A model generated the notes under the pieces. That model made no database searches, was not told where the DNA came from, and saw only the letters and a list, made by a program, of their open reading frames with translations. This document shows positions 1-64,000 of a stretch of DNA of 64,000 bases, in pieces. Within the stretch, counting starts at the first letter, position 1. Every line of letters starts with the position of its first letter. This DNA comes from Alphaproteobacteria bacterium (GTDB taxonomy: Bacteria; Pseudomonadota; Alphaproteobacteria; UBA2966). Location of the stretch: contig OZ219858.1 in NCBI GenBank assembly GCA_964291395.2, positions 558,378 through 622,377 on the forward strand. Reading direction: 5' to 3'. A program made the translations under genes and the position numbers.

Positions 1-703
1 CCTTTCGGGTGATACCCTCCAGCATGCCGCGGTGCGGCGTGACCGCTTCGCCATCCCTGACAACGAAGACGTTGAACCCGGGTCCTTCGGTTATGTTGCC
101 GTCCTCGTCGGGCATGAGCACGTTGTCGCCGCCCCGGTCGAAGGCCTCGAACAGGCCGGCGACGAAATCGAGCCGGTTGTAGTTCTTGATCTTCGGATCG
201 ACCGCATCGGGCGAGATCCGCGGTGCCGAGGCGACGATCATGTTGAGCCCCCGGTCCTGGACTTCCTTCTTGATGGTGTCGGAATAGGGTTGGGCGTAGG
301 CGAAGAAGTTGGGTGTCGCGTCCCGGGGGTCTCGCGATCCCGGCACCGCCGCGCCGCGGGTGCAGATCGGCTTCACCAGGGCGCGCCGCAGACCGGAGCG
401 GCGTACGCATTCGTCCTGGATCTCGATCAGCTCCTTGCGCGTCACCGGCAGATCCAGCCGCAGCGTCTCGCACGAGGTCAGGAACCGGTCCAGGTGGAGA
501 TCGCGGCGGAAGTACTTGCCGTCCCACACCTTGAGGGTATCGAAGGTGCAGTCGGAGCGCGTGAACCCGAAGTCGAGGACGGAGATCTTCGCCTCGCGGA
601 GCGGCCGGTAGTCGCCGTCTATGAAGGCGATGCCCTCCGCCGGATCGATATCCGGGCGGGGCGCCTCCGGCGCCGGCATGGGGGATTCGTTCAAGGCACT
701 CAT
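1..703 (-). CDS. Fold-type IV PLP aminotransferase (branched-chain / D-amino-acid aminotransferase family); C-terminus lies beyond the window edge
   Basis: Absent from the ORF track because it is open at the window edge. My reverse translation from the ATG at 701-703 reads MSALNESPMPAPEAPRPDIDPAEGIAFIDGDYRPLREAKISVLDFGFTRSDCTFDTLKVWDGKYFRRDLHLDRF ... NITEGPGFNVFVVRDGEAVTP with no stop down to nt 2. This matches the class IV pattern (vsvlDrGf..gD..Fe, then E.pg.N.F). Confidence 0.75.
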   Translation of the reverse strand, partial: MSALNESPMPAPEAPRPDIDPAEGIAFIDGDYRPLREAKISVLDFGFTRSDCTFDTLKVWDGKYFRRDLHLDRFLTSCETLRLDLPVTRKELIEIQDECVRRSGLRRALVKPICTRGAAVPGSRDPRDATPNFFAYAQPYSDTIKKEVQDRGLNMIVASAPRISPDAVDPKIKNYNRLDFVAGLFEAFDRGGDNVLMPDEDGNITEGPGFNVFVVRDGEAVTPHRGMLEGITRK

Positions 704-915
704 CGCGACCTCCATCCGCTGTCCCGCGTCGCCCGTTCAGCGTATCACGGACAGTACATACCGGCCATGCGGACATCGTGCTCGTATCGGCATTGAGCTT
801 GGCGCGGGCCGACGCTTTTGTGGCATCCTTCACGTCGACGTCTCCAATAAAACGACGATGCGGGATTCTTCGTCCCGCACCGGACTTCAGGATTGCTTCG
901 GACTAGGGGTAGGGG

Positions 916-2934
916 ATGGACCAACTCGGTCTTCTGGAACTGATACGCGAGGCCTTGATCGCAGTGGTGCACGAAATGCGCGCCAACGTGATTCACTCGT
1001 CGTATTCCTCCGTCATCTACGAGGGTCACGACTTTTCCTGTGCTCTGCTGACGGCCGATGGTCGCCATGTCGCGCAATCGGATGGCGATACGCCCATCCA
1101 CATCATCGCCGTGCCCTATTCGACTCGGGTGGTGATCGAAACCTTCGAGGACGACATCCACGAAGGCGACGTATTCCTGCACAACGACCCCTATACGGGC
1201 GGCACCCACCTCAACGACATCCTGATGCTGCACCCCGTCTTCAGCGGCGGGAAACTCGTCCTCTTCGCGGCCATTCGCTATCACTGGGCCGACGTCGGCG
1301 GCATGACCGCGGGGTCGCTGTCGGGTCAGGCCAGGGAGATCTATCAGGAGGGGATGCGCATCACGCCGACCCGCATTTGCGATAAGGGCGAGATGAACGA
1401 GACGTTCCTGCGTCTGCTGGTCGAGAACATGCGCCTGCCGGCCGAGCGCATGGGCGATTTCAACGCCATGCACGGCACGGGCCGCAAGGCCGAGGAACAC
1501 GTCCAGCGCCTCCTCAGGCGCTTCGGGCCGGACAATCTGCTCGAGGCCGTCGAGGAGATCCTTCAACGCTCCGAAGACGTCATGCGGCGGCGCATCCGGG
1601 AACTCGAGGACGGTGACTACTATGCGGAAGGATATATCGAATCGGACGGCGTGAGTTCCGCGCCCCTGGTGGGCCGCCTCAAACTGACGATCGAGGGCGA
1701 GGAGATGATCGCCGATTTCTCCGGAACGTCCGCGCAGGCCGCGGGGCCGACCAACGTGGGCCCGTCGATGACGCTGACTTCCCTCGGCGCCATCACGAAG
1801 GCGTTTCTCGACCCCCATACGCCGATCAATCACGGCTCGTTCGAGCCGATCACCATCATCGCGCCGGAAAGGACCATCGTGAATGCCCGGCACCCGGCGC
1901 CCTGCGGCGGCATGGTCGAGGTGAAGGCCCTCATGGACACCCTGGTGGCCACGGTCCTCGGTCAGGCCGTTCCGGAGATGAAGGTCGGCGATCTCAAGGG
2001 CGGCGCGAACCATATCTACACGACGGGCCGGTATCCGGATCGGGACGGCATCTTCATCCTCTACGAATGGCCGTCCGGCGGTACCGGTGCGTCGGACGGC
2101 GTCGACGGCAACAACTGTGTGCGCCAGTACAACGAGGGCGATTTCAATTCGATCCACGCCATCGAGGTGGTGGAGAGCCAATACCCCTTGCGCGTCGAGC
2201 GTTCGGAACTGCGCGTCGGTTCCTGCGGTGACGGCAAGTTTCGAGGGGGACTGGGGCTGCGAAGGGATCTTCGCCTGCTGAGTCCGTCCGGCGCTCTCTC
2301 CGTCCTGACCGACAAGTGCACCATCCCGCCGATCGGCGTTCACGGCGCCGCGAACGGGGCCGCCAACAACTTCGTCGTGGTTCGCGGCGACGAAATCGTC
2401 CAACCGTCCCCCATTCCGGGGAAGGTCTCCGGGTTTCCGCTGCGCGAAGGCGATATCGTGCGCTACGAATCGGCGGGCGGCGGAGGCTATGGAGACCCGC
2501 TCGAGCGGGACCCGCGGCAGGTCGCCCGCGACGCTCGTCTGGGCTACATCACGGCGCACATCGCCGATATCCGCTACGGCGTCGTTCTGGACGGCGGCGG
2601 CGCGGTGGACGACGGGGCGACAAACCGCCGTCGCAAGGAGCTGCGGGACGCCCGCCTCCATCTGACGCTGGAGGCGGCGAACGAGGATCGCTACGCGGAG
2701 GACCGGCGCATCTTCCGGGTGCCTTCCGCGATCGCGAACCGGGCCGGAGCGGCCGAGGGCGATCTCGTGGAGATATTCGCGGGCACGGGCCCGCTGGTGC
2801 GCGGCTGGGTCGAGCTCGACGACTCGAACGGCGATTCGGCCATGCGTATCGGCCCGGATGCATTTCATCTTCTCGCGGCTGTGCCGGGCGATTCGGTCGA
2901 GATTCGTCCCGTACGCCGCGAACCGTTGACCTGA
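916..2934 (+). CDS. hyuB: Hydantoinase B / oxoprolinase family protein (HyuB-type subunit)
   Basis: 672-aa ORF. N-terminus LELIREALIAVVHEMRANVIHSSYSSVIYEGHDFSCALLTADG and the later DPYTGGTHLNDI are typical of the HyuB/oxoprolinase B family. A purine-rich RBS (AGGGGTAGGGG) precedes the ATG. Confidence 0.9.
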   Translation: MDQLGLLELIREALIAVVHEMRANVIHSSYSSVIYEGHDFSCALLTADGRHVAQSDGDTPIHIIAVPYSTRVVIETFEDDIHEGDVFLHNDPYTGGTHLNDILMLHPVFSGGKLVLFAAIRYHWADVGGMTAGSLSGQAREIYQEGMRITPTRICDKGEMNETFLRLLVENMRLPAERMGDFNAMHGTGRKAEEHVQRLLRRFGPDNLLEAVEEILQRSEDVMRRRIRELEDGDYYAEGYIESDGVSSAPLVGRLKLTIEGEEMIADFSGTSAQAAGPTNVGPSMTLTSLGAITKAFLDPHTPINHGSFEPITIIAPERTIVNARHPAPCGGMVEVKALMDTLVATVLGQAVPEMKVGDLKGGANHIYTTGRYPDRDGIFILYEWPSGGTGASDGVDGNNCVRQYNEGDFNSIHAIEVVESQYPLRVERSELRVGSCGDGKFRGGLGLRRDLRLLSPSGALSVLTDKCTIPPIGVHGAANGAANNFVVVRGDEIVQPSPIPGKVSGFPLREGDIVRYESAGGGGYGDPLERDPRQVARDARLGYITAHIADIRYGVVLDGGGAVDDGATNRRRKELRDARLHLTLEAANEDRYAEDRRIFRVPSAIANRAGAAEGDLVEIFAGTGPLVRGWVELDDSNGDSAMRIGPDAFHLLAAVPGDSVEIRPVRREPLT

Positions 2935-2957
2935 GCGTGGTCGGGGAGGAGGATCGT

Positions 2958-5006
2958 GTGACCGTTCAAAACTATCTCGTCGGAATCGACGTCGGTGGAA
3001 CCTTCACCGACGTTCTTTGCTATGACCTCGCGGAAGAGCGGTTTCTGTCCGCCAAGGTGCCTTCACTCCCCGGTGAGCAATGGCGTGGCGTGCTGGATGC
3101 GCTCGAAGCGCTCGGCATCAAGCACGGAGCCATCGTCGCGTTCGTGCACGGCACCACCATCGCCACGAACGCGCTGCTCGAGCGCAAGGGTGCGAAGACC
3201 GGATTGGTCACCACCGAGGGATTTCGCGACGTGCTCGAGATCGGCAAATGCCGGCGCCTGATCGGCGGGTTGTTCAACATCAAGTTCGTCCGTCCCGCAC
3301 CACTGGTGAGCCGCGACATTCGCCTCGAGGTTCCGGAGCGGGTCACGGCCGACGGCGAAATCCTGCGGCCGGTCGCGGGCATCGACTTCTCCGAGGTCGT
3401 CGAGAAATTCAACGCGGAAGAGGTCGAGGCGGTCGCGGTCTGTTTCCTGAATTCCTACGTGAACGAGGAGAACGAACGGGCGGCGGAGGCGGCGTTGTCG
3501 AAACTGATGAACGGTACGCACATCTGCACGTCTTCGGGAGTGGTGCGCGAGCGTGGAGAGTTCGAGCGTTTCTCCACCGCCGTGCTGAACGCCTATCTGA
3601 CCCCCAATTTCATCGACTATCTCGATACCCTCGCCAATGAGCTCGAAGGGCGCGGCGTTTCGGCGCCCGTCAACATCATGGGGTCGAACGGCGGCGCCAT
3701 GACCCTCGAGAAGGCGCGCGAGTTCGTGGTCAACACGTTCCTGTCGGGCCCGGTGGGCGGCGTCAGCGGCGCGGTGCGGGTCTCCGAGCTCGCGGACCAG
3801 CACAATGTCATCACCTTCGACATGGGAGGCACCAGCACCGACGTGGCGCTGGTCTCCGATCTCAGCCCGCGCATCTCGCACGCCAACCAGATCGACGCCT
3901 ACCCGCTCCAGGTCCCGCAGCTCGACATGCATTCCATCGGTGCCGGCGGAGGCAGCATCATCTGGGTGCGGCCGGACGGCACTCTCGAAGTCGGCCCCCA
4001 AAGCGCCGGCGCGGTCCCCGGCCCGGCCTGCTATCAGCGGGGCGGCACCGATCCCACGATCTCGGACGCCAATCTGTTGATGGGACGACTGCCGACCGAG
4101 CGTAAGCTGTCGGGTGGACTCGTGCTGTCCTACGATCTGGCGGAAAAGGCCTTCCAGGACGTCGCGGAGAAGCTCGGGGCCGCCGACGCCGATCCGGTCA
4201 GGCTCGCCGACTCGGTCCTGCGCATCGCCGTCGCGAAGATGGCGGGCGCCGTGCGCGAAGTTTCCGTGCACCGCGGCTACGACCCCCGCGACTTCACCAT
4301 GGTCGGATTCGGCGGCGCCGGTCCGATGCATGTCTTCCTCGTCGCCGAGGAACTCGGCATCGCCAATGTGATCGTTCCGCGTTTCCCGGGTCACCTCTCG
4401 GCGCTCGGCCAATTGCTGGCCGACCAGCGCCGCGACTACGCCGACCCTTTCAAGGGGCGGCTTCGCGAGATCGATCCGGACGAACTGCGGGACCGTTTCG
4501 AGGCGCTGCGCAAGGCCGGTGCGAGCGAGCTCGACGGCAACGGGTTCGGCCCCGACCGTCAGGAGTTCGAATATATCTGCGACATGCGGTATGTCGGCCA
4601 GTCGTTCACCCTGCGCATCCCCTGGCGGCCGGATTGGACGTCGAACGAGCCGCTTCGCGATGCCTTCAACGAACGGCACGAACGGACGTTTGGCTACGCC
4701 GACAAGGAGAACGACGCCGAAATCAACACCATCCGATTGACGGCGACCGGTATGGTCGACAAGACCGAGCTCAGCTTCGAACCCGAGTCTACCGGCGACC
4801 CGCTGCTCGAGAAACGCCGGGCCTGGTTCAACGGCGAGTGGATCGATTGCCCGATCTACGACCGGGCGTGCATGCGGTCCGGATACGAGTTCGCGGGTCC
4901 CGGCATCGTCGAAGAGGCGGGAGGAACGTCGATCGTGCCGCCCGGTTGGCGCGTACGCCTCCATGACTCGGGCGCCCTGGTCTGTGAATATAGGGACGAG
5001 GGCTGA
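2958..5006 (+). CDS. hyuA: Hydantoinase A / oxoprolinase family protein (HyuA-type subunit)
   Basis: The track ORF is 2316..5006, but its first ~214 codons are R/G/P-rich and overlap hyuB. An in-frame GTG at 2958 follows GGAGGAGGA (2945-2953). VTVQNYLVGIDVGGTFTDVL is the family's ASKHA-type N-terminal motif. Confidence 0.88.
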   Translation: MTVQNYLVGIDVGGTFTDVLCYDLAEERFLSAKVPSLPGEQWRGVLDALEALGIKHGAIVAFVHGTTIATNALLERKGAKTGLVTTEGFRDVLEIGKCRRLIGGLFNIKFVRPAPLVSRDIRLEVPERVTADGEILRPVAGIDFSEVVEKFNAEEVEAVAVCFLNSYVNEENERAAEAALSKLMNGTHICTSSGVVRERGEFERFSTAVLNAYLTPNFIDYLDTLANELEGRGVSAPVNIMGSNGGAMTLEKAREFVVNTFLSGPVGGVSGAVRVSELADQHNVITFDMGGTSTDVALVSDLSPRISHANQIDAYPLQVPQLDMHSIGAGGGSIIWVRPDGTLEVGPQSAGAVPGPACYQRGGTDPTISDANLLMGRLPTERKLSGGLVLSYDLAEKAFQDVAEKLGAADADPVRLADSVLRIAVAKMAGAVREVSVHRGYDPRDFTMVGFGGAGPMHVFLVAEELGIANVIVPRFPGHLSALGQLLADQRRDYADPFKGRLREIDPDELRDRFEALRKAGASELDGNGFGPDRQEFEYICDMRYVGQSFTLRIPWRPDWTSNEPLRDAFNERHERTFGYADKENDAEINTIRLTATGMVDKTELSFEPESTGDPLLEKRRAWFNGEWIDCPIYDRACMRSGYEFAGPGIVEEAGGTSIVPPGWRVRLHDSGALVCEYRDEG

Positions 5007-5053
5007 ACCGCACCTGTTCACCGTTGCTACCGGCGACGGGAAGGAGTGAACCG

Positions 5054-6415
5054 ATGAGCCAAACCGAAACGACCGCCGGGCAAGCCACGGACCAGCCCGG
5101 CCCACGCAGCATGAAGGAGTACTACGAGATCGCCGAGCAGGTGCTGCCCGGCGCGGGTCTTGCCATCTACTCCAATCCGGACGACATCCGCTTCGTCGTC
5201 CACAAAGGGGAGGGCGCCAGACTCCAGGACGTCGACGGGAAGTGGTACGTCGACTATTCGATGGCGGCGTCCGTCAACATCCTGGGCCACGCCCACCCGG
5301 CGATCGCGAGTGCGATGAGCGATCAGCTCACGCGGGGGCACCTCCACTTTGGCAACCTCAATGTCCCGGTGATCGAACTCGCCAAGGAGCTCGTCGATGC
5401 CATCCCCTGCGCCGAGATGGTGGTGTTCGGCTCCACGGGTTCCGAGGCGAACGCCTATGCGCTGCGGCTCGCACGTGCCTTCACGGGTCGCGACAAGGTC
5501 ATGAAGTTCGAAGGCGCCTACCACGGGGCCCACGACTATTCGGCGATCAGCACGTTCGGCGGCGGGGCCACCGGCATGCCCCACATCGCCAACTTCCCCC
5601 AGGGCGTCGCCGACGGTGCCGGCATCCCGCAGGCCGTGCAGGACACGGTTCTCGTCGCACCCTTCAACGATCTCGAAGCGGTGCGCAGGATCATGGAGGA
5701 GCACGCCGGCGAGATCGCGGCCCTGACCACGGAGCTCGTGCAGCGCAACATTCCGCCGCATCCCGACTTCCACCAAGGTCTGCGCGACCTCTGCGACGAG
5801 TTCGACATCCTGCTCATCTACGACGAGGTGGTCTCGGGCTTCCGCATGTCCTATGGCGGCGGCCAGCAGTACTACGGGGTGACGCCCGATCTCGCGGCGT
5901 ACGGCAAGATCATCGGCGGGGGCGCGGCCCTGGCCGCGGTCGCCGGGCGGGCGGAGATCATCGCTCAGGCGAACCCGCGCCGCCGCGGCGAGGACGACTA
6001 CGTGTTCGTCAACGGCACCCACTGCGGCAACCCTCTGGCCGCGGCTGCCGGTCTCGCCTGCCTGCGCGAGCTCAAGAAGCCCGGCACCTACGACTGGTTG
6101 AACGGCCAGGCCGAGAAGATGCGCCAGGAGGCCCAGAAGGTGTTCGACCGGCACGACATGCCGATCCTCTCCTACGGGGTCGCTTCCTACTGGAACATCC
6201 TGTTCCGCGATGCCCCGCCCCGGAATCAGGCGGACATGGACGCCACCGGCGACCTGAAGGCGAGCAAGGAGTTCGATCTCGAGCTCGTTCGCCAGGGCGT
6301 CTACGTCCTGCCCATCAACCGGCGCTATTTCTCGCTCGCCCACGACGACGGGATTCTGGAAGAGAGCCTGCGGCGGCTCGACGCGGCCTGCCGCGTCTGG
6401 ACGGCCAGGCACTAG
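5054..6415 (+). CDS. Class III (omega-type) PLP aminotransferase, glutamate-1-semialdehyde aminomutase-like
   Basis: ATG at 5054 follows GGAAGGAG. Motifs seen: GHAHPAI, FGSTGSEAN, DEVVSGFRMSYGG and the PLP lysine context AAYGKIIGGG. Confidence 0.85.
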   Translation: MSQTETTAGQATDQPGPRSMKEYYEIAEQVLPGAGLAIYSNPDDIRFVVHKGEGARLQDVDGKWYVDYSMAASVNILGHAHPAIASAMSDQLTRGHLHFGNLNVPVIELAKELVDAIPCAEMVVFGSTGSEANAYALRLARAFTGRDKVMKFEGAYHGAHDYSAISTFGGGATGMPHIANFPQGVADGAGIPQAVQDTVLVAPFNDLEAVRRIMEEHAGEIAALTTELVQRNIPPHPDFHQGLRDLCDEFDILLIYDEVVSGFRMSYGGGQQYYGVTPDLAAYGKIIGGGAALAAVAGRAEIIAQANPRRRGEDDYVFVNGTHCGNPLAAAAGLACLRELKKPGTYDWLNGQAEKMRQEAQKVFDRHDMPILSYGVASYWNILFRDAPPRNQADMDATGDLKASKEFDLELVRQGVYVLPINRRYFSLAHDDGILEESLRRLDAACRVWTARH

Positions 6416-6427
6416 AGGACTTCGCCG

Positions 6428-7165
6428 ATGGCCGGACCGCCGATCGATGCGGCCGGCCGCCTCATCGTCGCGCTCGACGTTCCCACCGTCGCGGAGGCGC
6501 GCGAGATCGTGCGCACGCTCGACGGCGCCGTCACGTTCTACAAGGTCGGCCTGCACCTCCAGTGGGACGGCGACGTCCAGCCCTTCATCCGGGAACTGCT
6601 CGGGGCCGGTCGACGGGTCTTCGTCGACTACAAGTACGCCGACATCGGAGCGACCATGCGGGGCGGCGTGGCCGGCGCGAGCCGGATTGGGGCGACCTTC
6701 CTGACCATCCAGGGCAGCGGCGAGGCGACCGGCGAGGCGATCGACGCCGCCCTGAAGGGGCGCGGCGACAGGGCGTTCCCGAAGCTCCTGCTCGTGACGG
6801 TCCTGACCAGTGTCGACGATGCCGACGTGGCGGCCCTCGGCCGTCACCGGACGGTGGCCGGACTCGCCGTGGAACGGGCCGAGCGCGCCGCGGACGCCGG
6901 TCTGGATGGCGTCATCGCGTCCGGGCACGAGGCGGCGGCGATCCGGGCGGTGGTGCCCGAAGGCTTCATCATCGTCACCCCGGGCGTGCGGCCGGCGTCA
7001 GCGGCCAGTGACGATCAGAAGCGCATCGTGACCCCTGCCGCGGCCATTGCCGCGGGGGCCGACTACCTCGTGGTCGGTCGGCCGATCATCGCCCACGACG
7101 ACCGGCGCGCTGCCGCCGAAGCCATCATCGCCGAGATGCGGCCGGCCTTCGAAGCGCCCACCTGA
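6428..7165 (+). CDS. Orotidine-5'-phosphate decarboxylase family paralog
   Basis: OMPdc-fold motif order is present: LIVALDV, FYKVG, VDYKYADIGATM (canonical LDxKxxDIPNT), TPGVRP, DDQKR, LVVGRPI. It lies inside a catabolic operon, 12 nt after the aminotransferase stop. Confidence 0.7.
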   Translation: MAGPPIDAAGRLIVALDVPTVAEAREIVRTLDGAVTFYKVGLHLQWDGDVQPFIRELLGAGRRVFVDYKYADIGATMRGGVAGASRIGATFLTIQGSGEATGEAIDAALKGRGDRAFPKLLLVTVLTSVDDADVAALGRHRTVAGLAVERAERAADAGLDGVIASGHEAAAIRAVVPEGFIIVTPGVRPASAASDDQKRIVTPAAAIAAGADYLVVGRPIIAHDDRRAAAEAIIAEMRPAFEAPT

Positions 7166-7258
7166 AATCGGTGGAGAACGGTTTTGCTTTGGGCAATCGC
7201 GCCACTATGATGCCGCCGCGCTCTCCGTGTGCGGTGGGCAGGTCACGCCGGCAGTCTC

Positions 7259-8482
7259 ATGAACCGTATTCTCGAAGGCCTCCGCATCGTCGAAGGCTCC
7301 GCTTTCGTCGCGGCCCCGCTCGGCGGCATGACCCTGGCCCAGATGGGCGCCGACGTGATTCGCTTCGACCCCGTCGGCGGCGGCCTCGACTGGAATCGCT
7401 GGCCGGTCACCGACGACGGGGTCTCGCTCTACTGGGTCGGACTGAACAAGGGCAAGCGCTCGGTCGCCATCAACCTGCGGGAGGAGGAAGGGCGAGAGTT
7501 GGCGCGCTCGTTGATCACGGCGCCCGGCGAGAACGGCGGGCTGTTTCTGACGAATTTCCCGCCCTCGGGCTGGCTCGCCTATGACAGGCTCAAAGAGGAG
7601 CGCGACGACCTCATCGTCATGAACATCCTGGGTCACAACGACGGATCGTCCGCCGTCGACTATACCGTCAACTGCGCCGTCGGATACCCGTATGCCACGG
7701 GAAGCGCCCATCGCGACGCGCCGGTCAATCACGTCTTTCCGGGCTGGGACGCGGTGTGCGGCGTCACCGCGGCCGCCGGCCTCCTCGCCGCCGAGCGGCA
7801 TCGCCGCCTGACCGGAGAGGGCCAATACGTCAGTTTGGCGCTCTCCGACGTGGCCTACGGGATGGTCGGAAATTTCGGGCACATCGCGGAAGCCCAGATC
7901 AAGAAGGAGGTCCGTCCGCCTTACGGCAACGACCTCTACGGCGCCTACGGGCGCGACTTCGGGACGCGCGACGGCAAACGCATCATGATCGTCGCGATCA
8001 CTCCCCGGCAATGGACCGAGTTGGTGAAGGTCGTGGGCATCCAGGAGAAGGTGGCGCACATCGAGGCCCTCATGGACCGGGACCTGAGCAGGGAGGGGGA
8101 CCGGTTCGAGGCGCGCGACGCCATCAGCGCCGTGGTCCGGCCATGGGTCGAGGCACGCACCCTGGCAGAGGTCGAGGCGGCCTTCGACGGCACCGGCGTC
8201 TGCTGGGGGCTCTATCGGGATTTCGTCGAGATGGTTGAGAACGATCCGCGATGCTCGCCGGCCAACCCCATGTTCGAGGAGCTCGAGCAGCCGGGAGTCG
8301 GGCGTTATCTCGTGCCGGGCTCGCCGCTGTGTTTCGGGGCATCGCCCCGCGTGCCCGTCAAGCCCGCGCCGCGGCTCGGCGAGAACACCGACGAGGTTCT
8401 GGCCTCGATTCTGGGACTCGGCGATGGCCACATCGGCGATCTGCACGATCGCGGAATCATCGCCGGCCCAACCAACGAATAG
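7259..8482 (+). CDS. Family III CoA-transferase (CaiB/BaiF family)
   Basis: MNRILEGLRIVEGSAFVAAPLGGMTLAQMGADVIRFDP is the typical family III N-terminus. I took the internal ATG at 7259 rather than the ORF-track start at 7229. Confidence 0.85.
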   Translation: MNRILEGLRIVEGSAFVAAPLGGMTLAQMGADVIRFDPVGGGLDWNRWPVTDDGVSLYWVGLNKGKRSVAINLREEEGRELARSLITAPGENGGLFLTNFPPSGWLAYDRLKEERDDLIVMNILGHNDGSSAVDYTVNCAVGYPYATGSAHRDAPVNHVFPGWDAVCGVTAAAGLLAAERHRRLTGEGQYVSLALSDVAYGMVGNFGHIAEAQIKKEVRPPYGNDLYGAYGRDFGTRDGKRIMIVAITPRQWTELVKVVGIQEKVAHIEALMDRDLSREGDRFEARDAISAVVRPWVEARTLAEVEAAFDGTGVCWGLYRDFVEMVENDPRCSPANPMFEELEQPGVGRYLVPGSPLCFGASPRVPVKPAPRLGENTDEVLASILGLGDGHIGDLHDRGIIAGPTNE

Positions 8483-8485
8483 GAC

Positions 8486-9343
8486 ATGACCATGAGCGTC
8501 GCGGAGACGCCCTATACCGATTGGATCGGGAACACCCAGGCGATCGAGGACTACATCTCGCCCACCCCGGTCCGCCTCCTGCAGATGACCCTCGACGATA
8601 CGGAGGCCACGCTCCGGGACGGGGATTCGCTGCCGCCGATCTGGCACTGGTGCTATTTCCTCGAGGCCGCGCCCCAATCGACCCTTGGTCCGGACGGCCA
8701 TGCGCCCCGCGGCGGTTTTCTGCCGCCCGTGGCGCTGCCCCGCCGTATGTTCGCCGGCGGGCGGTTGAAATTCCCGGCGCCGCTTCGCATCGGCGCATCG
8801 GCGCGCCAGACCGCCGAGATCAAGAGCGTCGTCGAGAAGGAGGGCCGGTCGGGACGGCTCTGCTTCGTCACCGTGCTCTACACCACGGAACAGGATGGCA
8901 CGGTCTGCATCGAGGAGGAGCGCGACTTCGTCTACCGCGAGGAGGGCGCGCCGCTGTCCGCACCGGAACCGGTCGAGCTGCCCGGCGTGCCCGAAGGGGC
9001 GTGGTCGCGCACCGTGACGCCGGATCCGGTGATGCTGTTCCGCTATTCGGCGCTGACCTTCAACGGACATCGCATCCATTACGACCAGCCGTACGTCACG
9101 CAGGTCGAGCATTACCCGGGCCTGATCGTCCACGGTCCCTTGATCGCGACCCTGCTGCTCGAGGTGGTGCGCCTCAATCAGGACCGGCCCGTGGCGGCCT
9201 TCTCCTTCCAGGCGCGGGCGCCCCTCTTCGACCTGGCGCCGTTCCGTGTCGTCGCGACGCCGGGCGGGGGCGACGACGTCGACCTCAAGGCCGAAGGACC
9301 GGATGGCACGCTCAGCATGCAGGCCACCGCGACGCTGGGGTAA
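8486..9343 (+). CDS. Two-domain MaoC-like (hot-dog fold) acyl-CoA hydratase/dehydratase
   Basis: 285-aa ORF starting 3 nt after the CoA-transferase stop. The C-terminal half (FRYSALTFNGHRIHYDQPYV...GLIVHGPL) is MaoC-like. Length and layout resemble itaconyl-/mesaconyl-CoA hydratases. Confidence 0.65.
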   Translation: MTMSVAETPYTDWIGNTQAIEDYISPTPVRLLQMTLDDTEATLRDGDSLPPIWHWCYFLEAAPQSTLGPDGHAPRGGFLPPVALPRRMFAGGRLKFPAPLRIGASARQTAEIKSVVEKEGRSGRLCFVTVLYTTEQDGTVCIEEERDFVYREEGAPLSAPEPVELPGVPEGAWSRTVTPDPVMLFRYSALTFNGHRIHYDQPYVTQVEHYPGLIVHGPLIATLLLEVVRLNQDRPVAAFSFQARAPLFDLAPFRVVATPGGGDDVDLKAEGPDGTLSMQATATLG

Positions 9344-9346
9344 ACG

Positions 9347-10234
9347 CTACTTCTCCTGGCTCTTCGACACCGGGTCGCCGAGCGGGATCTCCATGAGATC
9401 CTCGCCGTAATAGAGATTCCCTTCGTAGATCGCGCCGATCTCCCGCAGCACCTTCTCACGGACCCCCGGCTTGTCGATCTGCGGCAGCACGTGGGTGACC
9501 ACGAGGCTCTTGGCCTTCGCCTCCTTGGCCATGCGGGCGATCTCGAGGTGGCCGGCGGAGCCGCGGGCATATTCCCTCGACCGCTCGGTGCCGCTGTAAT
9601 ACGGGCACATGTAGACCAGCACATCGGCATTCCGGGCAAGCTTGACCATCGCTTTGCACGGCCCGCAATCGCCTGAATAGGCGAACACCCCCTCCGCGGT
9701 CTCCATCCGGAAACCATAGGAGATCAGATAGGGCTGAACGTGCGGCACCGACCGTGCCGTGACCCTCCAGCCATCGCCCGTGATGGTCTGGCCGGAGCGG
9801 ATTTCCGTGACCACGGGCCTGGGCTTTTTGCGGACGCCCGTCCCGCCCCGGGACTGGTAGACGTCGATCGAGCCCTGGTGCCTGGTCCGTGCCTCGAGGT
9901 CGGGTCCGAAGACGCCGTTCTTGCCGATGAGCGCCCGGGTCATCCGCTTGGTGTGGGGCGGACCGTAGACCACGAGTTCCGGGATCTTCCCGGCTCCCTG
10001 GTCCCAACGCGTGAGCAGCAGGCGGGCGTAGTCGAGACAATGGTCGTAGTGCAGATGGCTGAAGAAGACGTGGGTGATGTCGACGGCCCGCTTGCCCGCT
10101 TCCATCATGCGGTGATAGGTGCCGGGCCCCTGGTCGAACAGAATGATGTCGTCGCCCACCTCCACCATGTAGCCGGAGCTCGCCCGGTGAAGCTGCGGCT
10201 TGGGCACGCCGGTGCCCAGCAGGGTGATCTTCAT
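9347..10234 (-). CDS. MBL-fold metallo-hydrolase, paralog 1
   Basis: 295 aa: MKITLLGTGVPKP...FFSHLHYDHCLDY (HxHxDH zinc motif). It is closely similar along its full length to the next gene. Confidence 0.85.
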   Translation of the reverse strand: MKITLLGTGVPKPQLHRASSGYMVEVGDDIILFDQGPGTYHRMMEAGKRAVDITHVFFSHLHYDHCLDYARLLLTRWDQGAGKIPELVVYGPPHTKRMTRALIGKNGVFGPDLEARTRHQGSIDVYQSRGGTGVRKKPRPVVTEIRSGQTITGDGWRVTARSVPHVQPYLISYGFRMETAEGVFAYSGDCGPCKAMVKLARNADVLVYMCPYYSGTERSREYARGSAGHLEIARMAKEAKAKSLVVTHVLPQIDKPGVREKVLREIGAIYEGNLYYGEDLMEIPLGDPVSKSQEK

Positions 10235-10244
10235 GGGGCGCTTC

Positions 10245-11132
10245 CTAACGTTCCCGGTCCGTTGCCATCGGCGCCTCGAGCGGGATTTCCATGAGGTCCT
10301 CGCCGAAGAAGAGATTCCCCTTGTAGACCTTGCCCATGTCGCGCAGCACCTTCTCGCGCAGGCCGGGCTCGTCCATCTGCTTCAGTACATGGCTGACGAC
10401 GAGGTTTTTCACGCCGGCGGCCTGTCCGACCTCCGCGACCTCCATGTGGCCGGCCACGCCCTTGGCGAAGGCCTTGCTGGGCTCCGTACCCGACAGATAA
10501 TGGGTCATGTAGACCATGACGTCCGCGCCCTTCGCGAGTTTCTTCATGGCGTTGCAAGGGCCGCAGTCGCCCGAGTACACGAACGAGCCGTCGTCGGTGT
10601 CGAGGCGGAAGCCGTAGGAGATCAGATACGGCTGCACGTGCGGCACCGAGGTCGCGCGCACGGCCCAGCCGTTTCCCCTTATCACCTGACCGCTGCGGAT
10701 CTCCGTGACCTCCGGATTGGGCTTCTTGCGCTTTCCCTTGCCGCCGCGCGACTCGTAGACGTCGATCGAGACCTGATGCTTGGTGCGGGCTTCGAGATCG
10801 GGGCCGAACACGCCGTTCTTGCCGATGATCGCCCGGGTCATGCGCTTCGTGTGCGGCGGGCCGTAGACCTTGAGCTCGGGAATCGTTCCCGCGCCCTGAT
10901 CCCAGTGGGTCATCAGCAGGCGCATGTAGTCGAGGCAGTGGTCATAGTGGAGGTGGCTGAAGAACACGTGGGTCACGTCGACCGCGCGTTTGCCCGCCTC
11001 CATCATGCGGTGATAGGCCCCGGGTCCGTGGTCGAAGAGAATGACGTCGTCGCCGACCTCGACCATGTAGCCGGAGCTCATGCGCTTGAGCGATGGCGCG
11101 GGCGTCCCCGTGCCGAGCAGTGTTATCTTCAT
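10245..11132 (-). CDS. MBL-fold metallo-hydrolase, paralog 2
   Basis: The track ORF extends to 11366. The internal ATG at 11130-11132 (RBS GGGAG) gives a 295-aa protein, MKITLLGTGTPAP...FFSHLHYDHCLDY, collinear with paralog 1. Confidence 0.85.
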   Translation of the reverse strand: MKITLLGTGTPAPSLKRMSSGYMVEVGDDVILFDHGPGAYHRMMEAGKRAVDVTHVFFSHLHYDHCLDYMRLLMTHWDQGAGTIPELKVYGPPHTKRMTRAIIGKNGVFGPDLEARTKHQVSIDVYESRGGKGKRKKPNPEVTEIRSGQVIRGNGWAVRATSVPHVQPYLISYGFRLDTDDGSFVYSGDCGPCNAMKKLAKGADVMVYMTHYLSGTEPSKAFAKGVAGHMEVAEVGQAAGVKNLVVSHVLKQMDEPGLREKVLRDMGKVYKGNLFFGEDLMEIPLEAPMATDRER

Positions 11133-11427
11133 CTCCCGTTTCCCTCCCGACGCGAAGCGGTCCGATTTACGTCCACTATCCAAAGCCGGACGCAGGAACG
11201 CAAGGTTTCGCCGCCGCGCGTGCCGCACGGGAGAGGTGCGGGGAAGATCAGGTTCGGACATGGATGAGACGCGGCGCTCGAAGGAGGACTCCAGTTCCCC
11301 CCTGTCAAGGGGGAATGAGACCGTCACGGGCCGACCGGTGCCCGGCTCGAGAGACCCCCGCCTCATACGTCCTGAACCGGGACGCCCGGTTGACCGTCAC
11401 GGGTGCCGCCGCCACGATGCCGCACCC

Positions 11428-12590
11428 ATGACCGGAACCGCCGTTCCCATCCGCCAGACCATCGCCGACATTCCGACCTCGGCCATTCGCCGGATCGCCA
11501 CCATCGGGATGCAGATGGATGACGTCATCCCGCTCTGGTTCGGCGAACCCGATGCGCCGACACCGGACTTCATCGCCGAGGCCGGCGCGAGAGCCCTGCG
11601 GGAAGGCAGGACCCGGTACACCCTCAACCGGGGCATCCCGGAACTGCGCGCCGCCCTCGCCGCGTACATGGAGGCCTCTACGGCAAGACGGTCGATGTCG
11701 AGCGCGTCACCGTGACGGCGTCGGCCATGAACGCCATCGCCTTGATCATGCAGTGCCTCATCGATCCCGGGGACAACGCCGTGATGGTCGGGCCGCTGTG
11801 GCCGAACATTCCCGCGTGCGCCCGCATCATGGGCGGCGAGGTGCGGGAGATCGCCCTGACGCCCGGCGAGGAACGTTGGACCCTCGACCTGGACCGTCTG
11901 TTCGACGCCGCCGACGAGCGGACCCGGGGCGTGCTGGTGAATTCGCCGAGCAACCCGACGGGGTGGGTCATGTCGCGCGACGAGCAGAAAGCCGTCCTCG
12001 ACTTCTGCCGCAAGCGGGGGATCTGGGTCATCGCCGACGAGGTCTACGATCGGATCGTTTACGAAGGGACTTTCGCCCCGTCGTTCCTGGAGATCGCGCA
12101 ACCGGAGGATCTGGTCCTGCGCGTCAACTCGTTCTCGAAGTCCTGGGCCATGACGGGCTGGCGGCTCGGCTGGATCACCGCGCCGGCGGCGTTCGGACCC
12201 GTCATCGAGAAGATGACGGAATTCAATGTCGCCAATGCCCCGTCGGTGGCCCAGTACGCGGGCATCGCGGCGCTTGCCGAGGGCGAGCCCTTCATCCGCG
12301 ACACGGTCGGCCGCTATCGCGCCGCCCGCGATCTGACCTATCAGCGGCTGGGCTCGATGCCGCGCGTGCGCCTCTCCCTGCCGCGGGGTGCCTTCTATGC
12401 CTTCCTCGCGGTGGACGGCGTCACCGATTCGCTCGCCTTTGCGGAGGACATGCTGCGCCGGACTCGCGTCGGCCTGGCGCCGGGAATCGCCTTCGGGCCA
12501 CGAAGTGAAGGGTATCTCAGGCTATGTTTCGCGAGTGCTCTCGACACGTTGTCCGCGGGATTCGACAGGATCGAGCCGTTGATGTCGTGA
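11428..12590 (+). pseudogene. Class I/II (aspartate-type) PLP aminotransferase interrupted by a single frameshift near 11668-11678
   Basis: The N-terminal part (ATG 11428, MTGTAVPIRQTIADIPTSAIRRIATIGM...IPELRAALAAYME) stops at 11713-11715. The other frame continues LYGKTVDVERVTVTASAMNAIALIMQC...NSPSNPTG...NSFSKSWAMTGWRLGW to 12590. Together they make one normal-length aminotransferase. Confidence 0.8.
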
Positions 12591-12699
12591 GGCTTCCCGC
12601 CGGTTGTCGGCATCCGCGGTCGTGAAAGTCGGCAGGGCACGGCCATTCCGTGCCATGATGCAACTCTCGATAGTTTGCCAAGCGGCGGGGAGGACGGTC

Positions 12700-12996
12700 A
12701 TGGCTACCTACATCGTGTTGTCGAAGTTCACGCAACAGGGCGTTCAGAACATCAAGGATTCGCCCAAGCGGCTCGCCGCGGACAAACGGCTCGCCAAGAG
12801 CCTCGGCGGCCGGATCCGTTCGTTCTACATGACGATGGGGTCGTACGACGTGGTCGCCGTGCTCGAGTTGCCGGACGACGACGCGGCGGCGACGTTCGCG
12901 CTCCAGATGGGGCGGTCGGGGAACGCCAGCACCGAGACGCTCAAAGCGTTTCCCGAGGCCGACTACCGGAAGATCATCGGCAGCCTGCCGGAGTAG
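12700..12996 (+). CDS. GYD domain protein
   Basis: ATG at 12700 follows GGGGAGGA. MATYIVLSKFTQQGVQNIKDSPKRL...GSYDVVAVLELPDD matches the GYD family pattern, ~98 aa. Confidence 0.65.
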   Translation: MATYIVLSKFTQQGVQNIKDSPKRLAADKRLAKSLGGRIRSFYMTMGSYDVVAVLELPDDDAAATFALQMGRSGNASTETLKAFPEADYRKIIGSLPE

Positions 12997-13065
12997 CCGT
13001 CCGGATCTTCTCGCTCCTGAGGGAAATGCGGCGCCGGGGCGGCAAGGCGCCGCGTCCCGGATATC

Positions 13066-14268
13066 CTACCGGTGGGCGGCCAGCGGGAATTCCGCTTGTC
13101 CATCCTCTGCCGTGAGCGATGCGAGCGCGGCGGTGACGCCGCCGCTCCGATGAGGAACGCCGGCGGCGGAGAGGCCCATCTCGACGCCGGCCAGCGTGCC
13201 GGACAACATGAGCTCGTTGAGATCACCCAGGTGTCCGATCCGGAATACCTTGCGCGCGAGCCGGCCCAGGCCGTTGCCGAGTGACAGGTCATAGCGGTCC
13301 AGAACCCGGGCGCGGAACTCGTCCGCATCGTGGCCGCCCGGCATGACCACCGCGGTCACCGTGCTGCTGGCCCGGCGTTCATCGGCGCACTGAAGCTCGA
13401 GACCCCAGTGCGCGACCGCCGCGCGAGTGGCGGCGGCCAGACGCCGGTGCCGGTCGAACACGTTGTCGAGTCCCTCCTCGTCGAGCATGGCCAACGCCTC
13501 CCGCAGGCCGAACAGGAGGTTCGTCGCCGGGGTATACGGAAACGCGCCCCGCATGTTGTCGGCGATGATCGGCTTCCAATCCCAGTAGGAACGGGGCAAC
13601 CGGGCTTGCTCGGACGCCGCGAGGGCTTTCTCGCCGACGGCGTTGAACCCCAGTCCCGGGGGCAGCATCAGGCCCTTCTGGGATGCGCCGACCGTGACGT
13701 CGACCCCCCAGTCCTCGTGACGATAGTCCATGGAGGCAAGGGACGAGATGGTATCGACCATCAACAGCGCCGGATGGCGGACGTCGTCGATCGCGCGGCG
13801 GACGGCGGGGATGTCCGTTGTTGCGCCGGTGGACGTTTCATTGTGCAGAACCGCGACGGCCTTGATCGTGTGATCGGCGTCCTCGCCCAGACGCGCGCCG
13901 ATCGCCGCCGGGTCGGCACCGCCACGCCAGTCTCCCGGAAGAAACGTCACGTCGAGGCCGAGGCGTTCGGCAAGCGCACGCCAGGCCGATGCGAAATGGC
14001 CGGTTTCGAACATGAGCACGCGATCTCCGGGCGAAAGCACGTTCACCAGCGCCGCCTCCCAGGCGCCGGTTCCGGAGGACGGATAAACGATGACCGGAGC
14101 GGCGGTTCCAAAGATGCGCCTCAATCCGTCCAGCACCTCGCCGGCCAGCCGCGAAAATTCCGGTCCCCGGTGGTCGATGGTGGGTTGCGCGATGGCACGG
14201 AGGATCCGCTCCGGGACGTTGGTGGGCCCCGGGATCTGCAGGAAGTGTCGGCCGCCGCCGCGTGACAT
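13066..14268 (-). CDS. Class V PLP aminotransferase (serine--glyoxylate / alanine--glyoxylate aminotransferase type)
   Basis: 400 aa. HFLQIPGPTNVPERILRA...PSSGTGAWEAAL...ASQKGLMLPPGL (PLP lysine context) is typical of the SgaA/AGXT family. Confidence 0.85.
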   Translation of the reverse strand: MSRGGGRHFLQIPGPTNVPERILRAIAQPTIDHRGPEFSRLAGEVLDGLRRIFGTAAPVIVYPSSGTGAWEAALVNVLSPGDRVLMFETGHFASAWRALAERLGLDVTFLPGDWRGGADPAAIGARLGEDADHTIKAVAVLHNETSTGATTDIPAVRRAIDDVRHPALLMVDTISSLASMDYRHEDWGVDVTVGASQKGLMLPPGLGFNAVGEKALAASEQARLPRSYWDWKPIIADNMRGAFPYTPATNLLFGLREALAMLDEEGLDNVFDRHRRLAAATRAAVAHWGLELQCADERRASSTVTAVVMPGGHDADEFRARVLDRYDLSLGNGLGRLARKVFRIGHLGDLNELMLSGTLAGVEMGLSAAGVPHRSGGVTAALASLTAEDGQAEFPLAAHR

Positions 14269-14309
14269 GGCGGCCTATTGTGCACCCACCGGGCCGGAGT
14301 TGCGAAACA

Positions 14310-14329
14310 TTCCGTGACGTTCCGTGACG
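14310..14329. repeat. Perfect tandem 10-mer TTCCGTGACG x2 in a divergent promoter region
   Basis: Read directly: ttccgtgacg ttccgtgacg, 42 nt upstream of the class V aminotransferase start. Confidence 0.9.
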
Positions 14330-14408
14330 GTTCGACCCCGGCTTGCCCGCGCTTGCGCGAGCCCTGCGGCCGGCGGACTCCGACCGGCAAGTGATTTTTT
14401 TGGAGTTC

Positions 14409-14450
14409 GGGGGTGCCAGAAGCGAAATTTGGGGGTGCCAGAAGCGAAAT
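14409..14450. repeat. Two perfect 20-nt direct repeats (GGGGGTGCCAGAAGCGAAAT) separated by TT; candidate regulator-binding iteron
   Basis: Read directly at 14409-14428 and 14431-14450, between the divergent class V aminotransferase and TRAP dctP genes. Confidence 0.9.
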
Positions 14451-14592
14451 AAGGACATAGAGTCGGCGGCTCAGCCAGAGTAGTCCGTCATCCGCCCGAA
14501 TGGCGGTCCGGATGACGGCGTTCAACACGGCGCAATGTGCGTTCATCAGCCCCGGGGTCATCGCAGCCGGGTGCATGAGGGGAGGAGCAGAA

Positions 14593-15771
14593 ATGCTGAA
14601 GTTCAAAGGTCTCCGGAAAGAGAAGAAAACGGCCCCGCCCGAAAGCGCGGGTCGGGATCGTCGTCGCTTTCTGAAGGGCGGCGCCACGGCCGCCGCCGCC
14701 GCGGCGACCGCGGCCGTGGCGTTCCCGCAAGTCTCCAGGGCCCAGACGGTGACCCTGAAGATGCAGTCCTCGTGGGGCGCGACCAGCCCGTTCCAGGAAA
14801 TGGCCAAGCAGTACGTCGACCGCGTCGAGGCGATGGCCGGCGGGCGGCTTAAGATCGACCTGTTGCCGGCGGGCGCCGTCGTCAAGGCGTTCCAGGTGCA
14901 GGACGCCTGTCACAGCGGCGTGCTCGACGCCGCCCATACGGTGACGGCCTATTGGTACTCGAAGAACAAGGCCGCCTCGCTGTTCGGCACGGGCCCCGTG
15001 TTCGGCGCCAACGCCTCGCAGATAATGGCCTGGATTCACTTCGGCGGGGGCAAGGAGCTCCTGACCGAGCTGCAGCAGGACATCCTCAAGCTCGACATCC
15101 TCAGCTTCTTCGCCATGCCCATGCCGACGCAACCGCTGGGCTGGTTCAAGGAGCACATCAAGAGCGTCGATCAGCTCAAGGGCCTCAAGTACCGCACGGT
15201 GGGCCTCGCGACCGACATCATGCAGGGCATGGGCCTCAAGGTGACCCAGCTTCCGGGCGGCGAGATCATGCCGGCCCTGGAGAAGGGCGTGATCGAGGCG
15301 TTCGAGTTCAACAACCCGACGGCCGACAGCCGGTTCGGGGCGCAGGACGTCTCCAAGCACTACCACATGGGCAGCTACCACCAGGCGGCGGAGTTCTTCG
15401 AGATCATCTTCAGCAAGACGAAGTTCAACTCGCTGCCGAAGGAGCACCAGGCGATCCTCGAGTACGGCGCCGAGGCCGCGAACACGGCCAACTACGGCTG
15501 GGCCATGGACCAGTACTCCAAGGACCTCCAGTGGCTCATGGCCGATCCGCAGAACGTGAACGTCTACCGCACCGACCAGTCGATCATGGACGCCCAGCTC
15601 AAGTCCTGGGACAAGGTGCTCGAGAAGCTCATGGAGACGGATCCCTTCTTCAAGAAGGTGGTCGAGAGCCAGAGGGCGTGGTCGGAGCGAGTGGCGTTCT
15701 ACGATCTCGTGAACTCGGCCGATTACAAGCTGGCCTACGAGCACTACTTCCCGGGCAAGCTGCCCTTCTAG
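14593..15771 (+). CDS. dctP: TRAP transporter substrate-binding protein (DctP family) with a twin-arginine-type signal peptide
   Basis: ATG at 14593 follows GGAGGAG. The signal is RDRRRFLKGGATAAAAAATAAVAFPQVSRAQ. It is followed by the small and large TRAP permease genes. Confidence 0.85.
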   Translation: MLKFKGLRKEKKTAPPESAGRDRRRFLKGGATAAAAAATAAVAFPQVSRAQTVTLKMQSSWGATSPFQEMAKQYVDRVEAMAGGRLKIDLLPAGAVVKAFQVQDACHSGVLDAAHTVTAYWYSKNKAASLFGTGPVFGANASQIMAWIHFGGGKELLTELQQDILKLDILSFFAMPMPTQPLGWFKEHIKSVDQLKGLKYRTVGLATDIMQGMGLKVTQLPGGEIMPALEKGVIEAFEFNNPTADSRFGAQDVSKHYHMGSYHQAAEFFEIIFSKTKFNSLPKEHQAILEYGAEAANTANYGWAMDQYSKDLQWLMADPQNVNVYRTDQSIMDAQLKSWDKVLEKLMETDPFFKKVVESQRAWSERVAFYDLVNSADYKLAYEHYFPGKLPF

Positions 15772-15930
15772 CGCGGCGGCCGGGAAAGATTTGCGATAGG
15801 CGCGGGGCGGCGTCCGTACGGCGCCGCCCCGTTCGCGTCCGGCCGTGATCCGCGGCAGGCGCGCGCGCTCCGGATCTCGCGGCGACTCGGAGCAAGAGAG
15901 CACGGGAGCAGGCGTCTCCAGTACTTCGGC

Positions 15931-16539
15931 ATGGACCGGTTCATCTTCTTCGTAGACAGCTTCACCGCCTGGGTCGGCAAGGCCTTCGCCTGGTGCATCC
16001 TCATCCTGACGTTCGGCGTCGCCTACGAAGTCTTCGTGCGTTACGCGCTGCGCGACCCGACGTCATGGGCCTTCGACCTCAGCTACATGATGTACGGGAC
16101 CCTGTTCATGATCGGCGGCGCCTACACCCTGGCGCGTGACGGTCACGTGCGGGGCGACGTTCTGTTCCGGCTGTGGAAACCGAAGGTGCAGGCAACCATC
16201 GAGCTCTCCCTTTATTTCCTGTTCTTCTTCCCGGGAATCCTCGCGTTCATCATCGCCGGCGCCGATTACGCGGGCGAGTCCTGGTCCTACAACTACGGAC
16301 GGGGCGAGGTCAGCATCAACAGCCCGGCCAACGTGCCGATCTCGCAGTTCAAGACCATCATTCCCGTCGCCGGCTCGCTGCTGCTCCTGCAGGGCGTCGC
16401 GCAGGTGTTCCGCTGCATCATCTGCCTGCGCACGGGGGCGTGGCCGGCCCACCTCGAGGACGTCGAGGAACTGGAGAAGGTGCTCCAGGAGCAGCACGAA
16501 GAGGGGCTGCTGGACGCGTCCGAGGGAGCCGCCCGATGA
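15931..16539 (+). CDS. dctQ: TRAP transporter small permease (DctQ)
   Basis: 202-aa hydrophobic protein between dctP and dctM. Its stop overlaps the dctM start (ATGA at 16536). Confidence 0.8.
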   Translation: MDRFIFFVDSFTAWVGKAFAWCILILTFGVAYEVFVRYALRDPTSWAFDLSYMMYGTLFMIGGAYTLARDGHVRGDVLFRLWKPKVQATIELSLYFLFFFPGILAFIIAGADYAGESWSYNYGRGEVSINSPANVPISQFKTIIPVAGSLLLLQGVAQVFRCIICLRTGAWPAHLEDVEELEKVLQEQHEEGLLDASEGAAR

Positions 16540-18377
16540 GCAATCCGGAAGTCGCGGTGCTCATGCTGGGCATCTTCATCCTGACCATCATGTTGGGATT
16601 CCCGATCTGCTTCACCCTGATGGCGATGGGCATCTTCTTCGGCTACTACGCCTATTACGAGCCGGAGCGGATGCAGACCATCTTCGACAACCGGGTCTTC
16701 GATCTGCTCGTCAATCAGACCTACTCGGTCATGGCCAACGACGTGCTCGTGGCCGTGCCCCTGTTCCTGTTCATGGGCTACATCGTCGAGCGGGCGAACC
16801 TCGTCGACCGATTGTTCTTCACCCTGCAGATCGCCGCCCGGCACATGCCGGGCTCCATGGCGATCGCGGCGCTCATCACCTGCACGCTGTTCGCGACGGC
16901 TTCGGGCATCATCGGCGCGGTCGTGACGCTGATGGGTCTGCTGGCCTTCCCCGCCATGCTGAAGGCCCGGTACGACACCGGCTTCTCCTCCGGGGTGATC
17001 TGCGCGGGCGGCTGCCTCGGCATCCTCATCCCGCCGTCGATCATGCTGATCGTCTACGCGGCAGCCGCCAGCATGTCGGTGGTGCGGCTCTATGCGGGCG
17101 CCATCCTGCCGGGCCTGCTGCTGGCCGGGCTCTACATCCTCTACGTCTCGGGCCGGGCCATGCTGAACCCGAAGATCGCCCCCCCGCCGCGCCAGGAAGA
17201 CGTCGAAGCCATGCGGACCGGAAACGTCGTCATCATGATGATGACGTCGTTCTTTCCGCTGGCCTTTCTCATCCTCTCGGTGCTCGGCGCCATCCTGTTC
17301 GGATTGGCGACGCCGACCGAGGCCGCCTCCATGGGGGCGGCCGGCGGGATCGTTCTGGCGGCCGGGTATCGCATCGGCGAGATTCGCACGGGAAAGACCA
17401 AGCCGGAATGGGTGAACGAGGACGACAGCCTGCGGCCCTACAACCCGTGGCACTACGCCCTCGGGGCCGGCGGGGTTCTGACCGTCATCCTGTACGTCGC
17501 CTATTTCCTGATCCGGATCCTGGCCAATTGGATCGCCGATGTGCCGCTGCCCACCGAGCGGACGCTGCCCTTCGCTCCCGGTGTCGCCGTCGGTATCGCG
17601 CTTGCAGTCGCCGCGGCCGTTCACTACGGCGGCGAGCGTTGGCCCGTGGTCTCGCACCTGCAACCCCGAAGCCCGGCGCTGAAGCCCCTCTACGCCTATG
17701 GCGGGCAGGGCGCCCTGTTCGGGCTCGCGCTCGGCGCGGTCTACCTGTTGATGTTCCCGGTCCTGGGGCTGGGCGAGACTTTCGCCGAGCACGAGTACAG
17801 CAACTGGGCCTTCGACGTCGGCTTCTTCACGGCTCTGCTCGGCTACATGGGCTGGCACGGTATCGACAAGGGGGCACTCAAGGAATCCGTCTATCTGACG
17901 GTCCGCACGTCGGCCATGGTGTGCTGGCTGTTCGTGGGTTCCTGGACCTTCTCCTCGGTGTTCTCGTACCTCGGCGGACACGCCCTGATCGAGGAATTCG
18001 TGCTCGGGATGAACCTCTCCCCGATTACCTTCCTGATCCTCGCCCAGATCATCATTTTCCTGCTCGGCTGGCCGCTCGAGTGGTCGGAGATCATCATCAT
18101 CTTCGTTCCGATCTTCCTGCCCTTGCTGCCTCACTTCGGCATTGATCCGCTGTTCTTCGGCATCCTGGTGGCGCTCAACCTGCAGACGTCGTTCCTGACG
18201 CCGCCCATGGCGATGGCGGCGTACTACCTCAAGGGGGTGGCGCCACCGCATGTTCAGCTGATCCAGATCTTCAAGGGCTGCATGCCGTTCCTGTCGATGG
18301 TCTTCCTGGCGATGATCATTCTCTACGTGTTCCCGGAGATCGCCCTGTGGCTGCCCAAGATCGTCTATGGAAGGTAA
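16536..18377 (+). CDS. dctM: TRAP transporter large permease (DctM) with a ~165-aa internal insertion
   Basis: In-frame ATG at 16536 (MSNPEVAVLMLGIFILTIMLGFP). The upstream part of track ORF 16173.. is R-rich and overlaps dctQ. The product is 613 aa against roughly 430 for a typical DctM. Confidence 0.85.
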   Translation: MSNPEVAVLMLGIFILTIMLGFPICFTLMAMGIFFGYYAYYEPERMQTIFDNRVFDLLVNQTYSVMANDVLVAVPLFLFMGYIVERANLVDRLFFTLQIAARHMPGSMAIAALITCTLFATASGIIGAVVTLMGLLAFPAMLKARYDTGFSSGVICAGGCLGILIPPSIMLIVYAAAASMSVVRLYAGAILPGLLLAGLYILYVSGRAMLNPKIAPPPRQEDVEAMRTGNVVIMMMTSFFPLAFLILSVLGAILFGLATPTEAASMGAAGGIVLAAGYRIGEIRTGKTKPEWVNEDDSLRPYNPWHYALGAGGVLTVILYVAYFLIRILANWIADVPLPTERTLPFAPGVAVGIALAVAAAVHYGGERWPVVSHLQPRSPALKPLYAYGGQGALFGLALGAVYLLMFPVLGLGETFAEHEYSNWAFDVGFFTALLGYMGWHGIDKGALKESVYLTVRTSAMVCWLFVGSWTFSSVFSYLGGHALIEEFVLGMNLSPITFLILAQIIIFLLGWPLEWSEIIIIFVPIFLPLLPHFGIDPLFFGILVALNLQTSFLTPPMAMAAYYLKGVAPPHVQLIQIFKGCMPFLSMVFLAMIILYVFPEIALWLPKIVYGR

Positions 18378-18404
18378 TCGGCGGACCTCGGGATCTATGC
18401 TGAC

Positions 18405-19742
18405 ATGAGCTTGGCGGACCTGGATGCCGATGAAGCCGTCGCGGGTGTCGCGAGCGGCGAATTCAGTGCCGTCGATCTCGTCGAGGCCTGTCTCGGACGC
18501 ATAGCGGAGCGCGACGGCGACATCGAAGCCTGGGCCCACCTCGATCCCGACTTTGCCATCGAGCAGGCTCGCGAGCGCGACGCCTCTCGGGCCACCGGCC
18601 AGGCACTGGGACCGCTCCACGGCGTTCCCGTCGGCGTCAAGGACATCATCGACACCCGCGACGCGCCAACGGAGAACGGCACCGTCCTGGACTCCGGGCG
18701 GCGGCCATCGGCCGATGCACGCGTCGTAACCCTGCTCAAGGAAGCCGGCGCCGTGATCATGGGCAAGACCGTGACCACGGAACTCGCCGTTTACGCGCCG
18801 GGCAGGACCCGCAACCCGCATGACCGGGATCACACGCCGGGCGGCTCGTCCAGCGGCTCCGCGGCAGCGGTGTCCGCCGGCATGGTCCCGCTCGCCGTCG
18901 GCACGCAGACGAACGGTTCCGTCATCCGTCCGGCCGCGTATTGCGGCGTCGTCGGTCTGAAACCTACCCACGGGAGGATATCCCGTCGCGGCGTGCTCGC
19001 CCAGTCACGCCCGCTCGACACCGTCGGCGTCATGGCTCGCACGGTGAAGGACGCGGCGCTCATCGCCGACGTGCTCGCGGTCTACGACGACGGCGACCCC
19101 GACATGATCATCCGGGCGCGACCGCGACTGGCCGAGACGGTTGCCGCGGGTCCTCCCCTCCCGTCGGCCTTCGCCTTCGTCCGGACGCCCGTTTGGGACG
19201 AGGCCGACGAGGAAACCCATGAGGCCTTCGGGGAGCTTGCCGAGTTTCTGGGAGAGGCTTGCGACGAAGTTCCCCTCCCCGAACCGTTCGATCACGCCGT
19301 CGGCTGGCACCGCACGGTCATGTGCGCGGACCAGGCGAAGAGCTTCGCGGGCTACTACGAACGCGGCAAGGAGGACTTGAGCGAGATCCTGCGCGACATG
19401 ATCGAAGAGGGGCAGAAGACGTCGGCGGTCGACTACAACCGTGCCGTCGAATGGCGCGACGTGTTGAGCTCGGGCCTGGACAAGATCTTCGATCGCTATG
19501 ATGCGATCATCACGCCGGCCGCGACCGGCGTCGCACCCGCCGGCCTCGACTCGACGGGGAGCCCCGTCTTCTGCACACTCTGGACCTACTGCGGCGTCCC
19601 CGCGGTCTCTCTGCCGCTCCTCGAGGGAAGCAAGGGGCTCCCTCTCGGCGTGCAACTGGTGGGGCGCCGCGGCGACGACGCCAGGCTGTTGCGGACCGCC
19701 CGATGGCTGGTCGATCGCATCGCCGAGGAGGCGGACGGATGA
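18405..19742 (+). CDS. Amidase-signature family amidase
   Basis: GGSSSGSAAAVSAGMVPLAVGTQTNGSVIRPAAYCGVVGLKPT is the amidase signature, with the Ser-cisSer-Lys context present. Confidence 0.88.
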   Translation: MSLADLDADEAVAGVASGEFSAVDLVEACLGRIAERDGDIEAWAHLDPDFAIEQARERDASRATGQALGPLHGVPVGVKDIIDTRDAPTENGTVLDSGRRPSADARVVTLLKEAGAVIMGKTVTTELAVYAPGRTRNPHDRDHTPGGSSSGSAAAVSAGMVPLAVGTQTNGSVIRPAAYCGVVGLKPTHGRISRRGVLAQSRPLDTVGVMARTVKDAALIADVLAVYDDGDPDMIIRARPRLAETVAAGPPLPSAFAFVRTPVWDEADEETHEAFGELAEFLGEACDEVPLPEPFDHAVGWHRTVMCADQAKSFAGYYERGKEDLSEILRDMIEEGQKTSAVDYNRAVEWRDVLSSGLDKIFDRYDAIITPAATGVAPAGLDSTGSPVFCTLWTYCGVPAVSLPLLEGSKGLPLGVQLVGRRGDDARLLRTARWLVDRIAEEADG

Positions 19743-19757
19743 GGACCGTCATGGACG

Positions 19758-20006
19758 GTGGGGACTGATATGCTGGACAGGATCTTCGCCGCGATCGGCA
19801 TGCTGGGCTTGATCGCCTTCATGGGCATCGTCGCCGTTTACGTGATGGAGCCCGACCTCTGGCTCGTCGCTTCCGTCGGCGTGTTCATCGCCGTCTTCTT
19901 CGTTTGGCGCGAGGCCGTGGCGGCCGCGGGGATCCCCCTTCGTCCGGCCGACGCGTGGACTGATACGTCACCCGGCGGGCCGCAAGAGGAGGGAAAAGGC
20001 AGGTGA
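19758..20006 (+). CDS. Small hypothetical membrane protein (two predicted TM helices)
   Basis: 82-aa ORF with two hydrophobic stretches (IFAAIGMLGLIAFMGIVAVYV and LWLVASVGVFIAVFFVW). It sits 15 nt after the amidase stop and overlaps the next start by 4 nt. No recognisable family. Confidence 0.35.
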   Translation: MGTDMLDRIFAAIGMLGLIAFMGIVAVYVMEPDLWLVASVGVFIAVFFVWREAVAAAGIPLRPADAWTDTSPGGPQEEGKGR

Positions 20007-20941
20007 GCGTCGGTGTCGGCATCGGCATAAGCGAGCTTCCCTTCGAGAGGGCGCGCGGATTCTGGCGCTGGATCGAGATGTGCGAGGAGTCGGCCGTCGA
20101 TTCGATCTGGCAGACCGACCGGCTGATCACCGACAATCCGATGCTGGAAAGCCTGACCACGATGGCCGCCATCGCCGGTGCGACCGAGCGCCTCAAGTTC
20201 GGCGTGAACGTCGTCGCGCTCGGCTGGCGCGACCCGCTGGTCGTCGCCAAGCAGTGCGCCTCGATCGATTTTCTCAGCGGGGGCCGCCTGTTGCCCGCCT
20301 TCGGGATCGGCACCCCCCGCGGCGAGGAGTGGCGGGCGACGGGCCGCGACACCCGGGGCCGCGGCGCGCGTACCGACGAAGCCCTCGACATTATCTCCCG
20401 CCTCTGGGCCGGAGAGACCGTGGATTACGACGGTGAGCACTACCGGTACCGCGGGGCCCGGATCTCGCCGCTGCCCGTTCAGAAGCGCCTGCCGCTCTGG
20501 ATCGGCGGCGACAGCAAAGCCGCGATCCGTCGCACCGCCCGCATCGGCACGGGCTGGCTCGCCGGCTTTCAGTCGCCGGACGAGGTGACGCCGGTGGTGG
20601 CCGCCATCAAGGTCGCCGCCGAGGAGGCGGGACGTCGTATCCCCGACGATCATTACGGGGCCGGCTTCCACTACCGTTTTGGCTCCTGGAACGATGCTCC
20701 CGTGACGCCCCGGGCCGAGACCATCGTCAAACGGAACGCGCGGAGACCCGAGGACTGCATGGTCATCGGCGATGCCGCCGACATGGTGGAGAGACTCGAA
20801 CAATTCGTCGCCGGCGGGGTCTCGAAATTCGTGCTGCAGCCGGTCGCGGCCGGCGACGACGATACCCTCGAACAGACCCGTCACCTGATCGACGAGGTGC
20901 TGCCCGACGTGCCCGCCCTCAACGAGTCCGCGCCGGGTTAG
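20003..20941 (+). CDS. Luciferase-like monooxygenase (LLM) class flavin/F420-dependent oxidoreductase
   Basis: 312 aa with a GTG start. DSIWQTDRL...LESLTTMAAIAGATERLKFGVNV...ASIDFLSGGRLLPAFGIG is the typical LLM pattern. Confidence 0.8.
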   Translation: MSVGVGIGISELPFERARGFWRWIEMCEESAVDSIWQTDRLITDNPMLESLTTMAAIAGATERLKFGVNVVALGWRDPLVVAKQCASIDFLSGGRLLPAFGIGTPRGEEWRATGRDTRGRGARTDEALDIISRLWAGETVDYDGEHYRYRGARISPLPVQKRLPLWIGGDSKAAIRRTARIGTGWLAGFQSPDEVTPVVAAIKVAAEEAGRRIPDDHYGAGFHYRFGSWNDAPVTPRAETIVKRNARRPEDCMVIGDAADMVERLEQFVAGGVSKFVLQPVAAGDDDTLEQTRHLIDEVLPDVPALNESAPG

Positions 20942-21154
20942 CGGCCTTGATCGCGTGAGTGCTTGCCTGACCGCTGAGGCTGTCGGGCAATGAAGGCCGT
21001 TGTGTATCCGGCATTTGGCCCGAGCGGCGCTTGAGCGGCGGCGCCCGCCGCGCCGGACAGGATCCCGTTGGTAGCTTCCGAGCTTGTGATCGCGGAGGCG
21101 GGAGCCGGACGCCGCCCGTGCCCGACAGGAAAACTCCGAACGCGTTTACGTCCG

Positions 21155-22120
21155 CTATCCCGCGCGCCACGTGGAGGCGGGTTCGGACTCCGGCGCCACC
21201 ACCCCCGTCTGTTCGGCGATGATGCCGTAGTGCTCGATGCGCCGGTGGGCGGCGAAGTTCAGGAGCGCGTCCTTGCTGCGCACGCTGAGATCGAGGTCGC
21301 ACCTGGCCACGATCAGCTCGTCCTCCTTGGTGGCGCATTGGGCGACGATCTCGCCCGACGGCGCGATGATGGCGCTGCCGCCGATCAGGTCGCAGCCCTC
21401 CTCCTCGCCGGCCTTCGCCACGCCCACCACCCAACAGCCGTTCTGATAGGCGCCGGCCTGCATGCACAGGTGATTGTGAAACGCGGCCAGATTGTCGTAG
21501 GTCGGATCCCAGGGCAGATGCGCCGGCGTGTTGTAGCCCAGCAGGATGATCTCCGCGCCACGCAACGCCAGGGCGCGGTAGGTCTCGGGCCAGCGCCGGT
21601 CGTTGCAGAGGCACATGCCCATCACGCCGCCCATGGTCCGCCAGGTCCGGAATCCGAGGTCGCCGACGTCGAAATACCGCTTCTCGAGGTGCTGGAAGGG
21701 ATAATCGGGCCGGTTGTCGGCATGGCCCGGAAGGTGCACCTTGCGGTACTTGCCGGCGATGTCCCCTTCGGCGTCGACCAGGATGGCCGTGTTGTAGCGG
21801 CGCCGTTCGCCGTCTTCGATCGCCAGCTCGCCGTACCCGAGATAGAACCCGATACCGAGCTTCCTGGCCGTGTCGAACAGCGGATAGGTGGCCGCCGACG
21901 GCATCTCCCGCTCGAACCAGGAATCGACCTCGATGTCGTCCTCCATCCACCAGCGGGGAAAGAACGAGGTCAGCGCCAGTTCCGGAAAGACCACGAGCTT
22001 GCAGCCCAACCCGTGCGCCTCGCGCATCAACTCGACCAGGCGGCCGACCACCGATTGACGGCTTTCGCTGCGGGCGACGGGGCCGGTTTGCGCCCCGCCC
22101 ACCAGGATGGTCCTGCTCAT
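21155..22120 (-). CDS. N-carbamoyl-D-amino-acid hydrolase (D-carbamoylase; nitrilase superfamily)
   Basis: Internal ATG at 22118-22120 (RBS GGGAGGGAGG). The Glu-Lys-Cys triad contexts are VVFPELALTSFFPRWW, YRKVHLPG and MGMCLCNDRRWPE. CNDRRWPE is the D-carbamoylase hallmark. Confidence 0.85.
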   Translation of the reverse strand: MSRTILVGGAQTGPVARSESRQSVVGRLVELMREAHGLGCKLVVFPELALTSFFPRWWMEDDIEVDSWFEREMPSAATYPLFDTARKLGIGFYLGYGELAIEDGERRRYNTAILVDAEGDIAGKYRKVHLPGHADNRPDYPFQHLEKRYFDVGDLGFRTWRTMGGVMGMCLCNDRRWPETYRALALRGAEIILLGYNTPAHLPWDPTYDNLAAFHNHLCMQAGAYQNGCWVVGVAKAGEEEGCDLIGGSAIIAPSGEIVAQCATKEDELIVARCDLDLSVRSKDALLNFAAHRRIEHYGIIAEQTGVVAPESEPASTWRAG

Positions 22121-22340
22121 GCCTCCCTCCCGAAACGTGGGTCCGTCCGGCCATAGTATCGAAATGCGTCGATCCGTTCCCTCCGCACACGTCGCCTTCG
22201 TGTTCCTGCGGCCCCGATGGATTGGCCGTGGGATATCCCTGATCGGCGGAACTATTGCGGCGCCGGCTCCGCAAAGCCCTGTATCATCGTCGCCGAGGGC
22301 GTCGGGACGCCCGCGGGCGCAATCTTTTCGGGACCGGTTC

Positions 22341-25300
22341 GTGTATCTGGACGGTCGACTGTGGGCATTCACCAGGGGCGTGCGGCTTCGCATCGCCTGG
22401 GCCGTATGCATCGGCCTGCTGGCGGTCGCGGTGGGCATTGTCCGACTCGGCCTGTTGGGCTGGCTTCTGGGCAAGGTATTCGGCGGCCAGTCGGTCGAGA
22501 ACCTGATCCTGCCCATCGCGCTGGTGGCCGGAACGATGCTGCTGCGCGGCTGGCTCGACTACCACCGGGACATGGTCGCACACCGCACGGCCGCCGTCGT
22601 TCAAACCCGTCTGCGGCTGATGATCTACGATCACGTCACGGAGCTCGGACCGGCACCCTTCACCGGAGCCCGAACCGGCGACGTGATGCTCTCCATGGTC
22701 GAGGGAGTCGAACAGCTCGAGGTCTATTTCGGTCAGTATCTGCCGCAACTCTTCGTCGCAGGGCTGACGCCGGTACTGATTTTCGCCTTCGTCGCGTTCG
22801 TCGACATGCCGATCGCCCTGGTGCTCCTGATCGCGGCGCTCGTCACGCTCGTCGCGCCGGCCGTCTGGCACGGCCTGGACGGCAGGAACAGCGCGGCACG
22901 GCAAGAGACGTACGGTGCGTTCGGCGCGGAATTCCTGGACGCCATCCAGGGACTCGCGACGATCAAGGCGTTCGGACAGACGCGGGAGCGCGCGGAGATG
23001 CTGCGGACCAAGGCGCATGCGCTGTTCAAAAGCACGATGTGGGTCATGGCGACGAGCACGCTGTCCCGCGGCATCACGGACACCGGGATCGGGATCGGCG
23101 CCGCCGTGGCACTGGGCTGGGGCGCGTACCGGGTCGAGGCCGGACACATGGACATCACCGCCCTGCTCATCATCCTGATGCTGGGCGTCGAGGTGTTCCG
23201 GCCGCTGCGGGACCTCCGGGTCATCCTGCATCGGGGCATGGTCGGCCTTGCCGCGGCGAAGGGCGTCTTTCATCTGCTCGACATGCGGCCGACGGTGCAC
23301 GACGCACCGGCAACCGGGGACGGGGAGATTCCTCTCGACCCCACGGTGACTTTCGAGGGCGTCACGTTCTCCTATCCCGGCGGCCGGCAGCCGGCGCACG
23401 CCGGCCTGAGTTTCGATGCGAAGGCCGGCGAGCGGGTGGGCATCGTCGGTCCCAGCGGATCGGGGAAAACCTCGGTCGCGCGATTGCTGTTGCGATTCTA
23501 CGACCCGCAGGGCGGGCGCATCCTCATCGGCGGCCGGGATCTGCGCGAACTCGCATTCGATCGGATCCGCAGCCGGATCGCGGTGGTGAACCAGGACACC
23601 TACATGTTCCACGGCACGGTCGAGGACAACCTGCGGATGGGCAAGGCCGACGCCACCGGGGCGGAGTTGGAAGCCGCGGCCCGGGCGGCCAATGCCCATC
23701 GATTCATAACCCGGTTGCCGCAGGGTTACCGCACCGTGGTCGGGGAGCGCGGCGTCCGTCTGTCGGGGGGACAGCGGCAGCGAATCGCGATCGCCCGCGC
23801 GCTTCTCCGGGACGCGCCGATCCTCATCCTGGATGAAGCGCTGTCCGCGGTCGATGCGGAGAACGAAGCCGTCATCCAGGAAGCTCTTGAACGCCTGATG
23901 GAGGGCCGTACCACGCTGATTTTCGCGCACAGGCTTTCCAGCGTCATAACCGCGGACCGCATTCTGGCGCTGGAAAGCGGACGGGTCGCCGAGAGCGGGA
24001 CTCATGCGGAACTGATGGCGCGGCGCGGGACCTACTACCGGCTGATGGCCGCGCAGGCCCTGGACGGCGCCGGCGGTGTCGATGTCGACGACCGGACCAT
24101 CGGGCAGGCCCGGGACGACGCACTGCCGGTCGGCGAACCCGAGGCGGCGGTCGCGCCTTCCGAGCCCACCGACGCCATCATACGGGCAGAGGGCCTGGGG
24201 TGGTCCTCGCTGATCGGAATCCTGATGGGGATGATCCGCGGATATGTGGCGCAGCTCGTCGTCACCTTCATGCTGGGCGTTGCCCGGGTGGCGGCCTTCA
24301 TCGGCGTCGGCGTGGTCGGCGCGCTCGTCGTGCTCGCGGTCAAGAACGGCGAGTCCTTCGAAGGCCTTCTCATCATCCTGGGCATCACCGCGCCGCTCGC
24401 CGGCATCTTCCACTGGATCGAATCGTGGTTCGCTCACGACATGGCGTACAGGCTGTTGGCGGACATGCGAATCGACATGTTCCGGAGGCTCGATGCGCTC
24501 GCTCCGGCCTACCTGATGCGACGGCGTAGCGGCGATCTGGTGGGTGTCGCAACCCACGACGTCGAGCTCATCGAATATTTCTTCGCCCACTCCGTCACGC
24601 CGGCGTTCGTCGCCGTGCTCGTCCCCGCCGTCGTGCTTGCGACCCTCGTCTCGTTCGGGTGGCAGATCGCCTTGGCCCTGCTGCCCTTCCTCGTCTACGC
24701 CGGCCTCAGTCCGGTGCTCGGCCGGGGCCGGATCGATCGCCTGGGCTCGCGCGCCCGCGAGGCCTCCGGCGACCTGAGCGCCTTCGCGGTCGATTCCGTG
24801 CAGGGCCTCGGCGAGATCGTCGCGTTTCAGCAGATCCGGCGCCGCGGCGAGGAGTTCGCGGCGAAGGCGCGGGCGTTCGTGGAGATTCGGACGCCGTTCC
24901 TGAGCGATCTGGCCATGCAGACCGCGCTGCAGGACGTCGCGACCGGGTTGGGCGGCCTCGCGGTGATCGTGGTCGGCGGCGTCCTCACGGTGGAGGGGCG
25001 TCTCGAAAGCGGCGTCCTGCCGTTGCTCACGCTGCTCGCCATGTCGGCCTTCCTGCCGATTTCCGAGATTGCCCAGGTGGGCCGCCAGCTCGCGGACACC
25101 CTCGGCGCCACCCGCCGGGTCCACGCGGTGAACACGGAGCCGATCACGGTCACCGACGGCCCCGGTGTCGCCGCGCAGGACCGCCGGGACGGGGTCGCCC
25201 TGGAGATGTCGGATGTCGACTTCACCTACCCCGGCCGGACCCGCCCCGCGCTCTCCGGGGTGTCGTTCGCGGTTCCGGCCGGCACCACGGTGGCGCTCGT

Positions 25301-25940
25301 GGGTCCGTCCGGTGCGGGGAAGACGACCGTCGCCGGCCTTTTCCTGCGTTTCTGGGATCCCACGCGCGGCGTGGTCACGATGGCGGGGCACGATCTCAGG
25401 GACTACGGGCTCGACGATTTGCGCCGACAGATCGCGCTGGTCGCGCAGGACGGCTATCTGTTCAACGACACGCTTCGGAACAACATCCTGATCGCGCGAC
25501 CGTCGGCCGGCGCGCCGGAACTCGCGGAGGCCGTCGAAATGGCCTCGCTCTCGGAGTTCGTCGCGACCCTGCCGGAGGGTCTCGAGACGGTCGTCGGCGA
25601 GCGCGGCGCCCAGCTTTCGGGCGGTCAGCGCCAGCGCGTTGCGATCGCGCGCGCCTTTCTCAAGGATGCGCCGATCCTGATCCTGGATGAAGCGACCTCG
25701 CACCTCGACGCGGTCAACGAACAGGCGGTTCGCGGCGCGCTGCGGTTGCTCATGCGCGACCGGACGACGGTGGTCATCGCGCATCGGCTCTCGACCATCC
25801 GCGACGCCGCACGGATCGTCGTGCTCGACGAGGGACGGGTGATCGAGGCCGGAGACCATGAGGCGCTGCTCGAGCGCGGCGGACCGTACGCCCGCCTCGT
25901 TTCCGGGCAGCTCCGTGCGGGGGCCGTTTCCGCGGCGTAA
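22341..25940 (+). CDS. cydDC: Fused two-module ABC exporter, CydD-like plus CydC-like (TMD-NBD-TMD-NBD)
   Basis: There are two complete modules: GPSGSGKTS...[27 protein letters not shown] and GPSGAGKTT...LSGGQRQRVAIARAFLKDAPILILDEA. The start is uncertain. I chose the in-frame GTG at 22341 because the region upstream to the ATG at 22164 has weak third-position GC and an R/S/P-rich translation. Confidence 0.8.
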   Translation: MYLDGRLWAFTRGVRLRIAWAVCIGLLAVAVGIVRLGLLGWLLGKVFGGQSVENLILPIALVAGTMLLRGWLDYHRDMVAHRTAAVVQTRLRLMIYDHVTELGPAPFTGARTGDVMLSMVEGVEQLEVYFGQYLPQLFVAGLTPVLIFAFVAFVDMPIALVLLIAALVTLVAPAVWHGLDGRNSAARQETYGAFGAEFLDAIQGLATIKAFGQTRERAEMLRTKAHALFKSTMWVMATSTLSRGITDTGIGIGAAVALGWGAYRVEAGHMDITALLIILMLGVEVFRPLRDLRVILHRGMVGLAAAKGVFHLLDMRPTVHDAPATGDGEIPLDPTVTFEGVTFSYPGGRQPAHAGLSFDAKAGERVGIVGPSGSGKTSVARLLLRFYDPQGGRILIGGRDLRELAFDRIRSRIAVVNQDTYMFHGTVEDNLRMGKADATGAELEAAARAANAHRFITRLPQGYRTVVGERGVRLSGGQRQRIAIARALLRDAPILILDEALSAVDAENEAVIQEALERLMEGRTTLIFAHRLSSVITADRILALESGRVAESGTHAELMARRGTYYRLMAAQALDGAGGVDVDDRTIGQARDDALPVGEPEAAVAPSEPTDAIIRAEGLGWSSLIGILMGMIRGYVAQLVVTFMLGVARVAAFIGVGVVGALVVLAVKNGESFEGLLIILGITAPLAGIFHWIESWFAHDMAYRLLADMRIDMFRRLDALAPAYLMRRRSGDLVGVATHDVELIEYFFAHSVTPAFVAVLVPAVVLATLVSFGWQIALALLPFLVYAGLSPVLGRGRIDRLGSRAREASGDLSAFAVDSVQGLGEIVAFQQIRRRGEEFAAKARAFVEIRTPFLSDLAMQTALQDVATGLGGLAVIVVGGVLTVEGRLESGVLPLLTLLAMSAFLPISEIAQVGRQLADTLGATRRVHAVNTEPITVTDGPGVAAQDRRDGVALEMSDVDFTYPGRTRPALSGVSFAVPAGTTVALVGPSGAGKTTVAGLFLRFWDPTRGVVTMAGHDLRDYGLDDLRRQIALVAQDGYLFNDTLRNNILIARPSAGAPELAEAVEMASLSEFVATLPEGLETVVGERGAQLSGGQRQRVAIARAFLKDAPILILDEATSHLDAVNEQAVRGALRLLMRDRTTVVIAHRLSTIRDAARIVVLDEGRVIEAGDHEALLERGGPYARLVSGQLRAGAVSAA

Positions 25941-25960
25941 CGTCCGGACCCCGGAGGGAC

Positions 25961-26035
25961 TGGAGCGGGCGAAGGGATTCGAACCCTCGACTTCGACCTT
26001 GGCAAGGTCGCGCTCTACCCCTGAGCTACGCCCGC
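25961..26035 (-). tRNA. tRNA-Gly(GCC): tRNA-Gly, anticodon GCC, with encoded CCA
   Basis: The reverse complement is GCGGGCGTAGCTCAGGGGTAGAGCGCGACCTTGCCAAGGTCGAAGTCGAGGGTTCGAATCCCTTCGCCCGCTCCA. It folds as a cloverleaf with a 7-bp acceptor stem, a GTTCGAATC T-loop and the anticodon loop CTTGCCAAG. Confidence 0.95.
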
Positions 26036-26209
26036 GTTCCCGAAACGACGACCGCCGCAGCGTTTGCGGCGCGTGATCATAACCATAGCCGCGCGGGACG
26101 CAATCGCAAAGGCCGTGATCCGTCCGGCCCCCGCGCCCCGACCGCTTGGCTTGCCGCTCTCTCTTGGCTATCGTCGCCCCCGCGCGAGCCACCTCCCGGC
26201 GATTGGATC

Positions 26210-26734
26210 ATGCCCGCTACCGAGCAAGAACTGTTTGACCGCCTCGCGGAACTCGACATCGAGTGCACGACCTGCCGCCATCCCGCGGTGTGGACGGTCG
26301 AAGAGAGCAGGCGTTTGCGCGGCGACATGCCCGGCGGCCATTGCAAGAGCCTGTTCCTGAAGGACAAGAAGGGCATGGTGTACCTGGTGGTCGCCCTGGA
26401 AGACCGCGAGATCGACATGAAGGGGTTGCGCCGCTCGATCGGGGCGGCGCCGCTTTCGTTCGCGCGGCCCGAGCTGCTGATGGAGATGCTGGGCGTGACC
26501 CCGGGAGCCGTTACGCCGTTCGGGCTGATCAACGACGTGAACGCCGCGGCACGCGTGGTGCTGGACAAGGAGATGCTGGAACGGGACCCGCTCAACTACC
26601 ACCCGTTGACCAACGAGGCGACGACGGCCATTGCACCGGGCGATCTGCTGAAATTCATTTGCGCCTGCGGCCATGAGCCGCGGATATTGGATTTCGAGGC
26701 GCTGAACGAACCGGCCGGCGGATCGGGCGACTAA
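26210..26734 (+). CDS. proX: Prolyl-tRNA editing protein of the YbaK/ProX family
   Basis: 174 aa. HCKSLFLKDKKG...LGVTPGAVTPFGL is typical of the ProX/YbaK deacylase domain. Confidence 0.75.
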   Translation: MPATEQELFDRLAELDIECTTCRHPAVWTVEESRRLRGDMPGGHCKSLFLKDKKGMVYLVVALEDREIDMKGLRRSIGAAPLSFARPELLMEMLGVTPGAVTPFGLINDVNAAARVVLDKEMLERDPLNYHPLTNEATTAIAPGDLLKFICACGHEPRILDFEALNEPAGGSGD

Positions 26735-26823
26735 GACCCCGCTTGGCTTGCGCCAGGCGTGCTATCATGTTTCGTGAACCGCAGCTTCGAGGCTGCGCAG
26801 GGCAGACGAGCCGAAGAGGCATT

Positions 26824-27783
26824 ATGGAACCGATCATCGGAGGCGAGGGACCGCCCGGTTCGGGCGGCAACGGATCATTGGTCAAGGACGGGGACACGGC
26901 GTCCTTCGGCGATGACGTCATCCGGGCCTCGATGGAGGTGCCCGTCATCGTCGACTTCTGGGCGCCCTGGTGCGGCCCGTGCAAACAGCTTGGGCCGGCG
27001 ATCGAAAAGGTGGTCGCGGCCGCCGCGGGTGCCGTGAAACTCGTCAAGATCAACGTCGACGAGAATCAGCAGCTCGCCGCGCAATTGCGGGTGCAGTCGA
27101 TTCCGGCGGTGTTCGCCTTCAAGAACGGTCAACCGGTTGACGGCTTCGTCGGCGCCCTGCCCGAAAGTCAGATCAAGGCGTTCGTCGAACGCCTTGCCGG
27201 CGAGATCGGTCCATCCCCCGTGGAAGAGGCGACCGCCCAGGCGCGGGCGTTTCTCGAGGCGGGCGATCTCGCGTCCGCGGCGGGACTGTTCGGCGAGGCG
27301 TTGAAGGCCGAGCCCGGAAATCCCGGCGCGGCGGCCGGACTGGCCAAGTGCTACATGGAGAACGGCGATCTGGAACAGGCGCGCCAGACCCTGTCGGTGG
27401 TGCCGCCGGAACACCGCGATGCCCGAAAGTCAGATTCAAGGCGTTCGTCGAATGCCGGCGAGATCGCCGAGGTGCGCAGCGTCGAGGCCGCGCTGACGTT
27501 GGCGGAAAACGCCGGCGATACGGGCGACGTTCAGGAACTGCGCGGCAAGCTCGATAGCGACCCGACCGATCATCAGGCGCGCTTCGAGTTGTCGGAAGCG
27601 TTGATGGCCGCGGGCCGGCGCGAGGAGGCGGTGAGCGAGCTTCTCGAGCTCGTTCGCCGGGACCGCAACTGGAATGACGAGGCCGCCAGAAAGCAGCTCA
27701 TCACGCTCTTCGAGGCGTTCGGGCCGACGGACGAGCTCACCGTCAGCGGACGCCGCCAACTGTCGTCCCTCCTGTTCTCGTGA
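26824..27783 (+). CDS. ybbN: Thioredoxin-domain plus TPR co-chaperone (YbbN/CnoX type)
   Basis: ATG at 26824. The thioredoxin core is VIVDFWAPWCGPCKQLGP, followed by a TPR-like C-terminal half ending ...[32 protein letters not shown]. Confidence 0.85.
   Translation: MEPIIGGEGPPGSGGNGSLVKDGDTASFGDDVIRASMEVPVIVDFWAPWCGPCKQLGPAIEKVVAAAAGAVKLVKINVDENQQLAAQLRVQSIPAVFAFKNGQPVDGFVGALPESQIKAFVERLAGEIGPSPVEEATAQARAFLEAGDLASAAGLFGEALKAEPGNPGAAAGLAKCYMENGDLEQARQTLSVVPPEHRDARKSDSRRSSNAGEIAEVRSVEAALTLAENAGDTGDVQELRGKLDSDPTDHQARFELSEALMAAGRREEAVSELLELVRRDRNWNDEAARKQLITLFEAFGPTDELTVSGRRQLSSLLFS
27159..27208 (+). repeat. Copy A of an imperfect intragenic direct repeat in ybbN
   Basis: gcccgaaagtcagatcaaggcgttcgtcgaacgccttgccggcgagatcg, encoding LPESQIKAFVERLAGEIG. 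Confidence 0.9.
27421..27466 (+). repeat. Copy B of the intragenic direct repeat in ybbN (one extra T and a 5-nt deletion relative to copy A)
   Basis: gcccgaaagtcagattcaaggcgttcgtcgaatgccggcgagatcg. It is read in a different frame over most of its length (ARKSDSRRSSNAGEI). Confidence 0.9.
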
Positions 27784-28442
27784 ACACGTCACCGACCGCC
27801 GCGCTGGACACGCTGTCGCCCACCATTCCGGTGTTTCCGCTGTCGGGCGCGTTGCTGCTGCCGCGCGGCGAGCTTCCCCTCCATGTCTTCGAGCGGCGCT
27901 ACCGCGACATGGTGCGCGACAGCGCCGCCGGCCACGGCCTCATCGGCATGGTCCAACCGACGCAACCCGAATCGACGGCGGACCATCCCGACCTCTACGG
28001 AACCGGCTGCGTGGGACGCATGTCCGCCCTGCGTCAAACGGACGACGGCCGGTACTACATGACGCTGATCGGACTGTGCCGGTACGACATCGTGGAAGAG
28101 CTCCCGATGACGCATGCCTATCGCGAGGTCGTCGCGGACTACCGGCGGTATCTCTCCGATATCGACCCGGCCGAATCGGCCGCGACGGATCGCGAAAAAC
28201 TCCTGTCCGCGTTGCAGGGCTATCTCGATGCGCAGGACCTGGAAACGGATTGGGGCCAGATGGATCGGGTCGACGAGGAAACGCTCGTCAACGCGCTGGC
28301 CATGGCGTGCCCGTTCGACCCCCGTGAAAAACAGGCGCTCCTGGAGGCGGGGAACGTCCGCGAGCGTTCGGAAATCCTGACGTCCTTGTTCACCATGAGC
28401 GGCCACGCCGCGCGCGGCGCGACGCCGTCTTCCATGCAGTGA
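27780..28442 (+). CDS. LON substrate-binding (N-terminal) domain protein
   Basis: GTG start overlaps the ybbN stop. [30 protein letters not shown] is the LON N-domain signature. Confidence 0.8.
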
Positions 28443-28494
28443 CCTTCGTCGGGACGCGTGGCCAAGCCGTACCTGCACGATACCGGAGCGCGCG

Positions 28495-28719
28495 ATGAGC
28501 GATAAGGAAAGCACGGTCGATCCCAAGCTTCTGGAGATCCTGGTCTGCCCGTTGACCAAAGGGCCCTTGCGTTACGATCACGCGGCGCAGGAGCTCGTCA
28601 GCGAACAGGCCGGACTGGCCTATCCCATACGCGACAGCATTCCCATCATGCTCGTCGACGAGGCCCGGCAGCTCGATGACGGCGGGACGTCCGAAGCCCG
28701 TTCCCCGGACGATGACTGA
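28495..28719 (+). CDS. Trm112 family (UPF0434) small protein
   Basis: [17 protein letters not shown]...[18 protein letters not shown] is the conserved Trm112/YcaR pattern. Confidence 0.85.
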
Positions 28720-29086
28720 GCGGCCGGGGCCGGTTCCGCGGCCCACCGAGGTTCGGCTCAAGAAGGAGGAGAAGGCGCTCGAGATCGATTTCGACGACGG
28801 GAGCTCGTTCCGGTACCCCGCGGAATTCCTCCGGGTCGAAAGTCCGTCCGCGGAAGTCCAGGGTCACGGTCCCGACCGGAAGGTCACCGTCGCCGGCCGC
28901 CGGCACGTGGGAATCCTCGGGCTGGAGTCGATCGGTCACTACGCGCTGAGAATAAGGTTCGACGATCTGCACGATACGGGCATCTATTCGTGGGACTACC
29001 TTTACGGCCTGGGGCGCGACCGGGACGAGGTCTGGCGGCGTTATCTGGACGCCCTGGAATCTCAGGGTCTCAGCCGCGACCCCTGA
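28712..29086 (+). CDS. DUF971 (gamma-butyrobetaine hydroxylase-like N-terminal domain) protein
   Basis: ATG at 28712 overlaps the Trm112 stop. [26 protein letters not shown]...[22 protein letters not shown] is typical of DUF971. Confidence 0.75.
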
Positions 29087-29097
29087 GCCGCGGGGCC

Positions 29098-30333
29098 TCA
29101 CAAGGCGGTCCCGCGAAGCATCCGCGGCAGCTTGCCGACGGTGCCCTGCGCGTGGCGCACGAAGAACCTTTTCAGCGGAGGCAATCGGTTTACGGCGGCC
29201 AGGCCCGCGCCCCGCGCCATCTTCACGGCGCCGATGTCGTAGGAGAACAGGCGGTTGAGTCCGTCGGTCACGGCGAGAAGCGTCATGGAATCGAACCGCC
29301 GCCACGTTTCGTAGCGGGAGAGGACGTCGGGGCCTCCGATATCGAGTCCGAGACGGGCGACGTCAACGACGGCTTCCGCCAGCGCCGCGACGTCGCGGAA
29401 CCCCAGGTTGAGGCCCTGCCCGGCAATGGGATGCATCCCGTGCGCGGCGTCCCCGACGAGCGCCAGCCGCCGGGCGCGATAGGTATCCGCATTGTGCAGC
29501 GCCAGCGGATAGCTCCAGCGGGGGCCGACGCTCGCCACGTGTCCGAGAAAGTCCCCGAACCTGTCTCTCATCTCGTCGTCGAAGGCGGTGTCGTCCAGTT
29601 CGATCAGCCTGTCGGCCACGGCCGAGGGCTCGGTCCACACGAGGGACGAACGGTTGCCGGTCAAGGGCAGAATGGCGAACGGCCCGGCGGGGAGGAACCG
29701 TTCGTGCGCGACGCCGCGGTGAGGGCGTTCGTGAACCGCCGTGCAGACGATCCCGGACTGCGCGTAGGACCAGCCGCGGACGCGGATGCCCGCCGCTTCG
29801 CGTAGCGGCGAGGCGCGGCCGTCGGCCGCGGCCACCAGACGGCCGCGAAGAACTTCGCCGTCGGCCAGGCGGGCGACCGCGGCATTCCCGGACCGCTCCA
29901 GGCCGCTCAATTCGGCGGGCGCGAACAGCTCGATGTTCGCGATTTCCGAGATTGCCGCGAACAGTCCTCGCCGCAGGTGACGGTTCTCCAGCATGAACCC
30001 CAGCGGACCGTCGCCCAGCTCGCGGTGATCGTAGTGCAGGAACAGGAGGGAGTCGCCCTCGCTGATCCGGATGTCGAGAATGGGTTGCGCGCCGGCCGTC
30101 AGATGCTTCCAGGCTCCGATCGCTTCCAGGGCGCGGCAGCTCGCGTGGGAAATGGCGGACGCCCGTCCGTCGAACGGAACGTCGACCATCGTGGCCGGAT
30201 CCAGCCGGTCCACCAGCGCCACGCGCAGCCCGGCCCCGCCCAGCGCCACGGCGAGAGCGGATCCGATCAGGCCGCCCCCGACGATGATGACGTCGAAATC
30301 GGGTCCGGTCGGGTTGCGCCTGCTTGGGGCCAT
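29098..30333 (-). CDS. UbiH/UbiF/VisC/COQ6-family FAD-dependent ubiquinone-biosynthesis hydroxylase
   Basis: FDVIIVGGGLIGSALAVAL (FAD dinucleotide fold), LVGDAAHGMHPIAGQGLNLG, 411 aa. Confidence 0.85.
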   Translation of the reverse strand: MAPSRRNPTGPDFDVIIVGGGLIGSALAVALGGAGLRVALVDRLDPATMVDVPFDGRASAISHASCRALEAIGAWKHLTAGAQPILDIRISEGDSLLFLHYDHRELGDGPLGFMLENRHLRRGLFAAISEIANIELFAPAELSGLERSGNAAVARLADGEVLRGRLVAAADGRASPLREAAGIRVRGWSYAQSGIVCTAVHERPHRGVAHERFLPAGPFAILPLTGNRSSLVWTEPSAVADRLIELDDTAFDDEMRDRFGDFLGHVASVGPRWSYPLALHNADTYRARRLALVGDAAHGMHPIAGQGLNLGFRDVAALAEAVVDVARLGLDIGGPDVLSRYETWRRFDSMTLLAVTDGLNRLFSYDIGAVKMARGAGLAAVNRLPPLKRFFVRHAQGTVGKLPRMLRGTAL

Positions 30334-30579
30334 GAACCCGACATTGGGGGATTACATGCCCGAGTCGCAACCCTCGTGGCGGGATGCCGGCCATCGCCGG
30401 GCACGAGGATGGCCGCGCGGGCGGGCCATCGGGGCGAAGATTCCCGTCGGCCTTCGACATGGTCGCGGTCCGGTTGATGGCATCCAGGGCGTTGCCTCTT
30501 TCCGCGTGAGGGGGCGGGGCGTCCCGCGCTCTACTGCCGCGCCGCCGCCCATCACCGACGACCTCTTTACGCTTGGCTA

Positions 30580-30860
30580 TTTGGTGTTGTGCGCGGCGGG
30601 CGGCACGCCGAGCGCTTCCTCGACGGCTTCGAAGGCATCCTGCAGGTCGACGGCTATGCCGGCTACACCCGGCTCGCCCGGACGCGCGATGGGGTGAGGC
30701 TCGCCCACTGCTGGGCTCACGCCAGGCGCAGGCTGCGCGAGGTGTTCGACAGCACCGGCTCGAGGGTCGCGGCCGAGGGGCTGCGCCGGATTGCCGGGTT
30801 CTACGCCATCGAGGACGACATCCGTGGCGCTTCGCCCGAACGGCGCCGGGTCGAGCTGGA
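30580..30860 (+). mobile_element. IS66-family transposase fragment (about 90 codons of the DDE region only)
   Basis: RGGRHAERFLDGFEGILQVDGYAGYTRLARTRDGVRLAHCWAHARRRLREVF...GLRRIAGFYAIEDDIRG matches the conserved IS66 TnpC core (LQxDGYAGY ... CWAHxRR). Nothing recognisable flanks it on either side. Confidence 0.7.
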
Positions 30861-31007
30861 CACCGATGCCGTGGAAACCGCACCATCGATTACCGTGCCC
30901 ACGCTCAGCGCCGATAGCGAGCGGCATGCAAGTCCCGAGTCGCAGGGCTGTCATGGGGGACACGCAGCGTTATTGCTGCCTTGTATCGTGTGGGATACAA
31001 TTGGCCG

Positions 31008-31193
31008 GTGATCGGAATCCGTCAGACCGATGAGTACGAGAACTGGTTCCGGAAGCTTCGCGACAGGGAAGCGAAGGGACGGATCCTCATCCGCGTCAGG
31101 CGGTTGCCGCTTGGGAATCCGGGAGACGTGCGGCCTGTGGGCGGAGGCATCTCGGAACTTCGGATCGACTATGGGCCGGGCTATCGCGTGTAA
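31008..31193 (+). pseudogene. C-terminally truncated addiction-module killer protein (HigB/RelE-like)
   Basis: VIGIRQTDEYENWFRKLRDREAKGRILIRVRRLPLGNPGDVRPVGGGISELRIDYGPGYRV then a stop. Family members continue for about 35 more residues (YF...GG.K..Q..DI). Confidence 0.65.
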
Positions 31194-31195
31194 CG

Positions 31196-31552
31196 ATGAC
31201 TGGATCTGCAGAAGGTGCTGCGCCTGCGTTGGCCGGGACGCGGCCGTGGGACCCCGTGGAGTATCTGGAGACCCCGGATGATGTTATCGCCTATCTCGAA
31301 GCGGCCTTCGAGGACGGCGATCCGCGTGTGATTGCCGCGGCAGTGGGCGACGTCGCCCGCCGCCGGGGCATGACCTCCGTGGCGGCCAAGACCGGGCTCG
31401 GCAGGGAAAGCCTGTACAAGGCGCTTTCGCGAGACGGCAATCCGGGCTTTGCCACCATGCTCAACGTCCTGGAGGCCCTGGGACTGCGGCTTTGCCCACT
31501 GATAAAGGATCGGGAAGCGATTGGGCCGGGCAAAGTTGGCGAGGCCGGGTGA
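31196..31552 (+). CDS. higA: Addiction-module antidote protein, HigA family (HTH)
   Basis: WDPVEYLETPDDVIAYLEAAFEDGDPRVIAAAVGDVARRRGMTSVAAKTGLGRESLYKALSRDGNPGFATMLNVLEALGLRL is the canonical pattern. It starts 2 nt after the truncated toxin. Confidence 0.8.
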   Translation: MTGSAEGAAPALAGTRPWDPVEYLETPDDVIAYLEAAFEDGDPRVIAAAVGDVARRRGMTSVAAKTGLGRESLYKALSRDGNPGFATMLNVLEALGLRLCPLIKDREAIGPGKVGEAG

Positions 31553-31716
31553 CCCGCTTCGACGCGACCGGCCGCAGGCCCGACGACCACAACGGAAGCG
31601 GTCAACTCGTTTGGTACATGAACCGGTCGACTCGGAATGTTCGTGGCAGACTTTGCCGTCCTGCGTGACGTATCTCAATTGAGAGCCATACCGTTGGCAA
31701 CTGCGGAGGGCGTCCC

Positions 31717-31839
31717 ATGCCGGCTCGGACTTCGATGCTCCATGTCCGCGTGGACGATCCGCGGCCCGCGGTCCCGCATGAACGGGTAATGACCGACGCG
31801 CAGGCGCTGATCGACGGGAAGGGTCGTGCGCGATCTTGA
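31717..31839 (+). pseudogene. RelB/DinJ-type antitoxin remnant (40 codons)
   Basis: My translation: a GGAGGG RBS, then MPARTSMLHVRVDD... (the typical N-terminal beta-strand), followed by unrelated sequence and an early stop. Confidence 0.4.
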
Positions 31840-31975
31840 ATGGAGGGCCACGGCGGTCGCCAATCTCATGGCGATCGTCGACTACATTTCGGACGACAAT
31901 CCCGACGCCGCTCAAGCCCTGAAGGAAGACATCGAGGCCAAGGCATCGCGCTTGCGGGAGAACCCCCGACTTTAG
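31826..31975 (+). pseudogene. ParE/RelE-family toxin remnant (N-terminal ~49 codons, then stop/frameshift)
   Basis: My translation: VRDLEWRATAVANLMAIVDYISDDNPDAAQALKEDIEAKASRLRENPRL then TAG. This matches the ParE N-terminal helix-hairpin pattern, and the C-terminal beta-sheet part is missing. Confidence 0.5.
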
Positions 31976-32137
31976 ACGGACAGGAAGCAACCGAACGCCC
32001 TGCCCTCGCTGTCGCCCGGAATGCCGTCACCGGAGGCGAGCCCGTTTCCCCGACATCGCGCTCTCCCCGCGCGGGGTGTCCAGCCGCATCGACGAGCCGT
32101 TGCCGGTGTCGGGCCGGGTGGGTACTCTCGCGGCATA

Positions 32138-33496
32138 ATGAGCGCATGGCACGAGATGACCGCCCTGGAACTGGGGGCCGGGATCGCGGACGGCGGGATC
32201 GACGCGGTCGAACTCACCGAGCATTTCCTCGACAGGATCGATCGGGAGGATCCGGATCACCACATCTTCCTCCGGGCGACTCCCGAGCGGGCGGTCGCGG
32301 AGGCGGCCGCGGCCCGGGACCGTGCGGAGGCCCGGCTGCGCCGCAGTCCGCTCGACGGGGTCCCCATGTCGTGGAAGGACCTGGTCGCCATGGCGGGCGA
32401 ACCCACGACCGGCGGTTCTCCCCTGTTTGCGCAGCAGCCGCCGGCGATCCGGGACGCGCTTCTGCTGTCGCGCGCGACCCGAGCGGGGATGGTCTGCCTG
32501 GGAAGAACCAACCTGCCGGAATTCGCGTTCTCCGCCATGGGGATCAACCCCCATTTCGGGACGCCCCCGAATCCCTTCGATCCGGAAACCGCCCGCGTGC
32601 CCGGCGGCTCGTCCTCCGGCGCCGCCGTCTCGGTTTCGCGCGGGTTGGCGCCGGCCGCGATCGGGTCGGATACCGGCGGTTCGGTGCGCGTTCCCGCGGC
32701 CTGGAACGGCTTGGTCGGCCTCAAGACGACAGCGGGCGTTCTGTCGAACGACGGCGTGTTGCCGCTGGTCCGCGACCTCGACACCGTCGGCCCGCTGACC
32801 AGGGACGTCGCGGACGCCGCGGCGGTCTTCGCGATCCTCGCGGCGCAGGAGCCGATCGATCTTCAGGGCGCCTCCATCCGGAACGCGCGCTTCCTGCTCC
32901 CGGAGATGCTGTGGCGCGACGTCGACGGCGACATCGCCGACGTCATGGACAGGGCGATCGGGCGCCTCGAGACCGCGGGCGCCCGAATCACCCGCGAAGA
33001 GGTCCCGGAGCTCGACGAGGTGACGGAGATCTTTCTCTCATTCGGCGACCTGTTCAGTGCGACCGCGTACGCCGAGCTCCGCGAGAAGGTCGATGCCCAG
33101 CCCAACCTGGTGTACGAGCAGATTCTCCGGCGCCTCCATCTGTCCGTCGGCGCGACGGCCGTCGACGTCATTCATGCCTGGCTGGAGATCGATCGCTGCG
33201 CTGCGGCGTATCATGCCCGGGTGGCGCCCTTCACCGCGGTGCTGTGCCCGACCAGCACGATCTCGCCGCCGGTCATCGCCGAAGTGGAAAACGACGCCGA
33301 GGCCTATGCCGACGCGCAGCGGCGAATTCCGGTCAACACCAGAACCGGAAACCTCCTGCGGCTGTGCGCCGTGACGGTGCCGGCCGGCCTCGCGAACGGT
33401 CTCCCCGCGGGCCTGATGGTCTATGGCCCGCCCGACCGGGACCGCTACATTCTCAGGGTGGCCAAAGGGGTGGAAGACGCGCTACGCGTCACGTAA
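32138..33496 (+). CDS. Amidase-signature family amidase (second copy in the window)
   Basis: ATG at 32138. GGSSSGAAVSVSRGLAPAAIGSDTGGSVRVPAAWNGLVGLKTT. Confidence 0.85.
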   Translation: MSAWHEMTALELGAGIADGGIDAVELTEHFLDRIDREDPDHHIFLRATPERAVAEAAAARDRAEARLRRSPLDGVPMSWKDLVAMAGEPTTGGSPLFAQQPPAIRDALLLSRATRAGMVCLGRTNLPEFAFSAMGINPHFGTPPNPFDPETARVPGGSSSGAAVSVSRGLAPAAIGSDTGGSVRVPAAWNGLVGLKTTAGVLSNDGVLPLVRDLDTVGPLTRDVADAAAVFAILAAQEPIDLQGASIRNARFLLPEMLWRDVDGDIADVMDRAIGRLETAGARITREEVPELDEVTEIFLSFGDLFSATAYAELREKVDAQPNLVYEQILRRLHLSVGATAVDVIHAWLEIDRCAAAYHARVAPFTAVLCPTSTISPPVIAEVENDAEAYADAQRRIPVNTRTGNLLRLCAVTVPAGLANGLPAGLMVYGPPDRDRYILRVAKGVEDALRVT

Positions 33497-33647
33497 CCAC
33501 GCCTGATTAAATTTTAGACAGTCAGAAGTCTGTGCCTAATTTCTGGGCGGACTCCTTGCGCCCCGGACACCGGGACGGCTTTGGAAGCGAGTCTCCTCGG
33601 ACATATCGTCCAGCCATATCAGACGTTTAGGCCTCCCTTTCGAGAAC

Positions 33648-33662
33648 TGGCACGCAGTTTGA
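33648..33662 (+). promoter_or_regulatory. Candidate sigma-54 (-24/-12) promoter for glnK-amtB
   Basis: TGGCACGCAGTTTGA compared with the consensus TGGCAC-N5-TTGC, 63 nt upstream of the glnK ATG. glnK-amtB operons are classically NtrC/sigma-54 dependent. Confidence 0.55.
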
Positions 33663-33724
33663 ATTGTATGCCGGCAGCGGCGGCGAGACCCGCGCCCCTC
33701 GTCGCTCGTCATCGGGAGAAGTCC

Positions 33725-34063
33725 ATGAAATTCGTAACGGCCGTCATCAAACCCTCCAAGCTCGACGAGGTGCGTGAAGCGCTGACCGAGCTCGGCATTC
33801 AGGGCTTGACCGTCACCGAGGTGCAGGGTTTCGGACGCCGGAGGGGGCACACGGAGTTCTACCGGGGCGCCGAATACGCCGTGAACTTCGTGCCCAAGGT
33901 CAAGGTCGAAGTCGCCATGACCGACGACATGGAGGAGCGGGTGGTCGAATGCATTCGGCAGGCCGCCCGGACCGGCAGGATCGAGGACGGCAAGATCTTC
34001 GGCTGCGACCTCGATACCGCTGTCCGGATACGGACCGGCGAGACCGACGAACAGGCGCTATAG
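33725..34063 (+). CDS. glnK: Nitrogen regulatory protein P-II (GlnK type)
   Basis: 112 aa: MKFVTAVIKPSKLDEVREAL...GFGRRRGHTEFYRGAEY (T-loop with Tyr51)...DGKIF...RIRTGE. It lies immediately upstream of amtB. Confidence 0.9.
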   Translation: MKFVTAVIKPSKLDEVREALTELGIQGLTVTEVQGFGRRRGHTEFYRGAEYAVNFVPKVKVEVAMTDDMEERVVECIRQAARTGRIEDGKIFGCDLDTAVRIRTGETDEQAL

Positions 34064-34072
34064 GAGCCGGAC

Positions 34073-35362
34073 ATGACGAGACTCGAGAAAAGCACCCTGA
34101 CCTTGACGGCCGTCGTCGGCGCGGCGGCGGCCGCCGATCCGGCATTCGCCCGGGACGACGCGCTCAGCTCGGGCGATACGGCCTGGATGCTGACATCGAC
34201 GGTCATCGTCCTGATGATGACCGTCCCAGGCGTTGCCCTCTTCTACGGCGGCATGGTGCGCAAGAAGAACGTGCTGAGCACCGTGATGCACAGCTTTGCG
34301 GCGACCTGCCTGATCACGGTGATCTGGATGGTCGTCGGATACAGCCTCGCGTTCGCGGAAGGGTCCGGCTATGTCGGGGGTCTGGGCAAGCTGTTCCTTC
34401 GCGGCATGGCCGTGGATGCGATGAACGGGTCGATCCCGGAATCGGTTTTCATGACCTTCCAGATGACTTTCGCCATCATCACGGCGGCGTTGATCACGGG
34501 CGCGGTCGCGGAGCGGATGAAGTTCTCGGCCCTGCTCCTGTTCCTCGGGCTGTGGTCGATTCTCGTCTACTCGCCCGTCTGCTACTGGGTGTGGGGCGGC
34601 GGGTTCCTCGGCGGTGCGGGCGTCCTGGATTTCGCGGGCGGCACCGTCGTGCACATCAACTCCGGAGTCGCGGCGCTGGTCGCCGCCGTCGTGCTGGGCA
34701 AACGGGTCGGATACGGCCGCGAGAACCTGGCCCCGCACAACGTCGTGCTGACGGTGGTCGGCGCGTCGTTCCTTTGGGTCGGCTGGTTCGGGTTCAACGG
34801 CGGTTCGGCGGTCGCCGCGGACGGCGCCGCCGGCATGGCGATGGCGGTCACGCAAATTGCGGCCGCCGCCGCGGCGCTCGCCTGGATGCTTGCCGAATGG
34901 CTGACCCACCGGAAGCCGAGCGTCCTCGGCATCGCGTCCGGCGCCGTTGCCGGTCTCGTCGCGATCACCCCGGCCTCGGGCTTCGTCGGACCCGGCGGTG
35001 CCCTGGCGACCGGCCTGATCGCGGGCGTGATCTGCTTCTGGGGAGCGACCTGGCTGAAACACAGGATCGGCTACGACGACTCCCTCGACGTCTTCGCGGT
35101 TCACGGTCTCGGCGGCATCGCCGGCGCGCTCCTGACGGGCGTCTTCGCCGTCGAAGCGATCGGCGGCACGCCGGGAGCCCTCGAAGGCAACGTCGCGCAG
35201 ATCGGCACCCAGTTTTACGGGATCGTCGCGACCGTCGTCTATTGCGCCGTGGCGTCCCTGATCCTGCTCAAGATCATCGACGCCGTGGTCGGTCTCCGCG
35301 TCGACGAGGAGCAGGAGCGAGAGGGCCTGGACATCGCCCTCCACGGCGAAAGCGTCTCATAG
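34073..35362 (+). CDS. amtB: Ammonium transporter AmtB
   Basis: 429 aa. GDTAWMLTSTVIVLMMTVPGVALFYGG...DFAGGTVVHINSG...FAVHGLGGIAGALLTG are typical Amt motifs. Confidence 0.92.
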   Translation: MTRLEKSTLTLTAVVGAAAAADPAFARDDALSSGDTAWMLTSTVIVLMMTVPGVALFYGGMVRKKNVLSTVMHSFAATCLITVIWMVVGYSLAFAEGSGYVGGLGKLFLRGMAVDAMNGSIPESVFMTFQMTFAIITAALITGAVAERMKFSALLLFLGLWSILVYSPVCYWVWGGGFLGGAGVLDFAGGTVVHINSGVAALVAAVVLGKRVGYGRENLAPHNVVLTVVGASFLWVGWFGFNGGSAVAADGAAGMAMAVTQIAAAAAALAWMLAEWLTHRKPSVLGIASGAVAGLVAITPASGFVGPGGALATGLIAGVICFWGATWLKHRIGYDDSLDVFAVHGLGGIAGALLTGVFAVEAIGGTPGALEGNVAQIGTQFYGIVATVVYCAVASLILLKIIDAVVGLRVDEEQEREGLDIALHGESVS

Positions 35363-35505
35363 GACCGGGCCTTTCCCTGGCGCCCGGCGCGGCCCCGTGC
35401 CGTCCGGGCGCGTCGCTGCGGAAATGTTCCCGGGGGAAGGGGCCGGACCGGTAAGGGGTGTGACGGCTACCCCAGGATCGGAGTGGACGAATTGTAATCT
35501 TCACG

Positions 35506-35528
35506 CTACATATCTCTTGGAACTGTAG
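35506..35528. promoter_or_regulatory. Weak inverted repeat (CTACA-N13-TGTAG) upstream of hipB; possible operator
   Basis: Read directly in an AT-richer patch just upstream of the hipB ATG. The arms are short, so this is only a candidate. Confidence 0.2.
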
Positions 35529-35542
35529 TGCGAAGATGCCAT

Positions 35543-35878
35543 ATGCCGACTCCTCACAATCCTCCCGCCGCCGTCCGGCGGGCACTGCGCAAACTCGGAG
35601 CGGACATCCGTGATGCCCGTCGCCGCCGGCGGCTGCCCATGGCGGTCGTGGCGGAGCGCGCCTTCACGTCCCGCTCCACCCTTCAAAAGGTCGAAGCCGG
35701 CGACACCAATGTCGGCATCGGCATCTACGCCGGTGTCCTGCAGGCGCTCGGCCTGCTCGACGGCCTGAGCCGGATTGCCGACATCGGCAATGACAGCGTC
35801 GGACAGGCCCTCGCCAGCGCCGCGCTGCCCAGGCACGTCCATCTCAGGCGGCCGACCGGATCGTCCCGCGATGGCTGA
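35543..35878 (+). CDS. hipB: XRE-family HTH antitoxin (HipB-like)
   Basis: ALRKLGADIRDARRRRRLPMAVVAERAFTSRSTLQKVEAGDTNVGIGIYAGVLQALGL is a Cro/C1-type HTH. Its stop overlaps the hipA start. Confidence 0.8.
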   Translation: MPTPHNPPAAVRRALRKLGADIRDARRRRRLPMAVVAERAFTSRSTLQKVEAGDTNVGIGIYAGVLQALGLLDGLSRIADIGNDSVGQALASAALPRHVHLRRPTGSSRDG

Positions 35879-37118
35879 CTTCGAGGTCCATATCGACCTC
35901 GACGGCCGCACCCGGCAGATCGGGCTGGCGCGAAGCAACCGCGTTCGCGGCAGGGAGACCATCGTCTTCGGGTACGACGGCGCCTGGCTGGAAGACCCTG
36001 ACAGGTTCTCGCTGGAGCCTGCGCTTGCGCTGGGACCAGGCGACTTCGCACCGCCCGCCGGCCTCGCGACCTTCGGATCCATCGGCGATTCGGCGCCCGA
36101 CAGCTGGGGCCGCCGGCTGATGCAGCGCGCCGAGCGCCGCCTCGCGGAACGCGAAGGCCGCGCCGTTCGCACGCTCCTGGAGAGCGATTATCTCCTTGGC
36201 GTGATGGACGAGACCCGGCTGGGCGCGCTGCGCTTCCGTCGGGCTGGGGACAACGCGTTCCAGGCTCCGCCTCGCGCGGGCGTGCCGGCCCTGATCGAGC
36301 TTGGCCGCCTGCTCCGGATCACGGAGCGGATTCTCCGCGGCGAGGAAACCGACGAAGATCTCCGGCTCATCTTCGCGCCCGGCTCCTCCCTGGGCGGCGC
36401 GCGCCCGAAGGCGTCGGTGGTGGACCGGCACGGCCGCCTCTCGATCGCCAAGTTTCCGAAGGAGACCGACGACTACTGCATGGAAACCTGGGAGGAGATT
36501 GCGTTGCGCCTGGCCGGCCAGGCCGGGATCGCCACGCCCACGCACGAGCTGATCGACGTCGCCGGCAAGAAGGTCATGCTGTCACGGCGCTTCGATCGCC
36601 GGGGCGCGATCCGCATTCCGTTCCTGTCGGCGATGGCGATGATGGGCGCGAAAGACGGCGAGCGCGGGAGCTACCCCGAGATCGTCGATGCTCTCGCGGA
36701 ACATGGCGCCCGGGGAAAGACGGACGCCCATGCCCTTTATCGGCGCGTCGTCTTCAGCGTGCTGATCTCCAATGTCGACGATCACCTGCGCAACCACGGC
36801 TTCCTGTGGCTCGGCAGGACGGGATGGTCGCTCTCTCCCGCCTACGACCTCAATCCCGTACCCGCGGACCTCGAGCCGCGGGTCCTGACGACCAACATCG
36901 ATCTCGACGAAGGCACCTGTTCGCTCGATCTGCTGGAGGCCGCCTCCGGGTTCTTCGCGCTGACGCTGGCGCAGGCCCGCTCGGTCATCGAGGAAGTCGC
37001 GACCGTGACCGCGACCTGGCGCGACACCGCGAAAGCGGTCGGCGCGCGCGCTGCCGAGATCGACCGCATGGCCAGTGCCTTCGAGCACGACGACCTGAAG
37101 CGGGCACTGGCCCTGTGA
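35871..37118 (+). CDS. hipA: HipA-family serine/threonine kinase toxin
   Basis: ATG at 35871 lies inside ATGGCTGA, overlapping the hipB stop. Motifs seen: DSAPDSWGRRL, SSLGGARPKA, NVDDHLRNHGF, SPAYDLNP. Confidence 0.88.
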   Translation: MADFEVHIDLDGRTRQIGLARSNRVRGRETIVFGYDGAWLEDPDRFSLEPALALGPGDFAPPAGLATFGSIGDSAPDSWGRRLMQRAERRLAEREGRAVRTLLESDYLLGVMDETRLGALRFRRAGDNAFQAPPRAGVPALIELGRLLRITERILRGEETDEDLRLIFAPGSSLGGARPKASVVDRHGRLSIAKFPKETDDYCMETWEEIALRLAGQAGIATPTHELIDVAGKKVMLSRRFDRRGAIRIPFLSAMAMMGAKDGERGSYPEIVDALAEHGARGKTDAHALYRRVVFSVLISNVDDHLRNHGFLWLGRTGWSLSPAYDLNPVPADLEPRVLTTNIDLDEGTCSLDLLEAASGFFALTLAQARSVIEEVATVTATWRDTAKAVGARAAEIDRMASAFEHDDLKRALAL

Positions 37119-37151
37119 CGAGGTGCTGCCTTCGGGCTTGGACCCGCCAGC

Positions 37152-37197
37152 GGACGGCGCCGTTGCCGCCGGCCGGGCCGGCGGCCGGACGCCGTCC
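37152..37197 (+). terminator. GC-rich stem-loop downstream of hipA (possible terminator or REP-like element; no U-tract)
   Basis: GGACGGCG...GCCGCCGGC cgg GCCGGCGGC...CGCCGTCC forms a 9-bp inner and an 8-bp outer stem, 34 nt after the hipA stop. Confidence 0.3.
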
Positions 37198-37408
37198 GAT
37201 CCGACTTCCGCCGACGTTCGGTTCGAACGATTTTCCTTATAATTCGATATCAATATCCTGTAGGTTTCAAGACACTTGGAACCAGTATTTGTGCTTTGCA
37301 CTCCGGATCGCCACGGCGCGCTGATGTGCACGCTTGTATGCGGAGTCGCTTCGACATAGATATGTTTGCGTTTTGTACTCGTCCGGCAAGAGGCCTCAAA
37401 GCCACGGC

Positions 37409-38590
37409 ATGCTCAACGACAGGCTCGATATCCTGGGCGACGGGCCCTTCCGGAAGCTGGCGATGCTCATCGGGCAGGTGGCGCCGGCCGCCAACCTGCC
37501 GCCCATCAACCTGTCCATCGGCGAGCCGCAATGGGGCTGCCCGGAATTCGTGGGCGACGTGATCGAAGCGCACCGCCACCTCTACGGAAGGTACCCGCCT
37601 CCCCGGGGCACCCGCGATTACCGGGAAGCGGCCACGGCGTGGTTGAACCGGAGATACGGCCTGCGACCGGGCCTGCTCGATCCCGACCGGCACATCGTCC
37701 CGGTGTCGGGAACCAAGGAAGGGATGTTCACCCTGGCGCAGGTCGCGATCCCGCATTCCGCGGGCCCGGCTCCCGTCGCTTTGCTGCCCAATCCGTACTA
37801 CCACACCTATGCGGGCGCGGTGGTGTCGGCGGGCGCCGAACCCGCATTCGTCCCCGCGACGCGGAAGACCGGCTTTCTTCCCGACTTTGCGGCGCTCGAC
37901 GAGGAGACGCTCGAGCGGGCGGCGCTGTGCATCGTCTGCTCTCCGGCAAACCCGCAGGGCGCCGTGGCGGATGCGGAATACCTTCGCCGTCTCATCGCCC
38001 TCGCGCGCGAGCACGACTTCATCCTCCTGGCCGACGAATGTTACGCCGAGATCTACACGGATGTCCCTCCGACGGGCGCGCTCGAGGTGTGCGCGACCGA
38101 CGGCGCGCTCGACAACGTCGTCGTGTTCCACTCGCTCTCGAAACGGTCCAGCGCACCGGGTCTGCGGGCCGGCTTCGCCGCCGGAGACCCCGACGTGCTG
38201 GACCGCTATATGAGATTGCGATCCTACGGCGCCGCCGTCGTTCCCCTTCCCCTGGACGCGGCCGCGGCCGCGCTGTGGCGGGACGAAGCCCACGTGAAGG
38301 AGATTCGGGAAGGCTATCGCAAACAGTTCGATGCCGCGGAGACGATCGTCGGCGGGAGACTGGGCTTCTATCGGCCGGCCGGCGGTTTCTTCCTTTGGCT
38401 GGAAGTCGACGACAGCGTCTCGGCCGCGGAGGCGTTGTGGCGCGACGCCGCCGTGAAGCTCCTGCCCGGAGAGTTTCTGGCGCGAGCGGTCGACGGCGAG
38501 AACCCGGGCGCGAACTATATCCGGGTCCCTCTCGTTCACGAATTGGGAACCACGACCGAAGCGCTCGAGCGCATCGTCGGTACCCTGTAG
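37409..38590 (+). CDS. dapC: Succinyldiaminopimelate transaminase (class I aminotransferase)
   Basis: ATG at 37409. LGDGPFRKLAMLI...PINLSIGEPQWGCPEFV...VSGTKEG...HSLSKRSSAPGLRAGF is the typical DapC pattern. Confidence 0.8.
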   Translation: MLNDRLDILGDGPFRKLAMLIGQVAPAANLPPINLSIGEPQWGCPEFVGDVIEAHRHLYGRYPPPRGTRDYREAATAWLNRRYGLRPGLLDPDRHIVPVSGTKEGMFTLAQVAIPHSAGPAPVALLPNPYYHTYAGAVVSAGAEPAFVPATRKTGFLPDFAALDEETLERAALCIVCSPANPQGAVADAEYLRRLIALAREHDFILLADECYAEIYTDVPPTGALEVCATDGALDNVVVFHSLSKRSSAPGLRAGFAAGDPDVLDRYMRLRSYGAAVVPLPLDAAAAALWRDEAHVKEIREGYRKQFDAAETIVGGRLGFYRPAGGFFLWLEVDDSVSAAEALWRDAAVKLLPGEFLARAVDGENPGANYIRVPLVHELGTTTEALERIVGTL

Positions 38591-38606
38591 CCGCCGGAAT
38601 TCGATC

Positions 38607-41009
38607 ATGACGCAAACTTCCAACGCGCACGGCAAAGCCCCGATCCTCCCTCGGGGACTGAGCGGTTTTGTCAGGCGTCGCGCCGTGGAAACCCTCGGCC
38701 TGGGTGTGTTGATCGTCGCGGTCGGCTTCGCGTTGTCGTTGCTCAGCTACGCGCCCGGAGATCCGAATTTCAACCACGCGACGGGAAGAGCCCCCGGGAA
38801 CCTTCTCGGTCTTCCCGGCGCCTACGTGGCTGAATTCTCGCTGCAGACGTTCGGCGCCACGGCCGGTTTGCTGACGCTGGTCCTGCTCTCCTGGTCGTGG
38901 CGGCTGGTCTCCGATCGCCACGTTCCCCGGTTCTGGCTTCGTCTGACCCTGCTGCCCGTCGTCCTGATCTCCGCCGCGGTCGCGGCCGCCAACGTCGAGC
39001 CGCCGGGAATTTGGCCGCTCTCGACGGGTCTGGGCGGGCTGGTCGGAGACCTCCTCGGCGATCGGATCGCGGCGGTCAGCCACGCGCATCTTCCCGCCCT
39101 GCCCCTGGTTCTCTACGGGATCGCCTTCGGACTTCTGGCGCTGCTCTCGCTCGCCTTCACCATGGCCTTGACCATCGGCGAGTGGGGCGCCATGTCACGC
39201 CGGGGTGCTCTGATGGCGATGAGCACGCTGCGCGCGATCAACACCCTCGCACACGCCGGAGAACGGCTCGACGCCCGGCGCCGGTCACGGGAGGCGCGGA
39301 ACGACCCCCTCAACCGGCGGGAGCCGGTTCTGGAGCGCGGGGCCGCGAACGTCGCGGGAAACCGGCGGTCCGGAGACGACGATCCGGACGGTCGAGCCGC
39401 CGGGCAATCCGTCAAGCCGCCACGCCGTGTCCGGAAGCGGATGGCCAAACCCAAATCGGGCAAGCGTGCCGACGTCGAACGCCAGCCGGCGCTGGAACTG
39501 ATCCCGACGAACGAATACCAGCTGCCCGCGCTGTCGCTGCTGTCCTCGCCACCCGCGAACAGGTCTTCCCGCACCGTGAGCGACGAAGCGCTCGAACAGA
39601 ACGCGCGCTTGCTCGAATCCGTTCTGGAGGAATTCGGAGTCAAAGGGCAGATCAGCGAGGTCCGGCCGGGGCCGGTCGTGACGCTCTATGAGCTCCAACC
39701 CGCTCCCGGCACGAAGACCTCGCGCGTCATCGCCCTTGCCGGCGATATCGCGCGATCGATGAGCGCCGTCTCCGCCCGGATTGCCGTGGTTCAGGGCAAG
39801 AACGCGATCGGGATCGAGCTTCCGAACAGCGATCGGGAGGTCGTTCACCTTCGCGAGCTTCTTTCTTCGGCGGCCTATGAGAGCACTGCGGCGAATTTGA
39901 CCCTCGCCTTGGGAAAGGACATCGCCGGCGCCCCGGTGATCGTCGATCTGGCGCGCATGCCGCATCTGCTGGTTGCGGGCACGACCGGCTCCGGCAAATC
40001 GGTCGGGATCAACTCGATGATCCTGTCGTTGCTGTATCGCCTCCCTCCGGACCGGTGCAAGCTGATCCTGATCGATCCGAAGATGCTCGAACTCTCCGTT
40101 TACGACGACATTCCGCACCTGCTGACGCCCGTCGTCACGGAACCGGGAAAGGCCGTCATCGCCCTGAAATGGGCCGTGCGCGAGATGGAGAACCGTTATC
40201 AGGCCATGTCCCAACTCGGGGTTCGGAATGTCACGGGTTACAACCAGCGCCTGGCGGAGGCCGCCGCCAAGGGCGATCGGATCAAACGCACCGTGCAAAC
40301 CGGCTTCGATGCCGAAAGCGGCGAGCCCGTGTTCGAGGATCAGGAGTTCGACCTCCGGCCGTTCCCGTACGTCGTCATCGTGGTCGACGAGATGGCCGAT
40401 CTCATGCTGGTGGCGGGGAAGGAGATCGAAGGGGCCATCCGCCGTTTGGCGCAGATGGCGCGGGCCGCCGGAATCCACCTGATCATGGCCACCCAGCGGC
40501 CCTCGGTGGACGTCATCACCGGAACGATCAAGGCGAACTTCCCCTCGCGGATCAGCTTCCAGGTCACCTCGAGGATCGACAGCCGGACGATCCTCGACGA
40601 ACAGGGCGCGGAGCAACTGCTGGGCGCCGGCGACATGCTCTACCAGGCGAGCGGCGGCCGCGTGCAGCGGGTGCACGGTCCCTATGTCTCCGACCGGGAG
40701 GTCGAGAAAGTTGCCGCGGCGTTGAAGAAGCAGGGCAGTCCCGAGTACCTCGACGCGGTGACGGAGGACGTGGAAGCGGACTTCGGGTCCGTGGAGAGCG
40801 CGAGCGGTGACGAGCTCTACGACCAGGCGGTGGCGCTGGTGATGCGGGAACGCCGCGCTTCCACCAGCTTCATCCAGCGCCATTTGCAAATCGGCTACAA
40901 CCGGGCGGCGCGCATCGTCGAGCAGATGGAGGCGCAAGGCATCGTGTCGCCGGCGGATCGGGTGGGCAAACGTGAAGTTTTGCTGCCCGACGGCGGCGGT
41001 TTCGAATAG
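38607..41009 (+). CDS. ftsK: DNA translocase FtsK
   Basis: 800 aa with N-terminal TM helices, a P/R-rich linker, the motor domain (PHLLVAGTTGSGKSVGIN, VVIVVDEMADLM, ATQRPSVDVITG) and the gamma domain (RASTSFIQRHLQIGYNRAARIVEQME). Confidence 0.95.
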   Translation: MTQTSNAHGKAPILPRGLSGFVRRRAVETLGLGVLIVAVGFALSLLSYAPGDPNFNHATGRAPGNLLGLPGAYVAEFSLQTFGATAGLLTLVLLSWSWRLVSDRHVPRFWLRLTLLPVVLISAAVAAANVEPPGIWPLSTGLGGLVGDLLGDRIAAVSHAHLPALPLVLYGIAFGLLALLSLAFTMALTIGEWGAMSRRGALMAMSTLRAINTLAHAGERLDARRRSREARNDPLNRREPVLERGAANVAGNRRSGDDDPDGRAAGQSVKPPRRVRKRMAKPKSGKRADVERQPALELIPTNEYQLPALSLLSSPPANRSSRTVSDEALEQNARLLESVLEEFGVKGQISEVRPGPVVTLYELQPAPGTKTSRVIALAGDIARSMSAVSARIAVVQGKNAIGIELPNSDREVVHLRELLSSAAYESTAANLTLALGKDIAGAPVIVDLARMPHLLVAGTTGSGKSVGINSMILSLLYRLPPDRCKLILIDPKMLELSVYDDIPHLLTPVVTEPGKAVIALKWAVREMENRYQAMSQLGVRNVTGYNQRLAEAAAKGDRIKRTVQTGFDAESGEPVFEDQEFDLRPFPYVVIVVDEMADLMLVAGKEIEGAIRRLAQMARAAGIHLIMATQRPSVDVITGTIKANFPSRISFQVTSRIDSRTILDEQGAEQLLGAGDMLYQASGGRVQRVHGPYVSDREVEKVAAALKKQGSPEYLDAVTEDVEADFGSVESASGDELYDQAVALVMRERRASTSFIQRHLQIGYNRAARIVEQMEAQGIVSPADRVGKREVLLPDGGGFE

Positions 41010-41056
41010 TCTTGGCTCTCACGACGAACTTCTCTCTGCCGCTCGGAACCCGGTCG

Positions 41057-41692
41057 ATGGCCGCGAGACTCTGCCTGTCCCTTGCCTTTGCCGTGCTGGC
41101 CGCCGCCTTTTTATTGCGCGACGCCGCGGCTGCGGAGCTCTCGTCCCGGGACCGGCAGGACATCCGCCGGATCGAAGCGTATCTCAACGGCATTCGTACG
41201 CTCTCCGCGGACTTCATCCAGGTCGCTCCGGACGGTTCCATCAGTCGCGGGCGCTTCTATCTCAAACGCCCCGGCCGCCTGCGCTTCGAGTACGAGCCGC
41301 CCGCACCCGTCCTGGTCGTCGCTGACGGCACCTACGTGAACTACTTCGACGTCGAACTGGGTCAGCTCAGCCAGATCGGGGTTTATTCCACCCCGCTCGG
41401 CGCGGTCGTCGCCAGGGAAGTCACGCTGAGCGGCAGGATCGAGGTCACGTCCGTCGAGCGCGGTTCCGCGGTCATCTCGCTCGAGACCGTCGACACCGAG
41501 GAACCGGGCCGCGGAACGCTGACACTGATATTCAGCGAGCGTCCTCTCGAGATCAGGAAATGGGAGGTAAACGACGCCCGGGGACTGACGACCACGATCG
41601 CCCTGGACAACGTGTCGATCAATCCTGACCTCGATCCGGAGCTGTTCGTCTTTCGACAACCTGGTGCCGAGGACGTTTCGGGCGGCGGTTGA
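41057..41692 (+). CDS. lolA: Outer-membrane lipoprotein carrier protein LolA
   Basis: Signal peptide MAARLCLSLAFAVLAAAFLL, then IEAYLNGIRTLSADFIQV...GRFYLKRPGRLRFEY. The start is either 41057 or the track start at 41012. Confidence 0.85.
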   Translation: MAARLCLSLAFAVLAAAFLLRDAAAAELSSRDRQDIRRIEAYLNGIRTLSADFIQVAPDGSISRGRFYLKRPGRLRFEYEPPAPVLVVADGTYVNYFDVELGQLSQIGVYSTPLGAVVAREVTLSGRIEVTSVERGSAVISLETVDTEEPGRGTLTLIFSERPLEIRKWEVNDARGLTTTIALDNVSINPDLDPELFVFRQPGAEDVSGGG

Positions 41693-42007
41693 CGGCGAAG
41701 GGACAGCGCTTCGAAAAGGGGTTCCCGCGTTTCTTCACCATCCCCCCAGGGCGCAATGCATGGGTATCCAGCAGCACCGGCAACGCTACCGCCCCTCCCA
41801 CGCCTCCAGTTCCTCCTCGGGCAGACGGTCGCGCTGGAAGGGCTGCAGGAGGCGCTCCGACAGCGAAGGGCGAGCCCGGCCGGGATCGCCCGGCACGCGG
41901 AGCGCGGCGGCGTCGCCACGGTGTTCTGATTTCGGTTATCTGAGCATGGCGTAGTCGTGTTCGAGGGCGCCGACTATTGAGCCAGTCGGCGTGATTGCAG
42001 GTGAGCG

Positions 42008-42547
42008 TTATCGGCCGGGTTCATCCGGCTGGAAATGCCGGACCCTGGGGAGCAGGTCCGGGCTCGGACGGCCGTCGACGGTCGCGGCCCAGCCGATGAC
42101 GTCCGGGCGCCGGCCGAATAACGCGAAGACCTCCCCGTCCCTGTCGGGGCCGGGCTGGAGGCCGCCGTCGACGCGCCATCCGTGGGCCGCGCCGAGTTTC
42201 AGCGCCGCCGAAGGCGCGGCGATGCCGTCGGCATGCTCCCGATGCCGCCGGGCGGCTTGCCGGCATGCCGGCCAGGTGTCCGGTCCACCGGTCAGTGTTT
42301 CGCGGGGCAGGTCCGGCCGATGCGACGGGGTTTCGCCGATGTCGACCGCCCAGAGGGCGCGGCGGACGGTGGAAAGATCCTGCGGGTCGCGGATCTCCTC
42401 GTGTCGAAGAAACTCCGCCCACGCGCCGTCCGGCGTGTCGCAGAAGTAGTGGGTCAGCTCGCCCGGCGCGTTCCACCGGCCGGCGGATTGCGACGAATCC
42501 TCCCGCAGAAAGGGAAAGCGGGGATCGGCGTGCCGATAGGCGATCAC
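42008..42547 (-). CDS. RES-domain toxin (NAD+-degrading RES/MbcT family)
   Basis: GTG at 42545-42547 overlaps the antitoxin TGA (GTGA). The product VIAYRHADPRFPFL...AGRWNAPGELTHYFCDTPDGAWAEFLRHEE...APSAALKLG carries the R...E...S residues in order. Confidence 0.75.
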   Translation of the reverse strand: MIAYRHADPRFPFLREDSSQSAGRWNAPGELTHYFCDTPDGAWAEFLRHEEIRDPQDLSTVRRALWAVDIGETPSHRPDLPRETLTGGPDTWPACRQAARRHREHADGIAAPSAALKLGAAHGWRVDGGLQPGPDRDGEVFALFGRRPDVIGWAATVDGRPSPDLLPRVRHFQPDEPGR

Positions 42548-43164
42548 GTCGCCGGCGACGACGCCAATGCCCGGGCGAGATCGCGGACCCTTCGGGGGCC
42601 GTCGTCTCCCGGCGACCACTCGTGGCCGAGCGCCTGCGCGGGCGTGTCGCCGTCGAGCCGCTCGCGGGGCCGGTCGAACCAGCGCCGGACCCCGATGTCG
42701 TTGTACGCCCCGCCAAGGTCCCCGACGACGAAGGCGAGAAAGTGGAGCCGGGCGGCGATCGCGTCCGGGGTGGAGCGGTTGCCGGAAATGTAGCGCCGCG
42801 CACTGGACTGGGAGATGCCGAGGAGGCGGGTCAGCAGTTCCACTCCCAGGACGCCCTGCAGGGCGCGCCATTCGTGCGCGGGGGCCGGGGATTGGTCGAG
42901 GGCCTCGTTGATCTTCTCCAGGAGCGCGGAAAGCCGGGCGGCATCGGAGCAGGGCAACCGGTGAAGTTCCGCAAGGAAGCTGCGGCCGATACCGGCTTCG
43001 GCCATGCCCGCTTCGAGCCCCTGAATCGCGGAATCGTCCAGGCAGGTGATAGGACGCAAGAGCAGGCCCATCGCGTCGGCGCGCGTCAGCGCCCCGATCG
43101 CCGCGGAGGCGAGCCTCGGGTCGTCGAACGGACTGCGAACGGACTGGATATGGAGATTCGTCAT
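42544..43164 (-). CDS. Xre/MbcA/ParS-type antitoxin with a C-terminal DUF2384 toxin-binding domain
   Basis: ATG at 43162-43164. LGISQSSARRYISGNRSTPDAIAARL (HTH) and RRWFDRPRERLDGDTPAQAL (DUF2384-like). It lies upstream of the RES gene and overlaps it. Confidence 0.75.
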   Translation of the reverse strand: MTNLHIQSVRSPFDDPRLASAAIGALTRADAMGLLLRPITCLDDSAIQGLEAGMAEAGIGRSFLAELHRLPCSDAARLSALLEKINEALDQSPAPAHEWRALQGVLGVELLTRLLGISQSSARRYISGNRSTPDAIAARLHFLAFVVGDLGGAYNDIGVRRWFDRPRERLDGDTPAQALGHEWSPGDDGPRRVRDLARALASSPAT

Positions 43165-43592
43165 GATCCAAATGTGTGCCACGTCTGCGGCCGCGTCAAT
43201 GCTGACTGGACCGGGCCGGTGCGGATTCCCGACAGAGCGGCCCGCGTTCTGCTGACCGTCATGGATCGAAACCCTGACGCCGTGGTCGAGGCGCTCGAAT
43301 ACGAGGCTCGGTCCGCACGGGCGGACAGGCGATCCGATGTCATGACGTGGATCGCGAACGTGTTTCAGCCCGCGGATTCGAGGTTCACGTCGGAATACGA
43401 CTGCCGCTTCCGGGCGGGGAGGAGCGGAGAGCGCGCTCAGGTGATCGTAGTTGGGTGTGAGGCGCTGTTTCACTGAATTGTTCCAGATCGTGGACGCTCG
43501 GTGGGCAGGCTTCTTGGCGGGCATTGTCGGACCGAGGAAACACCGGGACGTACTAAGGATGGGGTCGGAGGCGGCGAGCGGGCTAGGTCCTT

Positions 43593-44269
43593 CTACGTCA
43601 GTCGATACACGGCGCGGAGAAGATCAGCCGCCTCATCCCGGGTGAAGGGAACTCCAAAAGCCCTGGGATCGAGAGTTTGGTCGGCGTGAGCCAGGTCGAC
43701 GAAAGCACGAAGATCCCTGCGGACGGGTTCCGGCAGTGCGACCCGAGCATCCTCAGGCAGGAGCTGCGCCAGCCGGAAGACGATGTCCGTCCTTTCGGTT
43801 TACGTTTCCATCGGACCGAGCTTCGAGAACCGCGCGGGCCTTGAACGGAATGAGCAGGGTCTCGTCGATCGTGACGCCGTTCTTTGGTTGGAGCGCCTCG
43901 AAATAGGCGTCGTCCAGCAGGATCGCCGAGAGGCTGACATGTCTGGCCGGTCGTAGATCGCGTCTTCGGGCAGGTCGAGGTCCAGCAAAGAGCTCGATCA
44001 TGAAGGGGAAACGGTGGAAGCGAGAATTCCCTGCGCCCGTCGCTCCGTTCGCGGGCCTGATATCCGCCTGCGTCCAGGAATGCGTGGAAGGCCCGTCCGA
44101 ACTCGGCGTCCACCACCTCGACGCAGAGCACCATGTCGATGTCTCTGGTCGCCCTGAAATCGAGGCCGGCTGCGTCGAACAGCAGATCGCAAGCGGTGCC
44201 GCCGATGATGGCGTACTGGCCCTCGTGGGCCGCGAAGTGTTCGCGAAACTTGTCGATTCCGGTTACCAC
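43593..44269 (-). pseudogene. AbiEii/AbiGii-family nucleotidyltransferase toxin with multiple frameshifts
   Basis: Family-like segments sit in three different frames. These are MVTGIDKFREHFAAHEGQYAIIGGTACDLLFDAAGLDFRATRDIDMVLCVEVVDAEFGRAFHAFLDAGGYQARERSDG, then SLSAILLDDAYFEALQPKNGVTIDETLLIPFKARAV, then ALPEPVRRDLRAFVDLAHADQTLDPRAFGVPFTRDEAADLLRAVYRLT followed by TAG at 43593-43595. Confidence 0.75.
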
Positions 44270-45240
44270 GGCATTCCGTCCAACAGTCGTTCCGCCGCCA
44301 TGGAAACGCGCTCATCGCGGTGATCGTGGAACTGCGCGTAGAGCGACAGCGGATCCACGGTCCGCGCGGTGGACAAGGCAGCCGGGTCATATGACCAGGT
44401 TTCCACGATATGGGAAGCCCGATCCCGGTCGGTTTCGACGAACTCGCCGGCCTGGGCGACCCTCTTCCAATCGGCGGCCGCGACCGCGAGAGCCGGCAGC
44501 GGCGGCGGGGAGAGGTCGGTCAGCTCGGCGAGCGCGCTCTCGCCGGCACGTTTCAGCGGCGGCGCGGCGTGAACGTCCCGGATGAATTTCTCGGTGCGCA
44601 CGGGGCTGTGCAGCAGGTCGTGGGCGGCATCGAACAGTTGCCTCCCTTCGGCCTCGAACCGGATGCGCCGCTCTCTGCCGTGTCGTTCGGTCTGGGCCAG
44701 CCCGGCACCGACCAGATCGTCGAACGCGCGGCCGATCGACATCGCCGAGTAGCGCAACTGAGTCGCTACGAGGGATGGGGTTGTGGCGGTCTCGTCGAGC
44801 CGCAGAAGGCGATGGAACAGTACCGCTTGAGCCGCCGGCGAGAGGCCGACTGCGCGGCGCGGCTTCGGCGTGCGGAAGCGTTCGCGCAAGTCCATCGCGA
44901 GGTCGGGAATGTAGAGCTGTTTGCCTGGCACGACGAAAGGAACCCGGTGTCCGATGAGGCGCGAGCGGTTGTGCGCGCTCAGCCACGGAGCGACGAAGAC
45001 GACGATCGCGTCATCGGCGGGGCGGACCAAGGCGACATGCTTTGCGATGTCGGACGGCGTGGCGGTGTTGTCTGTGGTCGCGAGGAAGATACATCGTCTT
45101 CCGACTATGTAGCCTTCGTGGAGGCTGTACATCCGAGAAAGAAAGGAGGGAAGGCTGGGCGCGCCGTCGAGCGTAGCGACCCTTGCAGGTTCGTGAAGCG
45201 TATCTTCGAGATAGCGTTGGAGCGCGGCGGTGATGGGCAT
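44263..45240 (-). CDS. AbiEi-like antitoxin / transcriptional regulator partner of the AbiEii gene
   Basis: Intact ~325-aa ORF directly upstream of the nucleotidyltransferase gene, overlapping it by 7 nt. It contains a wHTH-like segment, TPSLVATQLRYSAMSIGRAFDDLVGAGL. The start could be 45240, 45249 or a TTG at 45294. Confidence 0.6.
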   Translation of the reverse strand: MPITAALQRYLEDTLHEPARVATLDGAPSLPSFLSRMYSLHEGYIVGRRCIFLATTDNTATPSDIAKHVALVRPADDAIVVFVAPWLSAHNRSRLIGHRVPFVVPGKQLYIPDLAMDLRERFRTPKPRRAVGLSPAAQAVLFHRLLRLDETATTPSLVATQLRYSAMSIGRAFDDLVGAGLAQTERHGRERRIRFEAEGRQLFDAAHDLLHSPVRTEKFIRDVHAAPPLKRAGESALAELTDLSPPPLPALAVAAADWKRVAQAGEFVETDRDRASHIVETWSYDPAALSTARTVDPLSLYAQFHDHRDERVSMAAERLLDGMPW

Positions 45241-45280
45241 TGCCAGCATCTCGCGGTATCTTGCTAACGTCACGACGAAT

Positions 45281-45301
45281 ACTAACACTATCAATGTTAG
45301 T
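45281..45301. promoter_or_regulatory. Perfect inverted repeat ACTAACA-N7-TGTTAGT upstream of the AbiEi-like gene; candidate autoregulatory operator
   Basis: Read directly in an AT-richer patch 41-61 nt upstream of the preferred start codon. AbiEi antitoxins are known to autoregulate through promoter inverted repeats. Confidence 0.45.
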
Positions 45302-45579
45302 GTGCAAGAATATCGTTATGGATGTATCCGCTCAGGGCGCGATGCCATGCCGGAACTGATGAAGCACGACAACATCCGGCACGACTGGGTGATCCGAAAG
45401 CGACGCTTCGTTTCCTTCTTCGATCCAAGAGACTACGGCACGACCGCCATCGTGGATCATGACCAAATCGAGGCGATCGAACTGGACGGCAACGAACGGC
45501 GCGTCTAAATAATGTGTCGTCGACCGTCGGCGCTCGGACGGCTCGAGATCCGGCGTAGTGGTTTGAGGCATAACGGCAA

Positions 45580-46344
45580 ATGGCGAGAAAGAACCGGCCC
45601 GCGGTCGTGGGTGTTCCCGCGAGTATCCGGCGAATAAACGAGAACGAATTTCACGCGGTGGCGACCCGCTACCTCGAGGCGGTTGCCCGCCACACGGGAG
45701 CGGAGCCCGTCATCATTCCCGCCATCGGCGGCCATCTCGACTTCGAAGACCTGATGCGGCGGGTCGATGGTTTTTTCTTCACCGGCTGTCCGTCCAATGT
45801 CGAGCCTCATCATTACGACGAACCCGTCAACCTGACACCCGACAGGCGTGATCCCGACCGCGACGCCACGACGCTGCCGTTGATCCGGTTTGCGCTCGCC
45901 AATGCGGTTCCCATGTTCGCCATCTGCCGGGGCTTCCAGGAGCTGAACGTCGCCCTCGGCGGCAGTCTCCACCAGTTGCTGCACGAGGTTCCCGGAAAAT
46001 GGGATCACCGGGGCGGCGGTGACAAACCCCACGAGGAACGGTTCGCTCCCAGGCATCACGTTTCCCTGACTCCAAGGGGTCAACTCGCCGACCTGACGGA
46101 GTCGGCGCGGATCGTGGTGAACTCGCTTCATGGTCAAGGCGTCGATCGCCTGGGACGCGACCTGCACGTCGAGGCCATTGCCGATGACGGCACCGTCGAA
46201 GGGTTTCGGGTGGACGGTGCGGGAGCGTTCGCGCTGGGCGTCCAGTGGCACCCGGAGTGGCGCACGGAAGAGACACCTCACTATGGCGCTCTGTTCGGCG
46301 CGTTCGGCGCCGCCGTCAAGGAACGGGCCCTCACCCGTCGATGA
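45580..46344 (+). CDS. puuD: Class I glutamine amidotransferase-like / peptidase C26 (gamma-glutamyl-GABA hydrolase PuuD family)
   Basis: GFFFTGCPSNVEPHHY...FAICRGFQELNVALGGSLHQ...WHPEW is the typical PuuD-family pattern (Cys nucleophile in ICRGFQ). Confidence 0.8.
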   Translation: MARKNRPAVVGVPASIRRINENEFHAVATRYLEAVARHTGAEPVIIPAIGGHLDFEDLMRRVDGFFFTGCPSNVEPHHYDEPVNLTPDRRDPDRDATTLPLIRFALANAVPMFAICRGFQELNVALGGSLHQLLHEVPGKWDHRGGGDKPHEERFAPRHHVSLTPRGQLADLTESARIVVNSLHGQGVDRLGRDLHVEAIADDGTVEGFRVDGAGAFALGVQWHPEWRTEETPHYGALFGAFGAAVKERALTRR

Positions 46345-46940
46345 GGTTCGCCACCGAAGACCCGGACGACCCTGAGTCGTTGGATCTTGAAGACTTTCCC
46401 ACGCTTCAGGCGGTGGCGCGTTTCGCGCAAGCGGTGCCGCACGTTCCGTGGTTCCTGCACCTCGGCGAGCCGTTGACGGAGGAGGTCCGCCGGATCGCCG
46501 AGTCCTATGTTCACGCGCTGGGATTTCCCGATTGTGCGATCGCCGTGATCGGCGACTGGGAGGAGGCCGGAGACGCGGCGGAGAATCCCGGATTCGACGA
46601 CGCCTCCTGGGAGGTCGAGGAGCAGCTTACCGCGGGACTCATGGATGACGCCCTCGCCGTTGTCGAAGAGCAGGAGCTGGCGACCGCGTTGACGCACGCT
46701 TCGGCCGCCGGGGGTGACGCCGCGAAGCTGGCGATAGAGGAAGCGGCCGCACTCGCCGGCCACTCCGACCCCGCGTTTCTCGACGCGGCCGTGGGCGCCG
46801 CGACGAAAGCCTGTTATCAGGCGGCCCTGTTACTGGCGGGCGGCGGAGACGAGGATCATGCCGTGGTCTTCAAGTACAAGCTGTTCGAAAGCGGCCGCTG
46901 GCCCGTCGGCATCGTCGGAAGCACCTTCAACATATTCTGA
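46341..46940 (+). CDS. Acidic hypothetical protein, translationally coupled to the puuD-like gene
   Basis: ATG at 46341 overlaps the puuD stop (ATGA). The product is 199 aa, D/E-rich, belongs to no family I recognise, and shows coding-like codon usage. Confidence 0.55.
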   Translation: MRFATEDPDDPESLDLEDFPTLQAVARFAQAVPHVPWFLHLGEPLTEEVRRIAESYVHALGFPDCAIAVIGDWEEAGDAAENPGFDDASWEVEEQLTAGLMDDALAVVEEQELATALTHASAAGGDAAKLAIEEAAALAGHSDPAFLDAAVGAATKACYQAALLLAGGGDEDHAVVFKYKLFESGRWPVGIVGSTFNIF

Positions 46941-47037
46941 TATCGGGCCGGGTCCTCGATATCCATGATCGACCCGACCGCCGGCTCGAGAGGCTCGCGT
47001 CGGGCGGTGAGACGGTGGATGAAGAGATCCGAGAGGT

Positions 47038-47484
47038 TCAGGAGTTGAGCGCCCGGGTCAGCTGGCCGGTCGTCTTCTCGAGACGGGTCGCGAGCTCGCG
47101 CATGATTTCGACGGCCATCTGCGGAAATTCTCCCATCATGCGGAAGAACAGTTCCTTGGAAATCTTCAGGACTTCGACGTCCTGGTCCGCGATCACCGTG
47201 GCCGTTCGCGGGACGTCACAGAGAATGGCGATCTCACCCACGATATCGTTCTCGTGCACTTCGGCGACCTTCACGTCACCGTTGGGTGTCGAGACCACGA
47301 TCCCGACCGAACCTTTGATGATGATGTAGGCGGAATCGCCTATCTCGCCCTGGCGGCAGAGCTCGGTGCCCTCCCGGAACTTCAGGCGCTCGCTCGTGAA
47401 AGCCAGGAGCTTGAGTTTCGACGGCTCGATATTCGAGAACAGCGGGATCCGCCGTAGAAGATCGACTTCCTCGTTCAAGCTCAT
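47038..47484 (-). CDS. Stand-alone cyclic-nucleotide-binding domain protein
   Basis: ATG at 47482-47484 (RBS GGGACGGA). LRRIPLFSNIEPSKLKLLAF...GEIGDSAYIIIKGSV...GEIAILCDVPRTATVIA has an intact phosphate-binding cassette with the Glu and Arg. Confidence 0.85.
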   Translation of the reverse strand: MSLNEEVDLLRRIPLFSNIEPSKLKLLAFTSERLKFREGTELCRQGEIGDSAYIIIKGSVGIVVSTPNGDVKVAEVHENDIVGEIAILCDVPRTATVIADQDVEVLKISKELFFRMMGEFPQMAVEIMRELATRLEKTTGQLTRALNS

Positions 47485-47504
47485 TGTTTCCGTCCCACCG
47501 GCTG

Positions 47505-50159
47505 TCAAGCGCCGTCGATCAACCGCCTGAAATATGACCCGTCCCGGTTGAGCTCTTCGAAAGTGCCTTGTTCCACGATCTTTCCCGATCGCATGACGAG
47601 CACATGGTCGAACTCTCTCGCGAGATCCGCCTTGTGCAGTACCCAGACCAGCCCGCGACCGGCGAACTCCTCGAGCAGATTGCTCATTATCAGCCCCTGG
47701 CTCGCGGTGTCCAGCGCGGCCGTCGCCTCGGCGAGAAACAGTATGTCGGGCCGCTTTAGAACGCCGCGCGCGATCGCAAGCTTCTGACGCTGTCCCGACG
47801 ACAGTCGCGAACCGGACACGCCGACGTCATACCTCAATCCGACTTCGACGACCGTGTCCCTGAGGCCGAGCTCCGAGACGACTTCCGTGATCAGCGCGCT
47901 GACGCGGTCCGCGGCTTCAGGCCGTCCGTAGACGACTCTCCCGAAAATGATGTTGTCCTGAATGTTCGCCGTGCTCGCGTAGGTGTCGAGATCGAGGAAT
48001 TCCACGGAGTCGCTCGCGTCCTCGGGAAGATCCCTGGCGAACACTTCGCGGGCATCCAGCAGCTTGGCTTGAATATCGTCATCGATCATGCCCAGGCGGT
48101 GCCGCGCGGGAACCAGTTTGAAGGGCAGCGACATGATACGGGAGCGCTCCTCGGCCGACAGATCCGCCAACCTCTCGCGGTCGACGCGCGTGAGCCAATG
48201 CTGGAGCTCGCCCAGCTCTTCCGCCGACACGAAGCTGTACTGCTGGAACAATTCGTGATCGGGCGGCACGTCGGCAAAAATCTCGACCATGGTGGCGGCC
48301 GTGTCATATCCGATCTGAAGAATGCTCTCTGTCAGACCGACCTTCTCCAGGACCTCCAGGACATATGGATTTTCGCCGAGCCGTTCCATGTCGAAGGCTT
48401 CGCCGACGACATTGCCGAATAGAAGGTTTTCTCCGACGGTCGCATTGGCGTTGTAGGCGGACCGATCGAACACCTCGATCAGGTCCGCCATGCCTTCGTC
48501 ATCGGCCAGGCGCTCGCGGAACGCCGAGCGGGCTCGAAGAATCGCCTCGGCCATGTCGCCGCGTGCCTCGGGATCGACCGTTCCCCTGAGTCCCCATCGG
48601 TACACCTCGTCGTCGAGACCTACCATTTCCAGGGCGCGAAGTCCCTGTGCCTGAAGGGCCTCGGGAGTGGCCGCGCCGGCGGACTCCATGTCCACCCAAT
48701 CGGCCTTGATGTCGAGGGTGGTATTGCCGGAAGCCTTCGCTTCATTCTCGTGCCAGCTGCGCTGGCTCTTGGCATCGTCGCCGTATTCGAACTCCCGCAT
48801 GGGGCGATGCTTCAAGCCGTAGAACAGATTGAAGCCCAGGGAGCCGGCGAAGACGTATCCCTGCTGACCCACGTAGGCGAGCCGGCGTCCCGTGATCGCC
48901 TCCGGCAGACCCGCCAATTCGAGTCCGCCGACCGAGACGCCTCCTCGTGTCGGATACAGAAGTCGACTCAGCAGCTGTACCAATTCGGTCGCGCCGCTTC
49001 CCGATTCGCCGACGATGGCAACCCGCGACGGCATCGGCATCTCCAGCGAGACACCGTCGACGACGTTGTCCCCGACCTCGTCGGTCAGCGTCAGGTTGGC
49101 CGCCGTCAGGTCGCCGGTCAGCGGGTCGATGGACTCCGGTTCCTCCGTCTGCAGGCTTTCGTCGGGCATGCCGACCGGCTCGAACTGGCTGATGACCTGA
49201 TCGTATTTGATCTTCGCGTCCTCCCGCCGCTGGTAGAACGCGAGAAGTTCCTTCCAGGGGGCACCCAAATCCTTGTGCGCCGCGATTGCGGCGACCAGCG
49301 TCCCCATTTCCAGCGACCCGGAAATGACGAGGTAGCCGCCCAGCGAATAGAAGAAGAACGGACCCAGTTGTTGGATGAAGTTGTTGATGAACTTGATGAC
49401 GAACTTCTGGCGGTAGATGCGGTACCGCACGTGGAAGATGCTCCCCAGCCGATCGGAAAAATCGGCCAGCACGAACTGCGACGTGTCGTGAACGTGGACT
49501 TCGGGAACCCCTTGGACCGCCTCGCCGATGCGGTCCGACAGGCGACGCACCAGACGCACCCTTTCCTTGCCCAAGGCGTTCACGCGCATCTGCAAGCGCG
49601 GAATCAGGTATAGCTGAATGGGATAGAGCGCGACGGCCGCCGCCGCCATGATCCAGTTCTGGTAGAACAGAAACGCCAGAATGACGATGAGCGTGCCGCC
49701 CTGGAACGCCGGCAGCGCGTAGGCCTCGCCGATGAATCCGCCCAGAGGCTCCACCTCCGCGGTGACCATCGGGATGATCTCACCCTGGGACATGTTCTTG
49801 AAGGTCGGCTGCGGGAAACGAAGCACCCGGCTGAACAGTTGATAACGTAGCCGGCGCAGCATCCGCTCGCCGGTCAGACCCTGATAGACGTTGATGTAGT
49901 ACTTGAAGGCCTGGTTGATCAGGACGAGGACCAGAAAGGCCGTGCACAGGAGGAGCAGGTACCCGGTCTGATCGAAGCCGACTCCGAACAGGTCGACGGG
50001 GAAACCTTCCGGATCCCCCTGGATGGCACCGTTGATGATGCGCTTTGGAAGCTCGTAAAAGGCATACAGGAAGGGAAACGACAAGGCCGCGAGCGCGGTG
50101 AGCCAGATCTGCTGCGGCAGACTGTAGCGAATCAGGTATTTGTAGACGGTTTTCTCCAT
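47505..50159 (-). CDS. Atypical ABC half-transporter (TMD plus degenerate, insertion-bearing NBD)
   Basis: 884 aa with an N-terminal ABC exporter-type TMD. The P-loop is GESGSGAT, the Q-loop GQQ, the signature LSSGQRQK, Walker B ILFLAEATAALD and the H-loop VLHK. The Q-loop and signature are 354 aa apart. Confidence 0.85.
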   Translation of the reverse strand: MEKTVYKYLIRYSLPQQIWLTALAALSFPFLYAFYELPKRIINGAIQGDPEGFPVDLFGVGFDQTGYLLLLCTAFLVLVLINQAFKYYINVYQGLTGERMLRRLRYQLFSRVLRFPQPTFKNMSQGEIIPMVTAEVEPLGGFIGEAYALPAFQGGTLIVILAFLFYQNWIMAAAAVALYPIQLYLIPRLQMRVNALGKERVRLVRRLSDRIGEAVQGVPEVHVHDTSQFVLADFSDRLGSIFHVRYRIYRQKFVIKFINNFIQQLGPFFFYSLGGYLVISGSLEMGTLVAAIAAHKDLGAPWKELLAFYQRREDAKIKYDQVISQFEPVGMPDESLQTEEPESIDPLTGDLTAANLTLTDEVGDNVVDGVSLEMPMPSRVAIVGESGSGATELVQLLSRLLYPTRGGVSVGGLELAGLPEAITGRRLAYVGQQGYVFAGSLGFNLFYGLKHRPMREFEYGDDAKSQRSWHENEAKASGNTTLDIKADWVDMESAGAATPEALQAQGLRALEMVGLDDEVYRWGLRGTVDPEARGDMAEAILRARSAFRERLADDEGMADLIEVFDRSAYNANATVGENLLFGNVVGEAFDMERLGENPYVLEVLEKVGLTESILQIGYDTAATMVEIFADVPPDHELFQQYSFVSAEELGELQHWLTRVDRERLADLSAEERSRIMSLPFKLVPARHRLGMIDDDIQAKLLDAREVFARDLPEDASDSVEFLDLDTYASTANIQDNIIFGRVVYGRPEAADRVSALITEVVSELGLRDTVVEVGLRYDVGVSGSRLSSGQRQKLAIARGVLKRPDILFLAEATAALDTASQGLIMSNLLEEFAGRGLVWVLHKADLAREFDHVLVMRSGKIVEQGTFEELNRDGSYFRRLIDGA

Positions 50160-50188
50160 GCGACCCGCGCGTCACCAAGCAGCGAACC

Positions 50189-50606
50189 AGGGGCTATTCA
50201 CACTAACGCGCTGCATCGTGGATGAGTGCGAAGGTCACGGCCGTCCGGGCATCCGCGGCAACCATATGAAGCTTGGTGGTCCAGCCGCCACGGGACCGGC
50301 CTCGAGCTTGATGCGCACGATCCGCTCCCGCTGCAACTGCTCGAAGACCCGGTCGAGCACCCCGCTCTTCGACCAGCGGTTCATGCGCATGTAGATGGTG
50401 TGCCAGTTGCCGAAGCGGGCCGGCAGCCCCCGCCACCTGCAGCCGTGTTCGGCGACGTACAGGATGGCGTTGAGCACCTGCAGGTTCGACAGCCTGACGT
50501 TGCCGCGCTGCACCGGAAGGCACGGGGCGATGCGCGCGAACTGAGCTTCCGTGATCTCCATCCGCCGACGATAACACGATTCGCGTCATTAGTGTGAACA
50601 GCCTCT
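50189..50606 (-). mobile_element. Internally deleted IS5-family (IS427-like) element retaining both terminal inverted repeats
   Basis: The 18-bp ends are AGGGGCTATTCACACTAA (50189-50206) and, on the opposite strand at 50589-50606, AGAGGCTGTTCACACTAA (16 of 18 match). Inside is the OrfA-like MEITEAQFARIAPCLPVQRGNVRLSNLQVLNAILYVAEHGCRWRGLPARFGNWHTIYMRMNRWSKSGVLDRVFEQLQRERIVRIKLEA. This is followed out of frame by RGGWTTKLHMVAADARTAVTFAL, and the rest of the DDE domain is missing. Confidence 0.8.
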
Positions 50607-50610
50607 TGTT

Positions 50611-50645
50611 CGGCTAGTCTCGGCTAGTCTCGGCTTGTCTCGGTT
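50611..50645. repeat. Tandem decamer CGGCTAGTCT x2, then CGGCTTGTCT and a partial CGGTT
   Basis: Read directly, starting 5 nt after the right IS end. Confidence 0.85.
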
Positions 50646-50766
50646 GCGGCCCGCGCATGCGCCCGCCGACGGTGCCGGAAAACGCGGAACCGAGGCAACG
50701 GGAAAATCGTGGGATCGGCGCAATCTATGCTTTCTCGCCGGCAATCCGTATGCAAGAGTCACCGCC

Positions 50767-52029
50767 ATGTCGCGGGAAACTCACTGTCCCGTGATGGCTT
50801 CTCGAGCCGGTCGTGGCGCCCGGGTGTTGATCTACAGCCACGATACTTTCGGGTTGGGCCATCTACGCCGCTGTCGGACGATCGCCCACTCGCTGGTCGA
50901 GAGTCACGAAGATCTGTCCGTCCTGATACTTTCCGGCTCCCCCATCATTGGCAGCTTCGATTTTCGGCGTCGCGTGGACTTCGTCCGCGTGCCCGGCGTC
51001 ATCAAGCTGCGCAACGGGGAATACACGTCGCTCAATCTTCAGCTGCAACTGGAGGAAACGCTCTCGATGCGGTCCTCCATCATCGAGCACACCGCCGACA
51101 TTTTCGACCCCGACGTGTTCATCGTCGACAAGGAACCGCTGGGCCTGCGCGGAGAGATACGGGGCACCTTGGAAATGCTGCGCGCCCGAGGGAAGCGCCT
51201 CGTGCTCGGATTGCGGGACGTCCTCGACGACCCGGCCACGCTGTTCATCGAGTGGGAACGCAAAAACGCCCTTCCCGCGCTTCAGGAGTTCTACGACGAG
51301 GTTTGGGTCTACGGCTTGCCGCAGATATGCGAGCCCCTGGGGGGTCTGCCGCTGACCGGGGACATGCAACGCAAAATCACCTATACGGGCTACCTGCCGA
51401 TTACCGTCCCCAAGACCGCATTTCCCGCTGCGGTCCCGGAGATCACCAGCCGACCGTTCCTGCTGGTCACGACGGGCGGCGGCGGGGATGGAGACGTGCT
51501 GATCGAATGGGTGTTGCGCGCCTACGAGTCGGAAAAAATGCTGCCCTATCCGGCGTTGCTCGTTCTGGGACCGTTCCTTCAGCCCGAAAAACAGTCCCAA
51601 TTCATGGCGCGTGCCGCCAAGCTCGATCGTGTCGAGGCGATCGTCTTCAATCCGCGCATCGAGCGGCTCGAGGAGAACGCGATGGGGATCGTCGCCATGG
51701 GGGGGTACAACACCTTCTGCGAGATCCTGTCGCTCGACAAGCGGGCGGTCATCGTGCCGCGGACGATTCCGCGTCAGGAACAACTGATCCGAACGTCCCG
51801 GGCGCAAGAACTCGGCCTCGTGCGCATGCTCGAGGACGACGGTCATATGGATCCGGCGGCGATGGCCGGGGCACTGCGGGATCTGCCGCGCCAACCGAAG
51901 CCCTCGGAAACGATCGTCCCCGGTTTGCTGGAAGGTCTCATCAACGTGAACCGGTTGATCAAGCCCTGGCTCGATCAACGGCCGACACTTGAAGTCGCAG
52001 ATACCGTTACGGCGTTTCGCCCCGCCTAA
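50767..52029 (+). CDS. GT-B glycosyltransferase of the MurG/GT28-C-terminal (MJ1255-like) type
   Basis: RVLIYSHDTFGLGHLRRCRTIAHSL...VTTGGGGDG...VAMGGYNTFCEILSLDKRAVIVPR. The start could be 50767 or 50794. Confidence 0.7.
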   Translation: MSRETHCPVMASRAGRGARVLIYSHDTFGLGHLRRCRTIAHSLVESHEDLSVLILSGSPIIGSFDFRRRVDFVRVPGVIKLRNGEYTSLNLQLQLEETLSMRSSIIEHTADIFDPDVFIVDKEPLGLRGEIRGTLEMLRARGKRLVLGLRDVLDDPATLFIEWERKNALPALQEFYDEVWVYGLPQICEPLGGLPLTGDMQRKITYTGYLPITVPKTAFPAAVPEITSRPFLLVTTGGGGDGDVLIEWVLRAYESEKMLPYPALLVLGPFLQPEKQSQFMARAAKLDRVEAIVFNPRIERLEENAMGIVAMGGYNTFCEILSLDKRAVIVPRTIPRQEQLIRTSRAQELGLVRMLEDDGHMDPAAMAGALRDLPRQPKPSETIVPGLLEGLINVNRLIKPWLDQRPTLEVADTVTAFRPA

Positions 52030-52055
52030 GCCGAACCTGTTAGATTTGGCGGAGC

Positions 52056-53324
52056 ATGAAGACGGTCGCCTTCATCCTGAAGGGCTATCCACGCCTCTCC
52101 GAGACGTTCATCGCCCAGGAAATCCTCTCCCTGGAACGTCTGGGACTGGCCATCGAAATCGTCAGCCTTCGCCGCCCCACCGACGTTTCGACGCACCCGG
52201 TCCATCGCGAAATCGGCGCTCCGGTGACCTACCTCCCGGAGTATCTGCATCAGGAGCCGTTGCGGGTTCTGCGCGCCCTCACGGCGGTCGGACGCCGCCG
52301 CCGGTTCTGGACCGCATTTTCGATCTGGTGGAAAGATTTCATTCGCGACCCGACCCCGAACCGGATCCGCCGGTTCGGCCAAGCCGCCGTCTTGGCACAC
52401 GGAATACCGCCTCGGGTGAGCCAATTGCACGCACACTTCCTTCACACCCCGGCCTCGGTCGCCCGCTATGCCTCGGCGCTGACGGGACTGGCCTGGAGTC
52501 TCTCGGCTCACGCCAAGGATATTTGGACGACGCCGGCATGGGAGAAACGAGAAAAGCTCGCCGAATGCGATTGGGCCGTCACCTGCACCGAAACGGGATT
52601 CCATCACCTTGAGGGCTTCGCACCGCGGGACCGCCTGCATCTCGTCTATCACGGCCTGGACCTTGACCGGTTTCCGGCCCCTCCGGCCCCCGCCTCGGGT
52701 CGGGACGCTTCCGACGCGGACCGCCCGGTCATCCTGCTCTCCGTCGGCCGAGCAGTCGAAAAGAAAGGCCTTGACACGCTCGTCGAGGCACTCGCGCGGT
52801 TGCCGACGCATATCGCGTGGCGGCTTGTCCATATCGGAGGCGGGCCCCGGCTGGATCACCTGAGGGAAATGGCGACACGGTCGGGGCTGGCCGACCGAAT
52901 TCAGTGGCTCGGTCCTCAACCGCAAGAGGTCGTTCTGGAGAATTACAGATTGGCGGATCTGTTCATCCTGCCCAGCGTCATCGCCAAGGACGGCGACCGC
53001 GACGGCCTTCCCAACGTCCTACTCGAGGCACAAAGCCAGGGCCTTCCCTGCATCGCCGGCAAGCTGCCGGGGATTGCCGAGCTGATCTCCGATGGAACGA
53101 CCGGTGTCCTGGTCGAACCCGGCGACACCGCGGCGCTTGCCGGCGCGATCTCGAGCCTGGCGCAGGATCCCCAGCGTCGTCGGCAGTTGGGCTCCGCCGC
53201 ACTGAGTTGCGTCCACAAACGGTTTGCCCTGACCGAGCACATCGGGCGGCTCGCGTCTTTGTTTGGGCTGCCGCCCGTGAACGAGGACGCCGCCCCTTGC
53301 GAATCGCGTTTTACGCGCCGCTGA
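52056..53324 (+). CDS. GT4-family glycosyltransferase (WcaL-like layout)
   Basis: MKTVAFILKGYPRLSETFI...LLSVGRAVEKKGLDTL...DGDRDGLPNVLLEAQSQGLPCIAG...ELISDGTTGVLVEPGD contains the E-x7-E region. Confidence 0.8.
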   Translation: MKTVAFILKGYPRLSETFIAQEILSLERLGLAIEIVSLRRPTDVSTHPVHREIGAPVTYLPEYLHQEPLRVLRALTAVGRRRRFWTAFSIWWKDFIRDPTPNRIRRFGQAAVLAHGIPPRVSQLHAHFLHTPASVARYASALTGLAWSLSAHAKDIWTTPAWEKREKLAECDWAVTCTETGFHHLEGFAPRDRLHLVYHGLDLDRFPAPPAPASGRDASDADRPVILLSVGRAVEKKGLDTLVEALARLPTHIAWRLVHIGGGPRLDHLREMATRSGLADRIQWLGPQPQEVVLENYRLADLFILPSVIAKDGDRDGLPNVLLEAQSQGLPCIAGKLPGIAELISDGTTGVLVEPGDTAALAGAISSLAQDPQRRRQLGSAALSCVHKRFALTEHIGRLASLFGLPPVNEDAAPCESRFTRR

Positions 53325-54490
53325 AAGCGCCGACCCACCGGGCGCCGTCGGGTGATCGCCGCATGGCCCGACAGCTCATTTCGGCGCTGCGGTTCGCAGG
53401 GCACGCCGTCGACGTCGCGTCGACGTTCAGAAGTTTCGATGGGGATGGGAATCCCGAACGGCAAGATGCCATTCGGGATGCCGCCGAGGCCGAGGCCGAC
53501 CGGATCGTTCACGACTATCGAGCCGGCGCCGAGAGCCAAAGGCCGGAGGTCTGGTTCACCTATCACCTGTACTACAAGGCTCCTGATTGGATCGGACCCA
53601 GGGTGTCGCGGGCCCTCGGTCTGGGATACGTCATAGCCGAGGCGAGCCATGCGCCCAAGCGCGCGAGTGGACCATGGGCGTTGGGTCATGAGGCGGTGAC
53701 AAACGCCCTCGGCGCGGCGGATTCCGTACTGGCCCTCACGGAGCGGGACATTCCCTGCGTTCGATCCCTGCTGCATGCACGGGCTCGGCTGCTTCATCTG
53801 CCGCCGTTCCTCGATCCCGCGGCGGAAGTCGACGGCGTGACCGGCGATGAGGATCGGGACTCCTGTCGAGACGCTCTCGCCAAACGATACGCTCTCGACG
53901 GCACCAAGAGCTGGCTCCTGGCCGTGGCGATGATGCGCTCGGGCGACAAGCTCCGATCCTACCGCCACCTATCGCGCGCATTGGCAGCATTGCCGGGAGA
54001 CGACTGGCAACTCGTCATCGTGGGCGACGGCGGCGCGCGGGCGGACGTGGAAGCCGAATTCTCCCCACTCGGCTCGACCGGTCGAGGCGGGCGCGTCGCG
54101 TGTTTGGGCGAACTCGCGGCGCCCGGATTGCAACGCGTCTATGCGGCATGTGATATCCTGGTCTGGCCCGCCATCAACGAAGCCTACGGAATGACGCCGC
54201 TCGAAGCGCAGGCAGCGGGACTGGCGGTGGTTGCCGGTGATGCCGGTGGTGTCCGCGAGGTTGTTCGTGATGGCGAAACCGGCGTCCTCGTTGATCCGGA
54301 CGATTGCGACGCCTTCTCCGAGGCCGTGCGCAACCTCCTTGACGATCCCGTCCGGCGGCGGGAACTCGGACGCCGGGGACGGAGATTCGTCCGGGAGGAG
54401 CGGTCCCTGGCCGCGGCCAGCGGCACCATCGATAGGGCCGTCGTTCACGCCGCCGAGGCGCGCCACGACGCAGCACGGCGGGCTTCATGA
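53297..54490 (+). CDS. GT4-family glycosyltransferase
   Basis: Proposed TTG start at 53297 (LRIAFYAPLKAPTHRAPSGDRRMARQL). The C-terminal half carries NEAYGMTPLEAQAAGLAVVAGDAGGVREVVRDGETGVLVDPDD. The start is uncertain. Confidence 0.7.
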   Translation: MRIAFYAPLKAPTHRAPSGDRRMARQLISALRFAGHAVDVASTFRSFDGDGNPERQDAIRDAAEAEADRIVHDYRAGAESQRPEVWFTYHLYYKAPDWIGPRVSRALGLGYVIAEASHAPKRASGPWALGHEAVTNALGAADSVLALTERDIPCVRSLLHARARLLHLPPFLDPAAEVDGVTGDEDRDSCRDALAKRYALDGTKSWLLAVAMMRSGDKLRSYRHLSRALAALPGDDWQLVIVGDGGARADVEAEFSPLGSTGRGGRVACLGELAAPGLQRVYAACDILVWPAINEAYGMTPLEAQAAGLAVVAGDAGGVREVVRDGETGVLVDPDDCDAFSEAVRNLLDDPVRRRELGRRGRRFVREERSLAAASGTIDRAVVHAAEARHDAARRAS

Positions 54491-55113
54491 CCGCGCTCGC
54501 GCTGATACGCCACGGATCCACCGTCTTCACGGAGACCCGGCGGATTCAGGGCCTGCGCGATGTGCCCTTGTCCGGAACGGGGTGCGCGAGGGTCCAGAGC
54601 TACGACGTCCCGTCCGAGTTGACAGGCTTTGCCTGGATTTCGAGTCCTCTTTCGCGCGCGCGGGAAACCGCACGGATCCTGTGCGGGAAGCCGGTTCCAA
54701 CCGATTCCCGCCTGATCGAAATGGACTGGGGGGCTTGGGAAGGCCGCACCCTGAAGGATCTCCGTGCCGATCTTGGGAAGGCCATGCGGGAGAATGAGGA
54801 CAAGGGGTTGGACTTTTGTCCGGACGGGGGCGAGAGCCCCCGCCAGGTCCTGCGCCGGGTTCAGCCGCTGCTGGCCGAGATCGGCGCTGCACGCCGGGAT
54901 ACGGTGGCGGTTACCCACCGAGGCGTCATTCGGGCAATCTTCGCGGCGGCCCTCGATTGGGACATGGTGGGCCCGCCGCCGCACAAGCTCGACTGGACCT
55001 GCATCCATGTGTTCGATGTAGACGATCGCGGCGTCCCCCGGATATCGGGCCTCAACATCCCCATGGCACCGGCCGAAAAGCCGGTGCCGACGGATAACTG
55101 GCGAACACGGTGA
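54487..55113 (+). CDS. Histidine phosphatase family protein (phosphoglycerate mutase-like)
   Basis: LALIRHGST (RHG motif)...SSPLSRARETA...AVTHRGVIRA. Its start overlaps the upstream stop (ATGA). Confidence 0.8.
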   Translation: MTALALIRHGSTVFTETRRIQGLRDVPLSGTGCARVQSYDVPSELTGFAWISSPLSRARETARILCGKPVPTDSRLIEMDWGAWEGRTLKDLRADLGKAMRENEDKGLDFCPDGGESPRQVLRRVQPLLAEIGAARRDTVAVTHRGVIRAIFAAALDWDMVGPPPHKLDWTCIHVFDVDDRGVPRISGLNIPMAPAEKPVPTDNWRTR

Positions 55114-56267
55114 ACAGGCCGCGCATCCTTTTCTACGTACAGCACCTCGTGGGCATCGGTCACTTCAAGCGCGCTGCTGCCATTTCGCGAGCCGCTGCGG
55201 CGAGAGGCATGGGCGTAACCCTGGTGTCGGGCGGTCAAGCGCCTGCCGAGATCGATCTCGGAGCCGCAAAGCTCATGCAACTGCCGGCGGTCCATGCAAC
55301 GGAAGACGATTACGCCACGCTCCTCGTGGAAGACGGGTCACAGGCGGACGATGTCCTGCGCCGCCGCCGAGCCGGTCTCGTGCTGGAGGAATTCGAGCGA
55401 TGCCAACCGGACGTACTCGTCGTCGAGTTGTTTCCCTTCGGGCGCCGTCAAATGAAGTTCGAGTTGCTCCCCTTGCTGCGGGCCGCCCGGGATGCGCGAC
55501 CTCGCCCCGTCATAGTCTCATCGATACGCGACATCCTGGTCGGACAATCGAGGGCTGGCCGTGCGGATGAAGTGTGCGGCCATCTCGACACGTACTTCGA
55601 TCACGTACTCGTTCACGCCGACCCTTCCCTTGTCACCTTGGGAGCGACGTTTCCCCAAGAGAACCGAATCAAGAAGATGGTGACGTATACGGGATATGTC
55701 GCCGACCGGATCGCCGAAGAGAGCGGTGAAGACGGTACGAACGAGGTTGTCGTTTCGGCCGGGGGCGGTGCGGTGGGCCGGCGTCTGTTGGAAGTGGCGT
55801 CGGCGTGCAGACCGCTTACGGCGTTGCGCGATCATATCTGGCGCCTGCTCGTGGGCTCACGCGGCTCGGCAGGATCGCTCGCCTCTCGACTGGGGCGGAA
55901 GGATTCCGGCGTGATCGTGGAAGCCGCCCGGTCCGATTTCCCAGCACTGCTTTCGCGGGCCGCCGTGTCCGTCAGCCAAGGCGGATACAACACCAGTGTC
56001 GAGATTCTTCGGGCGAAGACGCCTGCCGTCGTCGTGCCGTTCGCAACCGGCGTCGAGACGGAACAAACGATCAGAGCGGAACTGCTGCGCAAGCGAAGGC
56101 TGATCGAGGTCGTGCCCGAGGGGGAGCTCTCGCCGGAGAGCTTGGCGAAAGCCGTCGATTCCGCCTACCGCGCGGGATCCGGAGACGCGGACATCGATCT
56201 GTCGGGCGCGAATACGACGGCGGATCTTCTGGAGGCATGGGCGCGGCAGGCAGCGCGGAATGCATGA
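55110..56267 (+). CDS. GT-B glycosyltransferase of the MurG/GT28-C-terminal (MJ1255-like) type, second copy
   Basis: GTG start overlaps the upstream stop. RILFYVQHLVGIGHFKRAAAISRA...VSAGGGAVG...VSQGGYNTSVEILRAKTPAVVVPF is collinear with the product of 50767..52029. Confidence 0.7.
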   Translation: MNRPRILFYVQHLVGIGHFKRAAAISRAAAARGMGVTLVSGGQAPAEIDLGAAKLMQLPAVHATEDDYATLLVEDGSQADDVLRRRRAGLVLEEFERCQPDVLVVELFPFGRRQMKFELLPLLRAARDARPRPVIVSSIRDILVGQSRAGRADEVCGHLDTYFDHVLVHADPSLVTLGATFPQENRIKKMVTYTGYVADRIAEESGEDGTNEVVVSAGGGAVGRRLLEVASACRPLTALRDHIWRLLVGSRGSAGSLASRLGRKDSGVIVEAARSDFPALLSRAAVSVSQGGYNTSVEILRAKTPAVVVPFATGVETEQTIRAELLRKRRLIEVVPEGELSPESLAKAVDSAYRAGSGDADIDLSGANTTADLLEAWARQAARNA

Positions 56268-56282
56268 GCACGGTATGAACCG

Positions 56283-57050
56283 ATGGGAACCTGGTCCGCA
56301 TTGACGGATGAGCTGGATGCTTGGTCGGTTGCCGGGAAAACGGCGACGATGTGGTGGCGGGACGATGACGCGACATGCCCTACCCCGGCGCTGGCGCGTT
56401 TGCTCGACGCCGCGGCAACGCACGGCGTGCCGCTTTGCCTCGCCGCCGTCCCCAACCTCGTACGGAAAGAGCTGCTGACGCTGCTGGAAAGAGACGTGAA
56501 CGTCGCTGTCGCCGTTCACGGCGTGAGCCACAAGAACTTCGCGGCGGCCGGCGAGAAGAAATGCGAACTCACGGAGGCTCGGTCCCCCCACGCGATGGCG
56601 GACGAACTCGTCGAAGGGCGGGAAAAGCTCATCGCCGTCGCGGGCTGCAGAACGATCCCGGTCCTGGTGCCGCCGTGGAACCGCGTTTCGCGAGCACTGG
56701 TCCCTCTGTTGCCGGGACTCGGCTTTCAGGGGCTTTCGACGTATGGCGACCGTCGCGCGCGCGCGCCAACCCCTGGGTTACGGCAAGTGAATTGCCACAT
56801 CGATCCCATCGACTGGCGCGGCAGCCGGGACTTCATCGGTGTCACATGCGTGCTGGAGCAGCTGATCGGGCATCTCGCGCGGCGACGCCTGGGAAACGCC
56901 GACCCGGCCGAGCCGACCGGATTGCTGACGCATCACGCGGTCTGGTCCGACGCGGCGTTCGCGTTTCTGCAAGAGCTCCTCGTTCGCACGGGAAAGCATC
57001 CTGCGGCTCGCTGGCTGACTCCGCAGGTCGCGTTCGGGTTGGAGCCTTGA
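56283..57050 (+). CDS. Polysaccharide deacetylase-like protein (CE4/DUF2334-like; assignment tentative)
   Basis: MWWRDDDATCPTPALARLLD...VAVHGVSH...VLVPPWNR. The motif order resembles divergent deacetylase-fold proteins. Confidence 0.5.
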   Translation: MGTWSALTDELDAWSVAGKTATMWWRDDDATCPTPALARLLDAAATHGVPLCLAAVPNLVRKELLTLLERDVNVAVAVHGVSHKNFAAAGEKKCELTEARSPHAMADELVEGREKLIAVAGCRTIPVLVPPWNRVSRALVPLLPGLGFQGLSTYGDRRARAPTPGLRQVNCHIDPIDWRGSRDFIGVTCVLEQLIGHLARRRLGNADPAEPTGLLTHHAVWSDAAFAFLQELLVRTGKHPAARWLTPQVAFGLEP

Positions 57051-57553
57051 GCACCCACCGGTATCCGGCGTCGAGCCTGGCCGCGGATCATTGCCGCGCC
57101 GGCATCGGCCTTCTCGTGACCGGGGGGCCGCTCGTGTTCCTGGGCCCGATCAGCGGACTCATCTACATCCTGGCGCCTTTGGCGGTCCTCTTCGGTATCT
57201 TCGCGGTTCGGACACTGGTTCGTCAGCTGACCACATACGAAGCGACGGAGACGGGGTTTCGGGTGTCGGGGCCGGTCGGGTTTGAACTCGCGTGGTCTGA
57301 TATTTCGGATATGCGCCTGAGGTACTTTTCGACCCGGCGCGACCGCGGTCGCGGCTGGATGCAGCTCCGAATTCGCGGCACTGGCCGGACTGTCCGCCTG
57401 GACTCGACTTTGGGGGGGTTTTCCGACATTGTTGCGCGTGCCGCCAAGGAAGCGGCGCGGCACGATATCGCCTTGAGCGATGCCACGCTGGACAATATGC
57501 GGGCGTTGGGCATTGCAGAGCTGTCGGAGACGACAAGAATACCGACCGTTTGA
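57047..57553 (+). CDS. Small membrane protein with a C-terminal PH-like soluble domain (hypothetical)
   Basis: Proposed TTG start overlaps the upstream TGA (TTGA). There are two TM helices (GIGLLVTGGPLVFLGPISGLIYILAPLAVLFGIFAV), then FRVSGPVGFELAWSDISDMRLRYF...MQLRIRG. Confidence 0.5.
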   Translation: MSTHRYPASSLAADHCRAGIGLLVTGGPLVFLGPISGLIYILAPLAVLFGIFAVRTLVRQLTTYEATETGFRVSGPVGFELAWSDISDMRLRYFSTRRDRGRGWMQLRIRGTGRTVRLDSTLGGFSDIVARAAKEAARHDIALSDATLDNMRALGIAELSETTRIPTV

Positions 57554-59445
57554 TGGGGAACGTCCTACTCGTTCGCGATCTCAAGGTTGAATTTCATCTA
57601 CCCGAAGGCGCCATTAAGGCTGTTGACGGTGTGTCTTTCCGGATTCCAGAGGGAAAGACCGTTGCGCTCGTGGGCGAATCGGGATCGGGAAAGACGGTCG
57701 TTTCCCAAGCCATCACGGGCATCCTTCCCAAGCCTGCCCGTATCGCGGCCGGTGAGATTTTGTTTTTCGACCCGGAGAAGCAGGGACACTTCGTCGACGT
57801 CGCCAAGTTGAAGCCCGACGGACGGGCGATGCGGGATCTGAGAGGAGGCCGCATCTCCATCATTTTCCAGGAACCCATGACGTCCTTGTCTCCGCTTCAC
57901 ACGATCGGCAATCAGATCGGCGAGGCGACACGCCTGCACACGCGTTGCAACGCCTCCGTCGCAAGCGACATGACGGTCGAGATGCTGCGATTGGTGGGCT
58001 TTCCCGATCCGCCAAAGGCATTGCACACCTATCCGTTCGAACTGTCTGGAGGACTGCGCCAACGCGCCATGATCGCCATGGCGCTGGTGTGTCGGCCCGC
58101 CATCCTGATCGCTGACGAACCGACGACCGCGCTGGATGTGACCATCCAGGCACAGATCTTGAAGTTGATGCAGGATCTGCAAGCCGAACTCGGCATGGCC
58201 ATTCTGATGATCACCCACGATCTCGGCGTGGTCGCCAATGTGGCGGACGAAATCGTGGTGATGTATCACGGAAAGGTCATGGAAGCAGGGACTCTCCGTG
58301 ACATCTTCGACGACCCCCGGCACCCGTACCTTCAGGCTCTCATGCGCGCCGTTCCCCGGTTCGATATGAAGGCGGGCGAACGGCTTGTTCCGTTGCGCGA
58401 GATCAAGGCGGAAGGCAGCCAGCTTCTCGAGAACAGGGCACCGTGGCCGGATACCGAGGCAGCGCGCGCGCCGTTGCTGTCGGTGAAGGATCTGAGCAAG
58501 AGATTCACGACTCGAAAGACCTCGGTGTTCGGCTCGAAGCCCGGCGGCAGCGTGCTGGCCGTGGACGACGTCAGCTTCGATATCCACAGGGGTGAGTGCC
58601 TGGGACTGGTCGGCGAGTCGGGCTGTGGCAAGACGACTACCAGCAAGATCATCATACGGGCCGTCAGCCCGGGTGAGGGAACCGTCACGTTCAACGACCG
58701 GGGATCGCCGGTCGACGTCTTGAAGCTCGGCGGCCGAGAGCTGTTCGATTTCCGGCGGAAGGTCCAGTACATCTTCCAGGACCCGTTCAGTTCCCTGAAC
58801 CCGCGCATGACGGTGTTCGACATCATCAGCGAGCCGCTGGCCATTCACGGGATCGAGAATCAGGAGCAACGTGCCGCACGCGTCCGCGAGCTCATGGGTC
58901 TCGTCGGCCTCGACGTGCGCTACCTGCGCCGCTATCCCCACAGCTTCTCGGGCGGCCAGCGTCAGCGAATCGGGATCGCGCGGGCGCTCGCGCTTCAACC
59001 CGATTTGCTCATCTGCGACGAACCCGTCTCGGCTCTCGATGTCTCGGTGCAGGCGCAGGTGCTCAATCTTCTGAAGGATTTACAGAAGGAGCTCGGTCTC
59101 ACCTACCTGTTCATTTCGCACGATCTGGCGGTTGTCGATTACGTCGCCGACAGGATCGCCGTCATGTGCAAGGGCCGGCTGGTCGAGATGGCGCCCCGCG
59201 ACGCGCTGCTGCGGGATCCTGTACATCCCTATACCAAAGCGTTACTGGCCGCCGTGCCCAAGGCGGATCCGGAGAGTCGCTTGGACCTTACCGCGCTGAT
59301 GGCAGGCCGTGCCTCGGATCCGTCCGCTTGGTCGCCACCGTTCACCGCGGACGGAGAGACCAGGCCTCGTCTCGCTCACCTGGGCGACGATCACTACGTC
59401 CGGGCAGCCGTCGACGATTCGGACGCGCGGCGGCTGCTGGCATGA
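57553..59445 (+). CDS. yejF: Double-NBD ABC ATPase of a peptide/opine-type importer (YejF-like)
   Basis: Two full NBDs are present: GESGSGKTV...LSGGLRQR...[11 protein letters not shown] and GESGCGKTT...FSGGQRQR...[11 protein letters not shown]. The ATG overlaps the upstream TGA (TGATG). Confidence 0.88.
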
Positions 59446-61340
59446 TCCCGGCAATCCAACGATCGGTGTCCGCTGCTGCGTTGGCGGTATGCCTGGCCTC
59501 GCCGGCCCTGGCCATCACGCTGCGGGAAACGCCTTCTCTCGCCGAGGCCGTCGCGTCGGGAGCTCTGCCGCCCGTCGCGGAGCGCGTTCCACTGACCCCC
59601 TTGGTCGTGAATCTGGCAGGCGACTCCAAGAAGCCGGGCCGGCACGGCGGAACCCTGAACATGCTGATCGGCCGTCCCAAGGACATCCGCCTCCTCGTGG
59701 TATACGGCTACGCGCGACTCGTCGGTTACGACGACCGGTTTCGGATGCAACCCGACATTTTGGAAAGCTTCGATGTCCGGGAAGGCCGCATATTTACGTT
59801 CAGGCTGCGTGAGAGTCACAAATGGTCCGACGGCCATCCCTTCACGGCGGAAGACTTCCGATACTATTGGGAAGACGTTGCCAACAATCCAAGCCTTGCT
59901 CCGTCGGGTCCGCCGCGCGACATGATCGTTGCGGGGAAACCCCCGCGATTCGAGATCATCGACGATCACGCCGTGAGATACACCTGGCCGGCGCCCAACC
60001 CCTTCTTCCTGCCGCGCATCGCCGGGGCGTCACCCCTGTTCATCTACCGCCCGGCCCACTACCTGAAGCAGTTTCACCCCCGCTATGCCGGCGAAGCGGC
60101 AGCAGCCCGGCGCGCCGAAGAGGAGGGACAGCGAAGCTGGGCCGCGCTGCACAACAAGCGGGACAACCTTTACAAGTTCGACAATCCGGATCTGCCGACG
60201 CTGCAGCCCTGGCGGAACACGACCCGTCCACCGGCGCAGCGGTTTGCCGCCAAGCGCAATCCCTTCTTCCACCGCGTCGACACACGGGGTCGTCAGCTTC
60301 CGTACATCGACGACGTCGTGCTGGTGCAGACGGACGGAAGGCTGATCTCCGCCAAAACCGGAGCCGGCGAGTCGGACCTGCAGTCGCGGAACATCTCGTT
60401 CGACGACTACACGTTCCTCAAGGACGGTTCCGAACGTAACGGGTATGACGTGCATTTGTGGCGCACCGCGAAAGGGGCGCACCTCGCGTTGTTCCCGAAT
60501 CTCAACCACAACGATCGGGTCTGGCGGGAGGTGATTCGGGACCGGCGATTCCGGGAGGCCCTGAGTCTCGCGATCGACCGTCCGTTGATCAATCAGGCGC
60601 TCTATTTCGGACTCGCCTTGGAGCATCACAACACGGTGCTGCCACGGAGCCCTCTCTACGACGAGACGTACGCGCGAACCGAGTTCGATATCGAGAAGGC
60701 GAACAGGCTGCTGGACGAGATGGGCCTGACGGAATGGGACGACGACGAAACCCGCCTGTTGCCGGACGGGCGGCCCATTCACGTCATTGTCGAGACGGCC
60801 GGCGAGGACACCGAGCAAACGGACGTTCTCGAGCTGATCCGGGATGACTGGGCCAAAATCGGGATCCGGCTGTTCACCAAACCGTCCCAACGGGAAGTCT
60901 TCCGCAACCGCATCTTCTCCGGCGAGACCCTGATGTCGATCTGGTTCGGGCTGGAGAATGGGCTCGCCACGGCCGACACGATCCCGCGGGAGTTGGCCCC
61001 GACGAGTCAGCTACAATTGCAGTGGCCGAAATGGGGCCAGTACTTTGAGACTAAGGGCAAGTCGGGAGAGCCGCCGGACATGGCGGTCGTCATCGAATTG
61101 GCGCACCTCAACGAGGAATGGTTGAGCGCCCCCACGACCCGGGAACGCGAACGCATTTGGCGGAGAATGTTGGGGATTCATCGCGACATGCTTTTCTCCA
61201 TCGGAATCGTTTCCGGCGTGCTGCAACCGGTCGTCGCCAGGAGGGGATTGATGAACGTCCCCGCCAGGGCCGTCTACAACTGGGATCCCGGTGCCCACTT
61301 CGGGGTCTATCGGCCCGACACCTTCTGGTTCGCGAGGTGA
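59442..61340 (+). CDS. yejA: ABC transporter substrate-binding protein, family 5 (YejA-like)
   Basis: ATG at 59442 overlaps the yejF stop. Signal peptide [24 protein letters not shown]. The product is ~632 aa, typical of extended family-5 SBPs. Confidence 0.85.
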   Translation: MIPAIQRSVSAAALAVCLASPALAITLRETPSLAEAVASGALPPVAERVPLTPLVVNLAGDSKKPGRHGGTLNMLIGRPKDIRLLVVYGYARLVGYDDRFRMQPDILESFDVREGRIFTFRLRESHKWSDGHPFTAEDFRYYWEDVANNPSLAPSGPPRDMIVAGKPPRFEIIDDHAVRYTWPAPNPFFLPRIAGASPLFIYRPAHYLKQFHPRYAGEAAAARRAEEEGQRSWAALHNKRDNLYKFDNPDLPTLQPWRNTTRPPAQRFAAKRNPFFHRVDTRGRQLPYIDDVVLVQTDGRLISAKTGAGESDLQSRNISFDDYTFLKDGSERNGYDVHLWRTAKGAHLALFPNLNHNDRVWREVIRDRRFREALSLAIDRPLINQALYFGLALEHHNTVLPRSPLYDETYARTEFDIEKANRLLDEMGLTEWDDDETRLLPDGRPIHVIVETAGEDTEQTDVLELIRDDWAKIGIRLFTKPSQREVFRNRIFSGETLMSIWFGLENGLATADTIPRELAPTSQLQLQWPKWGQYFETKGKSGEPPDMAVVIELAHLNEEWLSAPTTRERERIWRRMLGIHRDMLFSIGIVSGVLQPVVARRGLMNVPARAVYNWDPGAHFGVYRPDTFWFAR

Positions 61341-61393
61341 CTGCGGTCGATGCCGGCCGATGATTGGTTGAGGTGGTTCGGGCGGGATTGACG

Positions 61394-62419
61394 ATGTTCA
61401 CATATTTTGTCCATCGCGTATTGATCATGATCCCCACGCTGCTGGCGATCAGCGTGTTGATCTTCATCATCATCCAGCTGCCCCCGGGCGACTATCTTTC
61501 GAACCAGATTCAGGAACTGAAGAGTCAAGGCGATACCGCCGCGCTGGCAAAAGCCGAATTTCTGCGCCATCAGTACGGACTGGACCGTCCGCTCGTCGAG
61601 CAATACGCGGTGTGGCTTGGCGTCTGGCCGGGTCCGAACGGGTTCTCCGGCCTCTTGCAAGGTGATCTCGGCTATTCCTTCGAGTTCGACCTGCCGGTGA
61701 CCGACGTCGTCGGAGACCGGTTGTTGCTGTCCTTTATCGTATCCTTCGCCACGATCATCTTCACCTGGGTGGTGTCGTTCCCCATCGGCGTGTATTCCGC
61801 GACCCATCAATACAGCATCGGCGATCACTCACTGACCTTTCTCGGATTCATCGGTCTGGCGACGCCCAATTTCCTGCTCGCGCTGGTGCTGATCTATTTC
61901 GCCAACGTCACTTTCGGCACGTCGATCGGCGGCCTGATGGATCCCCGATACCTCGACCAGCCATGGTCGTGGGCAAAGTTCGTTTCCGTTCTCGAACACC
62001 TGTGGATCCCTGTCATCGTCATCGGAACATCTGGCACTGCCGGCATGATTCGGAGGTTGCGCGCCAACCTGCTCGACGAACTGCAAAAGCAATATGTGGT
62101 CACGGGCCGGGCAAAGGGCCTTCCGCCACTTCGCCTCCTGATCAAGTATCCGTTGCGCGTCTCCCTCAACCCCTTCATCTCGGACATCGGAAACCTTCTG
62201 CCGCAGGTCATTTCGGGGGCCGCCATCGTATCCGTGGTTCTGTCGCTGCCGACGACAGGCCCCATGCTGGTTCACGCATTGCAGTCCCAGGACCAATATC
62301 TCGCGGGGTCGTTCCTGATGTTCCTGTCTCTGCTGACGGTCATCGGCATGTTCCTCTCCGATGTGGCGTTGGCCGCGCTGGATCCGCGAATCCGTCTTGG
62401 CGAGCAGGCGGTTCGATGA
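61394..62419 (+). CDS. yejB: ABC transporter permease (YejB/DppB-like)
   Basis: MFTYFVHRVLIMIPTLLAISVLIFIIIQLPPGDY, with an EAA-loop region ...VVTGRAKGLPPLRLLIKYPLR. Confidence 0.88.
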   Translation: MFTYFVHRVLIMIPTLLAISVLIFIIIQLPPGDYLSNQIQELKSQGDTAALAKAEFLRHQYGLDRPLVEQYAVWLGVWPGPNGFSGLLQGDLGYSFEFDLPVTDVVGDRLLLSFIVSFATIIFTWVVSFPIGVYSATHQYSIGDHSLTFLGFIGLATPNFLLALVLIYFANVTFGTSIGGLMDPRYLDQPWSWAKFVSVLEHLWIPVIVIGTSGTAGMIRRLRANLLDELQKQYVVTGRAKGLPPLRLLIKYPLRVSLNPFISDIGNLLPQVISGAAIVSVVLSLPTTGPMLVHALQSQDQYLAGSFLMFLSLLTVIGMFLSDVALAALDPRIRLGEQAVR

Positions 62420-63594
62420 CCTTCCGCACTCACTCCGCGGTCGACGGCAGACTGGATCACTTCGTCAGTCGCGAGCCCTTCGACCCCCATTCGGTCGAAC
62501 GTATGACGGCCGAGCAGGAACGGTATTACATGGCCTCGCAATGGCAGATGATGTGGTGGAAGTTCCTCCGCCATCGCCTTGCCGTCGCGTCCGGCGTCGT
62601 ATTGGCAGTGTTCTACCTGTCCATTCTGATCAGCGAGTTCCTGGCGCCCTACCATCTCCATTCGCGCGACGCAAAGCACATTTTCGCGCCGCCTCAGGAA
62701 TTGCATCTGTTCCATGAAGACGAGTTCGTCGGTCCCTTCGTGTATGGGCTGAGCTACCGTCTCAACATGGAGAATCTGAAACGCGAGTACACACCGGACC
62801 CTGATTTGGTTCAGCCCATCCGGTTCTTCTGCTCCGGGGACACGTACGAATTCTGGGGCCTCTTCGAGGCCAACCTCCACCTGATGTGCCCTGCGGAAGG
62901 AGGAACGCTGTACCTTCTGGGGACCGACCGGCTGGGTCGCGACATGCTGTCCCGGATCGTCTACGGCACGCGGATTTCGCTGACCGTCGGCTTGATCGGC
63001 ATTTCGATCAGCTTCCTTCTCGGTCTGTTCTTCGGCGGCGTATCGGGCTATTTCGGCGGATGGTGGGACACCCTGACCCAGCGGCTTATCGAAATCATCC
63101 GATCTTTTCCCGAACTGCCCCTCTGGATGGCGCTGTCCGCGGCCCTCCCCGTGACTTGGAGTCCGACGCTCATCTATTTCGGCATCACCATCATCCTGGG
63201 CCTCATCGACTGGACTGGACTGGCGCGCGCCGTCCGAGGGAAGATTCTGGCATTGCGAGAGGAGGACTTCGCGACGGCGGCCCAACTCATGGGGGCCAGC
63301 TCCTCCCGTATCGTCGGACGGCACCTGATACCGAGCTTCATGAGCCATCTCATCGCATCCGCGACTCTCTCCATTCCCTCGATGATCCTGGGTGAAACGG
63401 CGCTCTCGTTCCTGGGACTTGGTCTTCGCCCTCCGATCACGAGTTGGGGCGTGCTGCTCAACGAGGCTCAGAACATCAATGTCGTCGCGCTGTACCCCTG
63501 GCTGATGCTACCGGTGGTGCCCGTCATCATCGTCGTGCTGACGCTCAATTTCTTCGGCGACGGACTGCGGGACGCCGCGGATCCGTATCGTTGA
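62416..63594 (+). CDS. yejE: ABC transporter permease (YejE/DppC-like)
   Basis: ATG at 62416 overlaps the yejB stop. YLLGTDRLGRDMLSRIVYGTRISL...FATAAQLMGASSSRIVGRHLIP. Confidence 0.88.
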   Translation: MTFRTHSAVDGRLDHFVSREPFDPHSVERMTAEQERYYMASQWQMMWWKFLRHRLAVASGVVLAVFYLSILISEFLAPYHLHSRDAKHIFAPPQELHLFHEDEFVGPFVYGLSYRLNMENLKREYTPDPDLVQPIRFFCSGDTYEFWGLFEANLHLMCPAEGGTLYLLGTDRLGRDMLSRIVYGTRISLTVGLIGISISFLLGLFFGGVSGYFGGWWDTLTQRLIEIIRSFPELPLWMALSAALPVTWSPTLIYFGITIILGLIDWTGLARAVRGKILALREEDFATAAQLMGASSSRIVGRHLIPSFMSHLIASATLSIPSMILGETALSFLGLGLRPPITSWGVLLNEAQNINVVALYPWLMLPVVPVIIVVLTLNFFGDGLRDAADPYR

Positions 63595-63656
63595 CCGTCG
63601 CTCGTGCCGTCGACTTCCTTCGAACGCCCCGGGCAGTGCGGTGACGGCCGTCCCGG

Positions 63657-64000
63657 TTACGGGGCCAGGATCACCAAGTTCATCGGCTGCTCGACACCGC
63701 CGACCGCCGCCTTCTCGAGCACGTGGCGCTGCCGTGGAGACACATAACCCTGTGCGCGCGCCGTCCCGTACGCCTGCTCTGTGGTGAGCGCCACGACGCC
63801 CGCGGCCTTGTTGTGTTTCTCCAGCTTGGCGGCGAGGTTCACGGCATCGCCGATCACGGTGTACTCAAGCCTTTTGGGGTCGCCCACGGCGCCGAAGATC
63901 ACTGGCCCCGTGGCCACGGCGAATCCGATTTCGAGGGGTCGCGCGCCTACCGCGCGACGGTCCTCCTGCCAAGCCTCCGTCACGGCCACGAGCTCATCGA
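63657..64000 (-). CDS. Class III adenylate/guanylate cyclase, C-terminal part (the gene starts beyond the window)
   Basis: IGFAVATGPVIFGAVGDPKRLEYTVIGDAVNLAAKLE is the conserved catalytic-domain C-terminal region. The frame stays open to the window edge. Confidence 0.75.
   Translation of the reverse strand, partial: DELVAVTEAWQEDRRAVGARPLEIGFAVATGPVIFGAVGDPKRLEYTVIGDAVNLAAKLEKHNKAAGVVALTTEQAYGTARAQGYVSPRQRHVLEKAAVGGVEQPMNLVILAP

Follow-up and report, generated by a model that had tools for sequence, protein, structure and literature searches.

A candidate catabolic gene cluster joining a HyuB/HyuA-type enzyme, an aminotransferase and an Mct-like CoA-transferase in an uncultured marine alphaproteobacterium

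On a stretch of 64,000 nucleotides (the window) from an uncultured marine alphaproteobacterium, genes for a HyuB/HyuA-type ATP-dependent enzyme, a class-III aminotransferase (AT3), an orotidine-5'-phosphate (OMP) decarboxylase (pyrF), a family-III CoA-transferase and a MaoC-type hydratase lie in one row of six, which raises the question of whether they serve a single pathway. A sequence-only reading of the locus had proposed that they do, with the decarboxylase acting as a pathway-specific paralog. The analysis presented here favors a narrower answer, at a probability of roughly 0.55: the genes would form a real, lineage-restricted catabolic cluster, in which a five-gene core opens a cyclic amide and passes it into a CoA-thioester route and pyrF is an inserted passenger. 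In support of the earlier reading, no characterised orthologous operon was found in the literature and homologue contexts that were searched.

Genes of the cluster and their families

The host genome has a GC content of 65%, and related MAGs carry the NCBI labels 'Alphaproteobacteria' or 'Rhodospirillaceae bacterium'. All six open reading frames (ORFs) lie on the plus strand; wherever the ORF call coincides with the gene, third-position GC is 0.82-0.89, as expected of real genes in a genome of 65% GC. The ORF call for HyuA begins upstream, at position 2316, and has a third-position GC of 0.76; the gene itself starts with GTG, preceded by a GGAGGAGG ribosome-binding site. The spacings first reported, 23, 47, 12, 93 and 3 nt, were read again from the sequence (four of five gaps are at most 47 nt, on the same strand), and the family named for each gene was recovered with Pfam E-values of 1e-45 to 1e-154, the hydratase being an exception at 3e-5 (Table 1).

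Table 1. Features of the cluster and its flanks (window coordinates).
Feature	Coordinates	Strand	Matches and remarks
AT4, class-IV aminotransferase (BCAT / D-amino-acid type)	2..703	-	Pfam Aminotran_4
Divergent intergenic region AT4/hyuB	704..915	.	Conserved blocks in a four-locus alignment
HyuB	916..2934	+	Pfam Hydantoinase_B; 672 aa
HyuB C-terminal extension	2641..2931	+	~100 aa; weak MazE_antitoxin / CDC48_N matches
HyuA	2958..5006	+	Pfam Hydant_A_N, Hydantoinase_A, Hydant_A_C; 682 aa
AT3, class-III aminotransferase	5054..6415	+	Pfam Aminotran_3
pyrF, orotidine-5'-phosphate decarboxylase	6428..7165	+	NF001273, TIGR01740
Promoter-like element TTGCTT-N16-TATGAT	7184..7211	+	Conserved in four loci
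Mct-like family-III CoA-transferase	7259..8482	+	PDB 8APQ, 7XKG
Ich/Meh-family two-domain MaoC-type hydratase	8486..9343	+	PDB 8HUC/8KHG; Pfam FAS1_DH_region
Two paralogous MBL-fold hydrolases	9347..11366	-	Pfam Lactamase_B_2

HyuB and HyuA are predicted to be, respectively, the metal-dependent hydrolytic and the ATP-binding subunit types of ATP-dependent lactamases and hydantoinases (HyuA/HyuB, Pfam CL0108). Residues 7-528 of HyuB match Hydantoinase_B (6e-154), and its best solved relatives are the N-methylhydantoinase 7HK5 (9e-75) and the caprolactamase subunit CapB (6YRA_B, 6e-65). By inspection rather than structural alignment, the Asp-His-Asp-His metal site of CapB (PMC8453981) has plausible counterparts in D39, H98, D101 and H123. 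HyuA matches 7HK5 at 7e-123 and CapA (6YRA_A) at 1e-110 and contains, again by inspection, the phosphate-binding motifs GIDVGGTFTD and DMGGTSTD (compare PMC8453981); both subunits, the ATP motifs and the metal site typical of the family are present. The C-terminal extension of HyuB matches no PDB entry or Pfam domain at normal thresholds. Judging by its weak matches, and by an orthologue in locus L044 that scores above the MazE gathering score, it is probably a small beta-barrel of the AbrB/MazE or CDC48-N type. Characterised HyuB proteins lack this extension, and marine Alphaproteobacteria are rich in full-length homologues (~672 aa, 60-68% identity).

The caprolactam catabolic system of Pseudomonas jessenii (PMC6061476, PMC8453981) likewise combines an ATP-dependent HyuB/HyuA-type enzyme, in B-then-A order, with a class-III aminotransferase, and CapB/CapA share the metal site and the ATP-binding motifs. 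However, caprolactamase was rejected as an identity for the present enzyme: the two subunits reach 495 and, for HyuB, 273 bits against cut-offs of 1000 (NF050156/NF050157), and no CC dipeptide (the vicinal Cys-Cys pocket motif) was found in the HyuB sequence. The present HyuB is also extended. Furthermore, the caprolactam system employs an omega-aminotransferase and beta-oxidation genes, whereas here a different branch of aminotransferase is followed by a CoA-transferase and a hydratase. The best PDB matches of AT3 (Aminotran_3, 6e-52) are glutamate-1-semialdehyde (GSA) aminomutases at ~250 bits, with beta-transaminases at ~145 bits, and its PLP-binding lysine, K285, does not vary among 35 relatives. 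An identity as HemL was rejected (NF000818, 328 vs 398 bits; TIGR00713, 316 vs 527 bits). On these scores, AT3 is assigned to a GSA-aminomutase-like branch of the class-III aminotransferases, not to HemL.

The CoA-transferase appears nearest to Mct, the intramolecular mesaconyl-CoA C1-C4 transferase. It matches Chloroflexus Mct (8APQ) over its full length (2e-157, 528 bits) and 7XKG at 1e-155; against TIGR04253 (2-methylfumaryl-CoA isomerase) it scores 557.2 bits, below the cut-off of 725, and the runner-up model scores 109 bits. In Mct, Asp165 is catalytic, Arg47 and Tyr136 bind the carboxylate, and a CoA 'cork' of Arg75, Phe101 and Arg104 seals the active site and enforces intramolecular transfer (PMC9813914). 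When aligned to 8APQ, the cluster's enzyme keeps equivalents of Asp165, Arg47, Tyr136, Leu43, Arg75, Asn100 and Phe101, with Arg104 replaced by Ser and Glu133 by Ala. Two of the three cork residues are therefore kept, and intramolecular transfer is putative. The hydratase is a predicted member of the itaconyl-CoA/mesaconyl-C4-CoA hydratase (Ich/Meh) family: residues 6-255 match itaconyl-CoA hydratase 8HUC/8KHG (3.5e-70, 240 bits), the FNGHRIHYD motif of the C-terminal hot-dog is identical in both, and its relatives carry the tag Htd2. These matches bear out the earlier comparison of the pair with Mct/Meh and Ict/Ich.

A single transcript for all six genes is uncertain. In the pyrF-mct spacer, 47 nt separate the putative promoter from the mct ATG; the element consists of blocks that are invariant in four loci, across which neutral sites are saturated and the remainder of the spacer varies in sequence and length. 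No credible intergenic terminator was found; terminator-like sites on the plus strand occur only upstream of hyuB and inside hyuA. On the other side of hyuB, AT4 (8e-35 to its Pfam family) is transcribed divergently and cut off by the window start. It scores below every NCBIfam cut-off and occupies the equivalent position in L001, L009, L011 and L049. The region between AT4 and hyuB, with conserved blocks such as CTTTTGTGGCATCCTT, is the presumed site of the promoters and operators for both genes; it gave no Rfam match and no sigma-70 consensus match on the plus strand. Beyond the hydratase gene, the two MBL genes run convergently with the cluster, with the MBL-type arylsulfatase 8GYG as best PDB match (1e-23). 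They are present in L002, L009, L011 and L129 and absent from L001, having been gained or lost jointly with mct-meh.

Related loci and the coherence of the core

The gene arrangement is not a product of chance, because the six-gene order is shared by marine metagenome contigs (L002/L003, L009/L010 and L011, and partly L049). Pairwise dS is 0.9-1.6, near saturation, and dN/dS is 0.03-0.15, with purifying selection on six of six genes. Moreover, a sister lineage (L129-L131) shows HyuA-AT3-Mct-Meh-MBL adjacency at 70-79% amino-acid identity to the window clade. The proposed linkage of HyuB/HyuA and aminotransferase to the CoA-transferase/hydratase pair thus holds in two sister lineages.

It has to be weighed against a rather unlikely alternative, in which unrelated modules are juxtaposed by chance. 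HyuBA-AT3 would then act on lactams or other N-compounds, pyrF would be a housekeeping gene, and Mct-Meh would form an independent module for branched C5-dicarboxyl-CoA metabolism; in a glyoxylate/propionyl-CoA or methylsuccinate route, for example, it could lead from mesaconyl-C1-CoA via the C4 form to citramalyl-CoA. The conserved promoter-like element ahead of mct fits such independence, as does the history of L001, a close relative that has kept HyuA-AT3-pyrF and lost HyuB, Mct and Meh; there, mct-meh and both MBL genes disappeared as a single block, and hyuB in a separate loss. Beyond the window clade and L129-L131, the modules come apart. On replicons of Azospirillum and Paraburkholderia, Mct homologues (50-60% identity) adjoin a ~570-aa acyl-CoA dehydrogenase. 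The Paraburkholderia replicon adds a CoA-ester lyase, ETF and a MaoC_N hydratase to this neighborhood, and neither replicon has Hyu genes close by. Conversely, extended HyuB-HyuA-AT3 sets (50-68% identity) are widespread in other marine Alphaproteobacteria with other partners and without Mct, and methylsuccinate/itaconate clusters share the hydratase family (PMC12290011). HyuBA-AT3 and Mct-Meh could accordingly be independent, since HyuA-AT3 persists in L001 without HyuB, Mct and Meh, and relatives of Mct elsewhere pair with non-Hyu genes.

Against chance stand the adjacency retained in two lineages at the divergence given above, an AT3-mct gap of merely 46 nt in L129-L131, and the partners of the other HyuB-HyuA-AT3 clusters. 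These include an AMP-forming acyl-CoA ligase (L044-L047 and L079) and, in L044-L047, a crotonase as well, which suggests that the HyuBA-AT3 module is repeatedly followed by CoA activation, and at least sometimes by hydration, with non-homologous enzymes taking these roles there. For example, the TARA Rhodospirillaceae MAG GCA_002720855.1 (L045) shares the extended HyuB (61% identity), HyuA and the AT3 subfamily (~50%). Its cluster type also shares the functions of a CoA-activating enzyme, decarboxylase-family genes and a hydratase, whereas the partners themselves are non-homologous: an AMP-forming ligase, crotonase, Zn-ADH, an Amdase-like protein, a tandem ABM/DUF4286-like protein and CMD replace Mct, Meh and pyrF.

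The place of pyrF

The suggestion that the decarboxylase is an OMPdc paralog with a pathway function was not supported by closer comparison. Judged by its sequence, the gene is an ordinary pyrimidine-synthesis pyrF, not a divergent paralog, and differs from canonical PyrF in location alone: it stands in fourth place within a catabolic cluster, 12 nt past the aminotransferase gene. It exceeds both equivalog cut-offs (NF001273, 224.8 vs 193 bits; TIGR01740, 162.5 vs 92.3 bits), its best PDB matches are PyrF proteins without exception, including Coxiella PyrF (3TR2), and NCBI names the cluster members orotidine-5'-phosphate decarboxylase. Every residue of the catalytic Asp/Lys network (DxKxxD with the upstream Asp and Lys) and of the phosphate-binding motifs is kept: D17, K39, D67, K69, D72, R188 of the TPGxR motif, R199 and G217-R218-P219 (GRP) are invariant or nearly so relative to canonical pyrF. 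Its nearest outgroups, of ~60% identity, are stand-alone genes in housekeeping contexts.

The sister cluster L129-L131 lacks pyrF, and L001 retains it although hyuB and all genes beyond pyrF have been replaced. Because of these two patterns, pyrF is most likely a passenger and the functional core comprises five genes; the insertion would be specific to the window clade. A pathway of all six genes, in which the pyrF-like protein decarboxylates an intermediate other than OMP, is very unlikely in the face of the same two patterns, the intact OMP-binding residues and cut-off scores, and the ordinary character of the outgroups. In its favor are the AT3-pyrF gap, constant at 12 nt at every locus of the clade, the purifying selection on all six genes over saturated synonymous divergence, and the decarboxylase-family genes (Amdase-like, CMD) in the analogous L044-L047 clusters. 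A further point is the amino-acid substitution rate of pyrF, which, derived from pairwise rates, is ~3x higher in L001 with its disrupted cluster.

It is similarly improbable that the embedded gene is a second, regulated copy that exists beside a canonical pyrF at another site, retains OMP decarboxylase chemistry and couples pyrimidine synthesis to growth on an N-rich substrate. This idea draws on a dN/dS ~2x that of the neighboring genes together with the raised rate in L001, on a placement dependent on the catabolic promoter, and on the fact that L129-type genomes must encode pyrF elsewhere; it is opposed by the best 120 homologues, which contain no second clade set and show a clean gap from 75% to 62% identity, by the cluster-type context of all matches of at least 78% for which context was checked, and by the apparently small genomes (largest contigs 2.5-2.6 Mb). 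Duplicates of pyrF are rare, which also counts against it. A genome scan for pyrF returned only matches of at most 49% identity, from genomes that included no whole clade genome.

A possible route and its meaning

For the preferred five-gene core, the following sequence of steps can be envisaged. On the strength of homology and intact motifs, HyuB/HyuA and ATP would open a cyclic amide (a carboxylate-bearing lactam, hydantoin or imide), and the freed amino group may then be removed or moved by AT3. As a CoA thioester, the resulting acid would go first to the Mct-like transferase and then to the Ich/Meh-like enzyme, whose hydration reaction would give an (S)-citramalyl-CoA-type hydroxyacyl-CoA, as the 528-bit and 240-bit matches to solved enzymes suggest, and a lyase encoded outside the cluster would split this product. 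A transferase that, like Mct, moved CoA strictly within one molecule would also depend on an enzyme encoded elsewhere for its CoA ester. As for pyrF, it may have been inserted between AT3 and mct in the window clade and be co-transcribed with the upstream genes across the 12-nt gap, after which mct-meh probably gained or kept a promoter of its own. The cluster itself contains no dehydrogenase, lyase or regulator. Neither HpcH/CitE lyase nor acyl-CoA dehydrogenase occurred among the ORFs selected by GC3 and scanned in the 64-kb window, nor in L002, L009, L011 or L129, and mcl and mch genes were likewise not found among the scanned ORFs of the window.

Two known systems invite comparison. In the 3-hydroxypropionate bi-cycle of Chloroflexus and Roseiflexus (8APQ; PMC9813914, PMC9196870), the transferase also lies beside a Meh/Ich-family hydratase; the present host, in contrast, is a heterotrophic-looking alphaproteobacterium, and its transferase falls below the TIGR04253 cut-off and carries Ser for Arg104. 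The itaconate/methylsuccinate cluster (Ict-Ich-Ccl with methylsuccinyl-CoA dehydrogenase and isomerase; PMC12290011) draws on the same hydratase family and follows a similar scheme, CoA transfer and then hydration on the way to (S)-citramalyl-CoA. Unlike that cluster, the present one lacks citramalyl-CoA lyase, acyl-CoA dehydrogenase and MmgE/PrpD, its transferase is Mct-like rather than Ict-like, and the pair is linked to HyuB/HyuA and an aminotransferase.

A more specific version can be put forward tentatively, at a lower probability. The five-gene core would represent an undescribed catabolic route in which a carboxylated lactam or cyclic imide undergoes ATP-dependent opening and deamination to a branched C5-dicarboxyl-CoA and then citramalyl-CoA, an Mct-type enzyme having been recruited for heterotrophic N-compound catabolism and an essential pyrF captured in the operon. 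Candidate substrates would be, for example, a methyl-substituted 5-oxoproline or pyrrolidone-carboxylate. Most of what has been characterised of Mct-type enzymes concerns the autotrophic 3-hydroxypropionate bi-cycle, and the cluster would exemplify such a transferase outside an autotrophic cycle.

The module of extended HyuB/HyuA and aminotransferase is common in marine alphaproteobacterial metagenomes. From the window cluster and its counterpart in the sister lineage, CoA-thioester chemistry suggests itself as the fate of the ring-opened product, and this narrows the range of candidate substrates in the turnover of dissolved organic nitrogen. The case of pyrF also offers a caution: an enzyme that seems odd for its context may be a relocated housekeeping gene, which comparison with a sister lineage can quickly reveal.

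Organization and conservation of the cluster

With GC at about 65% across the window, most long ORFs are spurious; a high third-position GC, 0.82–0.89 for ORF calls that coincide with the gene, sets the six named ORFs of the cluster apart. The first four genes are closely spaced, each with ribosome-binding sites, and the intergenic gaps reported by the sequence-only reading (23, 47, 12, about 93 and 3 nt) were measured again at the same values.

Features of the window and of related loci (coordinates are window positions unless a locus is named)
Feature	Position	Strand	Remark
Class-IV aminotransferase	2-703		upstream of hyuB and divergent from it; truncated by window start
HyuB	916-2934	+	Hydantoinase_B
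HyuB C-terminal extension	2641-2931		residues ~576-672
HyuA	2958-5006	+	Hydantoinase_A
AT3	5054-6415	+	GSA aminomutase-like class-III aminotransferase
OMP decarboxylase (pyrF)	6428-7165	+	passes pyrF equivalog cut-offs
TTGCTT-N16-TATGAT	7184-7211		putative promoter
CoA-transferase (mct)	7259-8482	+	matches Chloroflexus Mct 8APQ
Hydratase (meh)	8486-9343	+	matches itaconyl-CoA hydratase 8HUC/8KHG
Two paralogous metallo-beta-lactamase-fold (MBL) genes	9347-11366	-	converge on cluster 3' end, 3 nt past hydratase stop
Second MBL gene	10245-11366	-	
Class-V aminotransferase	13066-14268	-	BhcA-like
TRAP transporter	14500-18377	+	adjoins class-V aminotransferase
Amidase, nitrilase-family, luciferase-like genes	18405-22516		next after transporter
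tRNA	25964-26035	-	
IS66-family transposase fragment	30589-31011	+	
HipA-like kinase	35775-37118	+	
znuA / ABC-3 / 505-aa unknown	L001 2153-6532		in place of hyuB
Replacement past pyrF stop	L001 10757 onward		first N6_N4_Mtase + BglII-like endonuclease
Palindrome, three copies	L011 10739-10800		directly after pyrF
Palindrome, one copy	L002 10739-10790		directly after pyrF
Insert between meh and MBL genes	L002 13267-17820		also in L003
HyuA, 569-aa HyuB, 673-aa HyuB	L048 6167-12022		consecutive; 5.3-Mb genome

A clade of related loci from several marine samples (L002/L003, L009/L010 from TARA, L011 and, in part, L049) shares this gene order, together with the divergent class-IV aminotransferase and the MBL pair; all related sequences are of metagenome origin. 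A TauD-like dioxygenase and a solute-binding protein lie farther upstream in these relatives. Between clade loci dS is 0.9–1.6, near saturation, with dN/dS of 0.03–0.15 for all six genes, and the AT3–pyrF gap is 12 nt at every locus. In L002 and L003, transposase and integrase genes are present upstream of hyuB, and the insert ahead of the MBL genes holds a CMD-family gene, a hybrid histidine kinase, two response regulators and a guanylate-cyclase-domain protein.

The exception is L001, which is 89% identical to the window at the DNA level, with homology confined to window 1-755 and 2948-7157. Here, hyuB has been cleanly swapped for 4.4 kb with znuA-like genes. Beyond the pyrF stop the original sequence is gone, mct, meh and the two MBL genes with it, and a restriction-modification pair comes first in what took its place. 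HyuA, AT3 and pyrF are intact, leaving HyuA orphaned.

The most telling comparison is with a sister lineage, found in three samples (L129–L131), which has the order HyuA-AT3-Mct-Meh-MBL, with an AT3–mct gap of 46 nt and no pyrF. Identity to the window is 72% for AT3, 75–79% for HyuA, 79–86% for Mct, 70% for Meh and 69% for MBL. Because the linkage of the Hyu/aminotransferase genes to the transferase/hydratase genes is present in both lineages, it is no single-lineage accident; because the L129–L131 cluster lacks pyrF, that gene is dispensable for the cluster.

Elsewhere in the window, the class-V aminotransferase is similar to BhcA, an aspartate-glyoxylate aminotransferase (445 bits against a cut-off of 650), and the binding protein of the neighboring TRAP transporter resembles ketoacid (TakP-type) binders. 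The transporter was rejected as an itaconate importer on account of this TakP-like protein and of its not being a conserved neighbor in related loci.

Putative ring-opening and CoA-dependent enzymes

HyuB and HyuA are clear Hydantoinase_B and Hydantoinase_A proteins. Their nearest solved relatives are the fused N-methylhydantoinase 7HK5 and the caprolactamase CapB/CapA (6YRA), acetophenone and acetone carboxylases being more remote; both score far under the NCBI caprolactamase cut-offs. By inspection, HyuA has two phosphate-binding motifs, and residues of HyuB fit the Asp-His-Asp-His metal site of CapB (PMC8453981). Unlike characterized HyuB proteins, the cluster HyuB carries about 100 additional C-terminal residues, which no structure or Pfam model spans. 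Weak matches to AbrB/MazE and CDC48-N small barrels make this extension a tentative candidate for such a fold. The extension marks a large subfamily (~672 aa) that is plentiful, at full length and 60–68% identity, in marine Alphaproteobacteria, often on the same contig as AT3 relatives of ~50% identity with other partners; every match in the plasmid collection was at most 37% identical and none had the extension. Since ordinary and extended HyuB types coexist in L048, they are probably not interchangeable. AT3 falls in the class-III branch that resembles glutamate-1-semialdehyde (GSA) aminomutase; as it scores under the HemL cut-offs, identity with HemL was ruled out.

The CoA-transferase matches the mesaconyl-CoA C1-C4 transferase (Mct) of Chloroflexus with an E-value of 2e-157; its catalytic Asp165, the Arg47 and Tyr136 that bind carboxylate and most of the residues in contact with CoA are conserved. 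The "cork" position Arg104 is Ser, and the TIGR04253 score of the transferase is 557, under the cut-off of 725. The hydratase matches the solved itaconyl-CoA hydratase (E 3.5e-70), a family that hydrates mesaconyl-C4-CoA as well (PMC12290011).

The two MBL paralogs are 72% identical to one another. Their best solved match is the MBL-type arylsulfatase 8GYG, at only 87 bits, and roles as lactonases or thioesterases were not upheld. Together with the TauD-like (taurine-dioxygenase-like) gene in the divergent upstream operon of L009/L011, this match might be a hint of chemistry on sulfonates or sulfate esters nearby. For the second MBL gene, the longest ORF is 373 aa against 295 aa in orthologs, with similarity beginning near residue 55–78; the real start is probably internal.

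The embedded pyrF gene and the spacer behind it

The decarboxylase gene had been taken for an "OMP-decarboxylase paralog", yet it clears both NCBIfam equivalog cut-offs for pyrF and is identified here as an ordinary pyrF. Its best PDB matches are without exception PyrF proteins, the catalytic and phosphate-binding positions are all invariant or nearly so in an alignment with canonical relatives, and NCBI names cluster members orotidine-5'-phosphate decarboxylase. Relatives at ~60% identity (L004–L006) are solitary and lie in housekeeping neighborhoods. Among 80 AT3-like loci in JGI metagenomes, pyrF occurs only at the clade member L049. Exact look-up of the window PyrF returned no identical protein on record, and a genome scan with it returned relatives of at most 49% identity. 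Across clade loci, dN/dS of pyrF is about twice that of its neighbors, over too few sites to decide essentiality. The likeliest account is that a housekeeping gene moved in between AT3 and mct in this clade and now shares a transcript with the genes ahead of it. Whether one lineage gained pyrF or the other lost it, clusters without the gene exist.

The pyrF–mct spacer varies from 93 to 136 nt among loci but contains invariant blocks, TTGCTT-N16-TATGAT followed by GCCGCCGCGC, 47 nt upstream of the mct ATG. Since these loci have diverged to saturation at neutral sites, such conservation implies function, and a putative promoter for mct-meh is the simplest reading. No credible terminator was found between cluster genes, and Rfam detected no regulatory RNA, riboswitch or leader in the window, its sole match being a tRNA. 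A sigma-54 promoter at the conserved TGGCAT block upstream of hyuB was rejected, there being no TTGC at the right spacing. The palindrome GTGCCAGGCAC / GTGCCTGGCAC, present in L011 and L002 and missing from the window, could represent REP-like elements or a protein-binding site.

A proposed five-gene route and its alternatives

From the homologies and the co-conservation, which are what the analysis demonstrates, we infer every chemical step of a five-gene route, without pyrF, that we think has a single nitrogen-containing cyclic acid as its substrate. HyuA would phosphorylate the lactim form with ATP and HyuB would hydrolyze it, as described for caprolactamase (PMC8453981); AT3 would remove the freed amino group. 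The Mct-like enzyme would handle the resulting acid as a CoA thioester, and the Ich/Meh-like hydratase would hydrate the CoA ester to a product of the citramalyl-CoA type, which a lyase encoded outside the cluster would split. If the transferase is strictly intramolecular, the CoA ester must come from an enzyme outside the cluster, one candidate being a 2-oxoacid dehydrogenase that uses the product of transamination. A second possibility is that Ser in place of Arg104 loosens the seal of the active site enough to permit ordinary intermolecular transfer.

CoA chemistry after ring opening is supported by other HyuB-HyuA-AT3 clusters, which also carry a CoA-activating enzyme, in one type with a hydratase, from unrelated families. 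L044–L047 have a divergent AMP-forming ligase opposite HyuB-HyuA, with an Amdase-like gene, crotonase, Zn-ADH, AT3, an ABM-like gene and CMD; L056 and L079 have HyuB-HyuA-AT3, the ABM-like gene and CMD, L079 with the divergent ligase as well. Other AT3 relatives have no Hyu genes in their vicinity. A trio of AT3, a 229-aa tandem ABM/DUF4286-like protein and a CMD-family protein, none characterized, recurs in marine loci (L044–L047, L056, L069, L072, L074, L077, L079–L081, L083), often with an Amdase/Asp-Glu-racemase-like gene and sometimes with extended HyuB, HyuA and the AMP-forming ligase. The 229-aa gene was rejected as an OMP decarboxylase analog, being ABM/DUF4286-like with no PDB match.

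The alternative that survives best, though improbable at about one chance in four, is that Hyu/AT3 and Mct/Meh are independent modules that are merely adjacent. The promoter-like element inside the cluster, the module-by-module losses in L001 and the separate occurrence of each module elsewhere favor it; against them stands the linkage kept in both lineages. Mct homologs of 50–60% identity on Azospirillum and Paraburkholderia replicons adjoin a ~570-aa acyl-CoA dehydrogenase, the latter also with ETF, a MaoC_N hydratase, a CoA-ester lyase and a family-I CoA-transferase, a methylsuccinate/mesaconate-type layout without Hyu genes. It is quite unlikely that the embedded pyrF is a second, regulated copy. 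Equally doubtful is a single six-gene pathway with a novel decarboxylase as a step, as the sequence-only reading proposed: the L129 lineage, the intact pyrF signature and the pattern of loss in L001 argue against it.

The first two steps resemble caprolactam catabolism, and the last two both the Mct/Meh part of the 3-hydroxypropionate bi-cycle and the degradation of itaconate/methylsuccinate. The lyase and dehydrogenase of the itaconate/methylsuccinate clusters were not found among the window ORFs scanned, a set chosen by third-position GC. Failing the equivalog cut-offs of caprolactamase, HemL and Mct, the cluster is a member of none of these systems. Searches of the plasmid collection and the literature found no characterized orthologous operon, in line with the sequence-only reading, which knew of no described pathway joining these modules with an OMPdc-fold decarboxylase. 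The corrected identity of pyrF and the evidence for an extended-HyuB/AT3 module feeding CoA-dependent steps are the main yield of this analysis.

Follow-up and report, generated by a model that had tools for sequence, protein, structure and literature searches.

The window, the whole 64,000-nucleotide stretch of DNA that was analyzed, encodes a member of a widespread, conserved family of membrane proteins that resembles ABC exporters and has no name. These proteins retain the membrane domain and the structural ATPase-domain core, the residues for Mg-ATP binding and hydrolysis are degenerate across the whole family, and the helical subdomain has grown by duplication into a conserved, ordered region of ~ 380 residues. 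A PKA/PKG-like cNMP-binding domain is the obligate partner of these proteins, encoded by a separate gene here and fused to the C-terminus elsewhere. Pairing with a cyclic-nucleotide sensor suggests control by cAMP/cGMP rather than ATP-driven pumping. On balance, we favor the view that the two genes encode the subunits of a cyclic-nucleotide-controlled, non-hydrolytic module derived from an ABC exporter, probably acting on the product of the adjacent operon.

Domain architecture of the ABC protein

The gene pair and its upstream region comprise the following features.
47038..47484, minus strand: stand-alone cNMP-binding protein, 148 residues, without a DNA-binding domain (PF00027)
47505..50159, minus strand: ABC-exporter-like gene, 884 residues, intact reading frame; membrane domain and degenerate NBD with an expanded helical region
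47508..47747, minus strand: C-terminal NBD core, residues 805–884, with Walker B, D-loop and H-loop (codons read)
47748..48014, minus strand: helical-subdomain unit 3, residues 716–804, the canonical copy leading into LSSGQ at 47790–47804 (external profiles)
48015..48494, minus strand: helical-subdomain unit 2, residues 556–715, an extra copy (hhalign against unit 3, DSSP)
48495..48881, minus strand: helical-subdomain unit 1, residues 427–555 (MsbA/ABCB models align through residues 450–460)
48987..49010, minus strand: degenerate Walker A GESGSGAT, residues 384–391 (codons read)
49170..50159, minus strand: transmembrane domain, residues 1–330, six long helices (PF00664; DSSP of the AF2 model)
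50183..50612, no strand assigned: MITE-like IS5-type remnant, 38-nt inverted repeats around a truncated DUF4096 reading frame (PF13340)

In the 884-residue protein, Pfam locates PF00664 at residues 66–292 (E 1e-22) and splits the PF00005 match into two pieces. GERMLRRLR, EVEPLGG and PWKELL are among the many invariant residues of the transmembrane domain. Foldseek aligned the AF2 model to TmrAB, Sav1866 and MsbA with a probability of 1.00, matched PCAT1 as well, and returned TM287/288 and TmrAB as the top structural matches. The RecA-like core strands are intact in the model, and ABCB/MsbA profiles align with residues 343–460 and 756–881. The protein thus combines the six-helix ABC_membrane domain of type IV ABC exporters (PF00664, Foldseek) with their NBD organization of RecA-like core, helical subdomain and signature helix. 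Its best NCBIfam matches, MsbA (E 2e-63) and HepA, stay well below the family cut-offs (TIGR02203, 214.7 versus 602 bits; NF045513, 179 versus 725).

The 884-residue protein lacks the canonical catalytic motif set of type IV exporters. Ala390 (codon GCG, 48990–48992) occupies the place of the canonical Lys in Walker A, and Ala810 (GCC, 47730–47732) replaces the canonical Asp in Walker B, which reads ILFLAE (residues 806–811, 47727–47744). In the D-loop, AALD, the Asp is residue 817, and the H-loop His842 is encoded at 47634–47636. GQQ spans residues 431–433 and LSSGQ residues 786–790, with a spacing of 354 residues from Gln432 to Leu786. Re-reading of the codons reproduced every reading-frame, motif and residue position of this gene in the preliminary description.

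Expanded helical region

Approximately 290 residues between the Q-loop and LSSGQ are unmatched, and external ABC models cover only residues 60–460 and 730–884. The inserted region has no Pfam match at E ≤ 10 (unit 2) and no PDB counterpart. It is nonetheless ordered, with a pLDDT of about 90 in the AF2 model, and strongly conserved, with dozens of invariant residues; the preliminary description had named disorder as the outcome that would speak against a repeated subdomain, and the region instead contains a genuine additional helical-subdomain copy.

Unit 1 comprises, in order, the Q-loop strand, the NLFYG helix, a 55-residue extra segment, the VGL helix and the helix ILRARSAF, which resembles the signature helix. 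In unit 2, DSSP of the model shows the strand-helix-strand-helix-helix pattern again, and this unit also holds ~ 95 residues of unique, highly conserved helices (DVPPDHELFQQ, LPFKL.PARHRLG). Unit 3 is recognized by external profiles; the CydD, SmdB and ECF-ATPase models align from residues 731–741 on, and ABCB4/ABCB1 align with residues 756–881. Comparison of units 2 and 3 with hhalign yields a probability of 96.6–97.1% and E values of 6e-11 to 6e-10 over 57–68 columns. Profile-profile comparison of unit 1 with the other copies is marginal (E 3e-4 to 4e-3, probability 8–44%); against unit 2 it gives E 3e-4 to 8e-4 and a probability of 24–44%. Of the triplication proposed earlier, two copies are therefore firm and the third is only suggestive.

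Degeneracy of the catalytic motifs across the family

The family comprises 1212 clusters at 50% identity and occurs in 592 of the 600 genome stretches scanned. The preliminary description did not recognize a characterized system in it, and no curated family or paper describing this ABC/cNMP-binding family was found.

None of 275 family members possesses the full canonical motif set. The Walker B Asp is kept in 1/120, 5/80 and 21/74 relatives (the 120 being close and the 74 distant representatives), and the H-loop His in 89/120, 42/80 and 5/74. The Q-loop Gln is present in 89 of the 275, and the family profile shows nothing equivalent to the A-loop Tyr of ABCB1/ABCB4. All relatives at 70% identity or above have a Walker A without Lys; this clade carries the P-loop GSG[A/T][T/A/G/S] and keeps the canonical LSSGQ. 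The family-majority P-loop is GxxGSG[K/R][E/D], in which Lys or Arg is kept (Arg in 26/120 and 21/80 relatives) and Glu or Asp occupies the Ser/Thr position. The Lys was lost again independently in scattered branches, and the signature of most members is also degenerate (LSxAQ). The conservation of both Ala substitutions, raised in the preliminary description, was thus borne out in part: degenerate sites are family-wide, but the Lys loss is shared only at 70% identity or above, and the missing Walker B Asp is replaced mostly by Ser or Asn and seldom by Ala.

The ABC gene evolves with a dN/dS of ~ 0.15 relative to the close orthologs L001 and L002, ranging from 0.12 to 0.21 by region with the minimum in the membrane domain. 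Across the family, the catalytic motif residues drift freely; the insertion and the membrane domain stay fixed. The degeneracy is a property of the lineage under purifying selection and not strain-specific decay. A decaying gene, or a functionless pseudo-ATPase of this strain, might have been suspected from the Ala residues at two catalytic positions and from the IS5-type remnant, which lies 23 nt upstream of the ABC start codon, within the divergent promoter region, and is missing from the orthologous locus L001 (77 nt there versus 499 nt here). The 884-codon frame is intact, however, and the dN/dS together with the same substitution classes throughout the family effectively refutes decay. 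Expression of the ABC gene in the window is uncertain because the remnant separates it from its ancestral upstream region.

A different account would keep the protein as an ATP-driven exporter with a rewired site, in which an acidic P-loop residue has taken over as Mg2+ ligand from the Walker B Asp and the cNMP-binding protein modulates only the rate. Asp or Glu at Walker A position 391 is found together with a Walker B that lacks the Asp in 179 of 185 sequences, and this acidic residue could be a compensating Mg2+ ligand. The close family also keeps the catalytic Glu after Walker B (111/120), the D-loop Asp (120/120) and the signature Gln (117/120), so that some nucleotide binding, even slow hydrolysis, could still occur, and the core strands of the RecA-like fold are preserved. 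The query clade, however, is devoid of both the Lys and the acidic P-loop residue. The replacement of Lys by Arg, the scarcity of the Q-loop Gln, the near loss of the H-loop His in distant members, the missing A-loop aromatic and the drift of motif residues against a fixed insertion and membrane domain likewise argue against such rewiring, which we consider improbable.

The degenerate protein might instead be one half of a heterodimeric exporter whose competent partner gene lies at another genomic site. Heterodimers with a single degenerate site are common among type IV exporters, the top structural matches TM287/288 and TmrAB being examples, and LSSGQ of the query clade could complete a partner's consensus site. 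Partner genes of known heterodimeric ABC exporters are normally adjacent, yet no second ABC-exporter gene occurs within 6 kb on each side in any of the 80 loci (80 reading frames of the ABC cluster). Moreover, because the signature is degenerate, neither composite site could be canonical in the LSxAQ members that make up most of the family. A hidden heterodimer is quite unlikely on these grounds.

The cNMP-binding partner

The gene of the 148-residue protein starts with an ATG at 47484, 20 nt past the ABC stop codon. PF00027 is the only Pfam match (E 3e-22, 78.7 bits versus a cut-off of 27.5), and the phosphate-binding cassette GEIAILCDVPRTATV at 47194–47238 is intact (Gly-Glu ... Arg-Thr/Ser-Ala) and conserved in 75 orthologs; length, spacing and cassette agree with the preliminary description. 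The nearest solved relatives in the PDB are the cNMP-binding domains of PKG and PKA. Public databases name the protein Crp/Fnr. Identity as a CRP/FNR transcription factor was rejected, as it has no C-terminal helix-turn-helix and covers only positions 15–137 of the 214-position CRP model; a practical consequence is that the partner protein is widely mis-annotated as such a factor.

The functional pairing proposed earlier is matched by synteny. The cNMP-binding gene comes next after the ABC gene, in the same orientation, in 75 of 78 genomes and lies within ~ 540 nt in 2 more, and the domain is fused to the ABC C-terminus in 9/9 tested and 23/74 distant full-length representatives. In two of the fused representatives, a GGDEF-like domain is added at the C-terminus.

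Genomic neighborhood

The ABC locus lies beside ftsK and lolA, and its gene order is conserved across at least 80 species. The conserved operon that is transcribed divergently from the gene pair encodes four glycosyltransferases, along with a histidine phosphatase and a Dpp-like importer. Its first half spans 50635..57553 and its second half 57550..63594, and it is followed by part of a cyclase gene.
50635–52029, plus strand: GT28-like glycosyltransferase (Pfam/NCBIfam)
52056–53324, plus strand: GT4 (Pfam/NCBIfam)
about 53300–54490, plus strand: second GT4 (Pfam/NCBIfam)
54487–55113, plus strand: histidine phosphatase (Pfam/NCBIfam)
55110–56267, plus strand: GT28_C glycosyltransferase (Pfam/NCBIfam)
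56283–57050, plus strand: 255-residue protein, first half of the operon
57065–57553, plus strand: 162-residue protein, first half of the operon
57550–59445, plus strand: fused double ATPase of the Dpp/Opp-type importer, second half of the operon (Pfam)
59442–61340, plus strand: SBP_bac_5 binding protein of the importer (Pfam)
61364–62419 and 62416–63594, plus strand: two permeases of the importer (Pfam)
63660..64000, minus strand: 3' part of a class III adenylate/guanylate cyclase gene running off the window end (PF00211, E 2e-5, 113-residue fragment)

Genes of the glycosyltransferase operon are divergent from the ABC gene in 56–69 of 80 loci, in the same order in Oceanibacterium and two other genomes. 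The importer follows the glycosyltransferases in L087–L089, as here, and is a neighbor of family members in S. meliloti, L085 and L086 as well. Three of the glycosyltransferases are found beside the S. meliloti ortholog; the operon is absent beside several distant members (L083–L086). Three unrelated methyltransferase families each follow the cNMP-binding gene in different lineages.

The partial cyclase is ~ 13.5 kb from the gene pair and matches, by tblastn, cyclases adjoining family members elsewhere. Such genes directly follow the cNMP-binding gene in L025, L038 and L074, overlap the 3' end of the fused ABC-cNMP-binding gene in L084 and lie to either side of the fused gene in L085. Genes for response regulators and an Apyc1-like MBL protein also occur among the neighbors of family members. 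The preliminary description made no mention of the glycosyltransferase/importer operon, the methyltransferase neighbor or the cyclase.

A cyclase next to a cNMP-binding membrane protein recalls Pycsar-like antiphage systems, in which an infection-triggered cyclase and a membrane effector with a cNMP-binding domain kill the cell. PADLOC matches the cNMP-binding protein and neighboring cyclases to its PycTIR and PycC models, and an Apyc1-like MBL gene adjoins one family member. These matches are nevertheless generic and at the domain level. A dedicated cyclase and effector in a variable defence island was not found at the ABC locus; the ABC gene is a stable part of the core chromosome next to ftsK/lolA, present in 592 scanned stretches and with its order conserved in at least 80 species, under purifying selection and linked to a biosynthetic operon. 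Antiphage activity is highly improbable.

The same neighbors bear on whether the protein transports at all, since it might be a membrane-anchored signaling scaffold or receptor through which cNMP levels act on the glycosyltransferases, the importer or a c-di-GMP output. The GGDEF-like C-terminal domains, the cyclase, response-regulator and Apyc1-like MBL neighbors, and catalytic motifs that are dispensable across the family are consistent with such a role. The membrane domain is, however, the most constrained part (dN/dS 0.12, many invariant residues), which fits a translocation pathway, and the persistent association with methyltransferases and sugar-building enzymes recalls exporter operons, for example that of S. 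meliloti msbA2. We therefore regard a scaffold as having a small chance.

Proposed mechanism and significance

For the favored cyclic-nucleotide-controlled module, we infer the ligand, substrate and energy source as follows. The linked class III cyclases would supply cAMP or cGMP, which the 148-residue protein would bind. It would then dock on the ATPase domain or the expanded helical region, and docking would decide whether the two pseudo-ATPase domains of a homodimer close and so gate the membrane domains, comparable to the C-terminal regulatory domains of MetN, ModC and MalK. The cargo would most likely be a glycoconjugate, probably methylated, made by the divergent glycosyltransferase/phosphatase operon; this assignment may hold in only some lineages, as the operon is absent beside L083–L086. 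Canonical ATP hydrolysis would not power translocation.

The nucleotide-gated or channel-like role put forward in the preliminary description is a reasonable suggestion. It is possible, and we advance it tentatively, that the protein is a cyclic-nucleotide-gated translocator of ABC fold with a pseudo-enzyme NBD, in which the helical copies would serve as a docking platform and cAMP/cGMP binding, not ATP hydrolysis, would switch the membrane domains. If so, it would be a bacterial counterpart of regulatory CFTR/SUR that arose along another path.

ABC exporters are viewed as machines driven by ATP hydrolysis, and a degenerate site is normally paired with a second consensus site. With all its catalytic motifs drifting and its membrane domain and duplicated helical subdomain fixed, the present family would be a natural test of what the ABC exporter scaffold is capable of without a canonical ATPase. 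The favored module would also link cAMP/cGMP signaling directly, at the post-translational level, to the making of envelope glycoconjugates in Alphaproteobacteria, among them Azospirillum and the model symbiont Sinorhizobium meliloti.

Comparison with known systems

Like the homodimeric type IV exporters of the MsbA/HepA type (ABCB-like), the present protein is a half-transporter with a membrane domain followed by an ATPase domain. It differs from them in its degenerate motifs, the ~ 290 additional helical-subdomain residues, the obligate cNMP-binding partner and scores far under their cut-offs. A ligand-binding domain C-terminal to the importer ATPase controls dimerization in MetN (C2), ModC and MalK. 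These serve as a working model only, being importers with active ATPases and other regulatory folds, and no homology is implied.

In CFTR, SUR1, TM287/288 and TmrAB, non-canonical sites serve regulation or gating rather than each transport step (PMC7756269). These proteins are heterodimeric or full-length and keep one consensus site, whereas the present half-transporter is degenerate in Walker A, Walker B, Q-loop, H-loop and, in most members, the signature, and its homodimer would therefore be without any consensus site.

HetC of Nostoc PCC 7120 is a type IV exporter whose cNMP-binding-fold domain is required for function and binds ppGpp in vitro, so cAMP/cGMP cannot be assumed as the ligand here (PMC10986499). 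The HetC domain is N-terminal beside a C39 peptidase, and a catalytic residue of its ATPase is essential. In the present family the domain is C-terminal or separate and the ATPase is degenerate; neither an N-terminal cNMP-binding domain nor a peptidase domain was found.

S. meliloti MsbA2 (SMb21191) is an ABC exporter encoded together with glycosyltransferases for an unknown polysaccharide, and losing it does harm only if those glycosyltransferases are intact (PMC3687685, PMC12239276). The ortholog of the present family is a separate gene, at 841.7–845.0 kb on pSymB, compared with ~ 938 kb for MsbA2. Large insertions ahead of the signature motif of the ABC fold also occur in Rad50/SMC and UvrA. 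These are soluble, active ATPases whose inserts form coiled coils or DNA-binding domains, whereas here the insert is a duplicated helical subdomain in a membrane protein.

Domain structure and catalytic motifs

The ABC gene and the cNMP-binding gene lie in tandem on the minus strand of the window. The relevant features are as follows.

47505–50159, minus strand: ABC gene, 884 aa
48990–48992: codon GCG, Ala390 of Walker A GESGSGAT (aa 384–391)
47730–47732: codon GCC, Ala810 of Walker B ILFLAE (aa 806–811)
47038–47484, minus strand: cNMP-binding gene, 148 aa, with its ATG at 47484, 20 nt past the ABC stop codon, and PF00027 as sole domain

Translation of the reverse complement located every motif named in the preliminary description at its codons; besides the two alanine substitutions, these include the Q-loop GQQ (aa 431–433), the signature LSSGQ (aa 786–790), the D-loop AALD with Asp817 and the H-loop His842. 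Pfam identifies ABC_membrane at aa 66–292 and a split ABC_tran domain. NCBIfam exporter models (MsbA, HepA, CydD, SmdB and others) cover only ~aa 60–460 and aa 730–884, and alignment with the PDB sequences of ABCB1 and ABCB4 is restricted to the same two blocks. The ~290 residues between these blocks have no external match among these models and structures. Every NCBIfam score is far under the family cut-off (215 bits for MsbA, against a cut-off of 602), and no curated subfamily cut-off is reached. By structure the protein is one of the type IV ABC exporters, a scaffold shared by its family, and it departs from that class in its catalytic motifs.

Family extent and motif degeneracy

The best 120 protein matches, referred to as close hits, are all full-length (876–926 aa, 58–98% identity) and carry generic names only. 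Scanning a single genome for each species confirmed at least 592 relatives, and a profile of the insertion alone, searched against 1.84 billion representative proteins, matched 1212 clusters at E ≤ 1e-3, of which 435 pass E ≤ 1e-30. The named organisms among the matches listed are almost all Alphaproteobacteria of Rhodospirillales type, with Azospirillum, Sneathiella, Nisaea, Thalassobaculum, Zavarzinia, Minwuia, Stellaceae and Geminicoccaceae represented. Relatives are also present on megaplasmids of Rhizobium and Sinorhizobium, S. meliloti pSymB among them.

Motifs were counted in the 120 close hits, 80 species loci and 74 distant representatives, with 275 sequences used for pooled counts.

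Retention of canonical residues (close hits; species loci; distant representatives)
Walker B Asp: 1 of 120; 5 of 80; 21 of 74
Walker A Lys: 73 of 120; 51 of 80; 31 of 74
H-loop His: 89 of 120; 42 of 80; 5 of 74

The Walker B Asp is usually replaced by Ser, Asn, Ala or Phe, and Arg is a frequent substitute for the Walker A Lys. The Q-loop Gln is kept in only 89/275 sequences, and when ABCB1/ABCB4 are aligned with the family profile, their A-loop tyrosine lands in an insert state. No sequence among the 275 contains the complete canonical motif set, or even six of the seven features. Residues for canonical Mg-ATP binding and hydrolysis have been lost family-wide. The two substitutions differ in extent: a non-Asp Walker B is nearly universal, whereas the Lys persists in more than half of the close hits. 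A Lys-less P-loop of the form GSG[A/T]x is common to all relatives at ≥70% identity (proteins P0001–P0019 and the two closest orthologous loci, L001 and L002), and the Lys was lost independently in many further branches. The members from Oceanibacterium and S. meliloti read GSGKE.

A residual ATPase with a Mg2+ ligand relocated into the P-loop could account for a second regularity of the motifs. The Ser/Thr that follows the Walker A Lys is replaced by Glu or Asp in 185/275 sequences, and 179 of these 185 combine the acidic residue at position 391 with a non-Asp residue at position 810 of Walker B, although these are kin sequences and the count is not a statistic. Members that keep the Ser/Thr retain the Walker B Asp more often (12/33, again related sequences). 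Three further residues persist in the near family, namely the Walker B Glu, the D-loop Asp and the signature Gln. Together with the acidic pairing, they form the chief reservation about the functional reading proposed below.

Gene decay, which would explain the lost motifs as the relics of a failing gene, ranks lower. Comparison with the two closest orthologous loci gave a dN/dS of 0.15–0.16 overall and 0.12–0.21 by region (membrane domain, N-terminal ATPase core, insertion and C-terminal core). Since these values are low in each region, the degenerate ATPase domain is maintained by selection; together with the motif census they led us to reject strain-specific decay.

The insertion and its repeats

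The insertion is strongly conserved, with N479, W488, R525, R544, N570, N572, E577, N578, H635 and R686-H687-R688 among its invariant residues. AlphaFold2 predicts an ordered, almost wholly helical fold with two short strand pairs, at a pLDDT of ~90 when the full-length protein is modelled and 89.3 when the segment is modelled by itself. Pfam gave no match at E ≤ 10 for the insertion or for single repeats, a PDB sequence search found no relative of the insertion, and Foldseek with the insertion alone returned nothing with E < 1, each helical subdomain being probably too small for detection.

The insertion had been proposed to contain a triplicated helical subdomain, of which two copies are firm and the third is plausible only. 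Profile–profile comparison of sub-alignments showed aa 558–625 to be homologous to aa 716–785 (probability 96.6–97.1%, E 6e-11 to 6e-10); external ABC models match their post-Q-loop region to aa 716–785. Residues 558–625 are therefore a true extra copy of the unit composed of Q-loop strand, NxxFG helix and VGL helix, and the helical region is duplicated and under selection. The match of the first copy (aa 427–555), which is broken by ~55 extra residues, is marginal (E 3e-4 to 4e-3). A strand-helix-strand-helix-helix pattern recurs in the AlphaFold2 model, and a signature-helix-like 'AR..F/L' helix closes each unit (aa 541–552, 702–712 and 797–803), a repeat marker that is suggestive only. Besides the repeat, unit 2 (aa 556–715) holds ~95 residues of unique, invariant-rich sequence.

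The cNMP-binding partner

The phosphate-binding cassette of the 148-aa protein, GEIAILCDVPRTATV, is essentially invariant among orthologs, which also share the start at 47484. The ortholog directly follows the ABC gene, in the same orientation, in 75 of the 78 loci with enough downstream sequence, and lies within ~540 nt of it in two further loci. An HMM built from stand-alone partners detected the domain fused to the ABC C-terminus in 23/74 full-length distant representatives (E 1e-21 to 1e-53), and Pfam found PF00027 in all nine fused proteins checked. Proteins P0229 and P0128 are examples of these natural fusions. The cNMP-binding partner, separate or fused, is obligate in this family. Two fused members, P0206 (8001–11471 of locus L085) and P0208, possess an extra C-terminal GGDEF-like domain past the cNMP-binding domain, a sequence feature that hints at cNMP/c-di-GMP cross-talk in some lineages.

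The closest solved domains to the partner are those of PKG and PKA, not CRP. The cassette Arg is followed by a Thr (PRTATV), a PKG-like feature that would predict a preference for cGMP. Public names for the window's protein and its counterpart at 10405–10869 of locus L081 are 'Crp/Fnr family transcriptional regulator' and 'cyclic AMP-dependent transcriptional regulator'. Because the 148-aa protein contains no helix-turn-helix DNA-binding domain, the former, a common database label, is a misnomer.

Genomic neighborhood

The pair is linked to cyclases, a sugar-building operon and methyltransferases. In L084 a class III cyclase gene overlaps with the fused gene at its 3' end, and in L085, where an Apyc1-like MBL gene adjoins, the fused gene has a cyclase gene on each side. 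Elsewhere a cyclase gene directly follows the cNMP-binding gene in three loci (L025, L038 and L074) and lies nearby in three others (L078, L064 and L062). A defence effector resembling Pycsar was also considered; it ranks lower and was rejected on finding only generic domain matches.

Divergent from the pair runs a long operon, whose gene order is identical in the window, Oceanibacterium hippocampi and two other complete contigs.

Gene 1: GT28-like glycosyltransferase
Genes 2 and 3: GT4 glycosyltransferases
Gene 4: histidine phosphatase
Gene 5: GT28_C glycosyltransferase
Gene 6: 255-aa protein
Gene 7: ~165-aa protein
Gene 8: fused DppD/F-type ATPase (double ATPase)
Gene 9: SBP_bac_5 binding protein
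Last position (10): two permeases
57550–63594: Dpp/Opp-type ABC importer, co-operonic with the glycosyltransferases
63660–64000, minus strand: class III adenylate/guanylate cyclase gene, of which the window includes only the 3' (C-terminal) part

Each of the five glycosyltransferase and phosphatase genes occurs in 56–69 of the 80 loci; the gene for the 255-aa protein, which lies where the 6-kb flanks run out, appeared in only 21. The S. meliloti pair is adjoined by orthologs of three glycosyltransferases and of the importer components. The importer also occurs at L081 and L085–L089; it adjoins the distant members L085 and L086, and is found beside even distant members that have no glycosyltransferases. 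The window cyclase gene runs toward the end of the importer operon, and L085 has the same cyclase-next-to-importer arrangement.

A methyltransferase of one of three unrelated families lies 3' of the cNMP-binding gene in many lineages, L081 among them: Methyltransf_17 in 48/80 loci (L088 and 47 others), FkbM in S. meliloti and Methyltransf_11/23 in L086. Three families in one position look like non-homologous replacement, and their recurrence suggests a methylated product. The window has no methyltransferase of this kind after the cNMP-binding gene. The ftsK and lolA genes adjoin the locus in the window, as in L088, which places it in a core chromosomal position.

Several other features surround the pair.

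50183–50612: MITE-like remnant of an IS5-type element with an internal deletion, enclosing a truncated DUF4096 ORF
46245–46940, plus strand: 231-aa acidic ORF, convergent with the cNMP-binding gene
41692–45493: 3.8-kb stretch missing from the otherwise collinear L001
44263–45294, minus strand: 343-aa ORF, weak MarR-like/CARF-like match
43598–44269: apparently frameshifted ORF, N-terminus resembling a nucleotidyltransferase

The IS5-type element, with 38-nt terminal inverted repeats that are 76% complementary, is situated 23 nt ahead of the ABC start codon, within the divergent promoter region. This region spans 499 nt in the window versus 77 nt in L001, and in this strain the remnant may have separated the ABC-cNMP operon from its native promoter. 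The 3.8-kb stretch could be a small islet of mobile or toxin-antitoxin-like nature. The acidic ORF has no Pfam or NCBIfam match and is present in only 5/80 related loci.

Proposed function

The preliminary interpretation is largely borne out, and the fusions, cyclases and operon extend it; for its functional part, we infer a cNMP-gated, non-hydrolytic module. Binding of a cyclic nucleotide to the partner would control closure of the two pseudo-ATPase domains in a homodimer, and closure would gate the membrane domains, with transport of a cargo made by the neighboring operon proceeding without drive from canonical hydrolysis. Two other readings rank lower than this gated homodimer, namely that the protein forms a heterodimer with an unlinked partner, or that it serves purely as a signalling scaffold.

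Comparison with known systems

Neither the literature nor curated family models yielded a paper or model for the family. For the S. meliloti ortholog, database names are generic, the pSymB sequence NC_003078 carries no annotation in the plasmid collection, and no locus tag or phenotype was found in the literature. We discarded a connection with cGMP control of encystment in the Azospirillum clade; the R. centenum transcriptome paper mentions no such gene. The ortholog, at 841.7–845.0 kb on pSymB (841,723–844,996), is not msbA2, whose operon lies at ~938 kb. As a functional analogue, S. meliloti MsbA2 is useful: this exporter is encoded together with glycosyltransferases in an operon, and losing it does harm only when the glycosyltransferases are intact (PMC3687685, PMC12239276). 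Heterodimeric exporters, CFTR and SUR are well-known cases of degenerate sites, always with one consensus site (PMC7756269). In the literature, the closest pairing of an ABC exporter with a cNMP-binding-fold domain is HetC of Nostoc, in which the domain is N-terminal, beside a C39 peptidase, and binds ppGpp, and the ATPase is essential (PMC10986499). In contrast, the cNMP-binding domain of the present family is separate or C-terminal, no peptidase domain accompanies it, and the ATPase is degenerate.
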